Part shown: positions 1 through 64,000 of the stretch, piece after piece
Position numbering within the stretch: the stretch's first letter is position 1
Layout of the letters: each line of letters starts with the position of its first letter
Assembly: GCA_016783545.1 (NCBI GenBank)
Contig: JADHWJ010000001.1
Coordinates: 10,369 to 74,368, forward strand
Length of the DNA stretch: 64,000 bases
From: Candidatus Aenigmatarchaeota archaeon
GTDB lineage: Archaea > Aenigmatarchaeota > Aenigmatarchaeia > QMZP01
Direction: 5' to 3'
Notes under the pieces: generated by a model
What the model saw: the letters and a program-made list of their open reading frames with translations, nothing else
Database searches by the model: none
Told to the model about the DNA's origin: nothing
Position numbers and translations under genes: made by a program

Positions 1-306
1 GCCGCCAAGCTCTTTCGCTAATTTGCATGTTTCTTCAAGGTCTTTTCCCTTCTGAAGGGTTTTTTCAACACCGTAAACAAGTATCTCCCCCTTTTCTGTT
101 CTTACTTCCTGTCCTACTATAACATTTATACCTATTGTTTTTGCAAGTTTCTTTCCTTCTAGTCCACCTTTAGTATTATTATGGTCTGTTATGCAGACGG
201 TGTTAAGTCCCATTCTCTTTGCTGTTCTTAGAAGATCTTCTATAGGAATTGAGCCGTCCTTTGAATGAATGCTATGCACGTGAAAATCTATTTTTAAGTT
301 TGCCAT
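1..306 (-). CDS. PHP-domain phosphoesterase; C-terminus runs off the window edge
   Basis: The reverse translation starts at the ATG at 304-306 and reads MANLKIDFHVHSIHSKDGS...VCITDHNN. The HxH and DH metal-binding motifs are typical of the PHP/histidinol-phosphatase fold. The frame is open to position 1. Confidence 0.6.
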   Translation of the reverse strand, partial: MANLKIDFHVHSIHSKDGSIPIEDLLRTAKRMGLNTVCITDHNNTKGGLEGKKLAKTIGINVIVGQEVRTEKGEILVYGVEKTLQKGKDLEETCKLAKELGG

Positions 307-357
307 AGTTACTATTTACATGATACCTTTTTAAGAATTTAATATACAATTATTCTT

Positions 358-1857
358 ATGGTTACCCTAGAAAATATACTGGATATTGCTAAAAGAAGGG
401 GATTCTTTTGGCAGAGCTGCTCTATTCATGGCGCTGTAGCAGGGTTTTATGACTATGGGCACCTAGGAGCGCTTCTTAGGAACAAATGGGAAGATCTTTG
501 GGGAAAAACCTTTCTTGGTCTAGATGATAATTTCTATGAGATTAAAACATCTGTTATAATGCCAGAAGCTGTATTCAAGGCATCTGGGCATCTTGCTAAT
601 TTCACTGACCCTATTGCAAAATGTAAGAAATGTGGCAATGTTATGAGAGCAGATCATATAATTGAAGATGTTTTGAAAGAAAGTTTTGAGGGTATAACAC
701 CTGAAGGTCTGACAGAACTGATAAAAAAGCATAATATAAAATGCAGCAAGTGTAAGAGCTCTTTGGAAAATGTAGAGTCATTTAACATGATGTTCCCACT
801 TGATGTTGGTGCAGGAAAAAGTACACAGAGATGCTATCCTTCTGCAGAGACAGCACAACAGGCTTATGTTAATTTCAAACAGGAGTTTGAAGCCCTTAGA
901 AGGAGACTGCCAATGGGTCTGGCAATAATTGGTAAGGCTTTTAGGAATGAGATTGCACCAAGAAATGCTCTGATAAGAATGAGAGAGTTCACACAGGCAG
1001 AGCTACAGATATTTTTTGATCCTGATACAATCAATGAACATCCAGACTTTAGTAAAGTGCAGAATTATAAACTTTCAATTCTTCCTGCAAAAGGCAAAAA
1101 GATAGTTGAGATAAACTGCAAGGATGCGCTGACAAAACTAAAGCTTCCTAAATTCTATGTCTATCATATGGCATTCGTGCAGAAATTTTATACAGATATA
1201 CTTGGGTTTCCAAAAGAAAAATTCAGGTTTAGAGAATTATCAGAAGAGGAAAGAGCATTTTACAATAGATATCATTTTGATATTGAACTGGATTTGGAAA
1301 GCCTTGGGGGTTTTAAAGAACTCGGTGGAATTCATTATAGAACAGATCATGATCTCAAAGGACATCAAGAAGTTTCTGGAGAAAAAATGGAAGTTAATAT
1401 TGAAGGCAAAAAGATCTTACCACACGTTCTGGAATTAAGCTTTGGTGTAGATAGAAATATGTATGCATTATTTGAGCTTGCTTATGTTGAGGAAAAAGAA
1501 AGAACTGTGCTAAAATTCCCAAGAATAGTCTCACCTTATGATGTAGCAGTATTCCCTCTTGTTAACAAGGAAAAGATGCCTGAAAAAGCAAGAGATGTTC
1601 AGAAGCTTTTAGCAGATGCTGGGTTCGTTGTTTTCTATGACAGTTCTGCAAGCATTGGTCGTAGGTATAGAAGAATGGATGAGATCGGTTGCCCTGCTGG
1701 AATCACAATAGATGGCGACACCATCAAAAATAACAGTGTCACAATCCGAGATAGAGATACAATGAAGCAGATCCGCATTAAGATAAAAGATCTGCCTGAA
1801 ATTCTCAAGTCGTTTTTATCCGGAGAGAAAATAGAGAAACTTGGCAAGTTGGTTTAA
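358..1857 (+). CDS. glyS: glycyl-tRNA synthetase, archaeal/eukaryal class II type
   Basis: A 499-aa ORF whose N-terminus RRGFFWQSCSIHGAVAGFYDYGHLG matches the class II GlyRS catalytic core. It carries a C-terminal anticodon-binding-like region. Confidence 0.88.
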   Translation: MVTLENILDIAKRRGFFWQSCSIHGAVAGFYDYGHLGALLRNKWEDLWGKTFLGLDDNFYEIKTSVIMPEAVFKASGHLANFTDPIAKCKKCGNVMRADHIIEDVLKESFEGITPEGLTELIKKHNIKCSKCKSSLENVESFNMMFPLDVGAGKSTQRCYPSAETAQQAYVNFKQEFEALRRRLPMGLAIIGKAFRNEIAPRNALIRMREFTQAELQIFFDPDTINEHPDFSKVQNYKLSILPAKGKKIVEINCKDALTKLKLPKFYVYHMAFVQKFYTDILGFPKEKFRFRELSEEERAFYNRYHFDIELDLESLGGFKELGGIHYRTDHDLKGHQEVSGEKMEVNIEGKKILPHVLELSFGVDRNMYALFELAYVEEKERTVLKFPRIVSPYDVAVFPLVNKEKMPEKARDVQKLLADAGFVVFYDSSASIGRRYRRMDEIGCPAGITIDGDTIKNNSVTIRDRDTMKQIRIKIKDLPEILKSFLSGEKIEKLGKLV

Positions 1858-1864
1858 GATTATT

Positions 1865-2584
1865 ATGGTAAAGGTTGCTGCTGCTCAAATAGAAGTTCTA
1901 GAAAATGTTAATAAAAACCTTGAAAAAATACTAACATATATAGATAAAGCAAAATCCAAGAATGTTGATATTGTTTGTTTTCCTGAAACATGTCTAAACC
2001 CAATAGAAGAGGGAAAAATTGATGTTTCAACACATGTCAAAGAAATTCAAAACAAATGTAAAGAAAAAGAAATTTATTGTATATTTGGTTCTTATGTTCC
2101 TGAAGGGAATAAGGCAAGAAATGTCACCTTTCTTGTTGATAGATCAGGTAAAATAATATTTGAATATGATAAGGTTCATCTCTGGATAAGTGAAAAAGGT
2201 AAAATTATACCAGGTAGTACAAATAAGGTTATTAATACAGACCTTGGTAAGGTTGGTATAATTAATTGTTGGGATTATGCATTCCCTACATTTATACAAC
2301 AACTTTCACGGAATGGTGCAAAGATTATTTTTGCTCCTTCTTATCTTGTTGGGTATAAAATGAATAAAGAGGTTTTACGAAAAGTGCCGTTAGTTAGAGC
2401 ATTTGAAAATATAGCATTTTACATATCTTGTGACGCATTTACAAATGAAACATTATCTGAAAGCTATATCTGTCATCCATTAAGAATTTTAAAGAAGATT
2501 GAAAAAAAGGAAGGATTGATTTTTGCTAATTTAGATATGGATAGAATAGATTCATTAAGAAAACATTTTGATCATTTAAAATAA
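1865..2584 (+). CDS. carbon-nitrogen hydrolase (nitrilase superfamily)
   Basis: MVKVAAAQIEV...VDIVCFPE...GIINCWD shows the Glu/Lys/Cys triad spacing typical of CN-hydrolases. I chose the start at 1865 (MVKV) to avoid overlapping glyS. Confidence 0.7.
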   Translation: MVKVAAAQIEVLENVNKNLEKILTYIDKAKSKNVDIVCFPETCLNPIEEGKIDVSTHVKEIQNKCKEKEIYCIFGSYVPEGNKARNVTFLVDRSGKIIFEYDKVHLWISEKGKIIPGSTNKVINTDLGKVGIINCWDYAFPTFIQQLSRNGAKIIFAPSYLVGYKMNKEVLRKVPLVRAFENIAFYISCDAFTNETLSESYICHPLRILKKIEKKEGLIFANLDMDRIDSLRKHFDHLK

Positions 2585-2614
2585 CGTTTATAAAACTTTT
2601 TAATAATTAATTTT

Positions 2615-3154
2615 ATGACAAGAGGGAGTTCTCCAAGAAAATATGCAGCACTAGTTTTTAACCCATTCAAAAAGAAACTTGGTTTTTGGCACAAAAGATT
2701 TCATAAAAAAGCACGGTTTTTTCGTACAACGGAAGGTGATGAATATTGCACTGGTTGTAGAAACTACGATCAAGTATGGATAGCTTATGGTTCAGATGAA
2801 TCTGTTTTTTCAGACTTTGAGCATGCAACACCAGAATCAATAATTCTTTTACCAGGGCAAGAAGTTGTTCGTTGTGTGTATTTTGATGAAAATTTTTATT
2901 TGGCTGGTTTAATGGGTGAACTTTTTTATGATGAAGAGGGTGAAATCGGAAATAGGGATGCAATATTTGGTTCATGGTACAATGGACTTCCAGAAAGCAA
3001 TCGCTACCATGGTTTTGATACAGAAGCCTCTGCTTATACAATGGCAAATCACAAACATAGAGGTGTTATAGCAGAGCTTTTTGACAGGCACTTTGAAGCC
3101 AAACCTGGTGCAAGGTCTCTTTCACCAGAAGAATGTCAAGCAATTTCTATTTAA
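2615..3154 (+). CDS. hypothetical protein
   Basis: A 179-aa ORF with ordinary amino-acid composition and no motif I recognise. The antisense ORF at 2667-3047 is His/Leu-rich and less plausible. Confidence 0.3.
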   Translation: MTRGSSPRKYAALVFNPFKKKLGFWHKRFHKKARFFRTTEGDEYCTGCRNYDQVWIAYGSDESVFSDFEHATPESIILLPGQEVVRCVYFDENFYLAGLMGELFYDEEGEIGNRDAIFGSWYNGLPESNRYHGFDTEASAYTMANHKHRGVIAELFDRHFEAKPGARSLSPEECQAISI

Positions 3155-3789
3155 ATCTTCTCAGTAAGTAAAAAATTTCCAATATGAACTTTACTAGTAG
3201 GCATCTGAATTGTTTTGGCTTCGAGTATTTTGAAATGTTGGCTAAACAACTCTTTGACTTCATTCAGACTTGAAAAATAAAGTTCTTGTCCTGCCATTCT
3301 TGATTCAGATGGTGCTACTCTATGCTTTATTCCTGGCTCGCCCAGATGAGAATCCTGGTCATTAAAACATACTGAGAGATACTTTCCACCTTCGTTCAAT
3401 ATGTCTGAAATTTTCTTTTCATACTTCTCCCTTTCTTTAGGCATTAATCCATGAAGTATGGCCCACTCAAAAACAAAGTCAAAGCTTTCTTTTAATTCAT
3501 TTACATTCATAGCATCCATCACAAGAAATCTGATATTTACTCCTACTTTCTTTGCATTCTCTTTTGCATTTTTTATAGCTCTTTCTGAAAAATCAATTCC
3601 AAGAACATCAAACCCCTTTGAGGCAAGATAGATAGAATAGAATCCATCTCCGCAACCAATATCAATAACTTTGCATGGTTTGATTTTTCTAGACTCAATT
3701 AACTCAACTAATTGTTTAGGTGGCTTTTCTAATGTCCAAGGTGCATTGTTGTTTTCATATACCTTATCAAAAAATTTCTTTTCAATCAT
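3151..3789 (-). CDS. class I SAM-dependent methyltransferase
   Basis: VIDIGCGDGFYSIYLA is the glycine-rich SAM-binding motif I. It is followed by the acidic motif II (GIDFSE) and motif IV. Confidence 0.7.
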   Translation of the reverse strand: MIEKKFFDKVYENNNAPWTLEKPPKQLVELIESRKIKPCKVIDIGCGDGFYSIYLASKGFDVLGIDFSERAIKNAKENAKKVGVNIRFLVMDAMNVNELKESFDFVFEWAILHGLMPKEREKYEKKISDILNEGGKYLSVCFNDQDSHLGEPGIKHRVAPSESRMAGQELYFSSLNEVKELFSQHFKILEAKTIQMPTSKVHIGNFLLTEKI

Positions 3790-3811
3790 ATAACATCATT
3801 TTGAATTTCGG

Positions 3812-4753
3812 TTATATAACCTGCAATGCAACGAAAACCGCATAAATAACTAACAAAATCACACCTTCTTTTTTTGTGATCTTTCTCTTTGTTCTCATGA
3901 AGAATATCAATATCACTGGCAACAAAATGAATATTGGCATACTTATCAGAAATGCCTTATGGCTTATGCTAATTGGAACCAAAAAACTTGCAAGTGCTAT
4001 CCCAAAGATATTGAATATATTACTTCCGATTATATTACCTAATGATATACCATGCATTTTCTTGAAAGCCGCCACAACAGAAGTTGCAATTTCTGGCAGA
4101 CTTGTTCCTACTGCCACAGCTATTATTGCAATCATAAATTCTGGTATGCCCAAAATGGCTGAGATGTCAAGAACAGAATTGACAAGAAGTATTGACCCGA
4201 CAACAATCATTCCTGCGCCAAATACACTAATTGATATGTCTCTGACGGTTTCCTTTTTAGATATTATTTTGCAGAAATTTTTTGTCTTGCTGATCCCGCC
4301 TCTGGAATTCTTAACATAAAGCAAAAAGATAAACATAACCATAAGCAAAATAACACCAGAATACCATGTTATGCCAGCAAACAAAAGAACTGCAAAAATG
4401 CCTGATAACAACAACATGAAATAGCCTTCATCGATATATGTTTTCTTCATTAACATGGATCTTGAAAGTACAGCAAGCCCTAAAACAAGACCTATGTTGG
4501 CTATGTTAGAACCTATCACTGTTCCTGAAGCAATGTCTATCGGTGTGTTCGTAGAGACCACCTGACTGGCTGCTGATACAATGGAAACAGATATCTCAGG
4601 TATGGATGTTGTGAAAGCTACAAAAGTAATTCCTATCATGAACTCTGATATTCCACATTTTTTTGCTATCTTTGATGCATATTCTGTTATATAATCAGCA
4701 CCTTTTACTAAAAGAACAAGGCCTGCAATGAAAAGCAGCAAAGGCATTATCAT
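3812..4753 (-). CDS. Na+/Ca2+ exchanger family (CaCA, YrbG-like) membrane protein
   Basis: About 10 TM segments with the duplicated alpha-repeat signatures GSNIANIGLVLG and GTSLPE / GNIIGSNIFNI. Confidence 0.75.
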   Translation of the reverse strand: MIMPLLLFIAGLVLLVKGADYITEYASKIAKKCGISEFMIGITFVAFTTSIPEISVSIVSAASQVVSTNTPIDIASGTVIGSNIANIGLVLGLAVLSRSMLMKKTYIDEGYFMLLLSGIFAVLLFAGITWYSGVILLMVMFIFLLYVKNSRGGISKTKNFCKIISKKETVRDISISVFGAGMIVVGSILLVNSVLDISAILGIPEFMIAIIAVAVGTSLPEIATSVVAAFKKMHGISLGNIIGSNIFNIFGIALASFLVPISISHKAFLISMPIFILLPVILIFFMRTKRKITKKEGVILLVIYAVFVALQVI

Positions 4754-4759
4754 GGATTA

Positions 4760-5086
4760 TTATTTGTTTTTCTTCAACTTAAGTATGGCTTCTGCAAGGT
4801 CGCCATTAGTTTCTTCTAACGCCTGCTTGGCTTCCTCTTCAGAGACACCGGTCTGTTCTGCAACTGTTTTCACATCTTCTTCTGGTACACCCGATTCCCT
4901 TTCAGAAATCTCACCTGTTATCTGGAAGCTTTCCTGTCCCATCATGTTAAGCCTTGCAACATTTGGATTTGATATTACTATCTCTTTTTCTGCAGTCTTA
5001 ATTATAACTTCCTCTGCCTCTATCTCCTCTGTCTGTAAGCCCATTTTCTTTGCCATTTTTTCTATTTGTTTAGGATTTAATTTCAT
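4760..5086 (-). CDS. nac: nascent polypeptide-associated complex protein (archaeal NAC alpha)
   Basis: 108 aa with an N-terminal NAC-domain core (MKKMGLQ...VIIKT...VISNPNV) and a C-terminal UBA-like helix (EEEAKQALEETNGDLAEAILKL). Confidence 0.75.
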   Translation of the reverse strand: MKLNPKQIEKMAKKMGLQTEEIEAEEVIIKTAEKEIVISNPNVARLNMMGQESFQITGEISERESGVPEEDVKTVAEQTGVSEEEAKQALEETNGDLAEAILKLKKNK

Positions 5087-5216
5087 AGATATTTTTTAGG
5101 GTTTAGGTTTATAAAACAAGAGCAGCTGGATATATATAAATTATTTATATATTTCACAAAATATATTTTCCTGTTAGGTCTGTCTATTTATTATTTTTTT
5201 TGTAAAAGATATTCGC

Positions 5217-7856
5217 ATGTTAATTCAAATTCTTGATGTTGATTATGTAATGGTTGATGATAAGCCTGTTATAAGAATATTTGGAAAGAATGGAGCAGGG
5301 GAAGCAGTTTGCGGGTTTTATGAAGGGTTTCTACCATATTTTTATGTTGCTGGGGAAAATGCTGAAGAGGTATTGAAAGATGAAGACCTTAATTTTGAAA
5401 AAGTTAAAAGGAATATTATACTGAAGCACGTGCCTCAAGACGTTTTTAAAATTACACTAAAAGATCCATCAAAAACCCCTGAAATCAGGGATAGGTTAAG
5501 ATCAAAGGGTTTGAAACCATACGAGGCTGATATACTTTTTAAATATAGATTTATGTCTGATATGGGCATCAATGGAATGAACTGGATTGATATAACAGGA
5601 CCTGGTATACAGACAGAAAGTGTTTCAATCAACAAAATAATTCAAATAAAGAAAATGAAAGCTGTTGAGAAGACTGGGAATGCCGACCTTAAAACATTGG
5701 CATTCGACTTAGAATGTGTTTCAAATAGAGGGGGCATACCTGAGGCAAAGAGGGATCCTATTGTCATGATATCAATACTTTTTAGTCATGATTATAAAGG
5801 TACGGATAGGATGCTTCTCAGTACAAGGTCTGGAAAAGGTGTAACATATTTTGAAACCGAAAAGGCAATGTTGGAAACATTCATTAAGATTGTCAATGAT
5901 TTTGATGCTGATATTTTAACAGGCTATAACTGCAATAACTTTGATTTTCCTTATACACTAGAAAGAATGAGACAAAACGGTATAAGGGCTATTTTCGGAA
6001 GATGTAAACAAAAAACAGTATTTGCAAAAAGTATTGGTAATAGGCATAAAGTTTATATGACAGGAAGAATGATTGTTGATAGTTATACTATTGTAAAAAA
6101 GGATTTCTCGTTGGTGCGATATGATCTTGGAACTGTTGCAAAAAATCTGTTAAATGAAGAGAAAATTGATGTCAAGCATTCTGAAATCGAAACACTTTGG
6201 AGAGGAAATGATATTGAATTTGAAAGGCTTGCAAAATATGCCATGAGGGATTCTGTTCTTGCGATAAATCTTCTTAGAAAGCTTGATCTTACAAGTAAAT
6301 ATATAGCTCTTTCAAAGATATCCGGTACTCTATTACAGGACACACTTGATGGTGGAGAGACACTTAGGATTGAAAATTATCTTTTAAGAGAGTTTAATAA
6401 AAAAAAATATATATTTCCATGCAAACCAGAACCAGAAGAAATGGGCAGAAGAATGAGGGAAAGGGAAGAAAATTTCTTAAAAGGTGGATATGTTATAGAA
6501 CCAAAGAAAGGTCTGCATTCAAACGTGGTTGTATTAGACTTCAAATCAATGTATCCGTCCATAATCAATACATTTAACATATGTCCAACAACATTGACCA
6601 GAGAAAACGGCGATGATGTGATAAAATCACTGTCAGGTGCAATGTTCTGCAAAAAATCTGTTAAAAAGGGTATAGTTCCTGATGTTCTTGAAAATTTAAT
6701 GAAAAGCAGACAGGCTGTTAAAATGCAGATGAAAAAAGAAACTGATAAGGAAATCATACGGGTTCTAGATGCCCAGCAATGGGCATTGAAGATTATGGCA
6801 AACGCATTTTACGGATATCTTGGTTACCTAAGGGCAAAAGCATACTATATCGACATAGCGAATTCTGTTACATCTTATGGGAGAAATCTTATTCAAAATA
6901 CCTCAAAATCCATTAAAAAAATGGGCTACGAAATCATATACGGTGATACAGATTCTGTAATGGTTCAATCAAAAAAAATAGAACTTGATGATATAGAAAA
7001 GGAAATGGTGAAAATTGTTGATATTATAAATAAAGATCTTGAAGGCATACTTGAACTTGAGTTTGAAAAAATATTCAAAAGATTTTTACCGTTCACTAAA
7101 AAAAGATATGTTGCTTTATGTTTTGAAAGGGATGGTGATAAATGGAAAGAAAAGATGGAAATGAAAGGTGTGGAGACTGTCAGAAGGGACTGGTGCGAAC
7201 TTACATCAGAAACTATGAAGAGGATTGTTGAGATTCTTTTAAAAGAGAATGATGTTAAGGGGGCGGTTAACCACTTTAAAAATGTTATTGGGAAACTTAT
7301 GAAAGGTGAAATAGCTGTGCAAAAACTTGCTGTTACAAAATCCATGTCAAAGTCTCCTGAAAGATATGTAGGCATGCAACCGCACATAGAACTTGTGAAA
7401 AAAATACGAAAAAGAAGCCCTGAGGAAACACCTGGAATCGGCGATAGAATACCTTATGTTATTGTCAAGGGTCTTGGCCTTCTTTCAAAAAGAGCTGAAG
7501 ATCCTATGTATGTAATTGAACATGGCATACAGGTTGACTCTTCATATTATATTGAGAATCAACTTCTTCCACCATTGGAAAGGATATTCACCAGCCTAGG
7601 AATTTTCAAGTCAGAACTTATGGGCAATGGCAAACAGATGGGAATAATGGATGCTATTAAAAATCATGTAAAAGCTGCGAAAGAAACTGAAAAGGAAAAA
7701 GAAATAATAATTTCATCAAAGGAAATGAACGGGTTTGTATGTTCAAAATGCAATGACTTCCATAGAAGGGTTCCACTAGTGGGTGTATGTGAATGCGGCG
7801 GAGAGTTTTTGTTTTCCAGCCCCAAAGGCACTGCCACAACGATTGTTGCTGGGTAG
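5217..7856 (+). CDS. polB: family B DNA polymerase with an extra C-terminal C4 zinc-ribbon extension
   Basis: The N-terminus ILDVDYV..KPVIRIFGK is like archaeal PolB. Exo motifs FDLE and YNCNNFDFPY are present, as are pol motifs SMYPSII (motif A) and YGDTDS (motif C). After the conserved end near YIENQLLPPLERI there are about 90 extra residues containing CSKCNDFHRRVPLVGVCECGG. Confidence 0.9.
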   Translation: MLIQILDVDYVMVDDKPVIRIFGKNGAGEAVCGFYEGFLPYFYVAGENAEEVLKDEDLNFEKVKRNIILKHVPQDVFKITLKDPSKTPEIRDRLRSKGLKPYEADILFKYRFMSDMGINGMNWIDITGPGIQTESVSINKIIQIKKMKAVEKTGNADLKTLAFDLECVSNRGGIPEAKRDPIVMISILFSHDYKGTDRMLLSTRSGKGVTYFETEKAMLETFIKIVNDFDADILTGYNCNNFDFPYTLERMRQNGIRAIFGRCKQKTVFAKSIGNRHKVYMTGRMIVDSYTIVKKDFSLVRYDLGTVAKNLLNEEKIDVKHSEIETLWRGNDIEFERLAKYAMRDSVLAINLLRKLDLTSKYIALSKISGTLLQDTLDGGETLRIENYLLREFNKKKYIFPCKPEPEEMGRRMREREENFLKGGYVIEPKKGLHSNVVVLDFKSMYPSIINTFNICPTTLTRENGDDVIKSLSGAMFCKKSVKKGIVPDVLENLMKSRQAVKMQMKKETDKEIIRVLDAQQWALKIMANAFYGYLGYLRAKAYYIDIANSVTSYGRNLIQNTSKSIKKMGYEIIYGDTDSVMVQSKKIELDDIEKEMVKIVDIINKDLEGILELEFEKIFKRFLPFTKKRYVALCFERDGDKWKEKMEMKGVETVRRDWCELTSETMKRIVEILLKENDVKGAVNHFKNVIGKLMKGEIAVQKLAVTKSMSKSPERYVGMQPHIELVKKIRKRSPEETPGIGDRIPYVIVKGLGLLSKRAEDPMYVIEHGIQVDSSYYIENQLLPPLERIFTSLGIFKSELMGNGKQMGIMDAIKNHVKAAKETEKEKEIIISSKEMNGFVCSKCNDFHRRVPLVGVCECGGEFLFSSPKGTATTIVAG

Positions 7857-7858
7857 AA

Positions 7859-8374
7859 TTATCTTGTTAACCAAAGCTGAACCATTTTCCTTAAAGCAAG
7901 TCTATTACCTTCTCTTATATCAACATCCATTGTTTTTTCGACTACTTCACTTATTTCTTCATCAAGTCTTGGATCATAATGAGTAAAGTCATTAACTCCA
8001 GAATCATCAATAGCTAAAGTAACCTTTCTATGGATATCTAAATCTGTGCCCGCCCGCCTAGTAAAATTAAAATCATATAAATCAAAAGTGAAAAAATCAT
8101 GCACACCCATATACTCACCTGGTTTTGTAACGAACTGTCCTCTTGGTAACTTAACAGTAGGCGAAGTGATACTTACTCTGAGAACAATATATTTTCCTCT
8201 AACTGTTCTACTTTCATATACTGTTTCTGCTTCACCAAAATTATCTTCTTCAATTTTATTTTCAAAGAATATGTCTTCAGGCGTCTTTCCTCTTTCAGCT
8301 GCCATATCAATATAGTCTCGTATTGAATCTGGATATCCTAACATAGATAATGGTGCTAGATCTTTTCCTGGCAT
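7859..8374 (-). CDS. hypothetical protein
   Basis: A 171-aa ORF that sits tail-to-tail with polB. I recognise no family. Confidence 0.35.
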   Translation of the reverse strand: MPGKDLAPLSMLGYPDSIRDYIDMAAERGKTPEDIFFENKIEEDNFGEAETVYESRTVRGKYIVLRVSITSPTVKLPRGQFVTKPGEYMGVHDFFTFDLYDFNFTRRAGTDLDIHRKVTLAIDDSGVNDFTHYDPRLDEEISEVVEKTMDVDIREGNRLALRKMVQLWLTR

Positions 8375-8971
8375 AACAATATTTTCTTTCTTTGATTTTT
8401 ATTCTTTTCTGAATGAATTATGCTTTTATACCATGTTAACCACTTTTATTATGGATATTACATACATGCGCATAGAACAAACACTTTTCCCTAGTAGTGA
8501 AAACTATATGCCAGACTTTTCAAAAACTTCTAAAGCATGCACTTATTTTCCATTTTTAATCATGCAAAAGATGGTCTTTACAAGAAAAGCTGCCCAAATT
8601 GAAAGAGATAAAGATGAAGAAAAAGGGTTCTGCTGGGAGGACTGCGACATTGAGGAATGTCCTACATACCAAGCTGAAAGAAAGGAATGACGCTTAAAAA
8701 ACTTTTATTTAATCTATTCTATGAAACATATAAAATTGTACCTGAAAGAACCTATTGATGCAGGTCGTATCAATAATTTATTATTAAAATCATTATGTTC
8801 TCTTGGAAGTTTTGATTACACAGAAGATGAAGGTCACACTGCAACAGCAACCACTAACAACTCTTTTTATGAAGATCTTGAAAGGTATAGAGGCAGTATA
8901 TTCTCAAAAATGGAAGTAACTGATCTATCTGGTGAAGAATAGATTTTTAGAAAGATGGAAAAGAATTCAAA

Positions 8972-9223
8972 ATGTCAAAATCATATTTCACCGAGAGAAT
9001 GTCAATTAATCAAGAGGAAATCGTATCAAAAATTAAATGTCCTGTTCTTATTATTCATGGCGATCAAGATGAATCTGTGCCTCTGGATCAATCAAAAAGC
9101 GCTATGAAATACCTATCAAATAATTCAAAATTAGAAATAGTAGAGGACGGAGATCACAGACTGAATGAAAAAATTAATATAATTGTTCCTCTTTCTGTTA
9201 ACTGGTTTAAGAAATATATCTGA
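8972..9223 (+). pseudogene. C-terminal remnant of an alpha/beta-hydrolase (dienelactone hydrolase / S9 peptidase-like)
   Basis: The 83-aa ORF carries PVLIIHGDQDESVP...GDHRL, the Asp and His ends of an a/b-hydrolase triad. The nucleophile-elbow part is missing. The two short ORFs just upstream (8433-8690 and 8721-8942) show no hydrolase motifs. Confidence 0.4.
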
Positions 9224-9256
9224 GATTTATTAACAAACTTAACCAATTATTCTATA

Positions 9257-9733
9257 ATGACACCAATAAGAATCCTCAAGCTTTTGATATCAATAATAGT
9301 GGCTGAGGTAGCCGGGTCAATAGGCTCTATATTTACAATGCCTTCACTGCCAACATGGTATGCCTCTCTTGCAAAGCCATGGTTCACGCCACCTAACTGG
9401 GTTTTTGCTCCTGTATGGACAATACTTTTCGCTCTAATGGGAATATCGGCATGGATAATCTGGGATAAAGGACTTGATAAAAAAGGAATAAAAGAAGCTC
9501 TGTTCTTCTTTGATGTTCAGTTCATATTAAATATATTATGGTCTTTTCTTTTCTTTGGATTAAGAAATCTATTATATGCTTTGATAGAAATAATAATTTT
9601 ATGGATTGCAATTGCACTAACAATATGGAAGTTCTATAAGATAGATAAAAGAGCAGCATATATTATGCTTCCATATATAGCGTGGGTATGTATTGCACTA
9701 GCACTCAACTTAGGAATAGTTTTATTGAATTAA
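9257..9733 (+). CDS. tspO: TspO/MBR family tryptophan-rich sensory protein
   Basis: LAKPWFTPPNWVFAPVWTILFALMGISAWIIW matches the TspO signature. Five TM helices are predicted. Confidence 0.8.
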   Translation: MTPIRILKLLISIIVAEVAGSIGSIFTMPSLPTWYASLAKPWFTPPNWVFAPVWTILFALMGISAWIIWDKGLDKKGIKEALFFFDVQFILNILWSFLFFGLRNLLYALIEIIILWIAIALTIWKFYKIDKRAAYIMLPYIAWVCIALALNLGIVLLN

Positions 9734-10086
9734 GGAAAGGGAACATCATCGTCATCAAATTTGTCCCATATTATAGCTCTTGCAGCTGATCTAACTCCTT
9801 CTCTAACTGCATCATTATATCCAGGCTGCACACCATCACGTTCTTCACGTTCACGATATGTTTCTATTCGTTCCTGAACATAATCAGCCATTTTACCAAC
9901 TCTCCAATCTCTATAAAATCCGTTTGCAATATTTCTATGATGAGCAATTGCATAGTAAACTTCGTCCATTAATTTTGGAAGAATTCTTTCTCCGGTTCTC
10001 AGTAACATCTGATCTCTTAACTCTTCAACCAATAGATGAATATAACTGATTTCTTCTGCAGCTCTCTCTACAACTTCAGGTGTCAT
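9730..10086 (-). CDS. hypothetical protein (Arg-rich, acidic C-terminus)
   Basis: 118 aa. Codon and amino-acid usage are GC-richer and more Arg-rich than the neighbouring genes. The C-terminus is FDDDDVPFP. Confidence 0.35.
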   Translation of the reverse strand: MTPEVVERAAEEISYIHLLVEELRDQMLLRTGERILPKLMDEVYYAIAHHRNIANGFYRDWRVGKMADYVQERIETYREREERDGVQPGYNDAVREGVRSAARAIIWDKFDDDDVPFP

Positions 10087-10310
10087 GTTAGTGTTTTCAA
10101 GATCAGTTTGATATATTATTCTACCCCATTCATCTCTTCCATCATCTGGTTTTTCACAGAGTCGTAATCTTACTGGCTTTAGGAATTCAAAATCATCTGA
10201 CAGATTTAAAAGTACTCCATCTCCACCTAAAATTACTCAAATTTCTCTAATTAGACATTTCATATTACCATGTATTAATTTCCTGTCCTGGTATGAATTT
10301 CATTAAAAAT

Positions 10311-10356
10311 CTCCAGTGGAAGTCAAGGGGTGTTGATTTCTCCACCGGAAGTAAAG
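10311..10356 (+). repeat. pair of ORB-like (origin recognition box) elements
   Basis: CTCCAGTGGAAGTCAAGGGG (10311-10330) and TCTCCACCGGAAGTAAAG (10339-10356) resemble the archaeal ORB consensus: a TCCAGTGGAAA core followed by a G-string. Confidence 0.5.
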
Positions 10357-10551
10357 ATGTTCATATGAATAGTAAACCGATACCATGCAAAAGTCTCCTA
10401 AGGAAACAGAGGGGTATGAAGTAAATATTACTGTATTTTTTGTAATATTACAATTGTTCTAAATTCAATACAAAATCGACAGTATAAGAAATTTTATGAA
10501 GAATATTAACTTATTTTCCACTAGCAATGAAGGGGTGTTAAGTTCATGTGA

Positions 10552-10812
10552 TTATTTCAGGACACTGTCATCTCCAGACATATATTTGTCCAGGTCTTGG
10601 GGAACCAACTTGCCTCTTGATAACATAGTACGGGCATTGTTTATTCTTTGAGATGTTTCAAGACTATCATCTTCATATTCACCTAAAATAGCATCATATC
10701 CTCGCATGGTCTCTTGATAAGGAGTATCGTTTGTTCTTGATTGTAGATAAAAGAATGGCCTTCCTTCTTTTTCTGATTGAACAAACCGCATGAATATTTT
10801 AATGTCGCTCAT
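10552..10812 (-). CDS. hypothetical small protein
   Basis: An 86-aa ORF immediately downstream of, and co-oriented with, the ORF at 10843-11043. Confidence 0.3.
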   Translation of the reverse strand: MSDIKIFMRFVQSEKEGRPFFYLQSRTNDTPYQETMRGYDAILGEYEDDSLETSQRINNARTMLSRGKLVPQDLDKYMSGDDSVLK

Positions 10813-10842
10813 AACATTCCTTTTTCTTTATATTTATAAGGA

Positions 10843-11043
10843 TTAAGCAGCGCCATCTGCTATCTCTTCTGCCTTTTCAAAGTTTCTTCCTCTTAGAAAT
10901 TCAAGAATAATTTTATCCCTTGCATGATTTATATTAAAATCTATGTTTATGGCATCCTCTATGAATTTTTCTTTGCCTTTTTGCCTTTCTTCCAGGTATT
11001 GCATTATAGCATCAACGTCTAGTCTTTTCATAATATTCTCCAA
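10843..11043 (-). CDS. hypothetical small protein
   Basis: A 66-aa ORF with charged helical composition. Confidence 0.3.
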   Translation of the reverse strand: MENIMKRLDVDAIMQYLEERQKGKEKFIEDAINIDFNINHARDKIILEFLRGRNFEKAEEIADGAA

Positions 11044-11144
11044 TTGTCACTATTTGATAGTAACTGTTGTATAAGGGGTATTTAAAGATTTTAACTGCAC
11101 ACTGTGACCATGTTTTTAGAAATATAACAGTGTTAAGTGGGTGT

Positions 11145-12350
11145 TTAGAGTCTGAAATAGAATATTATAAGCGGCAAGATCAGAACTCCCATTGCACTGC
11201 TCCTTCTTACACCAAATAATGGTGCAAGCAGACCAATTGAAGTTGAAACCCATAGTATGAACAGACCAATTGGACCTGTGAGAATTGTTGTTAACCCCAG
11301 AAGAAAAAATATTATAATAATAGTTAGCATTCCATAATTAATTTTCTGCAAGCCGGTGATAAGCTTTCTCATTAATTTCAATAATATAAACGAAGAAATA
11401 CCTGCTGTAAAAACAGCAACCCCAAACAAAAGTATGAGTTCATTAAAGCTGAAATTAGGCAGTATCTGCTGAACAGCTATTGCTGCGCCTGACCTTGGCT
11501 TCGATATTGTATACAAAGAAATCAAAGAGAAAAGCGCCACTATTGTATTTATTGCACCTATTGAAACCAAGAATTCTTTATGATTCTTTCTTCTTGTTAT
11601 CTGCTGGGTTAAAATAGCTGCCTGGGACGCGCCAACACCAGGAAGTGTTCCTACAATGACTCCGCTAAAAAGACCTTTTACTATTCCTAGTAATGATAGC
11701 CCTTTTTTTATGTTTGGAAATTTGAGATTTTGTTCTGGTATCACTGTTCCCCTGTTAAGACTTATCAATAGGTTATTCATGCCAAAAAGCCCTGTGAATA
11801 AAGGGAACATTATCATATGTGAAGGTAGTATGTAAGAGTTTAGTGTTATGTAACCAAGAGTTCCTGATAATATGAAAATAAAACTAGCTTGTAAAATTTT
11901 CTTTATTTTTCTCTCTGTTGCTATAAGCACAACAGCCATTGTCAATAAAATCCAATGTATGTAGATGTGAATGTTCTGGTAAAATAAAGGAATGAAAAAA
12001 ATAAAAGCCGGAAACAGGATAAATGTAATCAGAACTGAAAAAAGTCCTCCAATAACAGTTAAATACAATGCTTCCAATCCTCTTCCCTCAAGAAGCATCT
12101 TATGTCCAGGAAGAACTGCAAGTGCTGTAGAGTCCTCTGGCGCCCCTAAAAAAATCGAGGGTATGAAATCAAAGAATGTGTGGGATATTGCCATTGCTAT
12201 TATAGCAACTGCAATGAAATATGGATTTATTGTTAAGGAGAGTGGTATTAACAAAAGGCTGATTGTATTTACATGAAGACCTGGTATAATGCCTGTTATT
12301 ATTCCAAGAAAACATCCAAATAAGCTGAAAATCAATATCTCAACTATCAT
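11145..12350 (-). CDS. TctA-family (DUF112) integral membrane transporter subunit
   Basis: 401 aa and polytopic. The motifs GIIPGLHVNT and VGTLPGVGASQAAILT are the duplicated G-x-x-P-G-x-G of the TctA/DUF112 family. Confidence 0.6.
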   Translation of the reverse strand: MIVEILIFSLFGCFLGIITGIIPGLHVNTISLLLIPLSLTINPYFIAVAIIAMAISHTFFDFIPSIFLGAPEDSTALAVLPGHKMLLEGRGLEALYLTVIGGLFSVLITFILFPAFIFFIPLFYQNIHIYIHWILLTMAVVLIATERKIKKILQASFIFILSGTLGYITLNSYILPSHMIMFPLFTGLFGMNNLLISLNRGTVIPEQNLKFPNIKKGLSLLGIVKGLFSGVIVGTLPGVGASQAAILTQQITRRKNHKEFLVSIGAINTIVALFSLISLYTISKPRSGAAIAVQQILPNFSFNELILLFGVAVFTAGISSFILLKLMRKLITGLQKINYGMLTIIIIFFLLGLTTILTGPIGLFILWVSTSIGLLAPLFGVRRSSAMGVLILPLIIFYFRL

Positions 12351-12739
12351 ATCTTCTCAAATTTTCCCTTTCTATAAACTAGCTCTAGTTCACCAGAACC
12401 CTTTGGATATTCATCTATAACTCCATTCATACAGAACATATCCCCACTTTCAATATCATATGGGTCTGTGTCAGTATCAATGAGGTCTTTTACCGTGCTA
12501 TTGAACATGACAAATTTTATTTTTCCTGTATCATCAACTATGTCTAGAAATATGTGTTTATTAGAAACTCTTTTCCCTTCAACAATGCCGCAGATAAAAA
12601 CTCCTTTTCCAACATCTCCAATTACTATTTCCTTTATTTTAATATTCTCAGAACCAATGTAACCAGAAATAAGAAAAAGTACCACCAGACCAACTGAAGA
12701 TGAAAATATTGCAAAATTTCTAAGGGTTTGCTCCCTCAT
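12347..12739 (-). CDS. membrane-anchored OB-fold (tRNA_anti-like) nucleic-acid-binding protein
   Basis: An N-terminal TM segment, then GKGVFICGIVEGKRVSNKHIFLDIVDDTGKIKFVMF, which is typical of an OB-fold barrel. It makes 4-nt overlaps with both neighbours, so it sits in the orc1 operon. Confidence 0.45.
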   Translation of the reverse strand: MREQTLRNFAIFSSSVGLVVLFLISGYIGSENIKIKEIVIGDVGKGVFICGIVEGKRVSNKHIFLDIVDDTGKIKFVMFNSTVKDLIDTDTDPYDIESGDMFCMNGVIDEYPKGSGELELVYRKGKFEKI

Positions 12740-13662
12740 ATAAACTCAACCCCCCTCTTACCCAAGTCCACTAAAACGCCACCGCCACCGCAGGAGATAA
12801 TACTAACACCATTATAATTTCTTGCCCATTTCTTTTCAGAAAGTATCCACATTATATCTGGTATTGGTTCTAAAAGAAAATAGTCTTCCTCTGATTTTAT
12901 CATTTGAGGCTCTGGCTTTAGGTGTCTCTTAACAAGATAATCCACTACTATATTGGGGTTCACATCCTTCTCTGGTTTATAGACAAGAATGTTCATCTCA
13001 TTATTCCCCCTTGATATTGTAATCCATGAAGGGTTTGTGAAGTTTGTGAATACATTTTTTTCCTCCTTACCTTCTTCTGTGAATATGAAGTCTGCCTTTA
13101 ATTCTTTGTTAAGTTTCTTCATAAAAGCCACTTTCACACCATCTATTTTTCTTAGCCTATTTTCTTTTGGAATATTTGGAAATATGATCTTATTTTCAAG
13201 TAATTTTTCCTCTCTTCTCATTCCTTTTACAGCAATCACATCATCAATATCCACTTTATTTTTACTAATAACTTCCACACTTCCTGTCATGTCTTCTAGA
13301 ATAAAACCAGACTCTCTCATTTCCTTTACCATTCCTATTACAGCTACAATGGAAAAGGAGTTTTTTATATTATTTATTGAAACAGGATTAACTTTCTCTA
13401 ATAATATTTTTTTCAATCCATTATACCTATTGTTATAATATTTGATGAAATTTTTTAGAAGAAGTTTTTCCTTCACTACAACTCTTTTTATTTTTACATT
13501 TACTTTAGATTCTTTTTCAATATTCCCAAGAATTGTCTGTTCCTGGTTATCTGCCTTTTTCAGATAGAATTCAATATTTTCTTCATTTATATTTTTTAGA
13601 ACTTCTGGTGATAACAATACACCTTTCTCCACAAAACGCATCACTATTTCTTTCTTTTCCAT
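12736..13662 (-). CDS. PolD small subunit (DP1)-like protein, short and apparently catalytically inactive
   Basis: The N-terminus RFVEKGVLLSPEVL matches the DP1 N-terminal domain. It has an OB-fold (SIVAVIGMVKEMRESGFILEDMTGSVEV). The C-terminus LVKRHLKPEP...PDIMWILSEKKWARNYNGVSIISCGGGGV aligns to the DP1 phosphodiesterase end (RRHLAP...PDIFHTGHVH...NSGTWQ), but the metal-binding His/Asp residues are replaced. Confidence 0.55.
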   Translation of the reverse strand: MEKKEIVMRFVEKGVLLSPEVLKNINEENIEFYLKKADNQEQTILGNIEKESKVNVKIKRVVVKEKLLLKNFIKYYNNRYNGLKKILLEKVNPVSINNIKNSFSIVAVIGMVKEMRESGFILEDMTGSVEVISKNKVDIDDVIAVKGMRREEKLLENKIIFPNIPKENRLRKIDGVKVAFMKKLNKELKADFIFTEEGKEEKNVFTNFTNPSWITISRGNNEMNILVYKPEKDVNPNIVVDYLVKRHLKPEPQMIKSEEDYFLLEPIPDIMWILSEKKWARNYNGVSIISCGGGGVLVDLGKRGVEFI

Positions 13663-13668
13663 TTTATT

Positions 13669-14928
13669 TTATACCATCCCCAATTTATTTTTCTGAGCAT
13701 CTAAAAAGAGATTGTCTGTTAAAAGATAGTTCTCTTTTAAAATCTCCCTAATCTTCTTTAGGATATTTTTTTCAAGGAGAACTTTGATCTCTTTTGACCT
13801 TCCATACCTACCCCTTGATATAATTTTCGTGTTTATTATACTGAGCATATCAAGTTCTCCTATAAGGTCTGATACCCTTCTCTGTGTTAAGACCTTAAGA
13901 CCCTTACTAACACATATTTTTTCATATAAGCTGAAAACATCACCAGTCTGTATGTTTTTGGGGTCTTTTTCAAGGAGCTTTAATATTGCGGCGAGAACTG
14001 CTTGTGATTGCCTTGGTTGGGTTTTTACAATCTCAACTGTTTTATCAGTATCTAATTTATTTTCTGCCTTGTCGAGATGCTCAATATTTATTTTACTATT
14101 TTTTTCTCGTTCAGCAATCTCCCCTGATATTCTTAAAAGATTCAGCGCTTTCCTAGCATCTCCATGTTCCTGTGCTGCGAGTGCGGCGCATTTTGCAATA
14201 ACACCTTCAGCTAAAACACTATCATCAAAGGCAAGCTTGGCCCTTTGGTTTAATATATCTTGTAGCTGGGCAGCGTTGTAGGGTGGAAATATTATTTCCT
14301 CTTCAGAAAGACTGGATTTTACTCTTGGATCCAGATTATCTGTGAATGTTGTATCATTAGATATTCCAATTAAGGAGAGTTTGGTTTCCTTAAGCTCTTC
14401 ATTTATTCTCGTAAATCTATAGAGGATATCATCTCCTATCTTGCTTACCAATGCGTCTATTTCATCTAATATTAAAACAACAACAGATTTCTTTGAGTCC
14501 AGTGTCTCATAAAAGATTTTAAAAACCTCATCTGTTGGTAGTCCTGTATAAGGGATCTTTTTTCCCATTATTCTTAGTATCTCAGCAATCATCCTATACT
14601 CTGTATCAGAAACCTTCTTCAGCTTGCAATTTATATAAATAACTTTTACATTATCTGATATTTTAGAAAGTTCTTTTGTAACATGTTTTGCAACACAGCT
14701 TTTACCAGTACCAACTGTGCCGAAAATGAATGTGTTGCTTACTCTCTGGCCTTTAATACTTGGCGCGAGTATCTTTGCAAGCTGATCTACCTGTTCTTCC
14801 CTATGTGGAATATCGTCTGGTATATACCTATCAGTTAGAAAGTCCCTGTCTTTGAATATTATAATTGATTCAGAAGCATATTTAGTAAATAAATCTTTTA
14901 ATGTTTGTTGTGCCATAAACTCTCCCAT
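13669..14928 (-). CDS. orc1: Orc1/Cdc6 replication initiator (AAA+ ATPase with winged helix)
   Basis: Walker A GTVGTGKS and Walker B ILDEID are present, followed by sensor motifs and a C-terminal winged-helix region. Confidence 0.9.
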   Translation of the reverse strand: MGEFMAQQTLKDLFTKYASESIIIFKDRDFLTDRYIPDDIPHREEQVDQLAKILAPSIKGQRVSNTFIFGTVGTGKSCVAKHVTKELSKISDNVKVIYINCKLKKVSDTEYRMIAEILRIMGKKIPYTGLPTDEVFKIFYETLDSKKSVVVLILDEIDALVSKIGDDILYRFTRINEELKETKLSLIGISNDTTFTDNLDPRVKSSLSEEEIIFPPYNAAQLQDILNQRAKLAFDDSVLAEGVIAKCAALAAQEHGDARKALNLLRISGEIAEREKNSKINIEHLDKAENKLDTDKTVEIVKTQPRQSQAVLAAILKLLEKDPKNIQTGDVFSLYEKICVSKGLKVLTQRRVSDLIGELDMLSIINTKIISRGRYGRSKEIKVLLEKNILKKIREILKENYLLTDNLFLDAQKNKLGMV

Positions 14929-15194
14929 CTTCCAGTGGAAATATTAACAATTTTATTTTAGATCTAAATTTTATAAGCTAGATTTCCGCTGGAAAAATAA
15001 AACACTGTAATAAATTATAATTTTGGAGTGGAAATGGTTTTTCCCTTTATTTTTACTATACCCACACCCACCATTTCCTATGGAGATATAACATAATAAA
15101 ATATAAAATATATTTTATAACAATGTTATATTATAAATAAAAATTTTCGATTTTTATTAAAAGTATTTTCCATGAGAAATCAAGGTCTCGGGGG
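14929..15194. other. candidate replication origin (oriC): ORB-like repeats flanking an AT-rich duplex-unwinding element
   Basis: TCCAGTGGAAA (14931-14941, abutting the orc1 start codon), TTTCCGCTGGAAAAA (14984-14998), TTGGAGTGGAAATGG (15023-15037), TTTCCTATGGAGA (15074-15086) and TTTTCCATGAGAAAT (15176-15190) surround a roughly 85% AT tract at 15087-15170. Confidence 0.6.
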
Positions 15195-15920
15195 TTATTC
15201 TATTTTATTTATCCTTTCAATTAATTCTTCTAGTTTCTGATCTTTGGTGATGACTAGAGGAATACCTTCTGCTTCAGCAATTCTTTTTGCGATTTCATCA
15301 ACTTCCCCTATACCATGAAGAACAACTAAGGCTGGTTTTAGATTAGTTAGTTTAATGGCAACCATTGGCCCTCTTCCTGTAGAAAGTTTTGTAAATATTA
15401 ACGCTCTCTGGGTTGTAGAACCGTATACATTTATCAGTTCTGTTGAAGAAAACTCTGTTATTGCCTTTAAAGAGTCTATTACACTATACCCATAAATCAC
15501 ACCACTACCATTAACAATGGGTTTTGCGTTTATTTTTTTACAAAAATCATTCACATCTATACCAGACGCAAATTCTCTCATATCGATTATAGCGTCTGAT
15601 AAAAGCGGCTGTTCGGTTTTCTTCGAAAATGATTTTAATATCTCTCCACCCACCTTTTTATCTATACTGAGCAAAGCCTCTATATATCTCTTTATTATTT
15701 TTATTCCAGGACTCTTTCTTCTACCAGATTCATAGTCAGATATAACACTTGATGTTATACCTAGCTCTTCAGCAAGTTCTTTCTGGGAGATTTTGAATAT
15801 ATTCCTCCATTTCTTTAAAACACTATTTAAATTATCTGAAAGAACAACCTCCCCTACAATATCCTTTATCAGTCTTTCCCTTCCCAATACATCGTCAGAT
15901 AGCTTAATCATGTTCGACAC
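15195..15920 (-). CDS. HTH (XRE-type) transcriptional regulator with a C-terminal uncharacterised domain (COG1395-like)
   Basis: ISQKELAEELGITSSVISDYESGRR is a classic XRE helix-turn-helix. The 241-aa architecture matches a conserved archaeal regulator family. Confidence 0.6.
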   Translation of the reverse strand: MSNMIKLSDDVLGRERLIKDIVGEVVLSDNLNSVLKKWRNIFKISQKELAEELGITSSVISDYESGRRKSPGIKIIKRYIEALLSIDKKVGGEILKSFSKKTEQPLLSDAIIDMREFASGIDVNDFCKKINAKPIVNGSGVIYGYSVIDSLKAITEFSSTELINVYGSTTQRALIFTKLSTGRGPMVAIKLTNLKPALVVLHGIGEVDEIAKRIAEAEGIPLVITKDQKLEELIERINKIE

Positions 15921-15959
15921 CTAACTTATATTACTATAGAAAACTTTATAAATAGAGGC

Positions 15960-18900
15960 TTAGAGCCGCTTTTTATAGATACCTACTGAAAGGATTAGCA
16001 AAAGAATGATTGAAAATTCTTCTAAACCGGAAAACCCTGGTGGGAACCCAATATCTATTCTTACTTCACTTTCATCTTCAAATACCTCACCAGGAGGGAA
16101 CTCAAAAACATCAGATACAGCTATCATCTTCAATTTATAATCTTGGCCAGACTCCCTTGAAGGTATTTCAATGAAAAATCTTTTCCTTTCCCATGGCTGA
16201 AGCACAATATCTTCTATTACCCGTCCTTCTGATTCAACAAACTTTGCCAGGTCATAATCTTCCAAACTTAGGTCAATTGTTTGCGTTTCTCCGAGAAGCT
16301 CCCAAATAGTGACACCGAGTAGATATGTTTCTCCATTTCTGATTACAATATAATTTGAGTCAAATGCAGCCAATGGATGTGTTGTTATTGAATATTCTAT
16401 ATTATTATAATTCTCTGCCCTATCCATTAATTCCACATTTAATTTGACAAGACCTGTTTCATATAATATTTCTATTGGGCAGTTAACACTTCCTCCCCAA
16501 CTATCTCCAGAACCACAATCGTTCCAATCACCACCAGTAGTCCATTTCAAAACACTAACACCAGAGACAGAATCACTTGCATCAATATCCATCTTAACAT
16601 TACCAACATTTCCTGGTATTATTATCCAACCAACCACAGCCTTTATATTATCTATGAATGTTGCTGTATATTCTGGTGGAAGAACGTCTATTGTTGTTCC
16701 CATAAGCCTATTGATGCAATCAGGATCTGCCACATCATCTTCATCACAAACATCTTCAAGTAGTCCATCACTTTCAGAATAAAGACTGAACATAAAGGAG
16801 TAGCTGTCTGTATCACTACCCACCTCATCGTCTGAATCAAAAGTTAAAGATCCTTCAGTGCATTTATCTGGTGTGCATGTAAATTCACCTAAATTAAACC
16901 ACCTAGTCCAAGCAGTCTCTGGACCAGGTCTATTAGGGTTGGGGTTATACCTGTATTTAACAAAAAAGGAGTCCACTGGTGTTCCAGAACCGAATTGTAT
17001 TGGAAATGTAATTTTATTTATCCAATCTGGAAGTCTTGTGAAAAATGATGTCGGAGGGGTAATTACGATTCTTTTTTCCACTGAAACTAGAGGGCCGTCG
17101 TTTCCAACATTATCAAAGGGTTTGCATGTGAATATATATGTTCCTTCATCACCAGCCCAATTGCAAGAGAAATCACCGTTTCCATCCACATCAGCTGTCA
17201 ATATATATGTGAGGTCACCAGACCCATAATTACACATACTATATATATTCAATGGGGTGCCTCCCTCTTCTTTCAGACCAATCTCAAATTCCTTTATCCC
17301 AGATTCATCATCAGTTCCAGTTAGTGGTATAGTAAATGATGACGTAACAGGGGAGTCATCGCCCATTACACATGTTGGCGGGCCCAGGTCAGCGCCCACA
17401 GACTTTTCTTCTTCACCGGTATTTCCAGCCCGGTCAGTTCCTATTAGTTCGAATTTATATAGATAGTTGTTTTGAAGATTATCAAAAACTATTATTTCTC
17501 CAAGGCCAAATAATCCAGGAGTACCAAGTGTTGGTGTGCAGGGGTCTGTTGCTGGAGAACAGCTACCAGATTCTATTGAAATAGGAGTAATACCAAACCC
17601 AGAACCGCCCAGGTCAGAACCAGACCAACTCATGGTGAACGTATCAGCAACCCATGTAATCAGTCCCTCAACATAAAGAGCAGGGGTCACGATTAGAGAG
17701 AAGCTGGGTTCTTGGTTGTCAACCTTTACCTCATTGGTATTGGAAACAGTGACAACACCAAAGTCAGTGAAGATAATGTCAGCCTCAAATTTATAACATT
17801 TACCCGATTCCAGGCCTGTTACTCCAATAATCTCATCAAAAAGTGTTAGTAAGCCACCAACTTGGGTCCTTTCACTATAAGTTCCACACACACCATTAGC
17901 TAATGTCGCTGTCCTTTGGAAAATCTTGAAACCAGTTGAATCTTGATCACTCTTGGTTACAGTAATATCAAGAGTCGTATCCTGGGTAAATCCACCATCA
18001 TAAACTATTGACCCGGTTGCAGTGCCTATTGTTATTGATTTTGTCACCTCCTTTGAATTGTCTGCATTGTCCCATGTGATGGCTTTTATAATATAGCTTG
18101 ACTCTACTATAGTAACACCACAAACAGTCTCTGGAGGCTTTACCTCAACAACACCACTTTCTGGTAAATCACACCCATTATCATTATAATCAACAGTGCA
18201 TTCATCGGATTCATAAATACAGAATCTAGTTTTGTCAATGCCAGAAAGCCCGTCAGACGGTGTTATTTTTACATTAACAAAATCACTTCGAGTACATAGG
18301 TCATCATCACAACCAGTGCCTAAACAACACTCTGCTGCAATAGATGGGTCTGTTATATCTATCTTAACGCTTGTAAGAACAGAATTAGATTCACTTCCAC
18401 TAACATCATTTGCACCAAAATTAAGAAGATCTTCTTGTTCAGAAAGAGTGTTTGTATAATCATATTCATAGGTGCCTTTCATTGTCTTGGTATACCCAAG
18501 AGTTGGATCTGTTAGTTCAACACCATCAACCAGTGGCTCGCAGTCCCCTGAAGTTGCAATGCACATCTTTGTTGCTGCTATGTCATAAGCAGAGCTTACT
18601 GTGACTGTGATGTCCTGATCCTCATTAATCCACACATCATCGCTTCCATAATCCACTTCTAACACAACCCCTGCTGTTGAGACAGGGTCTGATGGGTTTC
18701 CTGCAACATCAATTGCCCTATACACCTTTTTCTTCCCTTCTGGAACAGTCTGGGTGTCATCACTGCAAGATGGATCTCCTTGATCTGGGGCTTCTTCATC
18801 ATTTATTAGGGGACAATTTATTGTTCCTTTCACCCCATCACATGTTCCAGCGCAGTTGCCGGCATCACTCACAGTACAATCGCTTAAAACATCTCCCTGG

Positions 18901-20810
18901 CACCATTTTATTTTCCTCATTCCAGATCCCCCAGCTTCATCGTGCGCTTCTATTTCAAATTCAACACCTGGGAGCACACTCTCTGGTGGTGTTATCACTG
19001 GTGCAATCTTATCTATCTGCACTATGACTGTGGCTGTCTCAAAGTTGTCAAAGCCGTCAGCCGCAGCAGAACAAATAATTACTTTGCTGCTAAGGTCATC
19101 TACTTTACCATCACTTTCATAGTATCCGGGGCTTGGGTATGGTTCTGAATAAGTAACTTTTTCAACATCTGTCCCGCTTAAGAAATCAGCCTTAGAGGGG
19201 CAGCTGACTTCCTTAAAACCAACATCTCTACAACCAACACCATTATCCGGGTCATCACATTTCACTTTAAAGTCTCTGTCAAGGTTGAACCATGGGGTTG
19301 TATCACCATCTTTATAGTTCTCTTTGGTCCCGTCACCATCCATGTCTATCTGGAGCTTGACATTTGGCTTTTCCCTTTCCAGTATTGTAAATTGCCCTTC
19401 AGCTTTGGGAGAACACTCGTGCCAGTAACTTCCCGGAGTATCTTCTGGTATCCTGTTGCAAGATTTCACTTCCCATTCATAATTACCGTATCCAAGCTCG
19501 TTTACATCGTATTTATGTTTGGCTTCATCGAAAACAGCTTCAGGGTCTGCTGGGTTTGGTGTAAAAATTCCTGGAACTATCACTTCCTTTATGTTTTTCA
19601 GGTAAAAATAATACGTGTCAACATAACTGCTATCACTAGCGCGCCACTGGAACTCAACATCCAGATTTCCAGTATCGTCTGTCACTTCCAGCTCGTTTGT
19701 TGGTGCTATTAAAGTTGGTAATTCAGGTACATAGTATTTGGTGATTTTTATCTTGAATGCCGGAGGACCGTAAGAGTCTAGGCCAAGTGAAATACCACCT
19801 GGGGTTTGACTATGCCCATAACTCCATGAAAAATAAAAATTAAAGTCAGTCCCGTCAGACGGGCTTGAAACGTATGGAAGTATTATAAAATATGAATCAA
19901 AATTATACTTCCCAAGGTCATTGGTGAGCCATAAGAAAGTTTTCCATGAAAACCAATCATCAAAATTGACTTGGCTTGGTTCATACTGGAGCCTGTATAT
20001 ATTATTTTCATTATGTGCAAAAGGAGCTGGGTCTGCCCTGAAAACAGTTGGATCTGCTTTCTTTGTGTTTATATTACTACCCCAGTCACTAAAAACTCCA
20101 TCATTGCAATAGTCCCTTCCCTTACACCAGCTTTTTGCTTGGTATTCAAAACCAACTATAGAACCAAGGATTTTATCTGTTGATATTTTAATCCTACATA
20201 ATCTACCTTCATGAATATAATCATGGTTTGCTTTGTTTACCCATTCACATACTTCACAATCATCAGTATCGCATACACAATATTTTTTACATCCATAATA
20301 AACGTCATCTCCACCATCACCTGTAACAGTTCCAGAATTAGCATTGCTTGGAACAAACTCAACCTCAACAGGAGTTGGAAGGTCAACCCATCCAGCATTT
20401 GCAATACCAGAGCTCAGAAGAAAGAAAAATAAAAAAAATATGGGAACATACCCTGCATTGTGATTTATAGCTCCACCCCTTCTGAGTTTTTTAGTAGCTA
20501 AGAAAATAACAAGAATAGCAATCAAAATAATCAATCCCCATAGAATGAATTCATTCCCTTCTACTGGTTCTTCAATTGTTCTGTTGGGTGCTCCAGATAC
20601 CTCTATCCTATTACCATTTTCATCAGCTATGAAATAGCGTTGGTTTTGCTCTATCTCTATACTATCTATTGGGACTTCACTAGAATTAGGAACACATGAA
20701 TCAAGTTCTTCCATATAGACGGTTCCAGTAGGGCAACTCAGCTCTTCAGCCTGAACAAAGACCATGAGCAAAAAAACCGTAAGCAAAAACGAAACTGTTA
20801 TAAATTTCAT
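15960..20810 (-). CDS. giant (1616 aa) Cys/Asp/Gly/Thr-rich cell-surface protein with a C-terminal TM anchor
   Basis: N-terminal signal peptide MKFITVSFLLTVFLLMVFVQA, then a second hydrophobic segment. Long beta-rich repeats follow, with many Cys pairs. The C-terminus FSIILLLILSVGIYKKRL is a TM anchor plus a basic tail. Confidence 0.6.
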   Translation of the reverse strand: MKFITVSFLLTVFLLMVFVQAEELSCPTGTVYMEELDSCVPNSSEVPIDSIEIEQNQRYFIADENGNRIEVSGAPNRTIEEPVEGNEFILWGLIILIAILVIFLATKKLRRGGAINHNAGYVPIFFLFFFLLSSGIANAGWVDLPTPVEVEFVPSNANSGTVTGDGGDDVYYGCKKYCVCDTDDCEVCEWVNKANHDYIHEGRLCRIKISTDKILGSIVGFEYQAKSWCKGRDYCNDGVFSDWGSNINTKKADPTVFRADPAPFAHNENNIYRLQYEPSQVNFDDWFSWKTFLWLTNDLGKYNFDSYFIILPYVSSPSDGTDFNFYFSWSYGHSQTPGGISLGLDSYGPPAFKIKITKYYVPELPTLIAPTNELEVTDDTGNLDVEFQWRASDSSYVDTYYFYLKNIKEVIVPGIFTPNPADPEAVFDEAKHKYDVNELGYGNYEWEVKSCNRIPEDTPGSYWHECSPKAEGQFTILEREKPNVKLQIDMDGDGTKENYKDGDTTPWFNLDRDFKVKCDDPDNGVGCRDVGFKEVSCPSKADFLSGTDVEKVTYSEPYPSPGYYESDGKVDDLSSKVIICSAAADGFDNFETATVIVQIDKIAPVITPPESVLPGVEFEIEAHDEAGGSGMRKIKWCQGDVLSDCTVSDAGNCAGTCDGVKGTINCPLINDEEAPDQGDPSCSDDTQTVPEGKKKVYRAIDVAGNPSDPVSTAGVVLEVDYGSDDVWINEDQDITVTVSSAYDIAATKMCIATSGDCEPLVDGVELTDPTLGYTKTMKGTYEYDYTNTLSEQEDLLNFGANDVSGSESNSVLTSVKIDITDPSIAAECCLGTGCDDDLCTRSDFVNVKITPSDGLSGIDKTRFCIYESDECTVDYNDNGCDLPESGVVEVKPPETVCGVTIVESSYIIKAITWDNADNSKEVTKSITIGTATGSIVYDGGFTQDTTLDITVTKSDQDSTGFKIFQRTATLANGVCGTYSERTQVGGLLTLFDEIIGVTGLESGKCYKFEADIIFTDFGVVTVSNTNEVKVDNQEPSFSLIVTPALYVEGLITWVADTFTMSWSGSDLGGSGFGITPISIESGSCSPATDPCTPTLGTPGLFGLGEIIVFDNLQNNYLYKFELIGTDRAGNTGEEEKSVGADLGPPTCVMGDDSPVTSSFTIPLTGTDDESGIKEFEIGLKEEGGTPLNIYSMCNYGSGDLTYILTADVDGNGDFSCNWAGDEGTYIFTCKPFDNVGNDGPLVSVEKRIVITPPTSFFTRLPDWINKITFPIQFGSGTPVDSFFVKYRYNPNPNRPGPETAWTRWFNLGEFTCTPDKCTEGSLTFDSDDEVGSDTDSYSFMFSLYSESDGLLEDVCDEDDVADPDCINRLMGTTIDVLPPEYTATFIDNIKAVVGWIIIPGNVGNVKMDIDASDSVSGVSVLKWTTGGDWNDCGSGDSWGGSVNCPIEILYETGLVKLNVELMDRAENYNNIEYSITTHPLAAFDSNYIVIRNGETYLLGVTIWELLGETQTIDLSLEDYDLAKFVESEGRVIEDIVLQPWERKRFFIEIPSRESGQDYKLKMIAVSDVFEFPPGEVFEDESEVRIDIGFPPGFSGLEEFSIILLLILSVGIYKKRL

Positions 20811-20888
20811 GTATTATATTTATTCTATTATTGTTAAATAAATCAATTAATTTTTATAAAGTGAATACCATCCAGTCTACTGAACCAA

Positions 20889-21549
20889 TGACTGGTGGTG
20901 GGTATGGGCTTAGTCCATACTATTAGTTCTCAATAAACAAAAAATAAAATGGGGAGTGAAACCTACCCCATTAATTAACAGACTTAATTACTTGTAGGTT
21001 TCGCTTTCTTATAAATCTTTGAGGTGGAAATATGTCAGAGTTTGTTAGAGGTAGCTCCAGCATTTTCAGGCTGGAGGCTCACATATCTTTTAAGGTCAAA
21101 TACTGTCATGATGTATTTGATATTATAGAATTCAAGGAAAGGTGCACTGAGCTGCTGCTGGAAGCAGCAGCTGGTATTGGTATTGAAGTAACAGAACTTG
21201 GCTACGATAGGAATCATGTACATTTAGATATTCGTTGGATGAGGATATGCCTGAGCGTTGACCAAATTTCAAAAAAGCTCAAGGGAACCACTGGAAGGAA
21301 ACTACTAAAAGAGTTTCCTGGTATCAAGAAAAGGTTCTTCTGGGGTTCAGGTCTATGGTCACCTGTTATATACGGTGACTCACTTGGCAAAGACCCAATT
21401 AATATGCATAACTATGTGGCTAACCAAGGAAAGAAAAGCAGCAAGTATACAACTACCTTGGTGAGGTTCTTTAACCAATAATACCACCGGTCTATAGTGA
21501 GCTCACTGATTTAACAGAGGCGAACGGTGACCGGTGGTTGAACCAATGT
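20889..21549 (+). mobile_element. IS200/IS605-family insertion sequence (IS200-type, tnpA only)
   Basis: The tnpA ORF is flanked by a stem-loop GTATGG-GCTTAGT-CCATAC at 20909-20927 and the perfect palindrome AGTGAGCTCACT at 21497-21508. A direct repeat GAACCAATG lies at both boundaries (20890-20898 and 21541-21549). Local GC is higher than the surroundings. Confidence 0.6.
21032..21481 (+). CDS. tnpA: IS200-like Y1 (HUH) transposase TnpA
   Basis: 149 aa with the HUH motif DRNHVHLDI and a C-terminal FWGSGLWSPVIYGDSLG...YVANQ, typical of IS200 TnpA. Confidence 0.8.
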   Translation: MSEFVRGSSSIFRLEAHISFKVKYCHDVFDIIEFKERCTELLLEAAAGIGIEVTELGYDRNHVHLDIRWMRICLSVDQISKKLKGTTGRKLLKEFPGIKKRFFWGSGLWSPVIYGDSLGKDPINMHNYVANQGKKSSKYTTTLVRFFNQ

Positions 21550-21579
21550 TTATAAGCATACATTGATTAATATATAATT

Positions 21580-23229
21580 ATGCAATATTGGGGAGTTTTA
21601 TTAGTCTTTTCTGCATTTTTTATAGCGCTTTCTATTCCAATATATGCCTTTGAGACCTGTTCTGTCAATGTTAAAAGCAAGTATAATCTTCAGCCGCTTG
21701 AAGGAATGCAAGCTGCTATACACGAAGAAAAACTCTTGGGGGCCAACCCATACTGTACCATAATAAATACTGATATGAGTGGCGATGCATCAATTTCCGT
21801 GCCTTGGTCTGTTTCAGGTGATTGCGATTCTGATAAGTGCACAAAATATGAAGCCGTGGCTTATTATCATGGCGAATATGAGACAAAGTCCTTTTCTTCT
21901 GCAGGGAAACTTTATTTCAAAGTGCCTGCTGGAAATATAGATGTTGAAGTCAGGCTTGTTGATAATGCTGGGAATATTGTAACCAGTGGAATAACATCGG
22001 TTTATTTAGGATATGGTGATGGCACTGTTAAGAACACACTCGATGCACAACCACCAACTCAAGGGATTCTTAATACAGTTGTTTATATACCACAGCCAAT
22101 GGGAACTCCGGTAGGTATACACCCAAACCCACAATTTCATTGCCAGGCAGGCATTGGGGACGGCTGTTTTAGGGATATATACACAATGGCAGAGTTGGAT
22201 GATGGGAGTTTCACAAACTGGGAAAAGCTAAGCAGGGTCAATTGGCAAACAATAAACGCTAAGCTATATAAGGAGATAGAGGTAGCCCAAGGAGGCACTG
22301 TTAGTTGCACTGGTGGAACAGGTGAGATAGAAATAGATCTGAAGAGCATAAGAGGGAACAACATAGCTTCTGAAGGTTATAGTTTTAGAATGGTTTGTAA
22401 GTATAAGAGCGGTTTTTTTGGGCAAACTCAGACAGAAGAGCTCAGCCCGGTTTCAGGTACCAGCAGATTTACTGGATTAAAAACAAATTCGGATTTTGAA
22501 TACAGCTATGAAGTTATGTATGGTGCCACTTCAAAGCAGAGAAACAGCGACCTGTCAACAGTGATTGGTAAGGGCAATGCTGGGAGTTTTCCAACAGGCC
22601 AAGACAAAATGAGTCATGAGTATATAGTGAAACCTGATTGTAAGATGTATTGCATTGAAAAGGATCAGGGTACAATTGAGGGCTTGGTTGCCTATATCAT
22701 TGATCCTTTAAGCGAATTAGGTCTTATTGATAAAATTTTAGGCTCGATCATCAATGCCATTACATTTGGACTGACACCAGGTCCGCAGCCAATTAATATA
22801 ATAACTGATATTCTCGGAAACATTGCACATATTGTTGATGCTGTCACATTTGGAAATTTTGGATCAAAGAATTGCAAGCCATTGGAAGACCTTACAGAGG
22901 CTCAAACCGTTGATTATCTAACTACTATCAGGGATACTGTGCTAAAGGATGATGCTGCGCTGACATATTGTTCAATAGAGATTGATGTTAAAGAGGAAAG
23001 TTATGATAAGGAAAATAATGAAGGGAAATATAAGATAGAAATGAACTCAGAGCCAAGGACAGACGACCTGATGAGGGCGATATTCTATTGCCATTTATTG
23101 GGATGCTTTGATTCTGGTGATAGTGAAAGTGGGAGAAAAAATGATGTAGTGCCCGGTAAATGCACACCACCAACTTGTGAATGTCCCCCAGATTCACCAA
23201 ATGAATGTGCGATAAGATGTTGCACTTAA
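21580..23229 (+). CDS. secreted Cys-rich protein (Sec signal peptide)
   Basis: Signal peptide MQYWGVLLVFSAFFIALSIPIYA. The tail is Cys-rich: GKCTPPTCECPPDSPNECAIRCCT. Confidence 0.5.
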   Translation: MQYWGVLLVFSAFFIALSIPIYAFETCSVNVKSKYNLQPLEGMQAAIHEEKLLGANPYCTIINTDMSGDASISVPWSVSGDCDSDKCTKYEAVAYYHGEYETKSFSSAGKLYFKVPAGNIDVEVRLVDNAGNIVTSGITSVYLGYGDGTVKNTLDAQPPTQGILNTVVYIPQPMGTPVGIHPNPQFHCQAGIGDGCFRDIYTMAELDDGSFTNWEKLSRVNWQTINAKLYKEIEVAQGGTVSCTGGTGEIEIDLKSIRGNNIASEGYSFRMVCKYKSGFFGQTQTEELSPVSGTSRFTGLKTNSDFEYSYEVMYGATSKQRNSDLSTVIGKGNAGSFPTGQDKMSHEYIVKPDCKMYCIEKDQGTIEGLVAYIIDPLSELGLIDKILGSIINAITFGLTPGPQPINIITDILGNIAHIVDAVTFGNFGSKNCKPLEDLTEAQTVDYLTTIRDTVLKDDAALTYCSIEIDVKEESYDKENNEGKYKIEMNSEPRTDDLMRAIFYCHLLGCFDSGDSESGRKNDVVPGKCTPPTCECPPDSPNECAIRCCT

Positions 23230-23231
23230 CT

Positions 23232-26200
23232 ATGAACAAAAAAATTAAAGCCCAAGTGGAAATATTGACAATAGTTTTAGTAGCTGCAGGAATAATTGTA
23301 GCTGTAGTGTATGGTGGGACAATGGAAGAGCCGAAAGGAAAATTTGTAGAATCAGCTATAATATCCCTCCAAAATACAATGTGTACAGACCCTGCTAATG
23401 CATATTCATTCTCTGGTGGTGTTAGAACCACATGTACATGTTATCTTGCTTTTCAGCCATACGCAACTTCGTTTTCCACTGCCTATCCTGTTGATGTTGA
23501 ATATCTGGGCCTTGTATGGGAGGGCGCTGAAGGATTCTGTTATGGGCTTCAAATAATACCAGAAGGTGCTGAGCCTGGAATAATGCCACCCGGTGGCGGA
23601 GTAACTCCCCCATCAGGTGAATGCCCTGGTTATGATTGTTCCCCTCATGATGCAAGCAGAGTTAGTAAAAAATTCACTGTTAGCTATAACATCCATCCTA
23701 ATAAAGACAAGAATAATATATTTGGTAATTTGATGGCTAAAGTGAGAATATTGGATGAAAATAGCCCTCCTAATGAAATAGAAATCCTCGATGATGCTGA
23801 TGTTAGTATTGACATACCCAGTAGCTGCAATGCTGTTGGTTCATTAGACTGCAAAGTGGAAGTTTATGTTGATAATCCAGATCCATCGCATATGAAAGAT
23901 GGATATGCTTGGATGTTTTATTTGGGCCAGGCAGCTAAAATTGCTAAAACAGATTGTGATAGTAGCGGAGCATGTGATGGAATAGACTGGGCCGATGGCG
24001 ACGATGTTGATATAGTGGGATTTGAATTTCCAACTTCTACGTTGCCGGTGTTCCCCTTTGGCATGCAGCCAGGAACATTTGAGAGAGCTTTTGATGGTGT
24101 TGAAATCAGAGATTTATGCCTTGAATGGCCTGTTACTGACGGTGAAAGGCTGGAACCAATAACCATTGGTCCCTATTCTGATCCAGTATGTAATTGTAAA
24201 AATCCAGGAGATGGTCCTTATGAGGGATTCCAGAAAGAAGAGAGTGGTAGTGCTCAATGCGTTGAAATTGTTGACACCGGATATGTTAGATTTGAAGACT
24301 ATAACGATGTGGAAACATACGTGTTTTCAAGGGGGGAGAACATGTTCTGCACTGCCCGTATAGACACTTTTAATGATATTGAACCTGTTAATCCAAAAAT
24401 AGAAATTTTAATGGTTAAGGAAGGAGATATTGACAACCCTTTGACAAAAAGCGGCGAAGATGGTAATCCAACCTGTAATTTTAATGAGGACTGTGTAATA
24501 GGATATGATACCCTTGGGATAACAGATTTCAGTTCAGGTCCTGTTAACATTGAGTGTTATGTGAAATACAGCTTTGATGCATGGAATTCCAGGGAATATA
24601 AGAGCATGCCTGAAATGATGTTCCTTAATGGTCCAACCGCTGTTCATCATGTCCCACTGCCCAGTGCGCAGGTTTTCCCATGCCCTGATAAAACCTTAGC
24701 ACAACCTTATCCTAATCCAGAAATACCCGAACTTGGAGAGGAATATTGTGTGTGTGTGGAGAGTGTAACAGTTCCTGATGGAACGTTAGATTTAGATGGT
24801 ACATACGGGCCTGATATGAAGTGTCATATATTACCAATACTCCCAAGTACTATTTTTTATGACGAAGATGGGAATAAAAGGGGAAAAGTCCCGAAAGGCG
24901 ATGTAAGTGTTATAGTGGAGGGAGAAAAATACAAAGACAGTGATGATGTGATTGCCAGGGGATATTTTTATGGCAGGTACGTTTCAGATGATACTGTTAC
25001 ACCACCTGTTGACTGTGAAACAACAATCAATATTAAAAGAATACGTACCGACGCTTCCGGAGCTGAGCAAACAGAGGATTTTGAAGGTACTGATAACTGC
25101 TGCGATGCTAATGAAATATGCGAATTAACTTTCCTTGACGCTGAAACAGAACCATTTGACAAATTTGAGGCCTACATGGCATACAAATTCAAGGTTTGGG
25201 ACGGTGTTAATGAGATTCCAATAACAGGGTACATAGAAGGCGACACTTTAGCCATGGGAATAGGTGACACGTCAGAGGCAGAAGTTGCTCCCTGTCCGGA
25301 TGGATTTGAAACATCTATATATACAGATGCTGTTGGTATTGGTTATAACATATGCATTTGTGGTGATCAGAACGAAGGCTTTACAAGACCAAAGATAGGT
25401 GACGATGATGGTGTTTGCGTCAAGTCAGATATTGAAAATATGAGGTATGGAGATCTTTACACAGAAGAAATCATAGGATTTATGCCTGCTGGTGGTAACT
25501 ATTACACATCTGAAATTCAACCAAAATGTATAGCAGATATTGAAATTGAGAACGGGGAGATAGACAGTGATACTATTGTAGAAGTGAAAGGATTTTTGGA
25601 AGCGGTTGAATATGGGGATGATACTGTAGTGCAGGATTATACTCAAATGTGTGATATTTCACAAGCTGAATGCACTGTTAGTCTTTCTCCACAATCTAAA
25701 TTTCTGTATACAAAATGCAAGTTTAATGAGGATATTTTAACTTGGAGTGGAAAAGCAGACATAACAATTAGAAAACCTATTCAATTTCAACAAATCCAAC
25801 CAGAAGAAAGTATAATGATTATACCGGTTGGTTATATTAAGGGAACTATAAAAGGATGTAGAGATGTTAAAGGAGTTAGAACATGCGCAGAATTGGAAGA
25901 TGTTGAAATAAAATTAATTAGCAGCCAGGTAAATCCACATAAGGTGTGTAATGAATTCCCATGTAATGAAATAGCTGGCGTAACCGATGCAAACGGAAAC
26001 TTTGATATCGGGCCGATATATTCCCAATTTGATGATACTGATAAATTCCTTTTCAGGTTGATGGTTAACTCAGGTGGCATGGAATATTTCTGGGACGGTA
26101 ACCAAATAATGAATGATACTATCTGGGAGACGTTTAATATCCCTTTGAATAGTTATAAAGATTTTGGTGTTTTGGAAATTGAAATGCCTCCGTGCAAAAA

Positions 26201-26558
26201 ACTGCAGGAGATCGGAGAAGGTAAGGATAAAATGGAAGATTTAATTGATGAATTCAATAGTTGCTTGAATAACAATGCATGTAAAATGTTCTGCCAGCCT
26301 AGTTTAAACATAAAAGACGAATATAAAATGAATCTTGGGTCATTAACAACTGTTGTTGATTCAGTCCTGGACGCTCCAATAGTATTATATCAGAGACTTT
26401 TGCTGGGAGTGGTTGACAAGGTAAGATTGATAACTTTCAATAAAGTACCGGTTGTTTCAGCACTCAAAAGTTATATTAATTTATTCACACCCTATCTTAT
26501 TTGGCATGGGGATTTTGAGCTTATTGAAAGAAATAAGAGTTGGTGGCAGATATGGTAG
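23232..26558 (+). CDS. large (about 1100 aa) surface protein with a pilin-like class III signal peptide
   Basis: MNKKIKA|QVEILTIVLVAAGIIVAVV has a basic n-region, then K-A, then Q and E, then a 20-aa hydrophobic stretch, matching archaeal prepilin-peptidase substrates. The body is Cys/Asp/Gly-rich. Confidence 0.5.
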   Translation: MNKKIKAQVEILTIVLVAAGIIVAVVYGGTMEEPKGKFVESAIISLQNTMCTDPANAYSFSGGVRTTCTCYLAFQPYATSFSTAYPVDVEYLGLVWEGAEGFCYGLQIIPEGAEPGIMPPGGGVTPPSGECPGYDCSPHDASRVSKKFTVSYNIHPNKDKNNIFGNLMAKVRILDENSPPNEIEILDDADVSIDIPSSCNAVGSLDCKVEVYVDNPDPSHMKDGYAWMFYLGQAAKIAKTDCDSSGACDGIDWADGDDVDIVGFEFPTSTLPVFPFGMQPGTFERAFDGVEIRDLCLEWPVTDGERLEPITIGPYSDPVCNCKNPGDGPYEGFQKEESGSAQCVEIVDTGYVRFEDYNDVETYVFSRGENMFCTARIDTFNDIEPVNPKIEILMVKEGDIDNPLTKSGEDGNPTCNFNEDCVIGYDTLGITDFSSGPVNIECYVKYSFDAWNSREYKSMPEMMFLNGPTAVHHVPLPSAQVFPCPDKTLAQPYPNPEIPELGEEYCVCVESVTVPDGTLDLDGTYGPDMKCHILPILPSTIFYDEDGNKRGKVPKGDVSVIVEGEKYKDSDDVIARGYFYGRYVSDDTVTPPVDCETTINIKRIRTDASGAEQTEDFEGTDNCCDANEICELTFLDAETEPFDKFEAYMAYKFKVWDGVNEIPITGYIEGDTLAMGIGDTSEAEVAPCPDGFETSIYTDAVGIGYNICICGDQNEGFTRPKIGDDDGVCVKSDIENMRYGDLYTEEIIGFMPAGGNYYTSEIQPKCIADIEIENGEIDSDTIVEVKGFLEAVEYGDDTVVQDYTQMCDISQAECTVSLSPQSKFLYTKCKFNEDILTWSGKADITIRKPIQFQQIQPEESIMIIPVGYIKGTIKGCRDVKGVRTCAELEDVEIKLISSQVNPHKVCNEFPCNEIAGVTDANGNFDIGPIYSQFDDTDKFLFRLMVNSGGMEYFWDGNQIMNDTIWETFNIPLNSYKDFGVLEIEMPPCKKLQEIGEGKDKMEDLIDEFNSCLNNNACKMFCQPSLNIKDEYKMNLGSLTTVVDSVLDAPIVLYQRLLLGVVDKVRLITFNKVPVVSALKSYINLFTPYLIWHGDFELIERNKSWWQIW

Positions 26559-28534
26559 TCTATAAAAAAGCAAACAAGAAAGGAAATATATTTCTTTTAG
26601 TGTTTACTGTAACTATATTATTATCATTTCAAGCAGTATTTGCGCAGCCAGATCTTTGGGTTTATATAACCATAGAAGAAAACCCGGTAAATGCCAGCAT
26701 TAACATACCAATATACATAGCTAATATGGGAAACGAAACAGCAGAAAGTGTAACTTTGAGAATAGAAGACTTTAGTATTATTTCAGAAGAAACCCTTATC
26801 ACAGTCCAAGATATAGTTCCAATAGAACCTGGTGTGGTTGAACTGCTAAACTATGAAGTGAATGAAAGCGGAAAGCATATGATATCAATAATTGCAGACA
26901 CAACAGATGAAAAGTCTGCTATAGACAATTGGCTTCTTCTCTTCCCGACAAAAATCATTGAAGGAAAAGATCTTAGGGTGGAGCTTTCAGATCTTGATGA
27001 AGAGTATGTTGAAGACAGTATAGCTGGAGTTAGGGTTTGGCTGGTAAATATTGGCAACCAGGATTTGAGTAATGTAGTGGCGGACCTGTCAATTACAAAT
27101 AATGACACAACAGAATCCATATGGAATGCGACAGTAGATATTATTCAAAGCGGTTCATATGATGAGCTTGTTAGATGGATACCATCAGGTGGAGAGAGTA
27201 CAATCACTTTAACTGCAACTGTTGATGGTGATGTTAACCTTACAAACAATGTGGATGTAATAGGGGCTTCTACAACTGCTTTGATGGGTGTGAATTTTAC
27301 CTTAACAGACAATGAAGGAAATGGTATAAACCAAACCGTGGAGTTTGAAGACCATTATAGGATTAATAACGAAGAAAATGTTCTGATATTGGTGCCAAAC
27401 AAAACACAAAAAATAATATCTGAGACAAAGGTTGGTTCAGAAATCAATGAAATAAAGTTCCTTGGTTCAAATCCAAGCGAAATGATGGAACTTGTTTTTG
27501 AAAAAAACAATGGCAAGTCATTTGCCGGTAAATATTTCTATCAGATTTATTCATTCAGGCCAAGCTGGGATTATTTAGGTATGGAGATTGTATTTAATTC
27601 TTATCAAAGAGCAAAAAAAGATGAATTCTCAATATATGCATGCTCTGAATGGGATTGGGCAGGAAAGGACTGCAATAGCCAATGGGAAGAGCTGGAAACT
27701 TTGCAGGGTTCCATAAAGGGTGTGGTTGATGATGCAGAAGCTGTTGCTCTGCTGGGCCCTAATTGTGGTAATGGGATATGCGATTCAGGGGAAAGCAGTG
27801 CCAATTGTAGAGAGGACTGTCCACCAGCTATAACAGGGGGACCAGGTAGCTCACCAGGAACAAGTCCTGGGACAGGACCAGGACTTCCAAGCCAGCAACA
27901 AAAAAGCAAATCAGTGACAATCTCAGGTATAGGTGAGGTATCGCTTAATATAACAGCAAGGACAGTTGGTGAAGTAACTATAGAACAGAGAGAAGCGCCT
28001 GCAGTTCAGCCATCTGGAGTTGTTTATACCTATCTGAACATAGATCCAAACGCAGTAAATGTTGTATCAGCAGAGATAAGATTCCAGGTAAGCAAAGAAT
28101 GGATATCAGACAACGAAATAAACAGCAATATGATTAATCTCTTGGAATTCAAAGACAACAAATGGATTGCTCTGGATACTACGCAGACAGGCCAAACAGA
28201 TAGTTATTTGGAATACAAAGCAACTGTAGAAGGGTTTTCAATATTTGCAATATCGGGTGAAAAGATTGCTAATGTATGTGAAGAAGGAAAACTTTGCACA
28301 GAATTCAAGCTGATGAAATGCGAAAACAATGAATGGGAAATAGAAAAGGCATGCATATACGGATGCAACAATGAAACACTCGATTGTAATCCATTACCAA
28401 AAGAAAAACTGACACAGAAACTGCCTAAAATAATAGAGGATTATTCTCTCTATATAATCATAATAATTATAATTGCGGCTGCACTTGGGATAGCTGTGTT
28501 AAAATTTGGATTCTTTGGAAAGAAGAGAAGATAA
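26540..28534 (+). CDS. cell-surface protein with Sec signal, Pro/Gly/Ser linker and C-terminal TM anchor
   Basis: Signal peptide ...FLLVFTVTILLSFQAVFA|Q. It contains a CGNGICDSGESSANCREDC module, a PGSSPGTSPGTGPGLP linker, and the C-terminus IIIIIIIAAALGIAVLKFGFFGKKRR. The start may instead be the ATG at 26552. Confidence 0.5.
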   Translation: MVADMVVYKKANKKGNIFLLVFTVTILLSFQAVFAQPDLWVYITIEENPVNASINIPIYIANMGNETAESVTLRIEDFSIISEETLITVQDIVPIEPGVVELLNYEVNESGKHMISIIADTTDEKSAIDNWLLLFPTKIIEGKDLRVELSDLDEEYVEDSIAGVRVWLVNIGNQDLSNVVADLSITNNDTTESIWNATVDIIQSGSYDELVRWIPSGGESTITLTATVDGDVNLTNNVDVIGASTTALMGVNFTLTDNEGNGINQTVEFEDHYRINNEENVLILVPNKTQKIISETKVGSEINEIKFLGSNPSEMMELVFEKNNGKSFAGKYFYQIYSFRPSWDYLGMEIVFNSYQRAKKDEFSIYACSEWDWAGKDCNSQWEELETLQGSIKGVVDDAEAVALLGPNCGNGICDSGESSANCREDCPPAITGGPGSSPGTSPGTGPGLPSQQQKSKSVTISGIGEVSLNITARTVGEVTIEQREAPAVQPSGVVYTYLNIDPNAVNVVSAEIRFQVSKEWISDNEINSNMINLLEFKDNKWIALDTTQTGQTDSYLEYKATVEGFSIFAISGEKIANVCEEGKLCTEFKLMKCENNEWEIEKACIYGCNNETLDCNPLPKEKLTQKLPKIIEDYSLYIIIIIIIAAALGIAVLKFGFFGKKRR

Positions 28535-28559
28535 ATATATAGAAAACCAATAGTTATCA

Positions 28560-28922
28560 ATGAGCATAAGAAAAGGCATATTCTATGAAAGAGAACTTCT
28601 CCACTATCTGAATGATAGAGGGTTTTCAGTATGCAGGATACCTTCATCAGGAAATTATATCACACCGGTTGATATAATAGCAATGAAAAATGGAAATGTT
28701 GTATGTTTTGAATGCAAGGCATGGTCAAAGAAGCCAAGGTTGAGCAAACCAAAGCGTGAGATGATGGTTAACTGGTGCAATCGAGCAGGTGCAAGAAGTT
28801 TCCTTGCGTGGAGAACAAGAGGTAAATGGTTGTTTCTCAGAATGGAAGATGTGGAAAGAGGAAATTATGCGGATGAAAACTGGCTTGAGATGGAAAATTT
28901 ATTAAGTTTATTGACAGTCTAA
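28560..28922 (+). CDS. hjc: Holliday junction resolvase Hjc-like (PD-(D/E)xK nuclease)
   Basis: 120 aa. GIFYERELLHYLNDRGFSVCRIPSSG then VDIIAMKNGNVVCFECK places the E, D and E-x-K catalytic residues in the Hjc arrangement. Confidence 0.65.
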   Translation: MSIRKGIFYERELLHYLNDRGFSVCRIPSSGNYITPVDIIAMKNGNVVCFECKAWSKKPRLSKPKREMMVNWCNRAGARSFLAWRTRGKWLFLRMEDVERGNYADENWLEMENLLSLLTV

Positions 28923-29956
28923 CTAGGTAAGAAACTCAGATTTTTGCTCATATTTCTTATACCAGCTTCCAGATCTTCAAGCTGTTTGTATTTATCCATT
29001 TTTCCTATCTCTGTCATTAATCCAGAAGGCATGGCATCCACAGCAGCGTCTTTGTATTGGCCAACACTCTTTGTCATATTTTGATTAAGCTCTGCAACAG
29101 AAGGGTGTATCAAAAGCAAAAAGCTTATTATAATGATTGGAAGAACAATGTATTCGATAACAAACAGCTTCTTCATTTTATAGCCGACTATTTTAAAGTA
29201 TTTCAGAAATACAACTGTTACAGCTACAAAAAGCCCTAAGAAAAGAAGCGGTAGGGAAAAGCTATAGATAAAAAATGAAATTCCATAAGAAAACAAAAAT
29301 AATAAAGTGGTTGTGACAAAAACAATCTTATTGCTCGTAAGCAATTCCCTGGTGAATTTAAATTTGTAGAAAATATAAACCACAGTATATGCTATTGAAA
29401 AGCAAAGCATAAGCCAGAAAGGGAATTTGGAAAGATCTGATGTAAAAGCAAACCAGCCAGCAGAATATTTAAGGAATTCTATTAATGTCATATTTACAGA
29501 TGTTTTTGGTATGCTCTTTTTCAGCCTGGTTACATTTGAAGAATGAAGGAAATTCAGGAAAACCATTCCCAGCAAAATCAGTGTGAACCATTTGCTAACA
29601 AAAACAGATATTCCAGTGCCCAAAAGTAAGAGTAAAATATATAGACTCATTGCACCTCTAATTGAAAGCCTGCCAGAAACAAGAAGCTTCCATTTCGATT
29701 TCTCTAGATCCTCTTTATCATCTTCAAAATCCATGATATCATTGAAAAGATAAACCGAAGAATATGCTAAGAGAAAGCTTGAAATTGAGATAATAAAGAT
29801 GAGCGGATTAAAAACACCAAATGTTACCCAGTATAACACAAACCCCAATGAAAACTGTATTACGTTCTTTGGTAAATTAACAGTTACACTGTTATATGCT
29901 AGGCACTTCCATCTTGACGGCTTGGATTCCATGTCTGATTCTGTGTTCATTTTCAT
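28919..29956 (-). CDS. UbiA-family prenyltransferase (possible DGGGP synthase) with a C-terminal extension
   Basis: NDIMDFEDD (the NDxxDxxxD motif) is followed by LLVSGRLS and multiple TM helices. There is about a 60-aa hydrophilic tail. Confidence 0.55.
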   Translation of the reverse strand: MKMNTESDMESKPSRWKCLAYNSVTVNLPKNVIQFSLGFVLYWVTFGVFNPLIFIISISSFLLAYSSVYLFNDIMDFEDDKEDLEKSKWKLLVSGRLSIRGAMSLYILLLLLGTGISVFVSKWFTLILLGMVFLNFLHSSNVTRLKKSIPKTSVNMTLIEFLKYSAGWFAFTSDLSKFPFWLMLCFSIAYTVVYIFYKFKFTRELLTSNKIVFVTTTLLFLFSYGISFFIYSFSLPLLFLGLFVAVTVVFLKYFKIVGYKMKKLFVIEYIVLPIIIISFLLLIHPSVAELNQNMTKSVGQYKDAAVDAMPSGLMTEIGKMDKYKQLEDLEAGIRNMSKNLSFLPS

Positions 29957-29958
29957 AT

Positions 29959-30711
29959 TTATCTTTTATGTTGTTTATATGCTTTTATTATGACAGTGGA
30001 TGCAACTGAAGGGAACTTTGAAAACAGTTTATCAATTTTATACCAGATGGCCTCTTTTCTTTTAGAATAGCTACCATTTCCCACAAGTGGGCTGCCTTTA
30101 ATATTTCCTGGAATAAAGTTTGTATGTTTCAATAAACCAACCAAAGATTTTTTCGTAAAGGCTCTTATATGACCAGAGCTCTCCTTTAGGAACGGATTAC
30201 CAGTATAAGTTGATGAAGATTCTACCCAAGAAGGGACTATGCCGAAGAGAAGGAAAGCTCTGTTGTACCAGGACGCAAGGTTTGGAATTGTTACGATTAT
30301 ATAGCCTCCAGGTCTTAGTATTCGATGCACATCTTCCAGCAGTTTGTCAGGGTAAAATATATGCTCTACGACATCTCCGCAGAAAACCGCATCAAAATAT
30401 CCGTTTTCAAAAGGAAGTTTTTTACCATCAATGTCAATGGATTGTGCTTTGATGCCAGATCCCTTTGCCTTTTGAATTGCAGAACTGCTGACATCTATTC
30501 CATGCATCTCTGCGCCTGTTTTCTTTCCTATCAAAGAAGAAATAAAGCCATCTCCACACCCTATATCCAATATTCTACCGCCATGGTGTGAATTAAATAA
30601 TTCTAAGACTTTCTCTATCTTGTCTCTCTGTATATTATAGTAACTATCAGGATCTTTCTCAAATATTTCCGAATAGAATTTTTCATTATAATTGCCTGAT
30701 TGCATAATCAT
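29959..30711 (-). CDS. class I SAM-dependent methyltransferase (Methyltransf_11-like)
   Basis: ILDIGCGDGFISSLIG is motif I. The acidic motif II (GIDVSS) and ILRPGGYIIV (motif IV-like) are present. Confidence 0.7.
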   Translation of the reverse strand: MIMQSGNYNEKFYSEIFEKDPDSYYNIQRDKIEKVLELFNSHHGGRILDIGCGDGFISSLIGKKTGAEMHGIDVSSSAIQKAKGSGIKAQSIDIDGKKLPFENGYFDAVFCGDVVEHIFYPDKLLEDVHRILRPGGYIIVTIPNLASWYNRAFLLFGIVPSWVESSSTYTGNPFLKESSGHIRAFTKKSLVGLLKHTNFIPGNIKGSPLVGNGSYSKRKEAIWYKIDKLFSKFPSVASTVIIKAYKQHKR

Positions 30712-30783
30712 CTATTGCCCAAAAGTTTAATAAATTGTACTCAAATCAATATAATAAGAAATCCAAACAATAAATATATAGTT

Positions 30784-32046
30784 ATGACTATGAAAAAATT
30801 CAAACTCACTGAAGAAGGAGAAAAATATGCAAAAGAAGGCCTTCCGGAAAAGAATCTCATAGAATTATTAACAAAGAAAAAATCATTGGACATGGGAAAG
30901 GCAAAAGACTCTGTTTTTAATTTTGCAATAGCTTTCCAATGGGCAAAGAAAAATAAATGGGTTGATATAAAAAAAGGAAAGCTTATTCTTCTAAGAAAGC
31001 CTGGAAAAATAGCAGAACAGGATGCCCTCCAAAATCTAAGTAACGGAGATGATATTGATGAGAAGACGCTAGACATGTTATGCAAGAGGCGGCTTGTTGA
31101 GGAAATAAGAGAAGATGCACTAAAAAAAGCCCAGAAGCTTGTTGGTAAGGATGTTACAAACCTTACAGAAGATCTTATTAAAACAGGATTGTGGAAAGAC
31201 GTTAAGCTAAAACCATATAATGTGGAGGCTGTTGGTAAGAAAGTTTTCATTGGAAAAAGACAGCCGTATAATGCATTTCTTTCTGAAGTAAGGCAGAAGC
31301 TTGTTGAGCTTGGCTTCAGGGAGATGACAGGTCCTATAATAGAGCTGGAATTCTGGAACTTCGACGCCATGTACCAAGGTCAGGGTCACCCAAGCAGAGA
31401 TTGGACTCAGACATATAATTTAAAAGAACCAAAAATGGGAACACTTCCTGATAAAAATATAGTTAATAATGTAAAAGAAACGCATGAAAATGGTTGGAAG
31501 ACAGGCTCAACTGGTTGGGGTTATGAATGGAATCCCAAGAAAGCAGCGCAGCTTATGCCAAGGGCGCATGGAACAGCTCTTTCTGCGAGAACATTAGCAA
31601 ATATGCCTGAAATACCTGGAAAATATTTTGCAATAGCGAGATGCTATAGACCAGATATTATAGACGCTACGCATGGTGTTGAATTTAACCAAACAGAAGG
31701 TATTGTCATTGATAAAGATTTGAATTTTAGAAATCTTTTAGGTTTATTAAAACAGTTTGCAGTTGAATTTGCAAGCGCAGATAAAGTTAAGTTTCATGCT
31801 GATTACTATCCATTTACCGAACCATCTGTTCAGTTGTCAGCAAAGCATCCAGAATTAGGTTGGGTAGAATTTGCAGGTGCGGGTATTTTCAGACCAGAAT
31901 TCACACAGCCATTGGGTGTCATGGAGCCTGTATTAGCATGGGGACTCGGAATAGATAGATTGGCCATGTTTAAATTAGATATAAAAGATATCAGAAATCT
32001 ATTTACTAGGAATTTAGGCTGGTTGAGAAAAAGAAGTGTGTTGTAA
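30784..32046 (+). CDS. pheS: phenylalanyl-tRNA synthetase alpha subunit (archaeal)
   Basis: Class II motifs: FREMTGP, YYPFTEPSVQL, GAGIFRPEF, GLGIDRLAM. I chose the start at MTMKKF to avoid overlap with the convergent MTase. Confidence 0.9.
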   Translation: MTMKKFKLTEEGEKYAKEGLPEKNLIELLTKKKSLDMGKAKDSVFNFAIAFQWAKKNKWVDIKKGKLILLRKPGKIAEQDALQNLSNGDDIDEKTLDMLCKRRLVEEIREDALKKAQKLVGKDVTNLTEDLIKTGLWKDVKLKPYNVEAVGKKVFIGKRQPYNAFLSEVRQKLVELGFREMTGPIIELEFWNFDAMYQGQGHPSRDWTQTYNLKEPKMGTLPDKNIVNNVKETHENGWKTGSTGWGYEWNPKKAAQLMPRAHGTALSARTLANMPEIPGKYFAIARCYRPDIIDATHGVEFNQTEGIVIDKDLNFRNLLGLLKQFAVEFASADKVKFHADYYPFTEPSVQLSAKHPELGWVEFAGAGIFRPEFTQPLGVMEPVLAWGLGIDRLAMFKLDIKDIRNLFTRNLGWLRKRSVL

Positions 32047-32088
32047 TTATTTCTAAAATTTAAATATATGTAAATACAATATATATAC

Positions 32089-32232
32089 ATGGTAAATAAA
32101 AAATTTGAAAGAATAATTGATGCAAAATTATGGAAAACTGGAAATGCAATAGTGGTTACAATACCTTCTTCTATTATTAAAAAATTCAAAATGAATGAAG
32201 GGGATATTATAGAAGTAAGAATAAAGAGATGA
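32089..32232 (+). CDS. 47-aa AbrB/SpoVT/MazE-like swapped-hairpin protein
   Basis: MVNKKFERIIDAKLWKTGNAIVVTIPSSIIKKFKMNEGDIIEVRIKR has the typical AbrB-type beta-hairpin pattern. Its stop overlaps the ATG of the next gene (ATGA). It is below the 60-aa cutoff of the ORF track. Confidence 0.45.
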   Translation: MVNKKFERIIDAKLWKTGNAIVVTIPSSIIKKFKMNEGDIIEVRIKR

Positions 32233-33224
32233 ATATCATGAATGTTAAAAGAAAAGTATCAAAAAAAATATTAAAAAATTTATATTGGAAGGAAGGCTAT
32301 TCATTATCTAGAATCGGTAAAATTGTCGGAATGTCATATAGTGGTGTAGCTTACTATATGAAAAAATTCGGTATAAGAAGGAGACCATCTGACACTAGGA
32401 ATTATCCGAAATTCAATTTTTCTGGAAATCTTATTGAAAAATCTTATATGTTGGGGTTTAGGGCAGGAGATTTATACTCTAAGAGGAAATGCAATAATAT
32501 TAAGATTGAAACAACATCTTCCAAGGAGATATTCTTGGATCTTTTCCATGAAATTTTTGAAAAATATGGTATAGTAAGAGCATATGAAAGAAAGGGAAGT
32601 CTTACTAAAAAGACATTTAAAATGCATTGTTATTTGAACAATTCTTTTAATTTTCTATTAAGAAAGCCTCTAAGAATTCCTAAATGGATAATTAAAAATA
32701 ATAAATGTTTTTTTTCATTCTTTGGCGGTTATTCTGATGCTGAAGGTAGCTGGGTAATAACAAATCATAAATATAGAGATTCTATTAATAAAGATAGTAT
32801 GTTTTGTATGAGGAGTTGTGATAAAGATATAATGCATCAGATTCATGATGGATTAACAAAGAATAATCTGAAATCAAATCTATATCTCGAGAGAAAGAAA
32901 GGCACTTGCACAAACATAGGGAAATATAAATCAGATCTATATAAAATTTGCTTGTATGGTAAAAATGCATTAAAATTGGCAGCTTTAACTTTACCGTTTA
33001 GTAGATATGCATGTAAAAAATACAAAATGGAATCTATAATAGAACTTGAAAATAGTAAAATAATGAATCTAGGAACTTTAAATATAAGTTGCATTTCTTG
33101 TGATCATAAAAAAGTTCGTAAAAACGGTTCTTATGGATATAAAAACAAAAGATTTCAAAGATATAAATGTCCTATATGTAAAAAGGTTTTTTCCGAACAA
33201 ACTCTAAGGAAGCAGGTGATATAA
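32229..33224 (+). CDS. free-standing double-motif LAGLIDADG homing-endonuclease-like protein with N-terminal HTH and C-terminal IS1595/IS1-type zinc ribbon
   Basis: SYMLGFRAGDLYS and FFGGYSDAEGSWVI are the two LAGLIDADG motifs. The N-terminal HTH is YSLSRIGKIVGMSYSGVAYYMKK. The C-terminus is CISCDHKKVRKNGSYGYKNKRFQRYKCPICKKVF. The region is markedly more AT-rich than pheS and pheT. Confidence 0.55.
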   Translation: MNIMNVKRKVSKKILKNLYWKEGYSLSRIGKIVGMSYSGVAYYMKKFGIRRRPSDTRNYPKFNFSGNLIEKSYMLGFRAGDLYSKRKCNNIKIETTSSKEIFLDLFHEIFEKYGIVRAYERKGSLTKKTFKMHCYLNNSFNFLLRKPLRIPKWIIKNNKCFFSFFGGYSDAEGSWVITNHKYRDSINKDSMFCMRSCDKDIMHQIHDGLTKNNLKSNLYLERKKGTCTNIGKYKSDLYKICLYGKNALKLAALTLPFSRYACKKYKMESIIELENSKIMNLGTLNISCISCDHKKVRKNGSYGYKNKRFQRYKCPICKKVFSEQTLRKQVI

Positions 33225-34885
33225 TGCCAACAATAGAACTCTCACACTCAGACCTTTGCAGTCTAATGGGAACAGTTGTTTCAGTCAAAGACCTGGAAGA
33301 GAATGTTATAATGTATGCGAAGGGTGAAGTGGAAGAAATAGATGGAGATAATCTTAAGATTGACATTAAGGACACTAATAGGCCTGATCTATGGTCAGCT
33401 GAAGGAATAGCAAGGGAGATAAAGTTTAGACTTTCTCCTGGAAAATTACCGAAATATAAAATGAAAAAATCAGGAAGAAAAATACTGGTTTCCAAAGAAA
33501 TGAAAAACATAAGACCTCTTATTGCAGCAGCAATAGTAAAGGATATAGTTATTACAGAAGAACTTTTACTCCAGATGATACACTTACAAGATAAAGTCGA
33601 TGAAACATTTGGAAGAAAAAGAAAAGAAGTTGCAATTGGTATTTATGACTATGATAAAGTAAAGGGTGATATAGAATATAGAGCAGCTGATCCAAACAAG
33701 GTTAAGTTTGTTCCACTAGAATTTAAAAAGGAGCTAAGCTTAAAGGAAATATTAAATCAGCATCCAAAGGGCAAGGCATATGCACACCTTATAAGAAAAT
33801 ATCCTAAATACCCTCTTCTCGCAGATTCTGAAGGTGATATTCTTTCAATGCCTCCTGTAATAAATTCCAATTATTCAGGCAAGGTAGAGGAAACAACAAA
33901 GAATTTAATGATTGAGGTAACAGGATATAGTGAAAAATATGTAAGTACTGCAATCAGTGTTTTAGCAGCCGCACTATCGGATAGAGGAGGAAAACCGGAA
34001 TCTGTTGAGATCGTTTATCCAGATAGAAAGGTAACAACACCTAACATGAAACCAAAAAGTATATCTATTGATATCGAATTAATAAGGAAAATTTCTGGAC
34101 TGGATCTGACAAACAATGAAATATATGATCTTCTGAAAAAATCTGGTTATGGTATAAAATCAAAATCCAAAAAAACTAAGCTTCTATACCCTGCATATAG
34201 GCAAGACGTAATGCATCCTATTGATGTTGTGGAAGATGTTATAATATCATATGGATATGGTAATGTTGAGGTAAAAGTTCCTGAGATAGCTACAACAGGG
34301 AAGGCAGATGAGACTGAGGTATTTTCCAAGAGGATTGCAGAAGTAATGGTAGGTCTTGGTATGCAAGAAATACTCTCCTATACACTTACAAATAAAAATG
34401 ATCTCTTTGGGAAAATGAATAAGAAGGAAGAACCTATTGCTGAAATAGAAAATATTGTTTCTTCAAATTGGTCAGTTTTTAGGAACTGGCTTCTCCCAAG
34501 TGTTTTGGAATTCCTACTCCAAAATAAACACATTGAATATCCGCAAGAGGTTTTTGAAATTGGAGATTGTGTTGTTTTGGATAATTTCCAACCAACTAAA
34601 ACAAGAAATGTCAGAAAACTTGCAGGTGCAATAACAAATAGCACTGTCAACTATGAGCAGATTGCTTCTTATGTGGATGCTCTGATAAGTGCAATTGGGA
34701 TTAAATACAAACTAAGAAAAACAAATCATCCAAGTTTTGTCAATGGTAGATGTGCAGAGATATTCGTAGAAAACAAATCTATTGGTTTTGTTGGTGAGAT
34801 AAGCCCAAAGGTTCTCAATAAATGGGGACTGGAAAAACCTGTAACAGCATTTGAGGTAGATTTGGAAAATCTAAAACCTATTTAA
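33224..34885 (+). CDS. pheT: phenylalanyl-tRNA synthetase beta subunit (archaeal)
   Basis: 553 aa with an N-terminal B3/4-like domain (DIKDTNRPDLWSAEGIAREI). The C-terminal B5 and catalytic-like domains are typical of archaeal PheT. Confidence 0.88.
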   Translation: MPTIELSHSDLCSLMGTVVSVKDLEENVIMYAKGEVEEIDGDNLKIDIKDTNRPDLWSAEGIAREIKFRLSPGKLPKYKMKKSGRKILVSKEMKNIRPLIAAAIVKDIVITEELLLQMIHLQDKVDETFGRKRKEVAIGIYDYDKVKGDIEYRAADPNKVKFVPLEFKKELSLKEILNQHPKGKAYAHLIRKYPKYPLLADSEGDILSMPPVINSNYSGKVEETTKNLMIEVTGYSEKYVSTAISVLAAALSDRGGKPESVEIVYPDRKVTTPNMKPKSISIDIELIRKISGLDLTNNEIYDLLKKSGYGIKSKSKKTKLLYPAYRQDVMHPIDVVEDVIISYGYGNVEVKVPEIATTGKADETEVFSKRIAEVMVGLGMQEILSYTLTNKNDLFGKMNKKEEPIAEIENIVSSNWSVFRNWLLPSVLEFLLQNKHIEYPQEVFEIGDCVVLDNFQPTKTRNVRKLAGAITNSTVNYEQIASYVDALISAIGIKYKLRKTNHPSFVNGRCAEIFVENKSIGFVGEISPKVLNKWGLEKPVTAFEVDLENLKPI

Positions 34886-35635
34886 GATGTCAGAGAAAAA
34901 GCCTCTAATGGAAAAGGATGGGCTATAATCTTCTCCAAGAAGGTTGGATGCTATTCCTATAAACTGTTGCGCGGCAGGTGAGCCCCTGTTAAATAGTATT
35001 ATTGGCTGCCTGAAGGAGATTGCCTTTCTCACGGTTTCGTCTTCTGGAACTATTCCAATAACAGGCAAATCTATGAATTCAGATATGCCTTCTATAGGAA
35101 TTTCATGTTTCTTTCCCTTTATTCTATTAACAACAACACCAAGGTTTGCTGTACCGCATTTTTCGGCCATTCTAGCAAGTTTTAATGCATCAGTAATTGC
35201 CGGAAGTTCAGGATTTGTTACAATAAGAAGCTCATCTGCAGCCTCAACAGCTGACAGAGATTCTCTACCAAGGCCTGCTGCAGAATCAATAAGAATGAAA
35301 TCAGCATTGTCAATAAGACTATAAAAAATATTGACAAATTGTCTGGTCTTTGGTACCATTATTTTATCTAATGAAATGTCAGCAGGAATAATCTTCAAAC
35401 CGGTTGGGTGTTCATATATAACATCATCAATTTTTGCTTTCCCTTTCATTATGTCCTGTACACCGGTTGGGTATGTTGGTATGCCAAAATGTATGCTAAG
35501 ATTAGACGTTGTTAGATTGGCATCAATAACAATGACAGAATATCCCATTTCTGTAAGCGCAAGTGAAAGGTTTGCTGTTAATGTGGTCTTGCCGACCCCA
35601 CCCTTTGCAGAACCAACGCAAATTACCCTTCCCAT
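34871..35635 (-). CDS. minD: MinD/ParA-family P-loop ATPase
   Basis: The deviant Walker A is GSAKGGVGKTT. The Walker B region is IDANL and ILIDSAAG. Confidence 0.8.
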   Translation of the reverse strand: MGRVICVGSAKGGVGKTTLTANLSLALTEMGYSVIVIDANLTTSNLSIHFGIPTYPTGVQDIMKGKAKIDDVIYEHPTGLKIIPADISLDKIMVPKTRQFVNIFYSLIDNADFILIDSAAGLGRESLSAVEAADELLIVTNPELPAITDALKLARMAEKCGTANLGVVVNRIKGKKHEIPIEGISEFIDLPVIGIVPEDETVRKAISFRQPIILFNRGSPAAQQFIGIASNLLGEDYSPSFSIRGFFSDILNRF

Positions 35636-35675
35636 GGAAAAATATTAACAGTTAGATTTAAATGATTCTAGTTAA

Positions 35676-35789
35676 CGGACCTGGGAGGGTCTTCAGCTTC
35701 GCTGAAGGCATATGCTTTCAGCATAGCATTCGAACCTCCGACCTTCACCTTAGGAGGGTGCCGCTCTAATCCAACTGAGCTACAGGCCC
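35676..35789 (-). tRNA. tRNA-Arg(CCU) with a roughly 39-nt non-canonical intron in the T-loop (about 35689-35727)
   Basis: The reverse complement reads GGGCCUG UA GCUC AGUUGGAUUA GAGC G GCACC CUCCUAA GGUGA AGGUC GGAGG UUCGAAU [GCUAUGCUGAAAGCAUAUGCCUUCAGCGAAGCUGAAGAC] CCUCC CAGGUCC G. All four stems are present. The insert contains two GAA-loop hairpins. Confidence 0.7.
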
Positions 35790-35825
35790 ATTAAATCTTT
35801 TATTTCTTTATATTAATCTTTCTAT

Positions 35826-36680
35826 ATGAAGTATATCATTTTATGCTTATTATTAATAGTGCTTGTTTCTGGATGTATATATCCAATAACAGGTCAGTCC
35901 ATAAATAAAGAAAAAATAAGAGAAGAGCTAAAAGGTGTTATGGAAAAAATGAATAATACAATTCCTGATAAAGAAGAAAAGATTCCAGAAGAACCGAAAA
36001 ATGCGACTGAAGTTCAGGTAGAAGAAACACTCAAATGTCCTATCTGCAACGATGATAATTCTTGCACAAACGATTATTGTAGTGAGACAACTAATTTTGA
36101 ATGTGTTTATGAAGAGATATCATGCCAGAATACAATAGCAACCTGCCCAGACGGGTTTGAGATGACATGTGAAAACATCTGCATGGACGGTGTGTGTACA
36201 ATATGCATACCCGATTGCATTGGTCATAGAACACCACAGACAGAAGAACCGTGTATTGAATCATGGTCTTGTTCTGATTGGTCTGAATGCACAAACGGAA
36301 CCAAAAATAGAGAGTGCTCTGAAAATAACTGCGAAACAGAAGAAAACAGACCAGAAGAATTTCAGACATGTGTAGAACAGCCTAGAATAAATTATATAGA
36401 ATCTGGAAAGGGTAGAGAAAAATTAGACGAATGGATTGAATTAATTGGTCATGGTGTGGACTTGACCAATTGGACAATAGCAGATGCAGCTAATCATAGA
36501 TTCACATTCCCTAGTATTGAAATAACAGAAAATCTAAAAGTTCACACAGGTCCAGGTGAAAACAATTCAACTGATCTTTTCTGGGGATATGGAAGTCCTA
36601 TATGGAACAATAATGGTGATAATGCAACATTAAAGGATAGCAATGGTAATGTCGTAGACATCTACACATATTCAGAATAG
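35826..36680 (+). CDS. lipoprotein-type secreted Cys-rich protein with a C-terminal lamin-tail domain (LTD)
   Basis: LVSGC is a lipobox-like signal. There are several Cys clusters (CPICNDDNSC, WSCSDWSEC). The C-terminus EWIELIGHGVDLTNWTIADAANHRFTFP...TLKDSNGNVVD matches the LTD fold signature. Confidence 0.55.
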   Translation: MKYIILCLLLIVLVSGCIYPITGQSINKEKIREELKGVMEKMNNTIPDKEEKIPEEPKNATEVQVEETLKCPICNDDNSCTNDYCSETTNFECVYEEISCQNTIATCPDGFEMTCENICMDGVCTICIPDCIGHRTPQTEEPCIESWSCSDWSECTNGTKNRECSENNCETEENRPEEFQTCVEQPRINYIESGKGREKLDEWIELIGHGVDLTNWTIADAANHRFTFPSIEITENLKVHTGPGENNSTDLFWGYGSPIWNNNGDNATLKDSNGNVVDIYTYSE

Positions 36681-37220
36681 TCATTCCATTCTACAATCTT
36701 CGCACATCCATTTACCGCTCACATTTTTTAGCTCATCTGAATAGCCTTCACAGCTTTCACATATTCCAGAGGTTTCGGATTCAGGGTCTGCTACAGAAGA
36801 GACTCTTGATTTTAATTTTTCAGAAAGAATATCAATCATTTCAGGTGCTGCTATAAGTATTTCCTTATCAGATACAATTCCTATTAGCTTTTCATTTTCA
36901 ATAACAGGAAGCCTTTTAACACCGCTTTTCACCATTTTTCTTGTAATTGCCAGCATATCGTCTCTGGGATCAGCTGTTATAAATTTTGTTGTTTTAACAT
37001 CCTTTATTTTCATAGTTTTCGGATCACTGCCAAGTGCAACAACACTAACAATATCAGAATCAGTGATTATTCCAACAGGAGCACCTTCATCGAGAATGAC
37101 AACACTCCCAATTCTGTTATTTGTCATTATTTTCGCAACATCAGAAATGTTAATATCCGGGCTCACTGTAATAACATTTTTCTTCATTATATCCTTCACT
37201 TTAATGCTCATAACAACCAA
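36681..37220 (-). CDS. CBS-domain pair protein with a C-terminal zinc ribbon
   Basis: Two CBS repeats (VITVSPDINISDVAKIM...; KFITADPRDDMLAITRKM...LPVIENEKLIGIVSD). The tail is CESCEGY...CEDC. Confidence 0.7.
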   Translation of the reverse strand: MVVMSIKVKDIMKKNVITVSPDINISDVAKIMTNNRIGSVVILDEGAPVGIITDSDIVSVVALGSDPKTMKIKDVKTTKFITADPRDDMLAITRKMVKSGVKRLPVIENEKLIGIVSDKEILIAAPEMIDILSEKLKSRVSSVADPESETSGICESCEGYSDELKNVSGKWMCEDCRME

Positions 37221-37299
37221 TATAATTATTAAATTAATGTTTTAAATAGGGAATAAATTCAAGGTATTGTTTTTAAACCTTTGTTTCAATTTATAGTGT

Positions 37300-38361
37300 A
37301 TGGATATCGAAAAATTCCTTTTGGAGAAGAAGCCTATTATAGATTCAAAGTTATTGGAATTTCTTCCTAAAGAACCAGATGAAAAATATGTTGAATGGGC
37401 ATTTGGCAAAGCAAGGTATGCTTATGACATAGAGACAATAAAAAACTCACTATCTAAACCTGTCTGGGATATTCTTGACAGAGGTGGTAAAAGATGGAGA
37501 CCTATTATGTTGCTTTTGGTGAATGAAGCTTTTGGTGGGGACCCCGAAAAAGTTTTGGACTTTACAGCAACAGTTGAATTCAGTCATGAGGGAAGTTTGC
37601 TTGTAGATGATATCGAAGACCTTAGCGAACTTAGAAGAGGCAAGCCATGCATACATAAGATATATGGAAATGATATTGCAATAAATGCTGGAAACTTTAT
37701 GTACTTTTTACCAGCTCTGCCGTTCATAAAAAATAGATCAGGATTTGATGAGAAAACATTGCTCAATGCATATAACATCTTTACACAGGAAATGATAAAC
37801 ATACATATCGGTCAGGGTCTTGACATTTTTTGGCATAGTGGGAAAAAAGAAGATGTCAAAGAGGAAGAATATCTGCAGATGTGCGCATACAAAACAGGAA
37901 CTCTTGCAAGGATGTCAGCAAAGCTTGGTGCTGTATTTGCAAATGCTTCAGAAGAACAGGTTGAAAAAATTGGGAAGTTTGCAGAGGCGGTTGGTGTCGG
38001 ATTCCAGATACAAGATGATATTCTCAGTGTTGTGGGCGATAAGTTCCAAGATAAGAAAGGGTATGGCGATGACATCACAGAAGGGAAAAGAACTTTGATG
38101 GTTCTTTATACACTTACAAAGGTTTCTGAAGATGAAAAAAACAGACTTCTGGAAATACTTGGAATGCACACAACAGATAAAAAATTAATTGGAGAAGCTC
38201 TGGACATTCTGAAGAAATCCGGTTCAGTTGAATATGCAAAAGAAAAAGCAAAGGAAATTGTTAAGAGTGCCTGGTTAGAAGTTAATGATATTCTTGAAGA
38301 ATCAGACGCAAAGCAAAAATTAAAGGCATTTGCTGATTTTTTAGTCGAAAGAGAGGTATAA
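37300..38361 (+). CDS. idsA: trans-polyprenyl diphosphate synthase (probable geranylgeranyl diphosphate synthase)
   Basis: The first aspartate-rich motif is LLVDDIEDLSELRRGK. The second is GFQIQDDILSV. Confidence 0.8.
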   Translation: MDIEKFLLEKKPIIDSKLLEFLPKEPDEKYVEWAFGKARYAYDIETIKNSLSKPVWDILDRGGKRWRPIMLLLVNEAFGGDPEKVLDFTATVEFSHEGSLLVDDIEDLSELRRGKPCIHKIYGNDIAINAGNFMYFLPALPFIKNRSGFDEKTLLNAYNIFTQEMINIHIGQGLDIFWHSGKKEDVKEEEYLQMCAYKTGTLARMSAKLGAVFANASEEQVEKIGKFAEAVGVGFQIQDDILSVVGDKFQDKKGYGDDITEGKRTLMVLYTLTKVSEDEKNRLLEILGMHTTDKKLIGEALDILKKSGSVEYAKEKAKEIVKSAWLEVNDILEESDAKQKLKAFADFLVEREV

Positions 38362-38498
38362 AACCTTTATAAGCCATAATGACCTATATCAGATAATAAT
38401 ACAAGCAATATTCGCTTTTTTTTGCTGTATTATAATCATCACAAACTAGAAAGTTTGTGCATGTAAATCATTGCCATAAGGCATTAAGGAGTAAACAT

Positions 38499-38666
38499 AT
38501 GGGCGATTTTGGAAGAAATAAAGACTTTAATAGAAATTCTGGACCAAGACAGATGCATAAAGCAACTTGTTCTGAGTGTGGAAAAGACTGTGAAGTTCCG
38601 TTCAAACCTGTAGAAGGTAGACCTGTCTTTTGTAGAGACTGTTTCATGAAGAAAAGAAGTTATTAG
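38499..38666 (+). CDS. small zinc-ribbon protein (zf-trcl-like CxxC...PF.P..RPVFC..C)
   Basis: MGDFGRN...ATCSECGKDCEVPFKPVEGRPVFCRDCF. AAGGAG lies 9 nt upstream of this ATG. Confidence 0.5.
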   Translation: MGDFGRNKDFNRNSGPRQMHKATCSECGKDCEVPFKPVEGRPVFCRDCFMKKRSY

Positions 38667-38864
38667 TAGAGAATTCTAAGTTTTTTTGATTATAGTAGAT
38701 GTTGGAATACAGTATATAACATTGTTATATATAACCAAAAATCAGAGACCGTGTTAAATAAACATGATTTGGTTTAATCCACATCTCTTTTTTTATTTAC
38801 CAATTTTAATTGTTATTAGAATATCGATAAAACGTATTAAAACAAAAAACAATAAATAGAACAT

Positions 38865-39035
38865 ATGTTTGACATTAAATCTAAAATAGCAAACTGTAAG
38901 AGGGTTCTGCAGATAGCAAGGAAGCCTAGCAAGGACGAATTCATATCATCGAGTAAAGTAAGTGCTCTTGGTATGTTTGTGATAGGTATGATCGGCTTTG
39001 TAATATTCCTAGTGTTCGTATTTTTGCCCTTATAA
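38865..39035 (+). CDS. secE: preprotein translocase subunit SecE (Sec61 gamma)
   Basis: The 56-aa MFDIKSKIANCKRVLQIARKPSKDEFISSSKVSALGMFVIGMIGFVIFLVFVFLPL has the conserved KP-x-x-x-EF motif and a single TM helix. It sits directly upstream of spt5, as in the conserved archaeal cluster. It is below the 60-aa ORF-track cutoff. Confidence 0.7.
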   Translation: MFDIKSKIANCKRVLQIARKPSKDEFISSSKVSALGMFVIGMIGFVIFLVFVFLPL

Positions 39036-39093
39036 ACCATTTAAATAAAAATTAATTGAATAATAATACAAATTAAGGAATTTTTTTGATTAC

Positions 39094-39618
39094 ATGATAT
39101 ACACATTAAGAACAACATCTGGAAGAGAGGACATTGTGATAGACCTATTAACAACGAAAATAAAGTCCCAGGGTCTTGGGGTAAATGCGATTTTCCACCC
39201 AGCTGAAATTAAGGGTTACATTTTCATAGAAGGTGATCTAAATTCAATACATAAGTCAATTCAGGGTTTAATGCATTCAAAGGGATTGATAGAAAAACCC
39301 GTTAAGCTAGCAGATCTTCAGCATTTCTTACAGAGAAAAACATCAAAAATAAAGATTGGTGTTGGTGACACTGTTGAGATTATTGGAGGACCTTTTAAGG
39401 GAGAAAAGGGGAAGATTACAAGGATTGATAAAGTAAAAGATGAAGTTACTGCAGAGCTTTTGGAGGCAACTATACCAATACCTGTTACAATTGCAACAGA
39501 ATTCGTGAAAGTAATAAAAAGAGTAAAACATGATGAAAAACTAGAAGATGAAGAAAAGGAAGAAAAGCCAAAAAAGAAGAAATTCAGTCTGGATGATTTG
39601 AAGGACCAGCTTGGATAA
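39094..39618 (+). CDS. spt5: transcription elongation factor Spt5 (archaeal NusG) with a charged C-terminal extension
   Basis: NGN domain (IYTLRTTSGREDIV...GYIFIEG) and KOW motif (GDTVEIIGGPFKGEKGKI). About 35 extra K/E-rich residues follow. Confidence 0.85.
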   Translation: MIYTLRTTSGREDIVIDLLTTKIKSQGLGVNAIFHPAEIKGYIFIEGDLNSIHKSIQGLMHSKGLIEKPVKLADLQHFLQRKTSKIKIGVGDTVEIIGGPFKGEKGKITRIDKVKDEVTAELLEATIPIPVTIATEFVKVIKRVKHDEKLEDEEKEEKPKKKKFSLDDLKDQLG

Positions 39619-39642
39619 CTTGAATGTAAGGACAGTGCTATT

Positions 39643-39918
39643 ATGACTGAAGATTTTGGCCAACCAAAAATAAAGTACACCATAACAAGAGACTTCTCAC
39701 AAAAAGTAGGGCATCAATATAAAGTTGTTTTTTATATAATGGGTAATAAGAAGCCAAAGGCAACGTTCAGAATATGCGAATGTGGTGCTAATGGTTTACT
39801 AGAAAGCATAAAAAAGAATTTAAATGCTATAATTGAAAATAAAGGAAGGGGAGCAGTTCCTGATGCAAAAGAAACCCCAAGTTCAGAAGATCAGGAACAT
39901 ACCAGATATATAGGATAG
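39643..39918 (+). CDS. hypothetical protein inserted between spt5 and rpl11
   Basis: A 91-aa ORF with a CECG motif. I recognise no family. Confidence 0.3.
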   Translation: MTEDFGQPKIKYTITRDFSQKVGHQYKVVFYIMGNKKPKATFRICECGANGLLESIKKNLNAIIENKGRGAVPDAKETPSSEDQEHTRYIG

Positions 39919-39960
39919 CTTGACTGAAATGACAGGCTACAACGAATACAAGATGATAAT

Positions 39961-40503
39961 ATGGGCGAACAGACATTTGATTTACTGATTGAAGGAGGAA
40001 AAGCAACAGTCACACCTGCAATGGGACAGCAGCTTGGACCTTTAGGTGTTAATACAGGTGAAATTATAAATCAAATAAATGAAAAAACAAAAGAGCTTGC
40101 TGGTATACAGGTTCCTGTTAAACTTGTGGTTGATACTGGAACAAAAGAATTCTCAATAGATGTTGGAACACCACCTGTTTCTGCTTTGGTAAAAAAAGAG
40201 CTAGGTATTGATAAAGGTTCTGGGGAGACAGGTATATCAAGAGTTGGGGATTTAACAGAAGATCAAGTAGTGAAAATATCAAAAGCAAAATTCGGTTCAG
40301 ATTCTCCTGATTTAATTAGCCAGGTAAAAGGAACATGCAAAAGCATGGGTGTTTCCATAGGTCAGGGCGCTGTTACTGATGAGGAAATAAAGAAGGCAAC
40401 TGAGAAGAAGGAAGAGGCACCTGTAGAAGAAGAAGCACCAATAGAAGCACCAAAAGAAGAAAAGAAGGAAGAAAAGAAAAGAAGAGTGTTCAAGGGAAGA
40501 TAA
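39961..40503 (+). CDS. rpl11: ribosomal protein uL11 with an acidic/Lys-rich C-terminal tail
   Basis: VTPAMGQQLGPLGVN...PVKLVVDTG...FSIDVGTPP is the uL11 signature. The tail is EEAPVEEEAPIEAPKEEKKEEKKRR. Confidence 0.9.
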   Translation: MGEQTFDLLIEGGKATVTPAMGQQLGPLGVNTGEIINQINEKTKELAGIQVPVKLVVDTGTKEFSIDVGTPPVSALVKKELGIDKGSGETGISRVGDLTEDQVVKISKAKFGSDSPDLISQVKGTCKSMGVSIGQGAVTDEEIKKATEKKEEAPVEEEAPIEAPKEEKKEEKKRRVFKGR

Positions 40504-40544
40504 GCTTCAGTAAAAGAAACCTTTAAAAAAGTTATTTCTAAAGA

Positions 40545-41027
40545 ATGCCTATGGGAATGTGGAATAATATCTTTTGGGCAGTTTTTATCCTAATATTGAT
40601 ATCATTAATTGCAACCGTTCTAACCGGATTTCTGTATGTCTACATGTTCTTCGGCCTCTTTACCATAATAGTTGGTATCCAAATGCTTTCCCTGGAATTC
40701 CAGGAAAGGAGAATAAAAAATAGACAGGAAGAGCTAAGAGTTGCGATTAATAGAGTTATACGCTGGGTGAATCAGAATTATCGACAGGAAAAACCAAAAG
40801 ATAGGGTAAGTGAATTAACTGAAAAGAAAAAAGAGCTCCTAAATGAAGTGGAAAACAGGAACAGGTTGATAATAAAGAAAATGCTTGAACTGGAAAATAA
40901 ACTAAATGAGGTATCAAAAGCATTTGCTTCCAAAGAAACTGTTCGGAGTGGAAAGGGAGATAACAGGATTATAAAATCCGGGGAAAAGGGCGAAACCGTA
41001 TATGTACACGAAGAGGAATTGATATAA
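40545..41027 (+). CDS. hypothetical two-TM membrane protein with a coiled-coil tail, inserted between rpl11 and rpl1
   Basis: 160 aa with two N-terminal TM helices. Then comes a heptad-like charged region (ELLNEVENRNRLIIKKMLELENKLNEV). Confidence 0.4.
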   Translation: MPMGMWNNIFWAVFILILISLIATVLTGFLYVYMFFGLFTIIVGIQMLSLEFQERRIKNRQEELRVAINRVIRWVNQNYRQEKPKDRVSELTEKKKELLNEVENRNRLIIKKMLELENKLNEVSKAFASKETVRSGKGDNRIIKSGEKGETVYVHEEELI

Positions 41028-41112
41028 GCTTTAAAAGCCTTTTATGCATATAATTATCTATCCGTTAAAGCATCTCAATGGTGCTGGCACTACTTTCGAG
41101 TAGGAGGATATT

Positions 41113-41958
41113 ATGACAGATGAAAAAAAGAAAAATAAAAAGAAAAATGAAAAAAAGAAAAATGAAAAAAAGAAAAAAGAAAAGAAGGAAAAACCTATTT
41201 CTAAACAAAAAACTACTGTTAAAAAAGAAGAACCGAAAAAACAAAATCCACCAAAAAAAGCTGTTAAACCCAAACCTGAAAAGAAAGAAGCCCCATTAAA
41301 AGAAGCTCAGACAGGTGTTTTCAAAACAAAAACATTCGAAGAAGCAATTAAATCGGCAAGGGAAGCCTCTAAAAAGAGAAAATTTAACCAGACCTGGGAT
41401 CTTATAGTTAACTTAAAGAACATTAATTTGAAGAAAGAGGTAGAGAATAGGTTCAATTTAGACCACCTTTTGCCAGAAGGCCGAGGAGAGGGCTTAAAGG
41501 TCGCTGTTATAGCTGATTCTCTGGCATCGAAGGCAGGAAAATGCGCAGACCTTGTTGTTAGAAAGCAAGAAATCCCTTCCATTTCCAAAGATAAAAAAAA
41601 GCTTAAAAATATTGCAGAATCTTATGATTTTTTCTACGCAGAGGCAACTTTGATGATAGATGTTGCTAAAAATTTCGGTGCTATATTAGGTCCAAGAGGA
41701 AAGATGGCAAAACCAATACCACCTAATGTAGATGTTGAACCTTTTGTGAAAAGAGCAAAAAGACTAACAAAGCTCAAATTGAGTGAAATACCTGTTGTGT
41801 ATGTTGCTATTGGAAAAGAGGATATGGCTGATGAAAAAATAGCAAAGAATGTAGAATCTGTCTATGGTGTTATAACTGAGAAAATGCCAAAGGGAAAAGA
41901 AAACATAAAATCAGTCTACTTAAAATTGACAATGGGAAAACCTATAAGGGTGATCTAA
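41113..41958 (+). CDS. rpl1: ribosomal protein uL1 with an approximately 65-aa Lys-rich N-terminal extension
   Basis: The conserved uL1 core starts at FEEAIKSAREASKKRKFNQTWDLIVNLKNINLKK. It is preceded by KKKNKKKNEKKKNEKKKKEKKEK... Confidence 0.85.
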   Translation: MTDEKKKNKKKNEKKKNEKKKKEKKEKPISKQKTTVKKEEPKKQNPPKKAVKPKPEKKEAPLKEAQTGVFKTKTFEEAIKSAREASKKRKFNQTWDLIVNLKNINLKKEVENRFNLDHLLPEGRGEGLKVAVIADSLASKAGKCADLVVRKQEIPSISKDKKKLKNIAESYDFFYAEATLMIDVAKNFGAILGPRGKMAKPIPPNVDVEPFVKRAKRLTKLKLSEIPVVYVAIGKEDMADEKIAKNVESVYGVITEKMPKGKENIKSVYLKLTMGKPIRVI

Positions 41959-42800
41959 TGGTTTCAAAGAAAAAACTCCAGGTAGTGAAGGAAATGAAAG
42001 AAGAGATGAAAAAATATCCAGTGATAGGGCTATTGGATATGCATAAAATGCCTGCAAGGCAACTACATGAGATAAGGAATAGTCTAAGGGGAGATGTTGT
42101 TATAAGAATGGTAAAGAAAAGGCTGATTAAACTCATACTTAAAGAATCAAAACTCAATGGCGCGGAAAAGATTGAAGACTATATTCAAGGAGAGCCTGCG
42201 TTTTTATTGAGTGGAATAAATCCGTTCAAGCTTGCCAGGACACTGGAAAAGAATAAATCAAAGGCAGCTGCAAAGCCAGGAGACATAGCGCCCAAGGAAA
42301 TGATTATTCCAGCAGGACCGACCCCTCTTGCAGCAGGACCTGCAATAGGAGAGCTGCAGAAAATAGGTTTGCAGGCCACAGTTCAGGATGGTAAGATAGC
42401 TGTTAGAGTGGATAAAGTTGTTGCAAAAGAAGGTGAAGAAATAACAGAGGATGTTGCATCTGTGTTAGGCAAATTAGGAATAGAGCCAATGGAAATAGGG
42501 CTTAACTTAGTCTGTACATGGGAAAATGGAACAATTTATGAAAAGGATATATTGTTTGTTCCGTTGGAACAGTATGAGGAAGATATAAAAACCTCTGTAT
42601 CAAACGCTTTTAATCTTGCTGTTAATATAAATTATCCGACAGCAGAAACCATAGGGCTTTTGCTTTCAAAGGCGCATTCAGAATCATTGTCATTGGCAAA
42701 GGAAGCCAATATTATAACCCCGGAGACTGTTGGGAATGTTTTGGCTAAGGCTAAGGCAGAAGCAGAGGCTCTGGAAAAAAAGACTAATGCTCAAAAATGA
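41958..42800 (+). CDS. rpl10: ribosomal protein uL10 (acidic stalk protein P0)
   Basis: KKYPVIGLLDMHKMPARQLHEIRNSLRGDVVIRMVKKRL matches the archaeal P0 N-terminal domain. The C-terminus is an Ala/Glu-rich stalk tail. Confidence 0.85.
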   Translation: MVSKKKLQVVKEMKEEMKKYPVIGLLDMHKMPARQLHEIRNSLRGDVVIRMVKKRLIKLILKESKLNGAEKIEDYIQGEPAFLLSGINPFKLARTLEKNKSKAAAKPGDIAPKEMIIPAGPTPLAAGPAIGELQKIGLQATVQDGKIAVRVDKVVAKEGEEITEDVASVLGKLGIEPMEIGLNLVCTWENGTIYEKDILFVPLEQYEEDIKTSVSNAFNLAVNINYPTAETIGLLLSKAHSESLSLAKEANIITPETVGNVLAKAKAEAEALEKKTNAQK

Positions 42801-42822
42801 TGAGATAAATATAGGAGGTAAT

Positions 42823-43239
42823 ATGAAAGAAGAAAAAGAGGTTGTAACTGCAGGAGAAGACGCACAAAAGCCAGCTGAAGCACCAGAGAAGAAAGAAGAG
42901 TCAAAAAAAGGGAATGCTGAGGCACCGGCAACGAAAAAACCAAATTATGTCTACCTTGCACTATTTTTACATTCTGCTAACAAAGAGATAACTGAAGAGA
43001 ACATAAAAAAACTTTCTGATTCTATAGGCGAAAAAGCAGACGATGCGCAATTAAAGGCACTGGTTTCAAGTCTTGAAGGAATTGATATAAATGATGCAAT
43101 AAGCCAGGCAATTGCAGCACCCGCAGCAGCAGCTCCAGTAGGAGAAGTGAAAGAAGAAAAGAAAGAGGAAAAGAAAGAAGAAGACGCTGAAAAGAAATCA
43201 GAAGAAGCTGCAGCAGGACTGAGTTCTCTATTTAGTTAA
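42823..43239 (+). CDS. rpl12: ribosomal stalk protein P1 (aL12) with an approximately 45-aa N-terminal extension
   Basis: NYVYLALFLHSANKEITEENIKKLS...LEGIDINDAI..AAPAAAAP..EEKKEEKKEE matches archaeal P1. The ATG at 42823 is preceded by TAGGAGGT. The ORF-track start at 42730 overlaps rpl10 and is unlikely. Confidence 0.8.
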   Translation: MKEEKEVVTAGEDAQKPAEAPEKKEESKKGNAEAPATKKPNYVYLALFLHSANKEITEENIKKLSDSIGEKADDAQLKALVSSLEGIDINDAISQAIAAPAAAAPVGEVKEEKKEEKKEEDAEKKSEEAAAGLSSLFS

Positions 43240-43302
43240 GATATTGTTCACTGATCAGATGAGATGACGTGAATTTTTAGTTTTTAGAATGTTTTTATTC
43301 TG

Positions 43303-46300
43303 TTAGGCAACTTTATGGTTTAGAGCAGGCGGAGTTTTAGCAGCAGGAAGTACACCACCAGGTCCATGAGCGTGAGGTGGTATGCCAGTTCCAGTCGGCT
43401 TGTCTGCTCCAGCACCGCCCGCACCTGTTCCAGGAGAGATTGCCCATATCATGGCAACTATACAAAGCAGGGAGAGTATGCTGCTCAATCCCATCATGTC
43501 GTTTCCAAAATCCCCATGACTGCTTATACCACCTCTCAACCCGTCTACATTATCTGCATTACAAAGCGACTCCTTTGATTTTTTCAGCTGATCCAGCTCT
43601 TGTTTGGCCTCTTCATATTTTGTCAGGGCGTCTGAAGCAAGGCAGAGAAGGATTGCTGTTGCAAACCTGCAGTACCAAGGAGCGGTCTCGCCCTTATCAA
43701 GAGCTGCTTGGCACACCGCATAGATAATAACAACAGCTGAGATATATTGAGTGAATTCTTCTTTTCTCTTGTCAATTTCGTCTTCTAAATCATCAATATC
43801 AGCTTTAGTTTTTTCACAGTTTATATAATCCAGACTCTTGTTGCCTTTGATTATCAAAGTCCCAGTGGCAGAAAGGTCTCGTGTTGAAACAGTTTCTCCT
43901 TCTTTGTATTCTACTGTAACAAACAAACTGAGAGATCTGTTAACCTTCCTGAGTGCCCTTAACCCATTTTCTATAACAGGTGGTAGTATGGGACATGATA
44001 TATTAATGCTCTGGTTTGTTGAATTAAGTACACTGCAATATGTTTCAGAAATATCACTATCATTGAATTGATATGAACTGCTCTTGAGCTTGGTAAAGCC
44101 TGCAGGAGGATTTTGTATCAGTGCGCTCACCTCAAATGATTGAGTCGATACACATTGCTTTTTCAAATTCACTGAACATTCAATAGGGTTTGGTATATAC
44201 ATATTCAATAGCATTGAATCACTGCTTATACATTCTCCATTCTCTTTAGCACCATTATAACAGAATTGTTCACCCGGACAACCGCAATCCAGACAGCAGG
44301 TGCCTGCTGACTCTCCGACATCATTTTCACATTTACCATCACCGCAATGCGGAATGGGTTTGATTGTAAACAACGGCAGGTCTGCTCTTAGTGTGCCTCC
44401 AACTGTTTTGTCACCGTTATTAAATCTTATCCAAAAGCTAAGGTTTCCTGGTGGAAACCTGACTATACCATTAGGTCTATCAAATAATTGTGAGGTGTTA
44501 TAATCTACTGTGGGTAGCGTCAAATTGCACGCAAAACGCACATCCCCGATTTCTTCACATTCAACAGTACAGGGAACATCATCATCAAACTCGCATGTGG
44601 AACTAGTGAAAATGAACCCTTCTGGTGGCTTTTCAACCATAACAGTCATTTTTGATTTATGATGTATTGTTGTATCCTCAAAATCTTTTTTATCATACTC
44701 TTCAATAATCAATCTTATTTGGGATTTTAACTCACAGCTATCTCCTGGTGTAAATCCCCCCAAATCTTGAGTACTGCAATAATAACCATCATCACACCCA
44801 CAATCATAGCAGCAATTGTTGCTGGTCTCCCACGGTTCATCACAAATTCTATTCCCGCATTGCATCAAACCTATTGAAATGCCTGGTGCAGAAGCTTCCA
44901 GTCGTTTCAAGAGAGCTCCATGTGTACCATCCATGTAGCTTATATTAACAGCTATATCTGGGTTCAATGTATATACTTTTGAAGAATTATATTCAAGCAC
45001 CTGAAATCTTAATGAACATGTCGCATTGTATATGTTTGTATCAGAACTAGGAAGCCCAGAGCATGTTAGTGTGCATGTGGATATGCAGGGAGTTCTGTCA
45101 GCAGTGCATTCAGTTGAACATGTTGTAGAAACAACGCTCATTGTTTTTGGTTTGTTTTGTATATTGATTAATAGATTTACAATTTCTGTGGAAGTTCCTT
45201 TATAGAATGAAAGTGGATTGGCTTCAATAATTACAAGATCACTGTCTATTGGATCTAACCTGCATTCAGCTTGTGTATGATCAGAGACATTATAATCACA
45301 ATAACCTGTTACACAATCACAATCATAGCAGGAATTCTGCTCGTTTTCTCCTAAATCTCTTTGACATTCTCCATCGGCTGGAAACCAGCTAACAACTGTT
45401 ATATCATCAAAATTCCCTTCTAATGTTTTATAAACAGTATCAGCACCATCTGGAAAATTTGTATCCATAACAAGACTGTTAGGTCCTATTGTAAATGTAC
45501 CAGAATCACAATCTGGATCAGCAAATAATGTTATATTACATTTGTATACTTCCCTAACCTTTGCACATGTTGTTGGTAGTGTGGTTTGGTTCAGCCTATA
45601 CATTACACTGTCAAGGTTTATACCACTTGGTTCATTGTCAATAATAACAGAGAGCTCTATCTCATTATCAACTTTGCAGTTAGTTATGCCTGTATTTCCA
45701 GATATGCTAAGCGTTATGCTATCAAGATCTTTACACCCCTTTCCTATATCACAATAATCACTTTCAACACCACAGCCGCAATCAAGACAGCAGTTTACAG
45801 AATTTTCCCCAATACTACCTTCGCATTTCTCACCAGGTGAATCATACCCGGGTCCAAATCCACAGTGATAGTCTGTTACATTATGCAAAGTAATGGGGTT
45901 GTATACACCATTATCATTTTCAGAGAAAACAACCCAGAAATCAGCATCAATTGTCTCTACAGCACTTGCATAACTTTCAGATGTTCTGAAACTGGCAGAG
46001 TCCATTTCAGCTTCATCTCCTTTGATTATATACAATTTGTTACTGTCTGCAAAAACAGCCCTTTCTGTGATATCAGAACGGAAAGGAACTATTTCATTAA
46101 TCCTAACAAAGTCCCTTATGAAACTAAACCTTCCGATTGAATTTGTGTATAAGTTGACTCTATCCAGCTCTCTATTGACTTTGAATAGAACACTTCCTGT
46201 TTTCATTACTTCTTCCCAAAACCCAATCCAGCCAACAGCGCCGCCAACCCTTGTTTTAACAAGCATGAGGATGTTTGCCACATCATCACTTGATATATCA

Positions 46301-46614
46301 GAAAATGGATAAGTTTTTAAGAAATCACCTGAAGAAGAATCATAATCTCCAGCATCTATGCATTCTTTTGGATTTTTATCCGTGCATTTATACACCTGGA
46401 CCTTTTCGATATTGTCTCCCCCCAAAGAGACTGAAACATCATTTCCGTTTAAAGAAATTGATTTAGTTGCTATATCCCCTGGATTTAATTGAACTGTATC
46501 AGAACTCACTCCATAAATCATATTGATTTCAGTTGCGAAAGCAAATGGCATTGAAAAAATTAAATATGTCATGGATATTGCAAACACTTCGAGTATCATT
46601 ATTTTATAATTCAT
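43303..46614 (-). CDS. large secreted Cys-rich protein with four copies of a CG-x-G-x-C...GE-x...CC-x-DCGC module and a multi-TM C-terminal region
   Basis: Signal peptide MNYKIMILEVFAISMTYLIFSMPFAFA. The four repeats are GEKCEGSIGENSVNCCLDCGC, GECQRDLGENEQNSCYDCDC, CGNRICDEPWETSNNCCYDCGC and CGDGKCENDVGESAGTCCLDCGC. The C-terminus has a coiled-coil stretch and hydrophobic helices. Confidence 0.55.
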   Translation of the reverse strand: MNYKIMILEVFAISMTYLIFSMPFAFATEINMIYGVSSDTVQLNPGDIATKSISLNGNDVSVSLGGDNIEKVQVYKCTDKNPKECIDAGDYDSSSGDFLKTYPFSDISSDDVANILMLVKTRVGGAVGWIGFWEEVMKTGSVLFKVNRELDRVNLYTNSIGRFSFIRDFVRINEIVPFRSDITERAVFADSNKLYIIKGDEAEMDSASFRTSESYASAVETIDADFWVVFSENDNGVYNPITLHNVTDYHCGFGPGYDSPGEKCEGSIGENSVNCCLDCGCGVESDYCDIGKGCKDLDSITLSISGNTGITNCKVDNEIELSVIIDNEPSGINLDSVMYRLNQTTLPTTCAKVREVYKCNITLFADPDCDSGTFTIGPNSLVMDTNFPDGADTVYKTLEGNFDDITVVSWFPADGECQRDLGENEQNSCYDCDCVTGYCDYNVSDHTQAECRLDPIDSDLVIIEANPLSFYKGTSTEIVNLLINIQNKPKTMSVVSTTCSTECTADRTPCISTCTLTCSGLPSSDTNIYNATCSLRFQVLEYNSSKVYTLNPDIAVNISYMDGTHGALLKRLEASAPGISIGLMQCGNRICDEPWETSNNCCYDCGCDDGYYCSTQDLGGFTPGDSCELKSQIRLIIEEYDKKDFEDTTIHHKSKMTVMVEKPPEGFIFTSSTCEFDDDVPCTVECEEIGDVRFACNLTLPTVDYNTSQLFDRPNGIVRFPPGNLSFWIRFNNGDKTVGGTLRADLPLFTIKPIPHCGDGKCENDVGESAGTCCLDCGCPGEQFCYNGAKENGECISSDSMLLNMYIPNPIECSVNLKKQCVSTQSFEVSALIQNPPAGFTKLKSSSYQFNDSDISETYCSVLNSTNQSINISCPILPPVIENGLRALRKVNRSLSLFVTVEYKEGETVSTRDLSATGTLIIKGNKSLDYINCEKTKADIDDLEDEIDKRKEEFTQYISAVVIIYAVCQAALDKGETAPWYCRFATAILLCLASDALTKYEEAKQELDQLKKSKESLCNADNVDGLRGGISSHGDFGNDMMGLSSILSLLCIVAMIWAISPGTGAGGAGADKPTGTGIPPHAHGPGGVLPAAKTPPALNHKVA

Positions 46615-48380
46615 TTAATTACACCTCCACAGTTATCTTCTACCATCTCCACGAGCTCTGTTGCATCAAAGCCTGTTTCTGATTTTGGTATATAGGCATC
46701 AAGGCTTGAGCTTACAGAGAATTCATGTTCTTTCAAAAACTCACCTAACAGTAAACCACTTTCAGCATCTGAAGCTGTTGCTTTAACTACATATGTTCCA
46801 GGGGCATATCTCAGAGTTAATGAAGTGGTTAAGCATTTTGAAATACATCCATCAGGGTCAGGTCCAGCTAAACATAAAGAAAAGCACTCAGCATCCACAT
46901 TTGTTGCAGAAGAATCATCAAGATTAATCTCAACCAGTGCTTTCTCATCCCTGACATCTGTTACAGCGCAATCTAATGCGTTAATCATCTGCAAATTGAA
47001 CAGAACTGTTTCAGATTCCTTTCTTACTAGCTCAAGTTCCAGATCTTCAAGGTCATCAGAATCAAAAGCATCTCTAAATGGATCATATCCCTCTTTATTT
47101 ACATAGAGCATATCAATACCGCATTTTACAGAACCCTCTACAATACCCCTGGAATTTGTTGTTCCAATAGGACAATCACCAAACTGTACACGCGCACCGA
47201 AAACAGGCTCCCCTAAATCATTTTCCATTGTTATTTTAGCACTGCAGTCAAGATTGACACAATCATCTTCAATAGGATCTAAATCCAAATTGCATTCGCC
47301 TTCGTCTGGTTCCAATCCGTCAATTCCTACCAACAGCGCAAAATGAAATGCGTGTCCAGAGAGCTTATCATCAACCCTTAAAACAAGAGGATAATATAAT
47401 GAATAATAATGTTCGTATATGGTAAGGCATTGCTGGAAATCAAGTCCGCTGTATCCTGGATCAACTTCATGATCGCCATCATCACAAATTTTCACTGGCC
47501 TATCAACTTCTATTTCGAACCCATCTGATTCAAAAAATCTTATCTGAAGATCTGGATATGTTCTACCGCCCAAATCTTCAATTCCAAATGTCATAGCACC
47601 TTCTGGTGAAGGCTGAATATCTCTCCACCAAAAAGTATTAGTAACCACAAAATCAACAATATTTTCCATTAGTGTTGATACCTGCTCCTTTGAGAGATAT
47701 ATACACTCATCACATTCCATTATAAGCCCTTGCATAGGAAGGAAGCTACTTGACATGTAAAAACCAGTTATTGTAAACCAATCAAAATATCTTTCATTAA
47801 TATTATCATTGACAAGATCATTTGAGAAATCAATTATTCTTCCAAGACTTGAGGAGATGGTGATTTCATATGGTTCAGTTATAAGATAACCGTCTATTTT
47901 TGTTGGTATAGTGGCAGTAAATACAATTTTATTATCCAATATATTCGCAGAAACAACAACGTCTGATAAGTCGAATTCCACTCTCTCCCCAACATCGTTT
48001 GTTAAAGTATTTATTATATAATTTTTAACACCCTCTTCGAGTCTAACTTTAAAAGTACCTTTTGAAACCGTTATCTTCTCACCACATCTCTGCCAATAAG
48101 GAACAACTATACCTGCAAATAAGACGCTTCTATCTAGTGGTGGATCAAAATAACCGCCATGTATGCTTAGATATTCAAGAGACATGTCCGCACCTTCAGT
48201 GATAACGTCTTTAACAGACTCTCTGACAAATTTCTCCCTTTGCATTATACTATACGGTATTGTGGTTGGTTTAAGAACATCTGTCTGCATTGCAAAGAAT
48301 ATGGCCAATACAGCGATTACAACAATGCCCATGATAAAATAAATAGTACTTTGAGATTTCATGTGAAACATTCTTATCAA
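46611..48380 (-). CDS. membrane-anchored extracellular protein, co-operonic with the Cys-module protein
   Basis: 589 aa with an N-terminal TM (IYFIMGIVVIAVLAIFFAM). The body is acidic and Cys-containing. It makes a 4-nt overlap with the downstream gene. Confidence 0.45.
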   Translation of the reverse strand: MIRMFHMKSQSTIYFIMGIVVIAVLAIFFAMQTDVLKPTTIPYSIMQREKFVRESVKDVITEGADMSLEYLSIHGGYFDPPLDRSVLFAGIVVPYWQRCGEKITVSKGTFKVRLEEGVKNYIINTLTNDVGERVEFDLSDVVVSANILDNKIVFTATIPTKIDGYLITEPYEITISSSLGRIIDFSNDLVNDNINERYFDWFTITGFYMSSSFLPMQGLIMECDECIYLSKEQVSTLMENIVDFVVTNTFWWRDIQPSPEGAMTFGIEDLGGRTYPDLQIRFFESDGFEIEVDRPVKICDDGDHEVDPGYSGLDFQQCLTIYEHYYSLYYPLVLRVDDKLSGHAFHFALLVGIDGLEPDEGECNLDLDPIEDDCVNLDCSAKITMENDLGEPVFGARVQFGDCPIGTTNSRGIVEGSVKCGIDMLYVNKEGYDPFRDAFDSDDLEDLELELVRKESETVLFNLQMINALDCAVTDVRDEKALVEINLDDSSATNVDAECFSLCLAGPDPDGCISKCLTTSLTLRYAPGTYVVKATASDAESGLLLGEFLKEHEFSVSSSLDAYIPKSETGFDATELVEMVEDNCGGVIK

Positions 48381-48433
48381 TTATTTATTGTTTACCACGC
48401 AATAAATATATAATTAATAGAAAGAGATGTCTT

Positions 48434-51328
48434 ATGCTTTCTGATAAAGAGCTAAAAAAGAAATATGAAGAGGTTTTTAGAAAAAGCCCGGAGAAGTATT
48501 ATCCAACAAGAACACTTGAGGAGCTGGGCTATTTTAGGGGAAAATGTAAACATTGTGGGAGATTTTTCTGGTCAACAGATAAATACAGAGATTTTTGTGG
48601 GGATGCAATGTGTTCTGGTGGTTTTTCATTTATTGGGAACACTCCAGCTAAAAACAAGATGAATTATATAGATGTCTGGAAAAAACTTTCAAAAATCCTT
48701 GGAGGGTTTGGTTACACTCCAATAAAAAGATATCCTGTTGTTGCAAGATGGCGAGATGATGTGCATTTTGTACAGGCTTCAATAGATGATTTCATTCCTT
48801 ATGTTATCAACGGCGAAGTTGATCCACCAGAAAATCCGCTTTTGGTTCCGCAAATATGTTTAAGATTTAATGACATAGACAATGTAGGCATAACGGGTCA
48901 GCATTACACTGCCTTTATAATGGTAGGGCAGCACAGATTTGAAAAACCTGAAAACTATATGCAGGGAGAATATCTAAAGCATCTGTTTGAATGGTTTAGC
49001 AAAGGGCTCGGGATAAGGAATAATGATTTAGTTTTTCATGAAGATGTCTGGGCAGGTTCTGGGAACTTCGGACCTTGCATAGAATTCTTTTCTGGTGGCT
49101 TGGAGCTTGCAAATCAAGTGTATATGCAATTTAAACAAACTCAGTCAGGACATAAAGATCTTAATCTTAAGGTTTTGGACATGGGCCTTGGTTATGAAAG
49201 AAATGCCTGGTTTAGTGTTGGAGAATCAACTTCATATGAGATCACATTCCCAACAGTTATGAAAACCCTGAAAAAAATAACAGGGATAGAATATGATAAA
49301 AAATTATTTGCAAAATTCCTCCCTTTTTCTGGTATGCTTAACATAGATGAAGTTAGCGACATAGAAGCAGTGTGGAAAGATGTAGCTAGTAAAATAGGCA
49401 TTCATGTAGAAGATCTCAAGTCTTCTATTTTGCCTCTTTCGGCTTTGTATTCAGTTGCAGAGCATGCAAGATCTCTGTTAATAGCGCTAAATGATGGTGC
49501 ATTACCAAGTAATGTTGGCGGAGGATATAACCTAAGGGTTCTTTTAAGAAGAAGCCTGTCTTTCATAGACAGATATAACTGGAACATAAATCTGCCTGAT
49601 ATATGCAAATGGCATGCTGATCATCTGAAACCAATTTTTCCTGAACTAAAAGAGAATCTGGATGATGTGACCCAGATACTTGACGTTGAAAAGGAAAAAT
49701 TTTCAAATACAAAGAAAAAGTCAATTGCAATAATTTCGAAAATGGTGAAGGAAAAAGTAACAGAAGAGGATTTGCTAAAGGTCTATGATTCCAAAGGCAT
49801 ACCACCAGAACTTATAAAAGAAGAGGCAGAAAAGGAAGGAAAGGACATAGACATACCAAAAGATTTCTATTCAAAGGTTTCTGAACTGCATCAGGAAAAG
49901 GAGCTTGAGAAAAAAGAAAAACAGGAAATTGATAGCAAAGGTATAGAAGAAACAGATATACTTTATTATCAAAATCCAGATCAGAATATATTCGATGCGA
50001 AAGTATTGAAAATATCAGGTGATATGGTCATACTCGACAAAACAGCTTTTTATCCAGAAGGTGGTGGCCAGGAGACTGATTATGGAAAAATAAATAACTG
50101 CAAGGTTTATGATGTACAGAAACAAGGGAATGTGATTATACATTTTGTTGAAAAACCAAATTTTAAAGAAGGAGAGACTATTAGAGGTGAAATAAATTGG
50201 GAAAGAAGAATGAGCCTCACAAGGCATCATACCGCAATACATATAATAAACCTAGCTGCAAGAAATGTGTTGGGAAATCACATATTTCAGGCAGGTTCGC
50301 ATAAATCAGAAGACAAGGCACATCTTGATATAACACACTTCAAATCATTAACAAATGAAGAAATTCAAAAAATAGAAGAATTTGCAAATCAGATTGTAAA
50401 AAAAGAAATAGAGATAAAATCCAAAGTCATGTCGAGAAATCTAGCAGAAAAAGAATATGGCATGAGAATATACCAGGGTGGTGCTGTTCCAGGAAAGAAC
50501 ATACGAATTGTTTCAATAGAGGGATTTGACACAGAAGCTTGTGGAGGAACACATCTGTCAAATACAAAAAAAGCAGGGAGAATAATAATTTTGAATTCTG
50601 AACGAATACAGGATGGAATTGATAGAATAACAATAAAAGCAGGTGAGAAGGCAGATAGGTATTTGAAAGAAATATTAAAAGATTCAATGGATGTTGTTAA
50701 GACACTGAACGAATTAAGTGTGGCAAAGATTTCAGATAATCTATTGAGAAAACTTGAGAATCCTGCTCAATCGTTTAGAGAATTCCAAGAAGCCTCGGAG
50801 ATTTTTAACATAACACCAGAACAATTAGCAAGCACAATAAAAAGATTTCTGAATGAAATAGCTGAAAATAAAAAGAAAGTAGAGGATTTAGGTGCTGAAA
50901 TACCTTCTGTTAGAAAAAGGGAAGAAGAAGAGACCACTATCAAGGATTCACTGAAAGACATATCAAAAGAAATATTTGATATCTGGAAAGCTCAGCGAAA
51001 GGAGATTGAAAAGCTAACAGCCTATCTGGCAAGAGTTGAGGCAAAGAAGCTTATTGTAAAAGCAAAGGAAAACATGCTTTTTGAAGTTGTTCATTTAGAA
51101 AGAGAAGGAATGATAAGTCTTGCAAACGAAATCATTGGCTTGAATAAGAACATAACAGTTATACTGGCAAATGAAAATGGTGATATAATTGGAATGAGTA
51201 AAAAAGATGAGATGGGTTCAATGATCTCAAATATATGCAAACAAGCAGGCGGTTCTGGTGGAGGAAAAAAAGATTTTGGGCAGGGAAAAGTTGATCTTTC
51301 CAAACTATTGAAAATAATGAAAAGTTAA
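48434..51328 (+). CDS. alaS: alanyl-tRNA synthetase (archaeal type)
   Basis: The N-terminus is GKCKHCGRFFWS. The editing domain has HTAIHII (an HxxxH motif) and CGGTH. A C-terminal DHHA1-like region follows. Total length 964 aa. Confidence 0.9.
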   Translation: MLSDKELKKKYEEVFRKSPEKYYPTRTLEELGYFRGKCKHCGRFFWSTDKYRDFCGDAMCSGGFSFIGNTPAKNKMNYIDVWKKLSKILGGFGYTPIKRYPVVARWRDDVHFVQASIDDFIPYVINGEVDPPENPLLVPQICLRFNDIDNVGITGQHYTAFIMVGQHRFEKPENYMQGEYLKHLFEWFSKGLGIRNNDLVFHEDVWAGSGNFGPCIEFFSGGLELANQVYMQFKQTQSGHKDLNLKVLDMGLGYERNAWFSVGESTSYEITFPTVMKTLKKITGIEYDKKLFAKFLPFSGMLNIDEVSDIEAVWKDVASKIGIHVEDLKSSILPLSALYSVAEHARSLLIALNDGALPSNVGGGYNLRVLLRRSLSFIDRYNWNINLPDICKWHADHLKPIFPELKENLDDVTQILDVEKEKFSNTKKKSIAIISKMVKEKVTEEDLLKVYDSKGIPPELIKEEAEKEGKDIDIPKDFYSKVSELHQEKELEKKEKQEIDSKGIEETDILYYQNPDQNIFDAKVLKISGDMVILDKTAFYPEGGGQETDYGKINNCKVYDVQKQGNVIIHFVEKPNFKEGETIRGEINWERRMSLTRHHTAIHIINLAARNVLGNHIFQAGSHKSEDKAHLDITHFKSLTNEEIQKIEEFANQIVKKEIEIKSKVMSRNLAEKEYGMRIYQGGAVPGKNIRIVSIEGFDTEACGGTHLSNTKKAGRIIILNSERIQDGIDRITIKAGEKADRYLKEILKDSMDVVKTLNELSVAKISDNLLRKLENPAQSFREFQEASEIFNITPEQLASTIKRFLNEIAENKKKVEDLGAEIPSVRKREEEETTIKDSLKDISKEIFDIWKAQRKEIEKLTAYLARVEAKKLIVKAKENMLFEVVHLEREGMISLANEIIGLNKNITVILANENGDIIGMSKKDEMGSMISNICKQAGGSGGGKKDFGQGKVDLSKLLKIMKS

Positions 51329-51771
51329 ACTTCTCTTAATAAACATTCTTTTGGTTGTAACAAAGCAATTTCACAGAATACATCCATAAGATTTTCTTGT
51401 GTTATGTTTTCTAATTGTCTTATCTCTCCGCCCCTTCCTATAATCTCTAATTTTTCTGTTTCGTTTGAAGGGATTTCAACCTTTTCTAGAACAACATAAT
51501 CCTTGAAATTTTCAGCAAAGCTCTCCAGGTTTTGCAAAACAAGTTCACAGTCTGTGCAATTCTCTCTGTACCAGTCTCTTATCAATACTCTTCCTGTTCT
51601 TATTATGAATACTATTTCTGAGCTCTCCAGCGGACCTTTAACGATATGAGATATTGTTTTTACAGGTTTTGTTGCAATAGGCCTGCTGCTTAACATGGCA
51701 AAACCAGCAATAGAGCTTATCATAATAAAACCAATAAATATTGCCATTGCCCGCTCAGCTCCTAGTCCCAT
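51325..51771 (-). CDS. membrane-anchored hypothetical protein with a CxxC motif (possible thioredoxin-like fold)
   Basis: An N-terminal TM and then ENCTDCELV. The thioredoxin-like assignment is weak. Confidence 0.35.
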   Translation of the reverse strand: MGLGAERAMAIFIGFIMISSIAGFAMLSSRPIATKPVKTISHIVKGPLESSEIVFIIRTGRVLIRDWYRENCTDCELVLQNLESFAENFKDYVVLEKVEIPSNETEKLEIIGRGGEIRQLENITQENLMDVFCEIALLQPKECLLREV

Positions 51772-51943
51772 AAAATCATAGAGTTTATTAACCCATTAGC
51801 TTTCTAGTTATTTATAAATTATGTAATTTATGATATTTATTCTCTCTATAAACAATGAATATTAACGAATTGTCGATTTTTTTCTTTAAAGACTTAAAAA
51901 TGTTATTTTCCAATCATCTTAGATATAGTTCGGAGATAGATTT

Positions 51944-52981
51944 ATGGTAGGAATAGTGGGATATGGTTCTTATGTACCTAGGCTTAGGATTTCAGTAGAA
52001 GAGATAGCAAAAGTTTGGGGAGAGAATCCTGAAGGAATAAAAAAAGGATTAAATATCACTGAAAAAAGTGTTCCTGAACTGGATGAGGATACAATTACAA
52101 TAAGTCTGGAGGCAGCGAGAAATGCTCTCCTAAGAGCAGAAATTAATCCAAGAGATATTGGAGCTGTATATATTGGTTCTGAATCACACCCATATGCTGT
52201 GAAACCAAGTGGTACTGTTGTTGCAGAAGCTCTTGGCGTAGGACCTGATGTTAATATCGTTGATACAGAGTTTGCTTGTAAAGCAGGAACATCTTGTATT
52301 ATACTTAATATGGGACTTGTCAAGGCAGGTTACATAAAATATGGTTTAGCAATAGGCGCTGATACCTCACAGGGAAGGCCAGGCGATATGCTTGAATACA
52401 CTGCAGCAGCAGGCGGTGCTGCTTTTATAATAGGAAATAAAGATTTGGTTGCTGAGATAGAGGATTGGTATTCATTTACAACAGACACTTCTGATTTCTG
52501 GAGAAGAGAAGGTCAAGATTATCCAAGTCATGGTGCAAGGTTCACAGGAAAGCCTGCATATTTCAAGCATCTTCTTTCTTCAACGAATAACATAATGGAA
52601 AAAAACAATCTAAAACCAGAAGATTTCAAGCATGTTGTTCTTCATATGCCTAACGGTAAGTTTCCATTAAAAGCTGCCAAAACGCTTGGTTTTTCAAGCG
52701 ATCAGATCAGACAGAGCATGATTGTCTGTAAGATAGGCAACTGTTATTCTGGTTCCAGTGTTCTTGGTCTGACAAATGTTCTTGATATTGCAGAACCAGG
52801 AGATAAGATTTTGATGACATCATATGGTTCTGGTGCAGGTTCTGATTCATTTATAATCAATGTCACTGACAGGATTTTGAAAGTTAGAGACAAGGCAAAG
52901 AAAACCGAGGACTATATGAACAACAAAGAAAACATCAATTATGGTATGTATGCAAGATTGAGGGGGAAGTTGAAGGTATGA
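51944..52981 (+). CDS. hydroxymethylglutaryl-CoA synthase (archaeal type)
   Basis: [21 protein letters not shown]...AARNAL...[12 protein letters not shown] places the active-site Cys in the archaeal HMGCS context. Confidence 0.85.
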
Positions 52982-53151
52982 GCGAAATATGTGCTGGAAA
53001 CAGGGAACTTTTTGTGAGAGATCTAATATCAATGCATGGCGGAACATCAGAAATGATAACAAGCTTATAGCACCAGTTGAAAGTGGAAGGTCTGTAAAAA
53101 TATCTGGTGCAGTATCCGAATACAGTGTGGAACGTATAGAATTAAACGAAT

Positions 53152-53469
53152 TTGAGGGAATATTATATCTGTTTGAAGACGGGAAAGTTACTGGAAAACA
53201 GAAATATAGATGGTCATTGTGAAATTATGAAAACTGAAAGACATTCAAATGCCCAGGCATTTGTTGATGCATATAATGAAGAGTATGGCTTGAGATTTGA
53301 TATTGGTTCAGAAGTTGATACAGTTACTTGTGGAGAATCCAAAAGATGCGTCTGCGAAGATCTCAATTACAGCATCCAGTTGATGAGAGACACTGTTATT
53401 GGGTGTTTTTATTCGGAAAAGGATTCAAAGCATAAGACATTTAGATGGCAGTTTGAGGGCAAAGTATGA
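53152..53469 (+). CDS. hypothetical Cys-containing small protein between HMGCS and thiolase
   Basis: 105 aa. It overlaps a second small ORF at 52989-53222. I recognise no family. Confidence 0.25.
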   Translation: MREYYICLKTGKLLENRNIDGHCEIMKTERHSNAQAFVDAYNEEYGLRFDIGSEVDTVTCGESKRCVCEDLNYSIQLMRDTVIGCFYSEKDSKHKTFRWQFEGKV

Positions 53470-54623
53470 AAAGAGTAGCAATAATCGGAGCAGGTCAGAC
53501 AAAGTTTGATGAACACTGGGAAAAATCACTCAGAGATCTGTCGACAGAAGCAGGTGCTCTGGCATTAGCAGATGCAAAAATAACAAGTAAACAGGTTGAC
53601 GCTCTTTATATTGGCAATATGTCTGCTGGAAGATTTGTTGGACAGGAGCATCTAGGAGCAATGGCAATGGATAATGCAGGGCTGAATCCAAAACCTGCAG
53701 TAAGATGCGAGGCAGCATGTGCATCAAGTGCACTGGCTTTCAGACAGGGTTACATGTCAATACTTTCAGGAGAGCATGATATTGTAATGGTTGGTGGAGC
53801 AGAAAAAATGACTGATCTTAAAGGAACAGGTGCAATCGCAACATTAATGGGTGCTGGTGATCAGGAATGGGAGAGCTCAATAGGAAATACCTTTGTAGGT
53901 TTATACGCATTAATAGCAAGGGCGCATATGAAAGAATTTGGAACAACAAGAGAGCAGATGGCCATGGTGTCTGTAAATAATCATAAAAACGGTTCATTGA
54001 ATCCTCTTGCACAATTTCCATGTGAGATTACTGTTGAAGATGTTCTTAATTCCACTCTAATAGCAGATCCTCTTAGACTATTGGACTGTTCACCTATTAC
54101 AGATGGCGGGGCAGCTCTTATACTTGCATCAGAAGAGGCTGCCAAGAAGCTTGATAACCCTATCTGGGTTCTGGGAACAGGTCAGGCATCTGACACATTA
54201 GCGCTTCATGATAGAAAAAGTCACATTGAAATGATTGCAACAAAAGTAGCTGCAAAGAAAGCATATGAACAGGCAGGTCTAACGTCTGAGAAAATAGATA
54301 TTGCAGAAGTTCATGATTGTTTCAGTATAAATGAAATCCTTGCAATTGAAGACCTTGGTTTTTGTAAGAAGGGCGATGGTGGAAAGTTTGTTGAACAAGG
54401 AAAAATAGCAAGAGATGGTGAGAAACCAATAAACACAACAGGCGGACTGAAATCAATAGGACATCCTGTTGGCGCAACTGGTGTAAGACAGATTGTTGAT
54501 ATCACAAAACAGTTAAGAGGACAGTGTGGTAAACTACAGATGAAGGGAATAAAAAACGGTCTGGCTCTAAACGTAGGTGGTTCAGGAGCAACTGCTGTTG
54601 TTAATATTTTAGGAGTTGATTAA
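53466..54623 (+). CDS. acetyl-CoA acetyltransferase (archaeal thiolase)
   Basis: VAIIGAGQTKF...CEAACASSALA (active-site Cys) ...GHPVGATG. Confidence 0.85.
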   Translation: MKRVAIIGAGQTKFDEHWEKSLRDLSTEAGALALADAKITSKQVDALYIGNMSAGRFVGQEHLGAMAMDNAGLNPKPAVRCEAACASSALAFRQGYMSILSGEHDIVMVGGAEKMTDLKGTGAIATLMGAGDQEWESSIGNTFVGLYALIARAHMKEFGTTREQMAMVSVNNHKNGSLNPLAQFPCEITVEDVLNSTLIADPLRLLDCSPITDGGAALILASEEAAKKLDNPIWVLGTGQASDTLALHDRKSHIEMIATKVAAKKAYEQAGLTSEKIDIAEVHDCFSINEILAIEDLGFCKKGDGGKFVEQGKIARDGEKPINTTGGLKSIGHPVGATGVRQIVDITKQLRGQCGKLQMKGIKNGLALNVGGSGATAVVNILGVD

Positions 54624-55028
54624 ATGGGTCATAGAAGCAGCATACCTCTATATTGGAGATTACAGAAATCAAAGTATAATTTAGTTGGAACAAAATGCAA
54701 AACATGTGGAAAGCTCTATTTTCCACCAAGACAGCTCTGTTCAGAATGTAGAAGAAAGGGTGAGATAGAAGACTTTAGTTTCTCTGGTAAAGGAGAGATA
54801 ATTTCATTTACAGTTATAAGAGCAGCCCCAGAAGGATTTGAAAAATACACACCTTATGCAATTGCATTAATAAAACTGGAAGAAGGTGAAGTTATCTCAG
54901 GTCAGATAGTTGGTGATGTTACTAAAGTCGAAGAAGGAAAAAAAGTGAAGTCTGTTTTCAGAAGAATGCATGAAGACGGAAAAGATGGCGTCATCTTTTA
55001 TGGTGTCAAATTTCAATTAGTTGGTTAG
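54624..55028 (+). CDS. DUF35 OB-fold/zinc-ribbon scaffold protein of the thiolase-HMGCS complex
   Basis: CKTCGKLYFPPRQLCSECRR is a rubredoxin-like zinc ribbon, followed by an OB-fold. Its start abuts the thiolase stop. Confidence 0.8.
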   Translation: MGHRSSIPLYWRLQKSKYNLVGTKCKTCGKLYFPPRQLCSECRRKGEIEDFSFSGKGEIISFTVIRAAPEGFEKYTPYAIALIKLEEGEVISGQIVGDVTKVEEGKKVKSVFRRMHEDGKDGVIFYGVKFQLVG

Positions 55029-57610
55029 AGTATGTCCATATCTGTCTTATTCAGCCTCTTTTCAAATAGTTTCATTAATCTGTATGTCATGGAAGCTGGG
55101 AATTTTTTATAGAATCGCCTGAAAAGAAGCCCTTTTCTAATTCCTTTACCAATAACACTTTCCCATTCTTTTTCATATTGGCTTAAGAAGGATTCTGAAA
55201 AATTATTTTCTCTAAGAGCTTTTTGAATTGTTTCAGCTGCTTTTTCAGCTGCTGTAAACCCATAAACAACACCACCACCACTATTATGAAGTATTAATGG
55301 ACCAAGGCCTCCTATAAACATATTACTTTTTGGAACTTCTATATCAAAAACATCTCTATTTGTTTTTATTTTTCTAATCTCTTTTATAGGGAGAAGTATC
55401 ATTTTATTTTTAATTAATTTTTTTATAAACTCTTTTTCTCTACCATTTCCAATTTTATTCAAACCTTTCAATAATTTTTCATAACTGAGAATATTACAGC
55501 TTTTGTTTTTACATCTATTTGAAATGTATTTTCCAACCTCAGTTTTTATTAGTTCATTTATCATATCATTTGATAAAATGTTTTTTGGAAAACCAAATGT
55601 GGGTCTGGATTTAATATTATTTAAGTATTTTTTAATTTCTATTTTATTTGGGAAAATATCTGAAAGTTTTTCTAAATCTTTTTTGGAGGAAAAACTAATT
55701 TTATATGATTTACTGGTTTTTATTTTTTTATTGTAGAATGAATGTACTCTGCTTTCTGATTCCTCAACTGATGGAAACAAACCCAGTTGCAATGAAAGTA
55801 TAATAATATCACTGGCAAGTTTACGGCTAGCTGTTTTAGAAGAAATTTCTGCAGACCAATTTCTTCTTTTTTCTGGCATTCTAACTCTGCAGAATCCATC
55901 ACCTTTCATATAAGCCTTTAAAAACTCAATCTTCACTTCATCTGAAATGTTGAAAATTATATATGGAATTTGTTTATTATATGCATTCTTACCCGTTTCC
56001 AGTATGTCAGTAAATATTTTGGCAAGTAATTTTCCACCAAAAGATATAGGAAATTCTGTTTCTTCTTTTGTATACGGATTTTTTCTTGGTTTCCAGAAAC
56101 TTATATTAATTCCAAACGTTTTACCAATACAATCTATTAGATCATCCATAATACCGTTTTTAATATCATCTTTTCCTAAGGACATGTGAATGTGTTTACC
56201 TTTTGATGAGTCTCCTTCAGCAATATAATAACCGAGAATACGGCAAAATTCAGGTGTTATTTTAATTATATTCGGAATTTCTACTTTCTTTTTTGGAGGT
56301 TCATAGACAATTCTGACATCTTTAGGTATAATTTTTTCATTCAAAAATAATTTTAGAGGTATAGAGTCGCGGTCCCAATATGTTGTTCTATAATTTATTG
56401 GAACTTCAGAACGCTTAGAAAAAAGAAGTTTTTTCCCTCCTCTAACACGAATTTTTTTCACAAATTCGGGATATTTTTTTATTATCAAATTAATTAAATT
56501 CAGTTCTGTTATATTATTTGCATTATTAGGAACACTTGAAGTAAAAAGTAAGTGATCTTTTTTAGGTTCCAATTCAGAAACTTTTTTAGGCATCAAATTA
56601 AAATCATTTACACAAATTACACTGTGTGAACCTGTTGTCTTAACCCTATAACCTTTATTTGTGATTATTTCAAACATGTTTTCATCCAGTTTATGTTCTA
56701 AACACGATTTTATTTTCATAAAATTTAGAAGAGAAGCATTCTTAGATGGTGAAAATGCATAAATATTTTTTATTTTATTGTTTCTAAAATTGTTAACTAC
56801 TTCTTCTATCTTTACATTTTTTATAAGTCCGTTTTCTTTTATAATTATACTTTCTTCTCCATCAATGCTCCACGGTTTGACCTGTCCTGCTGCATCTCCA
56901 ACTAAGAGAACTCTTTCAGCATAGCTTTTACAGCTACCGATTGGTATCAAAGCGCCCATTCTTTCATAGTCTTTAAGATCAAAGAATCTTTCCAAATCTA
57001 GAAATTTTGCATTCTTTCCAAGTATTCCATATTCTGTTGTTTCCCCTCTTGGAATCTTCCATAGAAAACCATCAGTTATTTTTTTATCATACCAGAGCTC
57101 AACAAAATTATTATTATTTTTTTCTGAAACAGTTGCTATTAGACCATTTACAAGTTCTGTTCTATATCCAAGGAAATCCCTGACAGAAGAGCTTGCACCA
57201 TCACAACCAACCAAGAGTTTTGTATTTAACTTCCCTTTAGTAGTTTCAACAATCAGATGATCTTTAGCCTTTTCAAAACCAATGAACTTTGTATTGAGTT
57301 TAATTTTGGATTCAAGACTCTTTGCAAGACTCTTGTCAAATTTTGACCTATCTAAAACATAGGCCGCTGTCTTTTCTTTGACTAGATTTATAGTGCCTGA
57401 ATTGAAATGTATTTTTGCACCCCTCACTTCATGTTCTAGAAAGTCCTTATTTACTGGAACGAATTTTTCCAAGTTAGTTGATATTAGACCAGAACATGGT
57501 TTCTTACCAATATGGTCTTTGCTTTCAAGAATAACAACATCCAAATCGCTTAGCTTATGTGCTAAGAAAAGTCCAACAGGTCCTGCACCAACAATAACAA
57601 CATCATGCAT
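55025..57610 (-). CDS. geranylgeranyl reductase family flavoprotein interrupted by a 529-aa intein
   Basis: The N-terminus is VVIVGAGPVGLFLAHKL (FAD GxGxxG). The N-extein ends ...VGDAAGQVKPW and the C-extein resumes SGGGVVYGF, so the reconstructed GDAAGQVKPWSGGGV matches the conserved GGR motif GDAAG..P..GGGI. Confidence 0.75.
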   Translation of the reverse strand: MHDVVIVGAGPVGLFLAHKLSDLDVVILESKDHIGKKPCSGLISTNLEKFVPVNKDFLEHEVRGAKIHFNSGTINLVKEKTAAYVLDRSKFDKSLAKSLESKIKLNTKFIGFEKAKDHLIVETTKGKLNTKLLVGCDGASSSVRDFLGYRTELVNGLIATVSEKNNNNFVELWYDKKITDGFLWKIPRGETTEYGILGKNAKFLDLERFFDLKDYERMGALIPIGSCKSYAERVLLVGDAAGQVKPWSIDGEESIIIKENGLIKNVKIEEVVNNFRNNKIKNIYAFSPSKNASLLNFMKIKSCLEHKLDENMFEIITNKGYRVKTTGSHSVICVNDFNLMPKKVSELEPKKDHLLFTSSVPNNANNITELNLINLIIKKYPEFVKKIRVRGGKKLLFSKRSEVPINYRTTYWDRDSIPLKLFLNEKIIPKDVRIVYEPPKKKVEIPNIIKITPEFCRILGYYIAEGDSSKGKHIHMSLGKDDIKNGIMDDLIDCIGKTFGINISFWKPRKNPYTKEETEFPISFGGKLLAKIFTDILETGKNAYNKQIPYIIFNISDEVKIEFLKAYMKGDGFCRVRMPEKRRNWSAEISSKTASRKLASDIIILSLQLGLFPSVEESESRVHSFYNKKIKTSKSYKISFSSKKDLEKLSDIFPNKIEIKKYLNNIKSRPTFGFPKNILSNDMINELIKTEVGKYISNRCKNKSCNILSYEKLLKGLNKIGNGREKEFIKKLIKNKMILLPIKEIRKIKTNRDVFDIEVPKSNMFIGGLGPLILHNSGGGVVYGFTAAEKAAETIQKALRENNFSESFLSQYEKEWESVIGKGIRKGLLFRRFYKKFPASMTYRLMKLFEKRLNKTDMDIL
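55283..56869 (-). mobile_element. intein with LAGLIDADG homing-endonuclease domain inside the GGR gene
   Basis: It begins SIDGEESIIIKENG...KTTGSHSV (splicing blocks A and B). It contains LGYYIAEGD and LKAYMKGDG (LAGLIDADG motifs) and ends ...GLGPLILHN, followed by Ser+1. Confidence 0.7.
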
Positions 57611-57639
57611 AGATATTCTTTTGTAAGGTTATTTTAAAG

Positions 57640-58300
57640 CACTATCTATCCCTCTTAATAGACAATATAAAGGGCATGGAGCCCTTGAAGCTATAACATC
57701 CCAATCTGAACAAGATCAGAAAATCATAGTTTTCGATATTTGGGAGTGGTATTTCAAGGTCGACTCCACAGAAGCTGGCGCTCCTGTCTCTAAGTCTCCC
57801 ACTTACACTACACACCAGATATCTATCAAGGGTTTGGTAGATAGGGAATCGGACCCCAAGCAGAACCATGACCAATAAACTATCCGACCTTGGCCTGCGC
57901 TACACCTTTACTGGTCCACCACCATTCCATGCCCAGGGAATGAATCCCTTCCAACAAGCCGCCGGGGCTTATCCCACAGTCGGCGGCTGTTTAGTCCAAA
58001 CCTTCACGTATCCTCAAAATAAGTATGACCTCGCCGATAAAGGCACTCATACAAACTGGATGCCACCAATCAAGATCACGCACCTTTGTCCTGTTCGGGG
58101 CATTTCCTTTGTGCCACACTTCTAGAAGCCTCTGAAACCCCTCGGATTTCAGCCAACCGACTGTTACTCTTTCAAGATCCATCACAAAATCCCCTCCAAA
58201 GATTCTCCCCAGACGTTGAATGTGGTTCAGAAAGAGACTATTCACTAAGAAAAAGTTCATGCTCTCTGAACAGTGAAAATGGTAGATAACCAACTAAGTT
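57640..58300. ncRNA. GC-rich ORF-free island, probably encoding one or more structured ncRNAs (SRP RNA or RNase P RNA are candidates; identity and strand unresolved)
   Basis: GC is clearly above the genome average and only short overlapping ORFs on both strands are present. Perfect stems occur: AAGGGC-AUGGA-GCCCUU at 57670-57687; GCCGCCG-(GGGCUUAUCCCACAGU)-CGGCGGC at 57958-57987 with a nested GGG-CUUAU-CCC; and GGGAAUGAAUCCC at 57936-57948. Confidence 0.4.
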
Positions 58301-58420
58301 GTTAAACTAAAATTGGCTAATATTTTCATTTGTTCATATGATTTAAAAAGCTTTAAAAGAGGAAACTATTAGATAATTAATAAATACTTATAGACTAATT
58401 AAACATAATTAAGGAATAAT

Positions 58421-59257
58421 ATGGATTATAAACTTTTGCTAATAGTGCCATTATTGTTATTATTCGGTTCAATTGCAATACTTGTAAACGGTTACGTTCA
58501 GACAGGAGAATGGTTTGAAAGGTCAATAGAGCTTCGCGGAGGAACACTGATAACCGTAAATACAGACGAGCAGCAAGATATCAATTCTATAGAAAAACAG
58601 CTCTCAGAAGAGTTTGGTGCAGTTATAGTGAAGGGATTAAGAGGTATAGGTGGATATGGAATACAGATAGAGGTTGGTTCTGATGCAGATTCCAGCAGAA
58701 TCCTAGAGATATTGTCAGAATATATGGATACCTCAAAATCATCTATAGAATCAATAGAGCCGGCTCTTGGAGAGACCTTTTGGAACCAGGCACAACTTGG
58801 AATCATATTAGCGTTCATTTTTATGGGAATAATAGTTTTTGCAATATTTAGAAGTTTTGTTCCTAGTTTTGCTGTTATATTGGCTGCGGTTTCTGACATA
58901 CTAGTTACACTAACACTCATGCAGGTTTTTAAAATAGAACTTACTTTAGCTGGTCTGGCATCGCTTCTAATGCTCATAGGATATAGTATAGACACTGACA
59001 TAATGCTTACAACAAGACTTCTCAAGAGAGCTGGAAATCTCAAAGAAAACATAAACTCAGCATTCAAAACAGGCATAACAATGACAGGAACAACATTGGG
59101 CGCTTTGGCTGTTATATACATTGTTCCAACATCTCCTGTCATAACAGAGATAGCAAGCATATTGTTAATAGGTCTTGTTATTGATGTTATTATGACATGG
59201 CTGCAGAATTCTGTTCTGTTAAGATGGTATGTAGAAAGGAGAAATGTAATATGCTAA
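58421..59257 (+). CDS. secF: protein-export membrane protein SecF
   Basis: N-terminal TM, then ELRGGTLITV, a periplasmic-type domain, and a C-terminal six-TM bundle. It is immediately followed by secD. Confidence 0.8.
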   Translation: MDYKLLLIVPLLLLFGSIAILVNGYVQTGEWFERSIELRGGTLITVNTDEQQDINSIEKQLSEEFGAVIVKGLRGIGGYGIQIEVGSDADSSRILEILSEYMDTSKSSIESIEPALGETFWNQAQLGIILAFIFMGIIVFAIFRSFVPSFAVILAAVSDILVTLTLMQVFKIELTLAGLASLLMLIGYSIDTDIMLTTRLLKRAGNLKENINSAFKTGITMTGTTLGALAVIYIVPTSPVITEIASILLIGLVIDVIMTWLQNSVLLRWYVERRNVIC

Positions 59258-61038
59258 AACATTGGCGTGTATTGATATTATTGGTAATGTTGTTAGGTGC
59301 TGTATTATCCATAGGACTAAAATTATATCCTTATGGAAGGTATGGAGTGGAAATCGTTTATATAACAGATGACTCTCCCGCTAGAGATGTTATTGAAAAT
59401 GGTATGCAGATAACAGAACTGAATGGTGAACGAATAGAAAATTCAGAAGATTGGAATAGAAGAATAAGCAACCTGACAGGGAATATATCTTTGCGAGCTA
59501 ATGGTGAGATATATGAAATAGAGATTGTTGACATACTTGGGATAGATGTGATGGATATAGAGAGGACAAATTTGGAATTTGGCCTTGATTTAAGAGGTGG
59601 GACAAGGATAATTTTAACACCTGAGAATGTAACTGATAAAGAAACAATGGATCAGATTTTAGCAACTCTGCAGACAAGAGCAAACCTTTACGGACTAAAG
59701 GAAATAAAGTTTTATTCGATAAAAGGAGAGCGATCATATATACAGGTAGAGGCTACTGGACTTGGAAGTGAGGTTGTAAACCAGCTGCTTTCAACACAGG
59801 GTAAGTTTGAGGCAAAGGTTGGAAAACCAGTTACAATAAATGATAATAAAGGAAACTTCATCTTAGGTGATAGGAGTTATCCTGTTACATATAATAATGG
59901 TACAGTAGAGATAAACAATTCTTTAATACAGTCAAATGATACATTTACCCTTGAAGGAATACTGTTTCAATATCTGAATAAAACAGACGATAAACTGATA
60001 TTTCTTGGAACAGTGTATGAAGGGGAAGACATAGAACTTGTTTATACAGATCCTCAGAGATCTGGTATAGTACCAAGAGGTGGAGGATATAACTTTTATT
60101 TTGTTGTTCTGGTCTCCCAAGACGGTGCGCAGAGGTTTGCAGACGTGACAACAGGCATACCAAAGATTTTGGATATAGAGATAGGAGAAGAATATCTGGA
60201 TTCGAACATATACCTTTTCCTTGATAACAAGCTTGTTTCAAGTCTGAGAATAGGAGAGAGTCTTGGAGGAGAGGTTTATACAACTCCACAGATACAGGGA
60301 TCAAGACTGAATATGGAAGATGCTATAGAAGAGAAATTAAGGCTGCAGACAATATTGAGATCAGGTGCTCTTCCAACAAAGCTGGAAACAGTTTCTGTTG
60401 ATATTATATCACCAACACTTGGAAAGGGCTTTTTCAGCTCAACTCTATACGCAGGTCTTTTTGCTGGTATTGCGGTTATAATCATAATATTCCTCAGATA
60501 TAGGAGCATAAAATTAGCATTACCACTGGTCTTCATTGGACTTTCAGAGGTGTTGATAATACTGGGAATTGCAGCAACAAATGATTCGTTTATATGGGGG
60601 ACTGTTATGGTTGTAAATGCCTCAATCGCTATTTTAGCGTGGTGGAAAAAACAAGAGATGGATATATACGCATGGGCAGGTGTTATAATCATACCATTGC
60701 TTGGTATGCTGTCATGGACAATAGATCTTCCTACAATAGGCGGAATAATAGCTGCGATAGGAACAGGCGTAGATCATCAGATAATAATAGCAGATGAAGT
60801 GGTTATTGGAAGAAAGATAGAAGAGAAGATATTCTTCAGTATGAAGGAGAAGATAAAGTCTGCATTCTTTATCATATTTGGTGCAGCAGCAACCACAATT
60901 GCTGCAATGGTGCCTTTGGTATTCTTGGGCATAGGTTTAGTGAGAGGATTTGCAATAACAACAATGATAGGTGTTCTTGTTGGCATATTGATAACAAGGC
61001 CTGCATATGCGAAGATAGTTGAAGTGTTGTTTAAGTAA
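59251..61038 (+). CDS. secD: protein-export membrane protein SecD
   Basis: LDLRGGTRIIL is present after the N-terminal TM. A large extracytoplasmic domain and C-terminal TM bundle follow. I chose the start at MLKHW (59251) to minimise overlap with secF. Confidence 0.8.
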   Translation: MLKHWRVLILLVMLLGAVLSIGLKLYPYGRYGVEIVYITDDSPARDVIENGMQITELNGERIENSEDWNRRISNLTGNISLRANGEIYEIEIVDILGIDVMDIERTNLEFGLDLRGGTRIILTPENVTDKETMDQILATLQTRANLYGLKEIKFYSIKGERSYIQVEATGLGSEVVNQLLSTQGKFEAKVGKPVTINDNKGNFILGDRSYPVTYNNGTVEINNSLIQSNDTFTLEGILFQYLNKTDDKLIFLGTVYEGEDIELVYTDPQRSGIVPRGGGYNFYFVVLVSQDGAQRFADVTTGIPKILDIEIGEEYLDSNIYLFLDNKLVSSLRIGESLGGEVYTTPQIQGSRLNMEDAIEEKLRLQTILRSGALPTKLETVSVDIISPTLGKGFFSSTLYAGLFAGIAVIIIIFLRYRSIKLALPLVFIGLSEVLIILGIAATNDSFIWGTVMVVNASIAILAWWKKQEMDIYAWAGVIIIPLLGMLSWTIDLPTIGGIIAAIGTGVDHQIIIADEVVIGRKIEEKIFFSMKEKIKSAFFIIFGAAATTIAAMVPLVFLGIGLVRGFAITTMIGVLVGILITRPAYAKIVEVLFK

Positions 61039-61057
61039 CATTTATTTTCAAAAGAAA

Positions 61058-63997
61058 TTACTTTTGCCAAGGCCTTTTCTTTTTCCTTTTAGTAGCAGAC
61101 TTGACCCTTTTCTTTACATGATGAACAGCTCTTTTTATGTTTTCACTTCTGTTTTTTTTTGGACTGAAACCGCGCTGTGGGCTATATCCAGAAGGAGGTG
61201 GTAAAAGTAAATAAAGGAGTAGTACAGCAACAATAATTGCCACAGTCACACCAACCCATAACCATGGATTAAGCCACCATGCACCGGCAGCTTTTTCTAT
61301 AACTTCTTTGAACTCGGACTTTACCCTTTCCAATTCAGTTAGTGTGCTGTTAAGTGTTGTTGTAAGCTCTGTGAGAATAGTTTCTGCGGTTGCATAATTC
61401 TCATTGTTTATTGCAGTTAGTGCAGAAGTTAGCTTTTCATTACTGCTATTCAGTAGACGTTCAACCTCAGTGAGATTTTCACTAGGCACAACACCATAAG
61501 AAACTATGCTCCTAAATTCTGTTGATAGGTTGCTGAATATGGAAAGAAGCGAATAATATGATTCGTTTATTCCTTCAAGTCTTTCAGTTGTTACCATTAC
61601 ATCAAAAAGGAATGTTTTTTCATTCTTTATTGTATCTCTGGCTGCATTTTCATAAGCAATAAATTTGCCTGAATGATTTCCTAGTGAAGAAGTATTTGAT
61701 ATATTAAATGTTACATTGTATACACAGCTCGCATTTAATCCAAGTGAACAGGAAGCAGGTGCGACAGATGCTGTGATATCACTGCTTATATCTATATCAA
61801 GCTTGGATAATATTGCCCTCTGACCTGTATTGTTAACTCTTATTTTTGTAAAGTTTGAACCCCCTGGAATACCACTCAAAAAGCTTACATGCTCTGTAAT
61901 AAGAAGTGAATCAGGTATACAAATATGATTTACTATGGCTCCCAAAGAACAGGGTACGGCTTTACATGTGCTTGTACTGGTGTCACAATATTGATTTGAA
62001 GCGCAGGTTGAATTTGAACTGCAAGAGTCACCTGTGCCTGCATTATTATTATTACCACTAGATGTAGAAACCTCAACAACTGACACACCACCGGATATGC
62101 TGGAATATGTATTGTCTGTTGCTGTGATTGATACTGGGCATGCTGTTGTGGAGCTCACATTTCCAGCTGTAAGACTCCAATAGTACCAGCAGATTTCAGT
62201 CCCGTTTTCAGTTATGTTTATCTGAGCCACATTGCTTCCGGTTGCATAAGAACCACACCCATCTTTTTTGTTGTTAAGCACGGGTGTTATAGTGCTGCAG
62301 GTTGATAATGTTATGTTACCAGTTGCAGGTAGATTACCAAAATTCACAACACTCATATTGTAATAGATAACAGTGTCCTCATTTGTTGTCCGATTCGCAT
62401 TGCTTATGAAAGTAATGTTCAGTCCAGTTCTATTAATTGTTAGAGGATAATTATAATTGCTTCCAGAGAACGAAAGGTTGTCCTTGATATAACTGGCATT
62501 CACATATACTCGATATTTTCCGCCAGGTATACCTGTTGGTATGCTTACGTTTATGTTATATATATTTGAAGAGTAGAGTGGTGAAGTGCCATTGTATTCT
62601 GTTAGAAAACTGCTGCTTGACGTTGGATATCTGTATGTTGTGACATTATTTTCCACAAGCCATACTGTAAAGTTCTCTAGTTGAAGAGCATTTATCAGTG
62701 TATTGTTCAGCAATGAAACATTTGTAAATATAGTTATATTCTCAGCCCTTGAGACATTCTCAATTTCAGTGTTTCCATCAGCTGTTTTTATCTGCGTTAT
62801 ATTAACAATAAGGTCATTTGTAAGATTTACCTGAACTGTCAGGTTAAAGCCCTGATAAGGGTATGCATCTGTTGCATTAAGATATATCCAGCCTGCATAC
62901 ACACCTTCCCGATTACCTGTTTCATTGGTGTCTACTGTAAAGTTTATTTCCATTTGGGTACTGGAACCAATCGTAAGGTTATTTGGACATGAATATGAGA
63001 AGTTTATACCATAACTGCTGCTTGTGAGATTAGTTGAATTTGTGCAGTTAATTGATGTGATGTTTCTGTTTCCTGTGTTGTTTATTGGTATTGATATCTG
63101 CAAATCAGTACCGCTCCTATTAAATCCTATATTATCTCTTATCTGGACAGTATCAGATTCAAATGTACTGTTTACCAGAAGAGTGCCTGTTGTCACATTT
63201 ACTGAAAGAGGTGTTGAGAGTATTGCTCCTCTACTATCTCTGTAATCGAAAAATCCTTGGTATAGACCACTGATACTTGTATTTGGTATGGTAAATGTTA
63301 GAGCAAAGTTCTTTGTGTAATTGCTTACATTAGTTATGTTAAGGCTTGTTGTTGTATAATTAGAGCTTAGCCAAGTGTTTACAAAGAACATAAGATCGAT
63401 TGTATAGTTGCCGTTCATGACAGTGTTGTTTAGAACCTCTGCCCTCCAAATACCTTTGGTGATAGATGTTGTTTCAATAAACTCTTCTTGCATTGCCCCT
63501 GTGACATTTGCATTCACTCTTTTACCTGTTGAATTGGAAACCAATGTTCCATTTGGCAAATACAAACTGAGAGTGTAATTTGTTCCATCTGTCCAATTGA
63601 TCAAAGTCTTTACCCGTGTTGCGTATGAAGGAACAGTGAAAGTATAATTATTTGCTATGGTTGAATTAGACCTATCCAAATGATAAAATCTCTTTAATTC
63701 TACTGTACTTAATGAGGTAAGATTTCCATCATTCCTCAAAGTAATATTAACAGTGGTGTTCTCGCTAATATTCATCTCACCAAAACTTAGATTATATATT
63801 GTATTGTTATTGCTAGTGTTTGTCAAATTCAATGATGTGAAATATAAATTACCAGTGTAGTTTTCTGCTGCTGTGAAATTTCCATATAACCTTATCTCCC
63901 ATAGACCAGGCGTTAGATAGCTGTAATTAAGCACTTCAGAATTAGTGCTTTTACCTGCTGACTTGGAAGCGAATAACGAATTATTGAAAAGAAACAT
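61058..63997 (-). CDS. S-layer/surface glycoprotein candidate: Asn/Thr-rich with dense N-x-S/T sequons and a C-terminal TM anchor; the N-terminus probably lies beyond the window
   Basis: At least 979 aa with dozens of N-x-[ST] sequons (NFTA, NYTG, NLTN, NTSN, NISE, NTTV, ...). The C-terminus is WLWVGVTVAIIVAVLLLYLLL followed by the basic tail KKRVKSATKRKKKRPWQK. There is no signal peptide at the first in-window Met, and the frame is open to the window edge. Confidence 0.5.
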   Translation of the reverse strand: MFLFNNSLFASKSAGKSTNSEVLNYSYLTPGLWEIRLYGNFTAAENYTGNLYFTSLNLTNTSNNNTIYNLSFGEMNISENTTVNITLRNDGNLTSLSTVELKRFYHLDRSNSTIANNYTFTVPSYATRVKTLINWTDGTNYTLSLYLPNGTLVSNSTGKRVNANVTGAMQEEFIETTSITKGIWRAEVLNNTVMNGNYTIDLMFFVNTWLSSNYTTTSLNITNVSNYTKNFALTFTIPNTSISGLYQGFFDYRDSRGAILSTPLSVNVTTGTLLVNSTFESDTVQIRDNIGFNRSGTDLQISIPINNTGNRNITSINCTNSTNLTSSSYGINFSYSCPNNLTIGSSTQMEINFTVDTNETGNREGVYAGWIYLNATDAYPYQGFNLTVQVNLTNDLIVNITQIKTADGNTEIENVSRAENITIFTNVSLLNNTLINALQLENFTVWLVENNVTTYRYPTSSSSFLTEYNGTSPLYSSNIYNINVSIPTGIPGGKYRVYVNASYIKDNLSFSGSNYNYPLTINRTGLNITFISNANRTTNEDTVIYYNMSVVNFGNLPATGNITLSTCSTITPVLNNKKDGCGSYATGSNVAQINITENGTEICWYYWSLTAGNVSSTTACPVSITATDNTYSSISGGVSVVEVSTSSGNNNNAGTGDSCSSNSTCASNQYCDTSTSTCKAVPCSLGAIVNHICIPDSLLITEHVSFLSGIPGGSNFTKIRVNNTGQRAILSKLDIDISSDITASVAPASCSLGLNASCVYNVTFNISNTSSLGNHSGKFIAYENAARDTIKNEKTFLFDVMVTTERLEGINESYYSLLSIFSNLSTEFRSIVSYGVVPSENLTEVERLLNSSNEKLTSALTAINNENYATAETILTELTTTLNSTLTELERVKSEFKEVIEKAAGAWWLNPWLWVGVTVAIIVAVLLLYLLLPPPSGYSPQRGFSPKKNRSENIKRAVHHVKKRVKSATKRKKKRPWQK

Positions 63998-64000
63998 ATC

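Follow-up and report, generated by a model that had tools for sequence, protein, structure and literature searches.

A family-B DNA polymerase from Aenigmatarchaeota with a Zn-III-like C-terminal ribbon and a probable DP1-like small subunit

Eukaryotic replicative polymerases are chimeras in which a family-B core carries a PolD-type C-terminal domain (CTD) that binds an inactivated homologue of DP1. Whether an archaeal family-B polymerase can be built along the same lines is the question raised by a gene, PolB, in the window, by which is meant here the whole 64-kb stretch of DNA that was analysed. The gene has an unusual C-terminal tail with a cluster of cysteines, and some 5 kb from it is an ORF that resembles the PolD small subunit, DP1.

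The polymerase core and its C-terminal tail

The relevant features of the gene are as follows.
5217..7856, + strand: PolB gene, 879 aa plus stop
7623..7664, + strand: PIP-like motif GNGKQMGIMDAIKN, aa 803-816, internal and not C-terminal
7665..7730, + strand: variable linker, aa 817-838
7731..7838, + strand: zinc ribbon, aa 839-874, assigned by profile matches as homologous to DP2 Zn-III
7761-7775, + strand: H-R-R-V-P loop of the zinc ribbon

The encoded protein is 100% identical to ISS36_00095 of a Candidatus Aenigmarchaeota MAG (NCBI), and all of its named homologues, like most of the named loci considered below, are from Aenigmarchaeota/Aenigmatarchaeota. Pfam places DNA_pol_B_exo1 at aa 100-307 and DNA_pol_B at aa 374-793. 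Exo I (FDLE), Exo II (NCNNFD, taken from the translation) and Exo III (YAMRD) are present, as are motifs A (DFKSMYPS), B (KIMANAFYG) and C (YGDTDS) so that, as far as its intact exonuclease and polymerase motifs can be read, the core is proofreading-competent. The top PDB match is human Pol delta's catalytic subunit (E 2e-117) with Thermococcales PolB marginally behind (E 3e-115), and on the Pfam core and this best match the protein is assigned to the Delta-like group B6 of Aenigmarchaeota.

Since the Pfam core stops at residue 793, aa 794-879 (nt 7596-7853) are outside the recognised core; nt 7590, where the original prediction had an extra tail with a single C4 cluster begin, corresponds to aa 792. 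Alignment with Thermococcales PolB structures stops at query residues 809-811, about nine residues before their own C-termini, and the approximately 65 PolB residues past that point are, on this alignment, a true extension. The tail reads ...GNGKQMGIMDAIKN-HVKAAKETEKEKEIIISSKEMN-GFVCSKCNDFHRRVPLVGVCECGGEFLFSSPKGTATTIVAG followed by the stop codon. Its KQMG is aligned with RQVG near the C-terminus of the Thermococcus PolB chains, which we take to be the start of their PCNA-binding PIP box. The PIP box consensus is Qxx[ILM]xx[FWY][FWYL], and in the PIP-like motif the usual aromatic pair is presumably replaced by A-I. The terminal PIP box of canonical archaeal PolB3 is not present, as Q807-M-G-I810-M-D-A-I has no aromatic pair and is followed by 65 residues more.

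Conservation was counted in the best 120 PolB homologues, which are 53-67% identical to the query and 863-1393 aa long. G803, G805 and Q807 of the PIP-like motif are kept in all 120. In the linker, the columns for aa 819-826 are for the most part gapped and are unconserved, and the linker has an AF2 pLDDT of 56-66 as compared with 85-87 for the ribbon. The AF2 model of the tail has just a single low-confidence helix (aa 810-824) and the beta ribbon, with about 40 of the roughly 85 tail residues folded.

The four tail cysteines (C842, codon 7740-7742; C845, 7749-7751; C858, 7788-7790; C860, 7794-7796) are spaced CxxC-x12-CxC, and so 4 of the 13 cysteines in PolB are within 19 residues. The binomial P for this is 4.5e-5 per 19-residue window but approximately 0.04 once all such windows of PolB are allowed for, and this statistic by itself is only suggestive. 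The homologues settle the matter. All 120 carry C842, C845 and C858 and 119/120 carry C860, with G839, P853, L854, G856, G861, G862, F866 and G871 nearly invariant. As cysteines and spacing are both kept, the tail is a conserved folded module. The extra tail with its single C4 cluster is thereby borne out, its occurrence in relatives with the same cysteines and spacing is found as had been proposed for checking, and a low-complexity tail with no conserved cysteine spacing is ruled out.

Origin of the zinc ribbon

When the tail profile was run against the PDB it matched T. kodakarensis DP2 at residues 1128-1165 (E 8.7e-7) and P. abyssi DP2 at residues 1120-1157 (E 2.8e-5), and no entry other than these two was below E 0.03. 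L025 (E 7e-9) and L026 (E 3e-7), two true PolD loci with DP1 followed by DP2 on a single strand, each have a DP2 ORF that the tail HMM also matches; Pfam confirms the DP2 ORF of L025, and in BLASTP the tail is 43-46% identical to the two ORFs across 37-44 residues. The likeness exceeds the cysteines, the common pattern being F-x-C-x-K-C-N...RRxPLxGxC..CGG..[LI].[FL][ST].S.G, and the tail encoded in another locus, L024, retains the DP2 spacing CxxC-x12-CxxC. A Foldseek search with the tail model has P. abyssi DP2 first (37 columns, rmsd 2.7 A, 40% identity; the best E, 0.056) and the human Pol epsilon CTD 5vbn_B fourth (E 0.17), and because no match is significant it is taken as weak support only. 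Pfam zf-DPOE gives a weak match to the tail (E 0.012-0.018; 15.6-16.2 bits, under its cut-off of 21). Judged on these sequence matches, the tail ribbon is homologous to Zn-III of the PolD large subunit, DP2.

In PolD, Zn-III docks into DP1, and its counterpart in eukaryotes is Zn-2/CysB (Raia 2019, PMC6355029; Kazlauskas 2020, PMC7544198). The KxRRxP loop of Zn-III occupies the groove between the OB and PDE parts of DP1, and a 20-residue Zn-III peptide has nanomolar affinity for DP1 (PMC6355029). In the window tail RRVP occupies the loop matching KxRRxP. Position 8 of the loop is P in 115/119 homologues and position 9 is L in 118/119, while position 6 is R in 75/119 and position 2 is K or R in 92/119; both arginines of the RR pair are retained in just 14/119.

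The original prediction likened the tail to the eukaryotic CysA/CysB CTD. The part of that likeness that concerns CysB/Zn-2 stands. CysA does not, since there are just four cysteines past residue 660 and these make one module, and there is also no helical bundle in the AF2 tail model, with only 19 residues after the last cysteine.

The DP1-like gene

Further along the window are the following.
12736..13662, - strand: DP1-like small subunit, 308 aa, with N-terminal helical domain, OB fold and shortened inactive phosphoesterase remnant
13669..14928, - strand: Orc1/Cdc6 gene (Pfam Cdc6_C, Cdc6_lid, AAA), directly upstream of the DP1-like gene
12347..12739, - strand: 130-aa OB-fold protein (Pfam tRNA_anti-codon OB fold, E 1.8e-9) with N-terminal hydrophobic segment
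14.93-15.03 kb and 10.31-10.55 kb: candidate origin repeats TTCCAGTGGAAA

Single-sequence searches with the DP1-like protein gave no Pfam match and a best PDB match of E 0.5, and because of this its fold assignment required profiles and structure prediction. NCBIfam models of the PolD small subunit match aa 5-181 (E 1.4e-19, under the curated cut-off). The profile of its family aligns with T. kodakarensis DP1 over one OB block and one C-terminal PDE block, between which about 95 PDE residues are absent, the segment equivalent to DP1 residues 275-432 being cut from approximately 156 residues to approximately 62. Acidic EDxTG and PD motifs are common to the DP1-like protein and DP1, but where GHvH of DP1 aligns the former has no His and, unlike the true DP1 of L025, no match to Pfam Metallophos or DNA_pol_E_B. 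The AF2 model (pLDDT 95.5, pTM 0.84) was compared with known structures by Foldseek, and all 36 matches at E<=1e-3 fall to DP1 or to eukaryotic B-subunits, with P. abyssi DP1 (E 2.5e-13, TMq 0.66) followed by the B-subunits of Pol epsilon, delta and alpha. The ORF thus has the DP1/B-subunit fold with a DP1-type N-terminal domain and is without catalytic histidines at the aligned positions, as the earlier claim of an inactivated DP1-like gene at 12.7 kb would have it.

The family comprises 189 clusters at E<=1e-30, and 150 of 150 among the matches listed are short. That the ORF might be a pseudogene or decaying remnant was considered and rejected, as the size of the family, its many invariant residues, the pLDDT of 95.5 and the conserved synteny are incompatible with it.

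Gene neighbourhood

The order cdc6 then DP1-like gene is found in all loci for which the upstream gene had been annotated or was covered by a scan (L001-L004, L023, L024 and L006, the last with a truncated cdc6). In 20/21 loci with adequate flank a tail-bearing PolB gene is 0.2-4.9 kb from the DP1-like gene; in the window the two are about 5 kb apart. In L023 and L024 cdc6, the DP1-like gene and PolB are in that order on a single strand.

A Pfam search of nine of the largest ORFs in the window detected no DP2, and the tail HMM, run on all ORFs of the 64 kb, matched PolB alone and no DP2; as a positive control, the PolC_DP2 models easily pick up the DP2 of L025. DP2 is reported to be absent from the phylum Aenigmarchaeota (PMC7544198, PMC12680538).

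The 130-aa OB-fold ORF overlaps the stop of the DP1-like gene by 4 nt. A counterpart follows a DP1-like paralogue in L006 and is absent in L001-L004, and it is uncertain whether this protein belongs to the PolB/DP1-like system.

A scan of IMG/VR with the tail alignment, using one peptide pattern, found no viral contig encoding a relative and so gave no support for a mobile-element location of PolB. The housekeeping neighbours (NAC, a tRNA synthetase and cdc6) and the phylum-wide synteny argue that PolB is chromosomal.

A two-subunit polymerase and the alternatives to it

It is highly probable that PolB supplies the catalytic subunit in a replicative polymerase of two subunits and that its DP2-derived Zn-III ribbon docks into the DP1-like protein. 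A two-subunit PolB holoenzyme had been hinted at in the original prediction, and it is supported by the homology of the ribbon to DP2 Zn-III, the DP1 fold of the partner, the linkage of the genes in nearly all loci with adequate flank and published yeast two-hybrid data (PMC12680538). In those experiments, in which the proteins were from other Aenigmatarchaeota and not the MAG of the window, DP1 bound PolB-DP2CTD but not canonical PolBs, and AlphaFold3 results for Aenigmatarchaeota DP1-PolB are also published (PMC12680538).

The Zn-III ribbon of DP2, now the last 40 or so residues of PolB, would have been transferred to a family-B core that is competent in proofreading. Together with its basic H-R-R-V-P loop, the ribbon would dock in an acidic groove of the DP1-like protein that is flanked by the OB fold and the phosphoesterase remnant, a geometry expected by analogy with PolD, Pol alpha and Pol epsilon. 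Having lost nuclease chemistry, the DP1-like protein would serve as a structural B-subunit, and through its DP1-type N-terminal domain (aa 1-45) the polymerase is probably connected to other components of the replisome, GINS/CMG for example. PCNA is expected to bind at the internal PIP-like motif. With regard to the N-terminal domain, DP1N binds Gins51C in T. kodakarensis (PMC9023282).

In PolD, and likewise in eukaryotes, the helical bundle of the CTD also contacts DP1. As the tail has no helical bundle and the partner is without about half of the PDE domain, on which these helices bear, the PolB/DP1-like interface must be smaller than that of known complexes. A tentative extension, possible though somewhat doubtful, is that the minimal PolB arose by co-reduction and that the origin-proximal order cdc6, DP1-like gene, PolB is a positional fossil of the replacement of DP2 by PolB within an ancestral cdc6, DP1, DP2 unit. 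On co-reduction the interface may have been stripped to the Zn-III ribbon against the OB fold and half of the PDE domain, and on in-place replacement L024, with its three genes on one strand and a CxxC-x12-CxxC tail, may be an intermediate.

That PolB uses the zinc ribbon chiefly for DNA binding or processivity, gripping nascent duplex with it, and not for subunit docking is very unlikely, even though the basic residues common at loop positions 2 and 6 would suit such a role. The ribbon is downstream of the PIP-like motif on a linker of about 20 residues, and because this linker is variable and of low predicted confidence the arrangement suits a tether more than a fixed DNA clamp, while the conserved linkage to the DP1-like gene and the yeast two-hybrid results (PMC12680538) favour subunit binding. 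One role does not preclude the other.

It is very improbable that the tail recruits a different partner, for example primase PriL or a further component of the replisome, with the DP1-like protein acting independently, for instance with Cdc6 at the origin. In Heimdallarchaeia primase is indeed bound by the DP2 CTD as well in yeast two-hybrid assays, much as was seen with T. kodakarensis (PMC12680538), in most loci it is cdc6 and not PolB that the DP1-like gene overlaps or abuts, and a second DP1-like paralogue in the L006 genome has no PolB in its vicinity. Nevertheless, the portion of the DP2 CTD that has been retained is exactly the DP1-docking Zn-III module, and DP1 binds PolB of the tail-bearing type in yeast two-hybrid (PMC12680538).

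The remaining reading, in which convergence accounts for the likeness to DP2 of a generic, lineage-specific zinc ribbon in the tail and the DP1-like ORF is a remnant in decay, can draw on the wide recurrence of small C4 ribbons, on non-significant matches below DP2 to eL43 and adenylate-kinase lids with profiles and to sirtuins and adenylate kinases with Foldseek, and on the lack of a Pfam match for the DP1-like protein, but it is effectively refuted by a DP2 profile match that extends past the cysteines, by the DP2 spacing in L024 and by the conservation of the DP1-like family.

Comparison with known systems

With the two-subunit polymerase as the favoured reading, the closest known system is B6-aenigma1 PolB (Kazlauskas et al. 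2020, NAR, PMC7544198), which is the PolB with degenerate DP2CTD of PMC12680538 (2025). The phylum and the Delta-like core are the same, there is a single C4 motif that most closely resembles the zinc motif of the DP2 CTD, and an inactivated DP1 co-occurs; the window PolB is another member of B6-aenigma1 with no difference of kind. In term searches of the main texts of PMC7544198 and PMC12680538 we did not find a Zn-III-only CTD after an internal PIP-like motif, nor the loss of about 95 PDE residues in the DP1-like protein or the conserved cdc6, DP1-like, PolB synteny, which last two may be in the supplements.

The PolD structures available for comparison have the DP2 CTD of P. abyssi or T. 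kodakarensis, comprising Zn-III and helical bundle, on DP1 (PDB 6hms, 6t8h, 6knb). The zinc module is shared by homology (up to 46% identity) together with the RRxPL loop, which in PolD inserts into the OB/PDE groove of DP1; of DP1 itself, the DP1-like partner has the N-terminal domain and the OB fold as well as the C-terminal portion of the PDE. In contrast, the window core is family B whereas that of DP2 is two-barrel, the tail is without the flanking helices alpha1'-alpha3' and has CxC rather than CxxC as its second knuckle, the partner is without nuclease residues, and the PIP-like motif precedes the ribbon whereas that of PolD is at the extreme C-terminus.

With eukaryotic Pol alpha, delta, epsilon and zeta the window system shares a family-B subunit, a C-terminal metal module and an inactivated DP1 homologue, the predicted structure of which matches the Pol epsilon, delta and alpha B-subunits. 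Unlike the eukaryotic CTD, the tail has one metal module only, the equivalent of Zn-2/CysB, and the partner, with its shortened PDE, is 308 aa as against 410-573 aa for the matched chains.

Baldrarchaeia PolB3-DP2CTD is likewise a PolB with a DP2-derived CTD in a setting where DP2 is lacking and DP1 is kept, with interaction by yeast two-hybrid (PMC12680538). As described there, Baldrarchaeia have a full-length CTD similar in sequence and structure to DP2 and to the CTDs of eukaryotes, and Aenigmatarchaeota a shorter one with a different predicted fold.

Significance

A two-subunit PolB is already known, having been described in 2020 (PMC7544198) with yeast two-hybrid backing in 2025 in Nature Ecology and Evolution (PMC12680538), and the evolutionary relevance of the Aenigmarchaeota design is both in print and experimentally supported. 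What the window provides is a clean and well-assembled instance in which a single contig carries both genes, cdc6 and candidate origin repeats, and it suggests that about 40 residues of Zn-III may suffice for subunit contact. Because Aenigmarchaeota share with eukaryotes the design of a family-B core with a PolD-type CTD, and do so in a prokaryote, a step in the evolution of the eukaryotic replisome is open to study in a simple system.

An extended family-B polymerase

The ORF at 5217-7856 (+) encodes an 879-aa family-B DNA polymerase (PolB). Its Exo I and Exo III motifs are intact, as are motifs A, B and C of the polymerase domain, and Exo II, read off the translation, is NCNNFD; on these motifs the protein is predicted to be an active, self-proofreading enzyme. 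A further 86 residues follow residue 793.

Layout of PolB
aa 100-307: DNA_pol_B_exo1 (Pfam)
aa 374-793: DNA_pol_B (Pfam)
aa 803-816: conserved G-x-G-K-Q-x-G-[IL] segment
aa 817-838: variable linker
aa 839-871: zinc ribbon GFVCSKCNDFHRRVPLVGVCECGGEFLFSSPKG
nt 7740-7742, 7749-7751, 7788-7790 and 7794-7796 (+): ribbon cysteines C842, C845, C858 and C860

An extra tail with one C4 cluster had been anticipated, and it is borne out by the end of the Pfam core at 793 and by the four conserved cysteines, which lie within 19 residues and are 4 of the 13 in PolB. Alignment with Thermococcales PolB structures ends at query residues 809-811, about nine residues short of their own C-termini, which makes the ribbon a genuine extension. 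KQMG (aa 806-809) aligns with RQVG close to the Thermococcus PolB C-terminus, which we take to open the PCNA-binding PIP box there; G803, G805 and Q807 are invariant in PolB homologues, with A-I where a PIP box usually has an aromatic pair. From sequence, the ancestral PolB C-terminus appears to have been kept, with the linker and ribbon appended to it.

An NCBI Candidatus Aenigmarchaeota MAG (119,898-bp contig) encodes the identical protein (100%), annotated as hypothetical. The same tail is borne by all 120 best PolB homologues (53-67% identity; the named ones all Aenigmarchaeota), and in their MAFFT alignment C842, C845 and C858 are kept in every sequence and C860 in 119, with G839, P853, L854, G856, G861, G862, F866 and G871 near-invariant and the linker columns gappy. 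The tail is thus shared with conserved cysteine spacing rather than being lineage-specific sequence of low complexity. The sole homologue without C860 (P0039) is missing the second ribbon half (…GSCSSPQGQSETVIT), which either a natural deletion or a fault of the assembly could explain; another (P0042, 1393 aa) contains intein domains.

A tail homologous to the Zn-III module of DP2

When a profile of 51 tails (A1) was run against all PDB sequences, the sole matches were to DP2, the PolD large subunit: residues 1128-1165 of 6knb_B from T. kodakarensis (E 8.7e-7) and residues 1120-1157 of 6hms_B and 6t8h_B from P. abyssi (E 2.8e-5), with nothing further until E 0.033. The similarity takes in more than the cysteines (eFrCvKCntkyrRpPLtGkCpkCGGkivltvskG). 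Independently of the PDB, the tail HMM matches the DP2 ORFs of two PolD loci from unrelated archaea, L025 (Pacearchaeota, E 7e-9; Pfam also identifies this ORF as DP2) and L026 (Methanosarcinales, E 3e-7), to which BLASTP aligns the window PolB with 43-46% identity over 37-44 residues. The AF2 model of aa 835-874 is a beta ribbon (pLDDT 85-87); none of its Foldseek matches is significant, but they are headed by P. abyssi DP2 (40% identity over 37 columns, rmsd 2.7 A), and the CTD of human Pol epsilon comes fourth. The Pfam zf-DPOE match is below threshold.

The DP2 segment matched is Zn-III. By PolD cryo-EM, Zn-III docks onto DP1 where the OB and PDE domains meet, and R1131 and R1132 of its KxRRxP loop reach into an acidic groove; DP1 binds a Zn-III peptide of 20 residues with nanomolar affinity, and Zn-2 of eukaryotic CTDs is the Zn-III counterpart (PMC6355029). 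At the position of this loop the window tail has F-H-R-R-V-P-L, and of 119 homologues 75 have R at the second arginine position, 115 keep the proline and 118 the leucine, with both arginines kept in only 14. The rest of the DP2 CTD (helices alpha1'-alpha3' and a C-terminal PIP box), visible after Zn-III in L025 and L026 DP2, is absent from the window tail, which ends 19 residues after its last cysteine, so the tail is the equivalent of CysB/Zn-2 alone. The likeness to eukaryotic CysA/CysB in the original prediction accordingly holds for CysB, through the Zn-III homology, but there is neither a CysA nor a helical bundle.

An inactive DP1-like protein

The ORF at 12736-13662 (-) encodes 308 aa with no Pfam match, and NCBIfam PolD small-subunit models match aa 5-181 (E 1.4e-19). 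A word-based homology search yields only 10 relatives (311-351 aa); searching 1.84 billion representatives with a profile gives 1,068 matches at E<=1e-3, 189 of them at E<=1e-30, and the 150 matches listed are all short (154-378 aa). The family profile matches T. kodakarensis DP1 (E 2e-13) in two blocks.

Profile 59-184, DP1 128-275: OB block
Profile 247-306, DP1 432-496: C-terminal PDE block

Between the blocks about 95 DP1 residues have no counterpart, and in this alignment no histidine stands at the positions of the GHvH motif. Acidic EDxTG and PD motifs, in the OB and at the OB-PDE junction, are common to the family and DP1 and nearly invariant. In the AF2 model (112 sequences; pLDDT 95.5, pTM 0.84) all 36 Foldseek matches at E<=1e-3 are DP1 or B-subunits of Pol epsilon, delta, zeta or alpha, the best being DP1 (E 2.5e-13, TMq 0.66). 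By alignment and model the protein is a conserved homologue of DP1 and the B-subunits, folded but with a shortened PDE domain and predicted to be catalytically dead; its fold and missing histidines agree with the earlier description of an inactivated DP1-like gene at 12.7 kb.

Gene neighbourhood

In the window PolB (+) is followed by a gap of ~3 kb with small ORFs and TspO, and then by a minus-strand block of TctA, an OB-fold ORF, DP1-like and cdc6. Another 24 DP1-like loci came from a search for encoding contigs and from scanning GTDB species genomes. Counting the window, 20 of 25 places (18 distinct protein pairs) have a tail-bearing PolB at a distance of 0.2-4.9 kb from DP1-like; four of the other five are contigs ending too soon, and the fifth (L006) belongs to a complete chromosome, where it is a second paralogue. 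Wherever the upstream gene was examined (L001-L004, L023, L024 and, truncated, L006), cdc6 is directly upstream of DP1-like. Two divergent MAGs labelled uncultured archaeon, with PolBs 48% (L023) and 42% (L024) identical to the window's, have cdc6, DP1-like and PolB on one strand (L023 8806-14345, with a HAD hydrolase gene inserted; L024 8502-13878), and the L024 tail has the CxxC-x12-CxxC spacing of DP2. In L025 and L026, which are true PolD loci, DP1 and then DP2 lie on one strand; in the 64-kb window no DP2 was found, either by Pfam among nine of the largest ORFs or by the tail HMM in any ORF.

The complete 1.05-Mb Aenigmatarchaeota chromosome CP070801.1 has two DP1-like paralogues only 42% identical. 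One (L009) has a convergent PolB within ~0.2 kb after it and a 402-aa ORF at the place held by cdc6 in other loci; the other (L006) has the order truncated cdc6 (163 aa, lid and winged helix only), DP1-like, OB, TctA, with no tail-bearing PolB within 10 kb. In the window the gene of the 130-aa OB-fold protein (12347-12739 (-)), whose N-terminus has a hydrophobic segment resembling a membrane anchor, shares 4 nt with the DP1-like gene at the stop codon of the latter. The TctA transporter gene is next; this OB and TctA pair also follows the DP1-like paralogue of L006 and is absent from L001-L004. In L001-L004 a calcineurin-like phosphoesterase gene (Metallophos, 224-228 aa; L001 1045-1719, L002 7871-8557) is divergent from cdc6; the window has no ORF of at least 100 aa on the corresponding strand there, the direct neighbour being an HTH gene (15195-15920).

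Repeats that we take to resemble archaeal origin recognition boxes occur at 14927-15035 and 10310-10545.

14930-14941: exact TTCCAGTGGAAA, abutting the cdc6 start
14983-14995 and 15023-15034: variants of TTCCAGTGGAAA
10310-10350 and 10515-10545: second cluster, then GGGGTGTT

Across the whole window 18 matches with at most 2 mismatches are observed against 9.7 +/- 3.2 expected, nine of them in the two intergenic spots, which are candidate elements of a replication origin flanking the TctA, OB, DP1-like and cdc6 block. Elsewhere, an 861-aa FAD-binding oxidoreductase-like ORF (55025-57610 (-)) is interrupted by an intein (Pfam Intein_splicing, aa 259-776), and none of four very large ORFs (979-1616 aa; 15960-20810, 23205-26558, 43303-46614 and 61058-63997) has a Pfam match at E<=1e-4.

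A proposed two-subunit polymerase

The best-supported reading is that PolB and the DP1-like protein form a two-subunit polymerase, as originally proposed; homology, conservation, fold and linkage support it, limited to a CysB/Zn-2 equivalent. PolB would supply synthesis and proofreading, its Zn-III ribbon would dock on a flexible tether in the OB/PDE groove of the inactive B-subunit, and the DP1-type N-terminal domain of the latter would link to other replisome components; DP1N of T. kodakarensis binds Gins51 (PMC9023282). The docking geometry and the links to GINS and PCNA are what we infer.

Aenigmarchaeota PolBs of group B6 have C-terminal cysteine motifs, the single one of B6-aenigma1 being closest to the DP2 CTD zinc motif; most Aenigmarchaeota lack DP2, their DP1 is inactive, and replacement of DP2 by PolB was proposed (Kazlauskas et al. 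2020, PMC7544198). Aenigmatarchaeota PolB has since been described as bearing a degenerate, shorter DP2CTD, with which, and not with canonical PolBs, DP1 interacts by AlphaFold3 and yeast two-hybrid, and the two-motif B6-aenigma2 sequences as Baldrarchaeia contamination (PMC12680538). Because the window PolB matches the one-motif form of these papers, the hypothesis is correct and already known. A search of both main texts by term turned up nothing on the gene neighbourhood, on truncation or on a PIP motif in the PolB/DP1 context. Small additions to the known system may be the synteny, the shortened PDE domain and the PIP-like motif inside the PolB.

Follow-up and report, generated by a model that had tools for sequence, protein, structure and literature searches.

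Does the short gene that directly follows orc1 in this archaeal stretch of DNA encode a polymerase subunit of the eukaryotic kind? In eukaryotes, the replicative polymerases belong to family B and are held by a B-subunit that resembles a dead DP1, and archaea that combine a family-B polymerase with a dead DP1 are the best living models for the origin of this architecture from PolD. A sequence-only reading of the window (here, the whole 64-kb stretch that was analysed) had proposed that the gene specifies a short, inactivated homologue of DP1 and possibly a eukaryote-like B-subunit. The gene is referred to below as sDP1. The features that bear on the question are listed in Table 1.

Table 1. 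Features of the window considered here, in order of position.
Feature	Position	Strand	Evidence and remarks
PolB, family-B DNA polymerase, 879 aa	5217..7856	+	Pfam DNA_pol_B 2.8e-106, exo1 4e-37; exonuclease and polymerase motifs intact
PolB C-terminal Cys4 zinc ribbon, CSKC-x12-CEC	7740..7796	+	homologous to the DP2 C-terminal zinc module
TctA-family membrane protein	11145..12350	-	Pfam TctA 4e-59; conserved neighbour in the orc1-sDP1 cluster
OB-fold protein, 130 aa	12347..12739	-	Pfam PF01336 E 1.8e-9; hydrophobic N-terminal segment
sDP1	12736..13662	-	308-aa shortened, predicted catalytically dead DP1 / B-subunit homologue; MBL7205990.1; ATG start
sDP1 phosphodiesterase remnant (calcineurin-like), residues 172-308	12739..13149	-	motifs II and III deleted; I, IV and V substituted
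sDP1 OB fold, residues 104-162	13177..13353	-	IGMV.E / EDxTG / DDVIAVKG motifs common to canonical DP1
sDP1 helical domain like the DP1 N-terminal domain, residues 1-42	13537..13662	-	model helices 3-12, 19-24, 30-40
orc1/cdc6 initiator	13669..14928	-	NCBIfam ORC1 E 1.3e-150; Pfam Cdc6 domains; 6 bp upstream of sDP1
oriC-like intergenic region	14929..15194	.	four ORB-like boxes at 14929, 14983, 15074 and 15167 flanking 19-20% GC
HTH_3 (XRE-type) protein	15195..15920	-	Pfam HTH_3 6.5e-11; far side of the origin

Identity, fold and conservation of sDP1

The open reading frame singled out by the sequence-only reading is a real gene. An identical protein is deposited at NCBI as 'hypothetical protein ISS36_00150' from a Candidatus Aenigmarchaeota MAG, and a sequence search returned ten homologues of 311-351 aa (E 1e-49 to 1e-74). 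A family profile built from these ten recovered 189 clusters at 50% identity (E<=1e-30), essentially all of which, obvious fragments aside, are 270-370 aa long and align end to end. The family alignment contains 27 invariant columns. For an unsaturated pair (dS 0.64), dN/dS by the Nei-Gojobori method was 0.09 over the whole gene and 0.13 over the remnant of the phosphodiesterase (PDE) domain alone; sDP1 is under purifying selection.

A Pfam scan of sDP1 gave no match and a single-sequence search of the PDB found nothing useful, DP1 being detected only via NCBIfam and the family profile. The NCBIfam DP1 model NF003118 aligned residues 5-181 with profile positions 7-231 of 481 (E 1.4e-19), at a score (~70.5 bits) below the curated equivalog cut-off of 445. 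Against the PDB, the family profile matched only DP1 (6knb_A, E 2e-13; 6hms_A, E 1.4e-11), and each match was split in two, one part covering the OB region and the other the final ~60 residues of the PDE domain. No eukaryotic B-subunit was matched significantly by sequence (best E = 2).

The predicted structure of sDP1 is confident and compact (pLDDT 88) and its core has two domains, the first an OB fold and the second of calcineurin-like phosphoesterase fold. The model superposes as a whole on polymerase B-subunits. Residues 1-42 align with the N-termini of canonical DP1s and fall inside the NCBIfam match, which begins at profile position 7. Moreover, the non-catalytic segments of active DP1 are shared by sDP1: the N-terminal helices, the OB motifs, NP, VY, L.KRHL.P, PD and Y.G. 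The DP1/B-subunit fold proposed from the sequence is thus borne out by the profile search and by the superposition. In both sequence and structure, sDP1 is closest to archaeal DP1s and not to the eukaryotic B-subunits; it is therefore viewed as analogous to the eukaryotic state, or possibly as a forerunner of it, and orthology is not claimed. The proposed likeness to eukaryotic B-subunits is supported in so far as a dead protein of DP1 fold accompanies a zinc-tailed PolB. The label 'hypothetical protein' on MBL7205990.1 can be replaced by 'non-catalytic DP1/B-subunit homologue'.

Loss of the phosphodiesterase active site

Metal-ligand positions were compared in an alignment of 138 sequences, made up of 136 members of the sDP1 family and two canonical DP1s taken from the orc1-DP1-DP2 operons of two related loci (L025 and L026). 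None of the five phosphoesterase motifs of active DP1 (DxH, GDxxD, GNH[D/E], H, GHxH) is found in sDP1. Motif I (DxH; GDPHVG in canonical DP1) reads KKL(N), motif IV (VYHG) reads VYKP with K229 replacing the His, and motif V (GHxH; GHIH) reads LSEK. Motifs II (GDxxEG) and III (GNHD) lie inside deletions of ~24 and ~66 aa. A closer inspection of the family revealed the same pattern: the ligand positions are conserved in 0 of 136 members, although N and H occupy the two motif III columns in a single member. At motifs I and III, 134-135 members have gaps; the motif IV position holds K, R or E, and the motif V positions hold S/G/Q and E/K/N.

Judged from its sequence, the sDP1 phosphodiesterase is catalytically dead. 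The earlier statement that every alignable metal ligand is substituted holds to the extent that no ligand is kept and that motifs I, IV and V are replaced; it misses the deletion of motifs II and III. About half of the PDE domain is deleted, which goes beyond mere mutation.

Among the canonical proteins, the Pacearchaeota DP1 of L025 (9647-11209) has GQHD for GNHD and GEVH for GHxH, and is followed by a full-length DP2. Its nuclease may thus have degenerated in part although the lineage retains PolD.

Gene neighbourhood and replication origin

Twenty four related loci were compared, from Candidatus Aenigmatarchaeota (9, GTDB), 'Nanoarchaeota' (2), further GTDB genomes (9) and metagenome/Logan assemblies (4). 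The recurring order is HTH_3, in most cases a divergent Metallophos gene, orc1, sDP1, TctA and a zinc-tailed PolB that converges on TctA, the 130-aa OB-fold gene lying between sDP1 and TctA in four loci; the core of this arrangement, orc1-sDP1-(OB)-TctA-PolB, recurs in about 19-20 loci. In every locus with upstream sequence, sDP1 starts 6 bp after orc1 or overlaps it. The junction sequence in the window likewise gives a gap of 6 bp, correcting the 7 bp reported earlier, and bears out the ATGA overlap between sDP1 and the following OB-fold gene. The latter has a second ATGA overlap at its other end, with TctA.

Of the related loci compared, only L005, L006, L007 and L010 share the OB-fold gene with the window, as expected of a lineage-specific insertion. 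As it is confined to the closest relatives of the window, the gene probably encodes a membrane-anchored TctA partner and not a replisome component. The hydrophobic segment at its N-terminus (12347-12739, minus strand) is FAIFSSSVGLVVLFLISGYIG.

The 266-bp spacer upstream of orc1 contains four ORB-like boxes of the TTCCAGTGGAAA type around its AT-rich stretch. The ORB-like pattern occurs 16 times in the window against 5.1 expected, a number reached in 0 of 100 shuffles, and four of the matches cluster in this spacer. In the related loci, too, the sequence upstream of orc1 is enriched in such boxes, by a factor of ~9. Together, the junction, the box cluster and the low-GC stretch agree with the proposal that sDP1 is coupled to orc1 beside oriC. 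On the far side of the spacer, an HTH_3 homologue (51-62% identical) lies upstream of orc1 in most related loci.

A second ORB-like cluster is present at 10310-10406, within the intergenic region 10087-10551 and ~4.5 kb from the orc1-proximal one. It comprises three boxes, TCTCCAGTGGAAG, TCTCCACCGGAAG and TCTCCTAAGGAAA, and may serve as a further origin element or as a regulatory site bound by Orc1.

Just upstream of orc1, and divergent from it, 18 related loci carry an apparently intact metallophosphoesterase of 224-228 aa (L002 7871-8557, minus strand; L001, L003, L004, L007-L016, L019-L022). The protein contains each of the motifs DxH, GD, GNHD and HxH, and is weakly YfcE-like. No Metallophos homologue was found in the 64-kb window, where the HTH gene and orc1 are parted only by the origin spacer. 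The possibility that this gene supplies the 'missing half' of the sDP1 PDE in trans was rejected, as it matches the DP1 PDE only at E > 1 and has no homologue in the window.

The closed chromosome CP070801.1 contains two sDP1 genes that are only 42% identical (L006, 696015-716941; L009, 448646-469605). One sits in a full HTH-orc1-sDP1-PolB module. The copy in L006 adjoins an apparently split or partial orc1 and is followed by the OB-fold gene and TctA, with no PolB within 10 kb. The two copies could reflect two origin modules, or one of them could have been acquired.

A zinc-tailed family-B polymerase and the search for DP2

A PolB with a C-terminal zinc ribbon, which the sequence-only reading had envisaged as a partner, is indeed encoded in the window, ~5 kb from sDP1. 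Its Exo I-III and Pol A-C motifs were all located and are intact. By profile, the end of the thumb matched Pol delta catalytic subunits best (E 2e-17, versus 4e-10 for archaeal PolBs). Beyond the thumb follow a PIP-like KQMGIMDAI, a linker and the CSKC-x12-CEC ribbon. Translated, positions 7725-7832 of the window are 46% identical to residues 1074-1110 of a Pacearchaeota DP2 (tblastn, E 4e-6), and a profile of the tail region matched the DP2 zinc module of T. kodakarensis (6knb_B 1127-1164, E 9.5e-4) and that of 6hms_B (E 0.035). The Cys4 tail is kept in the PolB of every related locus. PolB is the probable catalytic partner of sDP1, and its Cys4 ribbon the probable docking site.

The KQMGIMDAI segment (7632-7658, plus strand) resembles a PIP box, is internal in PolB and is conserved in three aligned PolB tails. 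Its appearance is that of a PCNA-binding motif that once ended a standard archaeal PolB and after which the DP2 module was appended.

The ORFs of the 64-kb window were inspected for DP2. No DP2 core was found among them, the only DP2-like segment being the PolB tail, and no second DP1 was found. The earlier claim that no DP2 lies downstream of sDP1 can thus be extended to the whole window, which lacks an intact DP1 as well. Nor was DP2 found in ~20 related loci of 20 kb each; by contrast, L025 and L026 carry orc1-DP1-DP2, so that a DP1 encoded together with DP2 is a feature of those loci and not of sDP1. In a search for DP2 proteins, the 120 closest listed came only from Pacearchaeota and Nanoarchaeota.

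Probable role of sDP1

In our view, sDP1 most likely serves PolB as a non-catalytic second (B) subunit, the two forming a eukaryote-like replicase in which PolB is the catalytic subunit; we put the probability of this reading at roughly 0.8. The OB fold and what remains of the PDE beta-sandwich would clamp the Cys4 ribbon of PolB; this ribbon would derive from the C-terminal zinc module of DP2, which canonical DP1 binds in like manner, and we infer that the sDP1 and the PolB tail of the window bind one another. Polymerisation and proofreading would both fall to PolB. With the exonuclease and polymerase motifs of PolB intact, the DP1 nuclease would therefore have become dispensable and been deleted. 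Co-transcription with orc1 next to oriC would preserve the ancestral orc1-DP1-DP2 operon layout.

Thermococcus DP1N binds Gins51 (PMC9023282) and Dpb2 binds GINS; by analogy with both, the N-terminal helical domain of sDP1 would tether the polymerase to the replisome, probably through GINS/CMG. The binding of sDP1 to PolB may differ in mode from that within PolD, because the PolB tail is a 'degenerate', shorter DP2 CTD of another predicted structure (PMC12680538), and part of the canonical interface could be absent from sDP1 because the PDE remnant lacks about half of the domain.

The tight association with orc1 invites another explanation, namely that sDP1 works with Orc1 at the origin, either as an OB-fold accessory of the initiator or as a loader, and that its linkage to PolB is incidental. 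This would suit a start codon that lies 6 bp behind orc1 or within it wherever upstream sequence exists, the adjoining ORB-box origin, and the second copy in CP070801.1, which is found beside an orc1-like fragment with no PolB nearby and which is also a point against the pairing with PolB as such. However, the adjacency of orc1 and DP1 is ancestral, occurring also in canonical orc1-DP1-DP2 operons, and therefore says nothing specific on the function of sDP1. Moreover, the whole of sDP1 superposes on polymerase B-subunits, and an Aenigmatarchaeota DP1 binds the PolB tail in yeast two-hybrid assays (PMC12680538). A role with Orc1 is thus improbable. More improbable still is a reading in which sDP1 joins a DP2 from another part of the genome to form a non-proofreading PolD, PolB being an independent enzyme. 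The inspection for DP2 covered 64 kb of a MAG, and sDP1 has kept the DP1 N-terminal domain, the OB fold and the conserved KRHL and PD segments, both of which would be compatible with a distant DP2; this is offset by the absence of DP2 from the ~20 related loci, by the attachment of the DP2 zinc module to PolB, and by the available texts of PMC7544198 and PMC12680538, in which DP2 is reported absent from most or all Aenigmarchaeota.

The loss of ~200 aa and of every catalytic residue, together with the failure of Pfam to detect the protein, might also suggest that sDP1 is a functionless relic of DP1, decaying since the loss of DP2. This is hardly tenable. The dN/dS values, 0.09 overall and 0.13 even in the remnant domain, mean that the gene is not a relic, and full-length homologues in 189 clusters, the invariant columns, the confident compact model and the conserved, translationally coupled operon position all argue against decay. 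A pseudogene reading was rejected on dN/dS and conservation and is effectively refuted.

Relation to described systems

An inactivated DP1 accompanying a zinc-tailed B6 PolB in Aenigmarchaeota without DP2 is described in the available text of Kazlauskas et al. 2020 (NAR, PMC7544198), according to which DP2 is absent from most Aenigmarchaeota. The same text assigns to the B6-group (Delta-like) PolBs either one (B6-aenigma1) or two zinc motifs, 'acquired directly from DP2zfIII', and proposes that the PolB exonuclease permitted inactivation of DP1 and that eukaryotic B-subunits may descend from such a state. The two-motif 'B6-aenigma2' sequences have since been attributed to Baldrarchaeial contamination (PMC12680538). 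PolB of the window has one zinc motif and therefore fits the genuine B6-aenigma1 type.

sDP1 agrees with the group as set out in that text in its phylum, its dead phosphoesterase and its Delta-like, B6-type PolB with a single C-terminal zinc motif of DP2 type; from that description no difference is demonstrable. Within the 64-kb window, no DP2 was found. Aenigmatarchaeota and Baldrarchaeia are the only archaeal lineages without DP2 that keep DP1, and binding of DP1 to a PolB with a DP2-type C-terminal domain has been shown by yeast two-hybrid and AF3 (PMC12680538, 2025). The novelty implied by the sequence-only reading therefore does not hold, the arrangement having been published (PMC7544198) and the interaction of DP1 with the PolB tail shown (PMC12680538). 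The system of dead DP1 and zinc-tailed PolB in Aenigmarchaeota is already known.

Baldrarchaeia offer a parallel outside the phylum, as they too lack DP2, keep DP1 and fuse PolB to a DP1-binding CTD of DP2 type (PolB3-DP2CTD). However, the Baldrarchaeial CTD is full-length, like that of DP2 and of eukaryotes, whereas the Aenigmatarchaeota tail is shorter and is called 'degenerate' (PMC12680538). Canonical DP1 (P. abyssi 5ihe/6hmf; T. kodakarensis 6knb_A) resembles sDP1 in its helical N-terminal domain, its OB fold and its PDE beta-sandwich core, and likewise lies directly after orc1; in contrast to it, sDP1 is ~200 aa shorter, has lost all five phosphoesterase motifs and has no DP2 downstream. 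The eukaryotic B-subunits (POLE2/Dpb2, POLD2/Pol31, POLA2/Pol12) differ in having a full-size PDE domain and 410-570 aa against the 308 of sDP1, and eukaryotic polymerases possess CysA plus CysB where the PolB tail of the window has one zinc motif.

Possible evolutionary history

Three layouts of the region are seen. In the Pacearchaeota operon of L025, orc1-DP1-DP2 is met by a convergent TctA. In two divergent relatives, L023 and L024, PolB lies directly after sDP1 on the same strand, the position of DP2 in L025, and TctA is again convergent, now on PolB. In most Aenigmatarchaeota, the window included, the PolB-TctA pair is inverted. One tentative reading, to which we give somewhat less than even odds, is that a replicase of eukaryotic type arose in place: a Delta-like PolB would have landed in the DP2 gene, of which only the 3′-terminal zinc module was kept, and DP1 would then have been pared down until it was the smallest B-subunit known, its PDE remnant spanning ~135 aa. 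If true, this remnant would define the minimal surface able to hold a polymerase C-terminal domain. With about half of its PDE deleted, sDP1 would be the smallest B-subunit-like protein known.

The available text of PMC7544198 says 'inactive', and neither the deletion of motifs II-III nor the order orc1-sDP1-TctA-PolB was found in it. The half-deletion of the PDE, and the replacement of DP2 by PolB with subsequent inversion, may thus go beyond what is contained in the available texts of that paper and PMC12680538. The locus is a clean example, in which a single origin and orc1 are accompanied by a minimal dead DP1 and by an intact PolB whose zinc tail derives from DP2. Its value is confirmatory, and the half-deleted PDE and conserved gene order provide material for structural and evolutionary work.

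Other features of the window

The window has ~33-40% GC, and the rest of it looks like ordinary archaeal chromosome, with genes for tRNA synthetases, for the mevalonate and isoprenoid pathways and for SecD/F. Neither a tRNA scan nor an Rfam scan of the window gave a hit. An 861-aa ORF at 55025-57610 (minus strand) has an FAD-binding N-terminus like that of geranylgeranyl reductase, which an intein interrupts (Pfam Intein_splicing, E 1.4e-14); to our knowledge, a protein of this kind is an uncommon intein host. Very large uncharacterised ORFs are typical of DPANN genomes. Several in the window measure 549-1616 aa. Those within 21580-28534 (plus strand), 43303-48380 (minus) and 61058-63997 (minus) have no Pfam match at 1e-5. 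The one of 1616 aa, at 15960-20810 (minus) and outside the Pfam scan, is probably a surface protein, as hydrophobic segments lie close to its two ends.

Follow-up and report, generated by a model that had tools for sequence, protein, structure and literature searches.

Does the 266-bp gap (14929-15194) that immediately precedes a bona fide orc1/cdc6 gene act as an origin of chromosome replication? This question was addressed in a 64-kb stretch of DNA with a low GC content (36%), which is referred to here as the window. The original prediction of a probable oriC upstream of orc1 was supported, since all of the sequence-level hallmarks of an oriC1-type origin were found at this place, namely the initiator gene, inverted full ORBs, the least stable AT tract and mini-ORBs. 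From these elements, the segment 15060-15195 is most probably the core of an oriC1-type chromosomal origin of a DPANN archaeon related to Aenigmatarchaeota, located immediately upstream of its own initiator gene, and may work by the mechanism proposed below.

The type of initiator was determined by domain searches and a comparison with PDB entries for the predicted Orc1 protein, which contains the Pfam domains Cdc6_C, Cdc6_lid and AAA (AAA_22) and matches the NCBIfam ORC1-type equivalog NF001625 at 501.8 bits. The top relatives in the PDB were Orc1-1 of S. solfataricus (2QBY_A; 1e-108) and ORC1 of A. pernix (2V1U_A; 6e-95), while the similarity to Orc1-3 (3e-42) or Orc2 was far lower in the same search. 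These closest solved relatives are ORB-binding initiators that were crystallised on origin DNA. Identity was highest (61-63%) to proteins from MAGs of Candidatus Aenigmatarchaeota, and other DPANN lineages came next. The gap extends from the 3' end of an HTH_3 gene to the 5' end of orc1, and the HTH gene, which had been taken to be divergent, is on the same strand as orc1 and thus in tandem with it. Downstream of orc1, the 308-aa DP1-like protein matched the DP1 subunit of PolD (NCBIfam) in its N-terminal/OB part only, and a PDB search with this protein gave no significant match. Scans of the 64-kb window for tRNA genes and Rfam families gave no match, and therefore the repeats described below are not parts of RNA genes. 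The coordinates of all features are presented in the table.

Features of the replication-gene region of the window, with positions, strands and the basis or context of each assignment
Feature	Position	Strand	Basis or context
polB	5217-7856		
Cluster 2 ORB a, TCTCCAGTGGAAGTCAAGGGGTG	10310-10332	+	PWM 30.4 bits
Cluster 2 mini-ORB a', TCTCCACCGGAAG, without G-string	10339-10351	+	full PWM 10.3 bits, mini-ORB matrix 14.5 bits
Cluster 2 ORB b, TCTCCTAAGGAAACAGAGGGGTA	10394-10416	+	PWM 21.0 bits
Cluster 2 spacer, 82% A+T, without palindrome element	10417-10514	.	between ORB b and ORB c
Cluster 2 ORB c, TTTCCACTAGCAATGAAGGGGTG	10515-10537	+	PWM 29.4 bits
DP1-like gene, 308 aa, truncated dp1 remnant	12736-13662	co-directional with orc1	
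orc1/cdc6 initiator gene, Orc1-1 type, full-length, 419 aa	13669-14928	-	Pfam, NCBIfam, PDB comparison
Mini-ORB 1, TTCCAGTGGAAAT	14930-14942	+	one base from orc1 ATG; mini-ORB matrix 15.5 bits
Spacer, 39 bp, ~85% A+T, putative orc1 promoter	14943-14981	-	sequence, A+T content
Mini-ORB 2, TTCCAGCGGAAAT	14982-14994	-	1 mismatch; mini-ORB matrix 16.5 bits
Weak half-site TGGAGTGGAAA, GTGGAAAT half only	15024-15034	+	2 mismatches; <9 bits, mini-ORB matrix
Full ORB D, TCTCCATAGGAAATGGTGGGTGTGGGT, dyad and double G-string	15060-15086	-	polarity towards orc1; PWM 16.2 bits
Duplex unwinding element (DUE), 80 bp, ~92% A+T	15087-15166	.	between ORB D and ORB E
Perfect 7-1-7 palindrome TATAACAATGTTATA, DUE centre	15116-15130	.	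member of conserved ATATAACAnTGTTATAT element
Full ORB E, TTTCCATGAGAAATCAAGGTCTCGGGGGT	15167-15195	+	polarity away from orc1; PWM 14.6 bits
HTH_3 gene	15195-15920	- (strand of orc1, tandem)	stop codon abuts last ORB

Five ORB-like copies had been counted in the gap, and four of them proved to be solid sites. The copy at 15024 lacks the TCC half and falls below the threshold of the independent mini-ORB matrix; on this score it was downgraded from a fifth ORB to a half-site at best, and it is possibly a chance occurrence. All five had been described as flanking the AT-rich tract, which holds only for the last two, as the other three are on the orc1 side. The first copy abuts the orc1 start codon as predicted, and this mini-ORB 1 is a perfect match to the Thermococcales-type 13-bp mini-ORB, with no G-string after it. 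Four distinct sites within two mismatches of the 11-mer of the original prediction are found within 270 bp, a four-site cluster that was reached in only 2 of 300 Markov randomisations of the window.

The AT tract is flanked by two full ORBs, both of which have G-strings (CTCCATAGGAAATGGTGGGTGTGGGT and TTCCATGAGAAATCAAGGTCTCGGGGGT). In ORB D, the core TCCATAGGAAA occupies 15074-15084 on the minus strand, the mini-ORB part scored 20.1 bits in the mini-ORB matrix, and the frame of the double G-string recurs in 12 other loci. ORB E has its core TCCATGAGAAA at 15169-15179, and its G-string directly adjoins the stop codon with which the upstream HTH gene ends. It is identical at 21 of 28 positions to ORB1 of P. 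furiosus (sequence from PMC1904270), which binds Cdc6 in vitro (PMC1904270). The G-strings on these two sites were absent from the earlier description of the gap.

The significance of these motifs was evaluated against 80 orc1 loci from other DPANN genomes, of which 65 had enough upstream sequence; the loci are phylogenetically related, and their counts do not represent independent events. A permissive ORB pattern, TCC-N4-G-N-A-N5-GGGK, scored in the 600 bp upstream of orc1, occurred 81 times in the 65 loci, corresponding to 2.08 per kb compared to 0.058 per kb elsewhere (36-fold). The resulting DPANN consensus, TTCCAyanGAAAyaaaGGGGTG, is the classical ORB; positions left free in the seed pattern were 83-98% conserved (A+3, 98%; A+8, 96%; A+10, 94%; T+19, 84%). 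A matrix (PWM) was then built from the orc1-upstream regions of the other genomes only, with the window left out. At 12 bits or more it detected exactly five sites in 64 kb, at 15084(-), 15169(+), 10312(+), 10396(+) and 10517(+), as compared to 0.12 expected from shuffled sequence. All five are in two clusters, and two of them form the inverted pair around the AT tract in the orc1 gap. The seven highest mini-ORB scores of the window were likewise all inside these two clusters. Occurrence of the motif at many random sites had been named as evidence that would count against an origin; this applies in part, as a second, higher-scoring cluster exists at 10310-10537, but the motif is not randomly scattered and the second cluster is conserved in the lineage.

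The arrangement of the sites was conserved as well as the sites themselves. Of the 65 DPANN loci, 47 had an inverted (-,+) pair of ORBs no farther than 700 bp from orc1, with a median spacer of 118 bp and 81% A+T, compared to 60% for the loci overall. The positions of the pair relative to orc1 were -241/-156 in the window and -258/-155 (L002) and -240/-138 (L012) in its nearest relatives. In the window, the tract of about 85 bp that had been described as nearly pure A/T was confirmed as 80 bp with approximately 92% A+T, top-ranked in the 64 kb. The segment 15093-15167 reached 93% A+T against 64% overall and ranked first among windows of 60, 75 and 100 bp. By nearest-neighbour free energy, the tract, with ORB D on one side and ORB E on the other, was also the least stable duplex of the 64 kb at 50, 75 and 100 bp. 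The dyads of both ORBs are proximal to the tract and their G-strings distal, and the module formed by the inverted ORBs (15060-15086, minus; 15167-15195, plus) and the DUE that they flank measures 136 bp. The locus shows features that characterize an oriC1-type origin: an adjacent gene of the Orc1-1 class, at least two ORBs above chance, inverted ORBs flanking a DUE, and conservation of the arrangement in relatives.

Further analyses revealed a palindrome of 15-17 bp in the middle of the DUE, given here as TATAACAnTGTTATA. Of the 80 loci, 23, from Aenigmatarchaeota and Nanohaloarchaeota, contained its core, TAACANTGTTA, in the 700 bp upstream of orc1, a count that overstates the number of independent events as the loci share ancestry. 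The density of the core was 0.63 per kb upstream of orc1 and 0.009 per kb elsewhere (68-fold enrichment). The bases flanking the searched core were also conserved, extending the element to ATATAACAnTGTTATAT, and the 17-mer was detected at up to two mismatches in 22 of 65 upstream regions compared to 8 of 846 control chunks. The palindrome is positioned between the inverted ORBs. Measured from its centre, the ORB distances group at 33-37, 44-45 and 53-55 nt on the orc1 side and at 42-46, 53-57 and 73-76 nt on the other side (39 and 46 in the window), with roughly helical steps of ~10 bp between the groups. A different mid-spacer palindrome, TTCWATATWGAA, was present in 19 loci of the Woese-, Pace- and Nanoarchaeota type, at 0.40 per kb compared to 0.0026 per kb elsewhere, and never co-occurred with the ATATAACAnTGTTATAT-type palindrome.

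The second cluster occupies part of a non-coding gap of 465 bp (10087-10551) at the distal end of the orc1 operon, and its distance to the orc1 start is 4.4-4.6 kb. The genes for the DP1-like protein, an OB-fold protein and TctA, and two small ORFs, all co-directional, separate it from orc1. About 11 relatives among the Aenigmatarchaeota carried one to three ORBs at the corresponding place (+2.2 to +6.2 kb), in an intergenic gap at the 3' end of polB and usually between convergent TctA and polB; in the window, approximately 2.4 kb of extra genes separate polB from the cluster. Because the gap lies between gene 3' ends in most relatives, a promoter role is unlikely, which argues for a role related to replication.

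An alternative reading is that this cluster is the real origin, or an additional independent one, and that the sites next to orc1 serve mainly as operators for autoregulation. By ORB score, the top three sites of the window are in the second cluster (30.4, 29.4 and 21.0 bits, against 14.6 and 16.2 bits for the ORBs flanking the DUE), so that on motif strength alone it looks the better Orc1 target. The non-coding location, the 82% A+T spacer between ORB b and ORB c and the position kept in ~11 relatives agree with this reading, as does the existence of archaea with multiple origins (PMC4010727). On the other hand, the ORBs of the cluster all point in one direction in the window and in most relatives, whereas functional oriC1 cores require inverted ORBs on either side of a DUE (PMC12141716). 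The spacer is unexceptional in stability (-79 kcal/mol per 75 bp, compared to -70 for the orc1-proximal DUE), the equivalent region of the relatives is only modestly enriched in A+T, and the DUE palindrome is absent. The module of inverted ORBs and AT-rich spacer that is conserved in DPANN is the one upstream of orc1, and the second cluster of Pyrococcus, to which Cdc6 binds, has been described as separate from oriC (PMC1904270). An origin at the second cluster is hence unlikely. Based on its mostly direct ORBs, the modest AT enrichment and the missing palindrome, the cluster was rated as a probable accessory Orc1-binding cluster rather than a separate bidirectional origin, an assignment less secure than any other part of the interpretation.

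The sites closest to orc1 have to be considered also with regard to transcription. The spacer between mini-ORB 1 and mini-ORB 2 contains the TATA-like boxes TTATAAAA and TAAAATAAAA, 23-48 nt upstream of the orc1 ATG, and is likely the orc1 promoter, bracketed by two convergent mini-ORBs. In about 10 other loci, an ORB is found no more than 25 bp from the predicted start of orc1. Autoregulation of Orc1 through the ORB beside the start codon is plausible. The whole region might be read as a promoter and operator only, in which Orc1 would control transcription through the ORB-like sites, in the manner of the non-initiator regulator Orc1-2 of Sulfolobus, with replication starting elsewhere or driven by recombination. 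The mini-ORBs that abut the start codon and bracket the TATA-like sequence would fit such a function, Orc1 paralogues can be transcription regulators (PMC9738581), and origin-independent replication is known from some archaea (PMC5663688). However, ORB D, the AT tract and ORB E are found 130-270 bp from the ATG, farther upstream than a normal archaeal core promoter extends, and their geometry agrees with that of mapped origins. Moreover, the protein resembles Orc1-1 rather than Orc1-2 or Orc1-3, and the second cluster of the relatives lies between 3' ends, where no promoter is expected. A purely transcriptional role of the region is for these reasons highly improbable.

Some archaeal mobile elements carry Orc1 genes, and the 11-mer is common in the window at up to two mismatches (40 matches compared to 24 expected), but chance clustering of a short AT-compatible motif, or an origin belonging to an integrated plasmid or virus and not to the chromosome, is hardly credible and was rejected on statistics and synteny, given the rarity of four-site clusters in the randomisations, the excess of sites detected by the independent PWM, the strong conservation over 65 loci, and the order of orc1, DP1-like, OB, TctA and polB genes, which is common to MAG chromosomes of 0.6-1.1 Mb.

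The GC skew of the 64-kb window was analysed in raw, cumulative and coding-strand-corrected form and by a breakpoint scan. The skew tracked the coding strand (r=0.89), and after the coding strand was regressed out a small positive step was left, with a broad, flat optimum anywhere between 16 and 29 kb, which speaks neither for nor against the position of the origin. In a complete DPANN genome, the origin indicated by GC skew is located beside cdc6 (PMC5905446). Regarding the use of the locus, replication in T. kodakarensis and H. volcanii can proceed with their ORB-bearing origins left unused (PMC5663688, PMC4010727), and an origin-like locus is therefore no proof of use.

The preferred reading, an oriC1-type origin next to orc1, was further compared with known archaeal origins. 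The locus resembles oriC1 of Sulfolobus and Aeropyrum in the initiator, which is nearest to S. solfataricus Orc1-1 and A. pernix ORC1, in the ORB consensus of a dyad and GGGGT 15 nt from TCC, and in the inverted ORBs around an AT-rich DUE, which form a module of ~130 bp directly upstream of orc1 (PMC12141716). In S. islandicus, the ORB3-DUE-ORB2 core of ~130 bp is essential, as is each of the two ORBs individually (PMC12141716), and the 136-bp module of the window matches this core in size. An extra conserved motif inside the DUE is a further likeness; the palindrome at 15116-15130 is, as the ucm/UBP element, a short conserved motif inside the DUE between inverted ORBs. The Sulfolobus motif, however, is the 11-bp ucm, bound by UBP as a monomer, whereas that of the window is a palindrome of 15-17 bp, which suggests a dimeric binder different from UBP. 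The relation of the palindrome to ucm/UBP is thus claimed as an analogy and not as membership. Unlike the Sulfolobus and Aeropyrum origins, the window also has doubled and degenerate G-strings, extra mini-ORBs overlapping the orc1 promoter, and a second ORB cluster 4.5 kb away.

The oriC of Thermococcales (Pyrococcus abyssi and P. furiosus) shares with the window a mini-ORB of identical type (TTCCAGTGGAAAT), the long G-string spacing seen in ORB E, the gene order oriC, cdc6 and dp1 (or dp1-like), and the location of cdc6 between two ORB clusters (PMC1904270). The cluster at 10310-10537, conserved in its lineage, recalls the second ORB cluster beside cdc6 in Thermococcales, which is bound by Cdc6 in vivo (PMC1904270). 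It is intergenic and beyond the dp1-like, OB and TctA genes, whereas the Thermococcales cluster is inside dp1; in addition, the dp1 homologue of the window is reduced to a truncated remnant and mini-ORBs are far fewer. With oriC1 of haloarchaea (Haloarcula hispanica), the window has in common inverted ORBs with extended G-strings, a DNA polymerase gene in the conserved neighbourhood, and lineage-specific accessory repeats (PMC4010727). These accessory repeats are G-rich inverted repeats within each ORB in haloarchaea, as opposed to an A/T-rich palindrome in the DUE, and the base composition is very different.

A mechanism can be proposed in which monomers of the Orc1-1-type protein would bind ORB D and ORB E with opposite polarity, the winged helix being placed on the TCCA...GAAA dyad (the mini-ORB positions) and the initiator-specific motif (ISM) of the AAA+ domain towards the G-string. 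In solved Orc1-DNA complexes, it is the winged-helix domain that occupies the mini-ORB positions, with the AAA+ ISM placed on the adjoining DNA (PMC3089459). The two Orc1 complexes would deform the DNA and, in the ATP-bound state, may recruit MCM onto the DUE. A further DNA-binding factor, probably a dimer, would sit on the palindrome TATAACAATGTTATA and act together with Orc1, in a position analogous to the ucm/UBP element of Sulfolobus oriC1. Orc1 bound to the convergent mini-ORBs (14930, 14982) would occlude the TATA-like promoter of orc1 and thus repress its own gene, and the three to four direct ORBs at 10310-10537 may provide an accessory Orc1-binding cluster comparable to the second cluster of Thermococcales.

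A broader model is put forward only tentatively. Origins adjacent to orc1 in DPANN may need a third obligatory part, a lineage-specific palindrome in the middle of the DUE (ATATAACAnTGTTATAT in Aenigmatarchaeota and Nanohaloarchaeota, TTCWATATWGAA in the Woese-, Pace- and Nanoarchaeota type), helically phased to the ORBs and bound by a dimeric factor that cooperates with Orc1 and either opens the origin or releases MCM. The ORB cluster at the polB end might then pair with oriC and loop out the island of replication genes. If true, an obligatory palindrome in DPANN would make the ucm/UBP principle, known from Sulfolobus, a rule for archaeal origins in general.

For a site adjacent to orc1, the origin is canonical and ordinary, while the palindrome and the conserved second cluster are modestly novel. 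The orc1-adjacent origin is mainly of use for the orientation and annotation of DPANN genomes, which at present are rotated to orc1 without cis-element evidence (bioRxiv 10.64898/2026.05.13.725050), and the comparison yields a DPANN-wide ORB consensus and two mutually exclusive DUE palindromes helically phased to the ORBs. In the literature searched, there was no paper with either palindrome sequence in an archaeal context and none joining DPANN with "origin recognition box", and the palindrome in the unwinding region appears to be previously undescribed. In 2025, the accessory DUE motif of Sulfolobus was shown to be essential for oriC1 firing, and a comparable but different element in DPANN therefore offers a concrete handle on origin factors. 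Used as DNA bait, the palindrome could lead to new origin factors and to replication control in the reduced genomes of uncultivated, host-dependent archaea. For these reasons, the lineage-conserved palindrome and the second cluster merit follow-up.

As to the factor that may bind the palindrome, the neighbouring HTH_3 protein was considered but gained no support: tblastn detected homologues near orc1 in 8 loci only, all in the closest-matching, mostly Aenigmatarchaeota, group, and none near orc1 in the palindrome-bearing loci of Nanohaloarchaea. The palindrome could also be an ordinary transcription-factor operator. Two more copies of it were found in the window, at 11125 and 38717, both of them intergenic, and these suggest that its putative binder may have other targets, like UBP in Sulfolobus, which has further targets besides the origin.

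The palindrome ATATAACAnTGTTATAT was found upstream of orc1 in 23 of the 80 DPANN loci, which are related by descent, and its distances to the ORBs in these upstream regions follow steps of roughly 10 bp. Two additional copies occur in the window, and the 730-bp gap that holds the perfect 17-mer is free of ORFs of 100 aa or longer. In orc1-upstream spacers of Woese-, Pace- and Nanoarchaeota-type loci (L008, L020, L026, L035-L039, L041-L043, L045, L047, L050, L053, L059, L067, L069, and L077), a different palindrome, TTCWATATWGAA (typical form TTTCTATATAGAAAA), was located in the middle of the spacer, the same position that ATATAACAnTGTTATAT occupies in its own loci. TTCWATATWGAA is enriched about 150-fold upstream of orc1, and the two palindromes are mutually exclusive, co-occurring in none of the loci.

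Features located in the window
Feature	Position	Strand	Remarks
Second ORB cluster	10310-10537		3 full ORBs and 1 mini-ORB, all in direct orientation
Extra ATATAACAnTGTTATAT copy	11122-11138		intergenic
130-aa protein gene	12347-12739	-	within orc1 operon
DP1-like gene, 308 aa	12736-13662	-	directly after orc1
ATATAACAnTGTTATAT palindrome	15116-15130		middle of DUE
Very large ORF, 1616 aa	15960-20810	-	
Very large ORF, 1117 aa	23205-26558		
Extra ATATAACAnTGTTATAT copy	38714-38730		intergenic, perfect 17-mer, within gap 38362-39093
Very large ORF, 1103 aa	43303-46614		
861-aa ORF	55025-57610	-	FAD_binding_3/lycopene-cyclase-like N-terminus, intein splicing domain
Very large ORF, 979 aa	61058-63997		

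The second ORB cluster lies 4.5 kb from oriC, and about 11 relatives carry ORBs in the corresponding intergenic gap at the 3' end of polB. The divergent gene-strand switch at 20810-21032 is the site of the cumulative GC-skew minimum and also coincides with the 60-bp stretch that ranks second in A+T content (20801-20860). Scanning with the ORB matrix revealed no site of at least 6 bits at this switch, which was thus rejected as an origin, its signal being attributed to a coding-strand effect.

The match of the 308-aa protein is confined to the N-terminal and OB part of DP1, the PolD small subunit (NCBIfam NF003118, residues 5-181, far below the cut-off), and the protein is too short to hold the phosphoesterase domain. 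Homologues were detected by tblastn in 51 of the 80 loci, mostly downstream of orc1. A family-B polymerase gene (5217-7856) is located nearby, and no DP2 was seen within the 64-kb window. The 308-aa protein may be a DP1 remnant acting with PolB. The 130-aa protein, whose gene overlaps each of its two neighbours by 4 bp, contains a hydrophobic N-terminal segment and an OB-fold of the tRNA_anti-codon type; tblastn showed homologues in the orc1 loci L001-L003, where the position is conserved, and L074.

With its splicing domain at residues 259-776, the 861-aa ORF appears to encode an intein-containing flavoprotein. Pfam gave no significant match for the four very large ORFs, of which the 1616-aa one has a signal-like segment at its start and is rich in Cys, Asp, and Gly; the four probably encode DPANN surface or host-interaction proteins.

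Follow-up and report, generated by a model that had tools for sequence, protein, structure and literature searches.

What fills the 12.6 kb between two genes that adjoin each other in related archaea, how did it come to lie there, and what might its products do? We analyzed a 64,000-nucleotide stretch of DNA (the window) from a metagenome-assembled genome of Candidatus Aenigmarchaeota. In it, hjc, encoding a Holliday-junction resolvase, and the gene of a conserved HTH regulator were separated by a 12.6-kb block of four surface-protein genes (A–D) and one IS200-type tnpA. The names in the NCBI record place the organism among the small-genome (DPANN) archaea, in agreement with the initial annotation of this DNA, whose four ORFs and transposase gene were also recovered by ORF calls and family matches (Table 1). 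Judging by sequence features, the rapidly evolving products of this lineage-specific island are probably envelope-displayed binding proteins, which may bring the cell into contact with a surface or with a partner or host cell.

In at least 14 related genomes (L005–L011, L013, L015–L018, L036, and L087), hjc and the HTH-regulator gene were adjacent and divergent, with a gap of 41–434 bp, and the block was absent. In L089, the same spacer was occupied by a LAGLIDADG gene instead. The synteny comparison therefore confirms that the block is an island, and the earlier description of the locus as plastic holds in the sense of a lineage-specific insertion and of this alternative occupant. The predicted replication origin is some 0.8 kb away from the block. 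We suggest that the block is an accessory island occupying the former short divergent spacer and that its acquisition postdates the divergence from a relative with a 67% identical HTH protein; gene A, at least, would already have been present before the split from the closest relative, L004 (HTH protein 75% identical). The contig of L004 ends inside the ortholog of A, and thus the island comparison with this relative covers A alone. The genes of the island are predicted to be transcribed as two divergent units, A on one side and B-C-D on the other; the genes of the latter are co-directional, and their reading frames abut or overlap, so they are operon-like, as initially proposed.

Table 1. Features of the island and its flanks (positions counted from the first letter of the window).
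Feature	Coordinates	Strand	Remarks
HTH regulator gene, left flank	15195..15920	-	conserved archaeal; 238 aa from ATG at 15911
TATA of HTH gene, TTTATAAA	15946-15953		in 39-bp gap after A
Gene A, ISS36_00165	15960..20810	-	1616 aa; identical to NCBI protein
C-terminal tripartite tail of A	15963..16043	-	PPGFSGLEEFS, hydrophobic helix, YKKRL
Five Ig-like-type units of A	16371..19043	-	aa ~590-1480; motif scan; predicted fold
Left part of A/B promoter spacer	20811..20888	.	AT-rich, GC 0.205
IS200-group insertion sequence	20889..21549	+	tnpA only, ~0.66 kb; borders plausible
tnpA, MBL7205994.1	21032..21481	+	149-aa Y1 (HUH) transposase
Right spacer remnant	21549..21579	+	putative TATA box TTTATAA at 21549-21555, ~27 nt before B ATG
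Gene B, ISS36_00175	21580..23229	+	549 aa
Gene C, ISS36_00180	23232..26558	+	1108 aa; upstream ATGs would give 1113/1117 aa
Four-Cys modules of C	23382..25418	+	C-x(15-25)-C-x-C-x(17-33)-C; starts at aa 51, 296, 484, 688
Gene D, MBL7205997.1	26540/26552-28534	+	664 aa, or 660 aa from ATG at 26552
CARDB-like domains of D	26645-26911 and 26969-27232	+	near-full-length, below cutoff
PGF-pre-PGF domain of D	27977-28258	+	aa 480-573; TIGR04213, 84.9 bits (cutoff 28), E 5.5e-24
TATA-like AATATATA			inside 25-bp gap after D, before hjc
hjc, Holliday-junction resolvase gene, right flank	28560..28922	+	Pfam Hjc 2.4e-20

Hydropathy and the positions of cysteines divided protein A into a signal peptide (aa 1–21), a short ectodomain with two Cys, two TM segments (aa 88–106 and 119–140), a Cys-rich ectodomain of about 1450 aa, and a C-terminal anchor. 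Each of its five Ig-like-type units combined a DxxSG[IVMF] motif (SG motif starts at aa 625, 853, 1066, 1167, and 1413) with a DxAGN-like motif 50–76 aa further on, and the same motif pairs were present in the L004 ortholog. Matches of A to known families were all below threshold (OmpL47-type barrel, 1.2e-7; DUF7743, 7e-4; Big_13, 0.06). The L004 ortholog (L004:3-4172, E 8e-98) was the sole one, and no relatives of A were found beyond it. It shared only 29% identity with A, as against 75% for the HTH protein, 80% for Cdc6, and 59% for p308. Two features were retained better than the rest of the protein. Cysteine was the best-conserved residue (69% kept vs. 30% overall), and the last 30 aa were 67% identical, with PPGFSGLEEFS invariant. 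This tail is a candidate PGF-CTERM-like sorting or anchor signal. The PGF-CTERM HMM (TIGR04126) did not match the C-termini of A, its L004 ortholog, or D even at E ≤ 10, and archaeosortase ArtA was not seen among the scanned proteins of the 64 kb.

Protein B had a Sec-type signal peptide and a Cys-rich C-terminal tail. It gave no match to Pfam, NCBIfam, or PHROG and had no relative among 86 loci or in viral contigs. Protein C began with MNKKIKAQVEILTIVLVAAGIIVAVV, with a hydrophobic segment near the start that may be a signal-anchor or a class-III (prepilin-like) signal. Its four-Cys module, a pattern defined post hoc, occurred four times against 0.07 expected, and none of 5000 shuffles reached four. 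An exhaustive phmmer search with C over 1.84 billion representative proteins returned C itself alone. AF2 models of B and C had pLDDT values of 34 and 31, respectively, too low for use.

From the N-terminus onward, D consisted of a signal peptide, two CARDB-like domains, a CGNGICD..C..DC mini-module, and a Pro/Gly linker, followed by the PGF-pre-PGF domain, a 6-Cys segment, a TM segment, and KKRR. The CARDB-like domains were two separate near-full-length matches to PF07705 of 19.3 and 17.6 bits, below the cutoff of 22.7. The score for TIGR04213 exceeded the curated cutoff, making D a member of the PGF-pre-PGF family, and its NCBI name is already "PGF-pre-PGF domain-containing protein". The initial annotation had assigned none of the four proteins to a characterized family; this stands for B and C, fails for D, and fails in part for A in view of its weak OmpL47-type, Big_13, and DUF7743 matches.

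All four products are predicted to cross the membrane, A, B, and D by Sec-type signal peptides and C by its signal-anchor or prepilin-like signal. A and D would then be tethered through C-terminal TM segments and basic tails, in A together with the conserved PGF-type motif. These signal and anchor segments support the envelope location proposed earlier, but the TM or basic-tail anchors ascribed to the whole set were found in A and D only: by hydropathy, B had no TM segment, basic tail, or other membrane anchor, and C had its N-terminal hydrophobic segment with no C-terminal anchor. The reported richness in Cys, Asp, Gly, and Thr also held in part. Cysteine made up 2.85% of A (46 residues), 3.64% of B (20), and 3.79% of C (42) vs. 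1.52% in 36 other ORFs, and Asp, Gly, and Thr were enriched in A, but D, with 1.81% Cys, was not Cys-rich. Cysteine counts were even in all four proteins; together with the conservation of cysteine between A and its ortholog, this points to structural disulfides. Avoidance of N-glycosylation sequons by A, B, and C was unexpected. In A, 2 were present vs. 11.7 expected (P = 0.0003), and this avoidance was missing from the L004 ortholog. D, in contrast to A–C, was sequon-rich. Elsewhere in the window, a 979-aa protein (61058–63997) had 74 sequons vs. 28.5 expected, a C-terminal TM segment, and a basic tail.

IS200-group elements are not known to carry genes other than tnpA, and the transposase gene of the island had no companion within the element. 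TnpA matched Pfam Y1_Tnp (PF01797; 1.8e-17, 64 bits, cutoff 23), NCBIfam transpos_IS200 (NF033573; 3.2e-17, 62.9 bits, cutoff 55), and a PHROG transposase (5e-19). Its catalytic motifs, read from the sequence, were intact (HUH, H62-V-H64; Y128-x3-Q132), and with the family match, the HUH motif, the catalytic Tyr, and a length inside the ~130–160 aa of the family, it is a bona fide Y1 transposase of the IS200/IS605 type. The initially assigned borders of the element are plausible, with copies of the 10-mer TGAACCAATG at 20881–20890 (left flank) and 21539–21548 (right end). The right-end hairpin (21483–21538) is strong (z = -3.4); the 7-bp left-end hairpin (20902–20920) is weak and not significant (z = -1.15). 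Terminal inverted repeats appear to be absent. Elements of the IS200 group insert 3' of a short specific target, which they do not duplicate, and have multiple genomic copies; here no second copy of either end was found in the 64-kb window, and identical tnpA occurred in the same genomic context only. The island was earlier described as interrupted by the element. No gene was broken; the element lies in the divergent A/B promoter spacer, 78 bp from the ATG of A and 31 bp from that of B. A TATA-like TTTATTTAA about 27 nt upstream of the A ATG on the minus strand is a putative promoter of A, and the spacing of the putative TATA box before B would imply a leaderless transcript. The element would thus have entered a 108-bp spacer between two TATA boxes after the island had formed, breaking no gene, and it appears to be fixed in the sampled population.

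Nor was the element higher in GC than its surroundings, as had been stated: its GC of 0.401 equals that of the neighboring island genes (0.375–0.40). Only GC3 of tnpA stood out (0.413), against 0.29–0.33 in the island genes and a background of 0.276 ± 0.049; the raised GC of the island comes from amino-acid composition. For three metagenome contigs from the sampled population, identity was 99.5–100%. The differences were one SNP in C, two SNPs beyond the island borders, and a change in repeat number at the end of the IS, where the 9-mer CTGAACCAA of the left junction was present in three copies in contig L001 and in one copy here. A diversity-generating retroelement target was considered and rejected, with no repeats of ≥30 nt within the island and no RT domain among its proteins.

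Could the island be a cell-wall locus, with A, possibly together with D, acting as a structural S-layer or envelope glycoprotein? The plan of A (signal peptide, Ig-like chain, PGF motif, TM segment, basic tail) resembles that of the Haloferax S-layer glycoprotein, the C-terminal tail of A is conserved, and D bears a domain typical of archaeal envelope proteins. On the other hand, archaeal S-layer glycoproteins are abundant lattice formers, usually N-glycosylated (sequon-rich) and conserved among relatives. A is unlike them in being sequon-poor, as are B and C, it has two additional N-terminal TM segments, and the locus is missing from at least 14 related species, in which the hjc/HTH spacer is empty. 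The 979-aa protein, extremely rich in sequons and carrying a TM segment and basic tail, is a better S-layer candidate, and we regard this role for A as rather unlikely. Clear homology to S-layer or housekeeping proteins with conserved synteny, which would have contradicted the initial annotation, was looked for and not found. Archaeal prepilin signals consist of a [KR][GA][Q..] motif plus a hydrophobic stretch, and by eye the start of C, MNKKIKA followed by QVEILTIVLVAAGIIVAVV, fits this description. Protein C, perhaps with the whole B-C-D operon, might then belong to a type IV pilus-like or "bindosome"-type system in which a prepilin peptidase cleaves the class III signal of C and the protein sits on a pilus-like fiber. 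C has no other anchor, and type IV pili and FlaI/FlaJ homologs were reported in Aenigmarchaeota (PMC8407114). However, a plain uncleaved signal-anchor also accounts for this N-terminus, which was matched neither by Class_IIIsignal (PF04021) nor by any NCBIfam model. With 1108 aa, C is also far above typical pilin size, and prepilin peptidase, PilB/FlaI, and PilC/FlaJ were not found in the examined parts of the window and island; a pilus-like system is accordingly improbable.

The insertion of the block between conserved genes, the transposase gene with deviant GC3 inside it, and the homing-endonuclease-type gene in the spacer of L089 could also be taken as signs of cargo of a mobile element (IS, provirus, or integrative element) or of recent horizontal acquisition. 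We consider such an origin very improbable. The IS spans only 0.66 kb and sits within the promoter spacer, not at the island borders; neither an integrase or tRNA gene nor flanking direct repeats were found, and tnpA was the only match to PHROG or viral contigs in the island, which gave no phage signal. GC3 of A–D was indistinguishable from that of the host and is thus native, which argues against recent foreign import, and L004 carries its A ortholog at the corresponding position, a sign of vertical inheritance since before that split.

The most likely reading remains an island of envelope-displayed binding proteins. The ectodomains would be built from small disulfide-stabilized modules strung together, most of them beta. 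A would contain five "DxxSG...DxAGN" units of Ig-like type, C four modules with four Cys each, and D two CARDB-like domains besides its PGF-pre-PGF domain. Judging by this architecture, the proteins may be displayed on the envelope, where they would mediate contact with surfaces or with the cells of a partner or host; none of them matched any adhesin family significantly. D may serve as a glycosylated, membrane-anchored stalk with B and C as its unglycosylated distal partners, the operon structure being the basis for proposing such a complex. Sequence turnover would be very rapid, with nothing retained except the disulfide scaffold and anchor signal. A bolder version, which we find doubtful, would make A, B, and C founding members of lineage-private, unglycosylated, disulfide-knotted recognition families, which would join the glycosylated anchor protein D in an apparatus for host attachment and so determine partner specificity in this Aenigmarchaeota lineage; the PPGFSGLEEFS tail of A would be an undescribed variant of the archaeosortase-type signal in DPANN, and sequon avoidance would reflect recent selection for glycan-free binding faces.

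Partner recognition and attachment in DPANN archaea are largely obscure, and orphan, fast-evolving envelope proteins are the candidates. The locus offers a cleanly bounded example: the ancestral empty site is defined, a single ortholog reveals the kept cysteines and tail, and there is an internal contrast between sequon-poor A–C and sequon-rich D and 979-aa protein. It could reasonably be chosen for structural and binding work. At the same time, the island, though real, is typical for such organisms; most DPANN and CPR genomes can be expected to hold similar ones, and current views are unchanged by it.

Among known systems, IS200-group elements share with the element described here a 149-aa Y1 HUH transposase with Tyr-x3-Gln, a length of about 0.66 kb, a sub-terminal hairpin at the right end, and an apparent lack of terminal inverted repeats. 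It differs in the weak left hairpin, the single copy in 64 kb, an identity of 31–33% to bacterial IS200/IS605 TnpA, and the 9-nt unit that varies between one and three copies at the left junction. The CARDB-like matches of D and the DxxSG...DxAGN pairs of A recall beta-sandwich domains of the CARDB, Big_13, and OmpL47 types, all below curated cutoffs, while D resembles PGF-pre-PGF proteins in a domain above its cutoff. With PGF-CTERM/archaeosortase A substrates, for instance the S-layer glycoprotein of Haloferax volcanii, A shares the PGF, helix, basic cluster, and predicted multi-Ig-like ectodomain, but seven additional residues (SGLEEFS) separate its PGF from the helix, its tail escapes the HMM, and, compared with S-layer glycoproteins, it is sequon-poor; D has no PGF ahead of its TM segment. 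Nanohaloarchaeal SPEARE proteins are giant surface proteins with protease or nuclease domains, which the island proteins lack. Surface structures are thought to mediate DPANN–host contact in Aenigmarchaeota (PMC8407114), and in Nanoarchaeota hypothetical cell-surface ("hypothetical external") proteins are the fastest-diversifying class (PMC6142677). The island products are likewise large, exported, and lineage-restricted or orphan, outpace neighboring core genes in evolution, and are presumed to act in host contact; they share no sequence homology with those proteins and are distinguished by being Cys-rich and, in A–C, sequon-poor, and by their defined hjc/HTH site next to the predicted oriC.

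The region is demonstrated to be an island by the arrangement of its flanks. The neighbourhoods of the conserved HTH-regulator gene, obtained by encoding-contig look-ups and a GTDB scan with the HTH alignment, were analyzed by tblastn and ORF calling. The HTH protein is 58–75% identical across Aenigmarchaeota. In the fetched loci L005–L011, L013, L015–L018, L036, and L087, the Holliday-junction resolvase gene (hjc) directly adjoined the HTH gene in divergent orientation with a gap of 41–434 bp, whereas in the window they lie 12.6 kb apart, with four large exported or envelope protein genes (A–D) and an IS200-type element between them; the island proposed in the initial annotation is thereby borne out. 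Both flanking genes kept their own TATA boxes, that of HTH in the 39-bp gap after A and that of hjc in the 25-bp gap after D. L087, the HTH protein of which is 67% identical, lacks the island. In the closest relative, L004 (HTH 75%; Logan SRR26701722), the position directly upstream of the HTH gene is taken by a gene encoding at least 1389 aa, inside which the contig ends. In L089, from another Aenigmarchaeota lineage (HTH identity 63%), the hjc/HTH spacer is occupied by a free-standing LAGLIDADG_3 gene of 291 aa (4352–5227). Locus L013 (QNAP01000273.1) is 2.9 kb long and was binned as "Thermotogae bacterium"; this contig bears archaeal hjc and an HTH gene of the Aenigmarchaeota type, with 60% identity to that of the window, and is probably mis-binned.

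Features of the window, with N-x-S/T sequon counts (expected values from composition-preserving shuffles)
Feature	Position	Strand	Product	Basis	Sequons observed	Sequons expected	Sequon result
Second ORB-type cluster	10310–10526
orc1/cdc6	13669–14928
ORB-type cluster beside orc1/cdc6	14927–15180
HTH gene	15195–15920
A	15960–20810	−	1616 aa	ORF calling	2	11.7	P = 0.0003
tnpA	21032–21481	+	149 aa	ORF calling
B	21580–23229	+	549 aa	ORF calling	0	4.0	P = 0.01
C	23232–26558	+	1108 aa; 1113 or 1117 aa from in-frame ATGs further upstream		2	6.0	P = 0.046
D	26540 (TTG) or 26552 (ATG)–28534	+	664 or 660 aa		11	6.8
LTD protein gene	35826–36680	+	284 aa
Second overlapping gene pair	43303–48380	−	589 aa + 1103 aa
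1103-aa protein gene	43303–46614	−	1103 aa
589-aa protein gene	46611–48380	−	589 aa
979-aa protein gene	61058–63997	−	979 aa		74	28.5	enriched
25 cytoplasmic-type proteins					48	44.6	at expectation
L004 ortholog of A					19	16.6	not depleted

The ORF map of the window confirmed the gene positions of the initial annotation. Neighbouring genes of the B, C, and D group abut or overlap, so that B–C–D look like one operon, from which A is divergent. Exact look-ups retrieved locus tags ISS36_00165 to 00180 in a Candidatus Aenigmarchaeota MAG; NCBI annotates D as "PGF-pre-PGF domain-containing protein" and tnpA as "IS200/IS605 family transposase", and each of A, B, and C as "hypothetical protein".

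TnpA passed the curated models of Pfam (Y1_Tnp, 64 bits) and NCBIfam (transpos_IS200, 62.9 bits with a cutoff of 55), has intact HUH (H62-V-H64) and Y128-x3-Q132 motifs, and is 31–33% identical to bacterial TnpA. The proposed borders of the element, 20889 and 21549, are correct to within about 2 nt, as follows from the 10-mer TGAACCAATG at 20881–20890 and 21539–21548 and from the end hairpins, strong at the right end (z = −3.4) and weak at the left. The element is located in the divergent A/B spacer, 78 bp from the ATG of A and 31 bp from that of B; with the IS removed, the spacer is 108 bp. TATA-like boxes flank the IS, one serving the side of A and one the side of B, and since the element lies between them, no gene is interrupted, contrary to the initial description. 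A second copy of either IS end was not found within the window. Identical tnpA was present in the same context on three metagenome contigs. At the left IS junction, the 9-nt repeat CTGAACCAA occurs in three tandem copies in L001 (266–304), a metagenome contig of the same population, versus one in the window (20880–20888); over 3.9 kb, the two otherwise differ only by a SNP at 24363 (G>T, giving D378Y in C). All contigs available for strain-level comparison come from one near-clonal population. P0124 and P0128 were rejected as variants, being only alternative start calls.

In protein A, the signal peptide is followed by a segment of 66 aa, a pair of TM helices, an ectodomain of ~1450 aa, and a PGF-type tail. 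The ectodomain contains five DxxSG[IVMF]...DxAGN units, with weak matches to OmpL47-type, Big_13, and DUF7743 domains. Its ortholog in L004 is 29% identical over ~1400 aa (E 8e-98), while the neighbouring proteins are better conserved (HTH 75%, Cdc6 80%, 308-aa protein 59%). Cysteine is the most conserved residue of this alignment (69% versus 30% overall); identity reaches 67% over the last 30 residues, and the tail PPGFSGLEEFS, the hydrophobic helix, and the basic residues are essentially invariant. Such conservation of Cys and tail at 29% identity is the signature of a putative disulfide scaffold plus a conserved sorting/anchor signal on an otherwise fast-changing ectodomain. No other relatives of A were found: word-indexed protein searches with A alone or with the A/L004 alignment returned only A, a metagenome scan with the alignment gave no match, and the back-translated PPGFSGLEEF motif gave 0 matches. 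Among the 86 fetched loci, the PPGFSGLEEFS tail was restricted to A and its ortholog; the scan of C-termini also revealed three unrelated PGF/PEF-type tails in the non-Aenigmarchaeota loci L056 and L066. The PGF-CTERM HMM did not match the termini. PDB sequence searches yielded nothing meaningful, whether the query was A, D, or a profile built from five repeats of the Ig-like units of A.

In protein D, the signal peptide precedes a pair of CARDB-like domains (19.3 and 17.6 bits, below the cutoff of 22.7), a CGNGICD...C..DC mini-module, a Pro/Gly linker, a PGF-pre-PGF domain (5.5e-24), a TM helix, and KKRR; the PGF-pre-PGF match contradicts the earlier statement that none of the four resembles a characterised family. 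B has a signal peptide and a Cys-rich C-terminal tail; no family model matched it, and neither the 86 loci nor viral contigs contained a relative. The TM or basic-tail anchors initially assigned were absent from B, and C lacks a C-terminal anchor. A module of the form C-x(15-25)-CxC-x(17-33)-C occurs four times in C, a number reached in 0 of 5000 shuffles for a pattern defined post hoc, and an exhaustive phmmer search over 1.84 billion representatives returned C alone. Segment-wise Pfam scans at E ≤ 10 gave only sub-threshold beta-sandwich matches, AlphaFold2 single-sequence models were unusable (pLDDT 34 for B and 31 for C), and neither DGR nor cassette-type repeats were found. Smith–Waterman comparison among eight secreted window proteins, assessed by shuffling, revealed no paralogy except the short Cys mini-module that the 1103-aa protein shares with D (z = 4.3); A, B, C, and D are not detectable paralogs of one another. 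Cys-richness, ascribed to all four, holds for A, B, and C (2.85, 3.64, and 3.79%; mean of 36 other window ORFs, 1.52%) and fails for D (1.81%); the number of Cys is even in each (46, 20, 42, and 12 in A–D).

The overlapping 589-aa/1103-aa gene pair of the window encodes further Cys-rich exported proteins, without Pfam, NCBIfam, or PHROG matches. Their sizes follow the pattern of B/C, with no detectable homology to them; the 589-aa protein has an N-terminal hydrophobic anchor, and the 1103-aa protein (5.1% Cys) has four CG[ND]GxCE...CCxDCGC repeats, seen as DNA repeats at 44781, 45300, and 45747. The 284-aa protein combines a Cys content of 7% with a lipobox-like N-terminus (LVSGC) and, in its C-terminal part, a Lamin Tail Domain (Pfam LTD, 2.4e-12).

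ORB-type repeats (TTCCAGTGGAAA and variants, both orientations) were found between orc1/cdc6 and the HTH gene, and a second cluster was identified further left; matching clusters lie upstream of cdc6 in L004, L005, and L008. The cluster beside orc1/cdc6 is probably oriC, ~0.8 kb from the island. L005, a 520-kb JGI contig, has an insert of ~7 kb (11703–18219) between the HTH/metallophosphatase genes and cdc6, encoding DDE transposase, AAA/nSTAND3-like, and SMC_N-like proteins; it represents a further variable segment near the origin, with a possible role in defence.

The island proteins could be structural components of the S-layer. Sequons are avoided in A–C, as also in the 589-aa protein, which argues against A–C being the glycosylated S-layer; they are not depleted in D or in the L004 ortholog of A. 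The Asn/Thr-rich 979-aa protein, with a C-terminal TM helix and a long basic tail, is likely a heavily glycosylated S-layer-type protein; its ORF begins just 3 nt short of the end of the window, so that the protein may be N-terminally truncated. The S-layer explanation is the less likely one for the island proteins. The participation of C in a pilus or bindosome-type system is also less likely: its N-terminus, MNKKIKAQVEIL followed by a hydrophobic stretch, is either a signal-anchor or prepilin-like, and the Class III signal HMM was negative.

The presence of the IS brings in mobile-element cargo as a further explanation, again less likely. The GC content of the island is 0.39 versus 0.34–0.35 in the flanks, with the excess in codon positions 1 and 2, and GC3 of A–D (0.29–0.33) is inside the background (0.276 ± 0.049); the raised GC thus reflects amino-acid content, and foreign DNA was rejected as its source. 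The only deviating gene is tnpA (GC3 0.413). A provirus origin was rejected because B and D had no match in viral contigs and PHROGs matched only tnpA.

The feature noted initially is real, with several details corrected. The evidence best supports a lineage-specific cluster of binding-type proteins that are exported, tethered to the envelope, stabilised by disulfides, and very quick to turn over; for these we infer a role in adhesion. This reading is in line with the picture reported for hypothetical surface proteins of Nanoarchaeota (PMC6142677) and with the part that surface structures are presumed to play in Aenigmarchaeota–host contact (PMC8407114).
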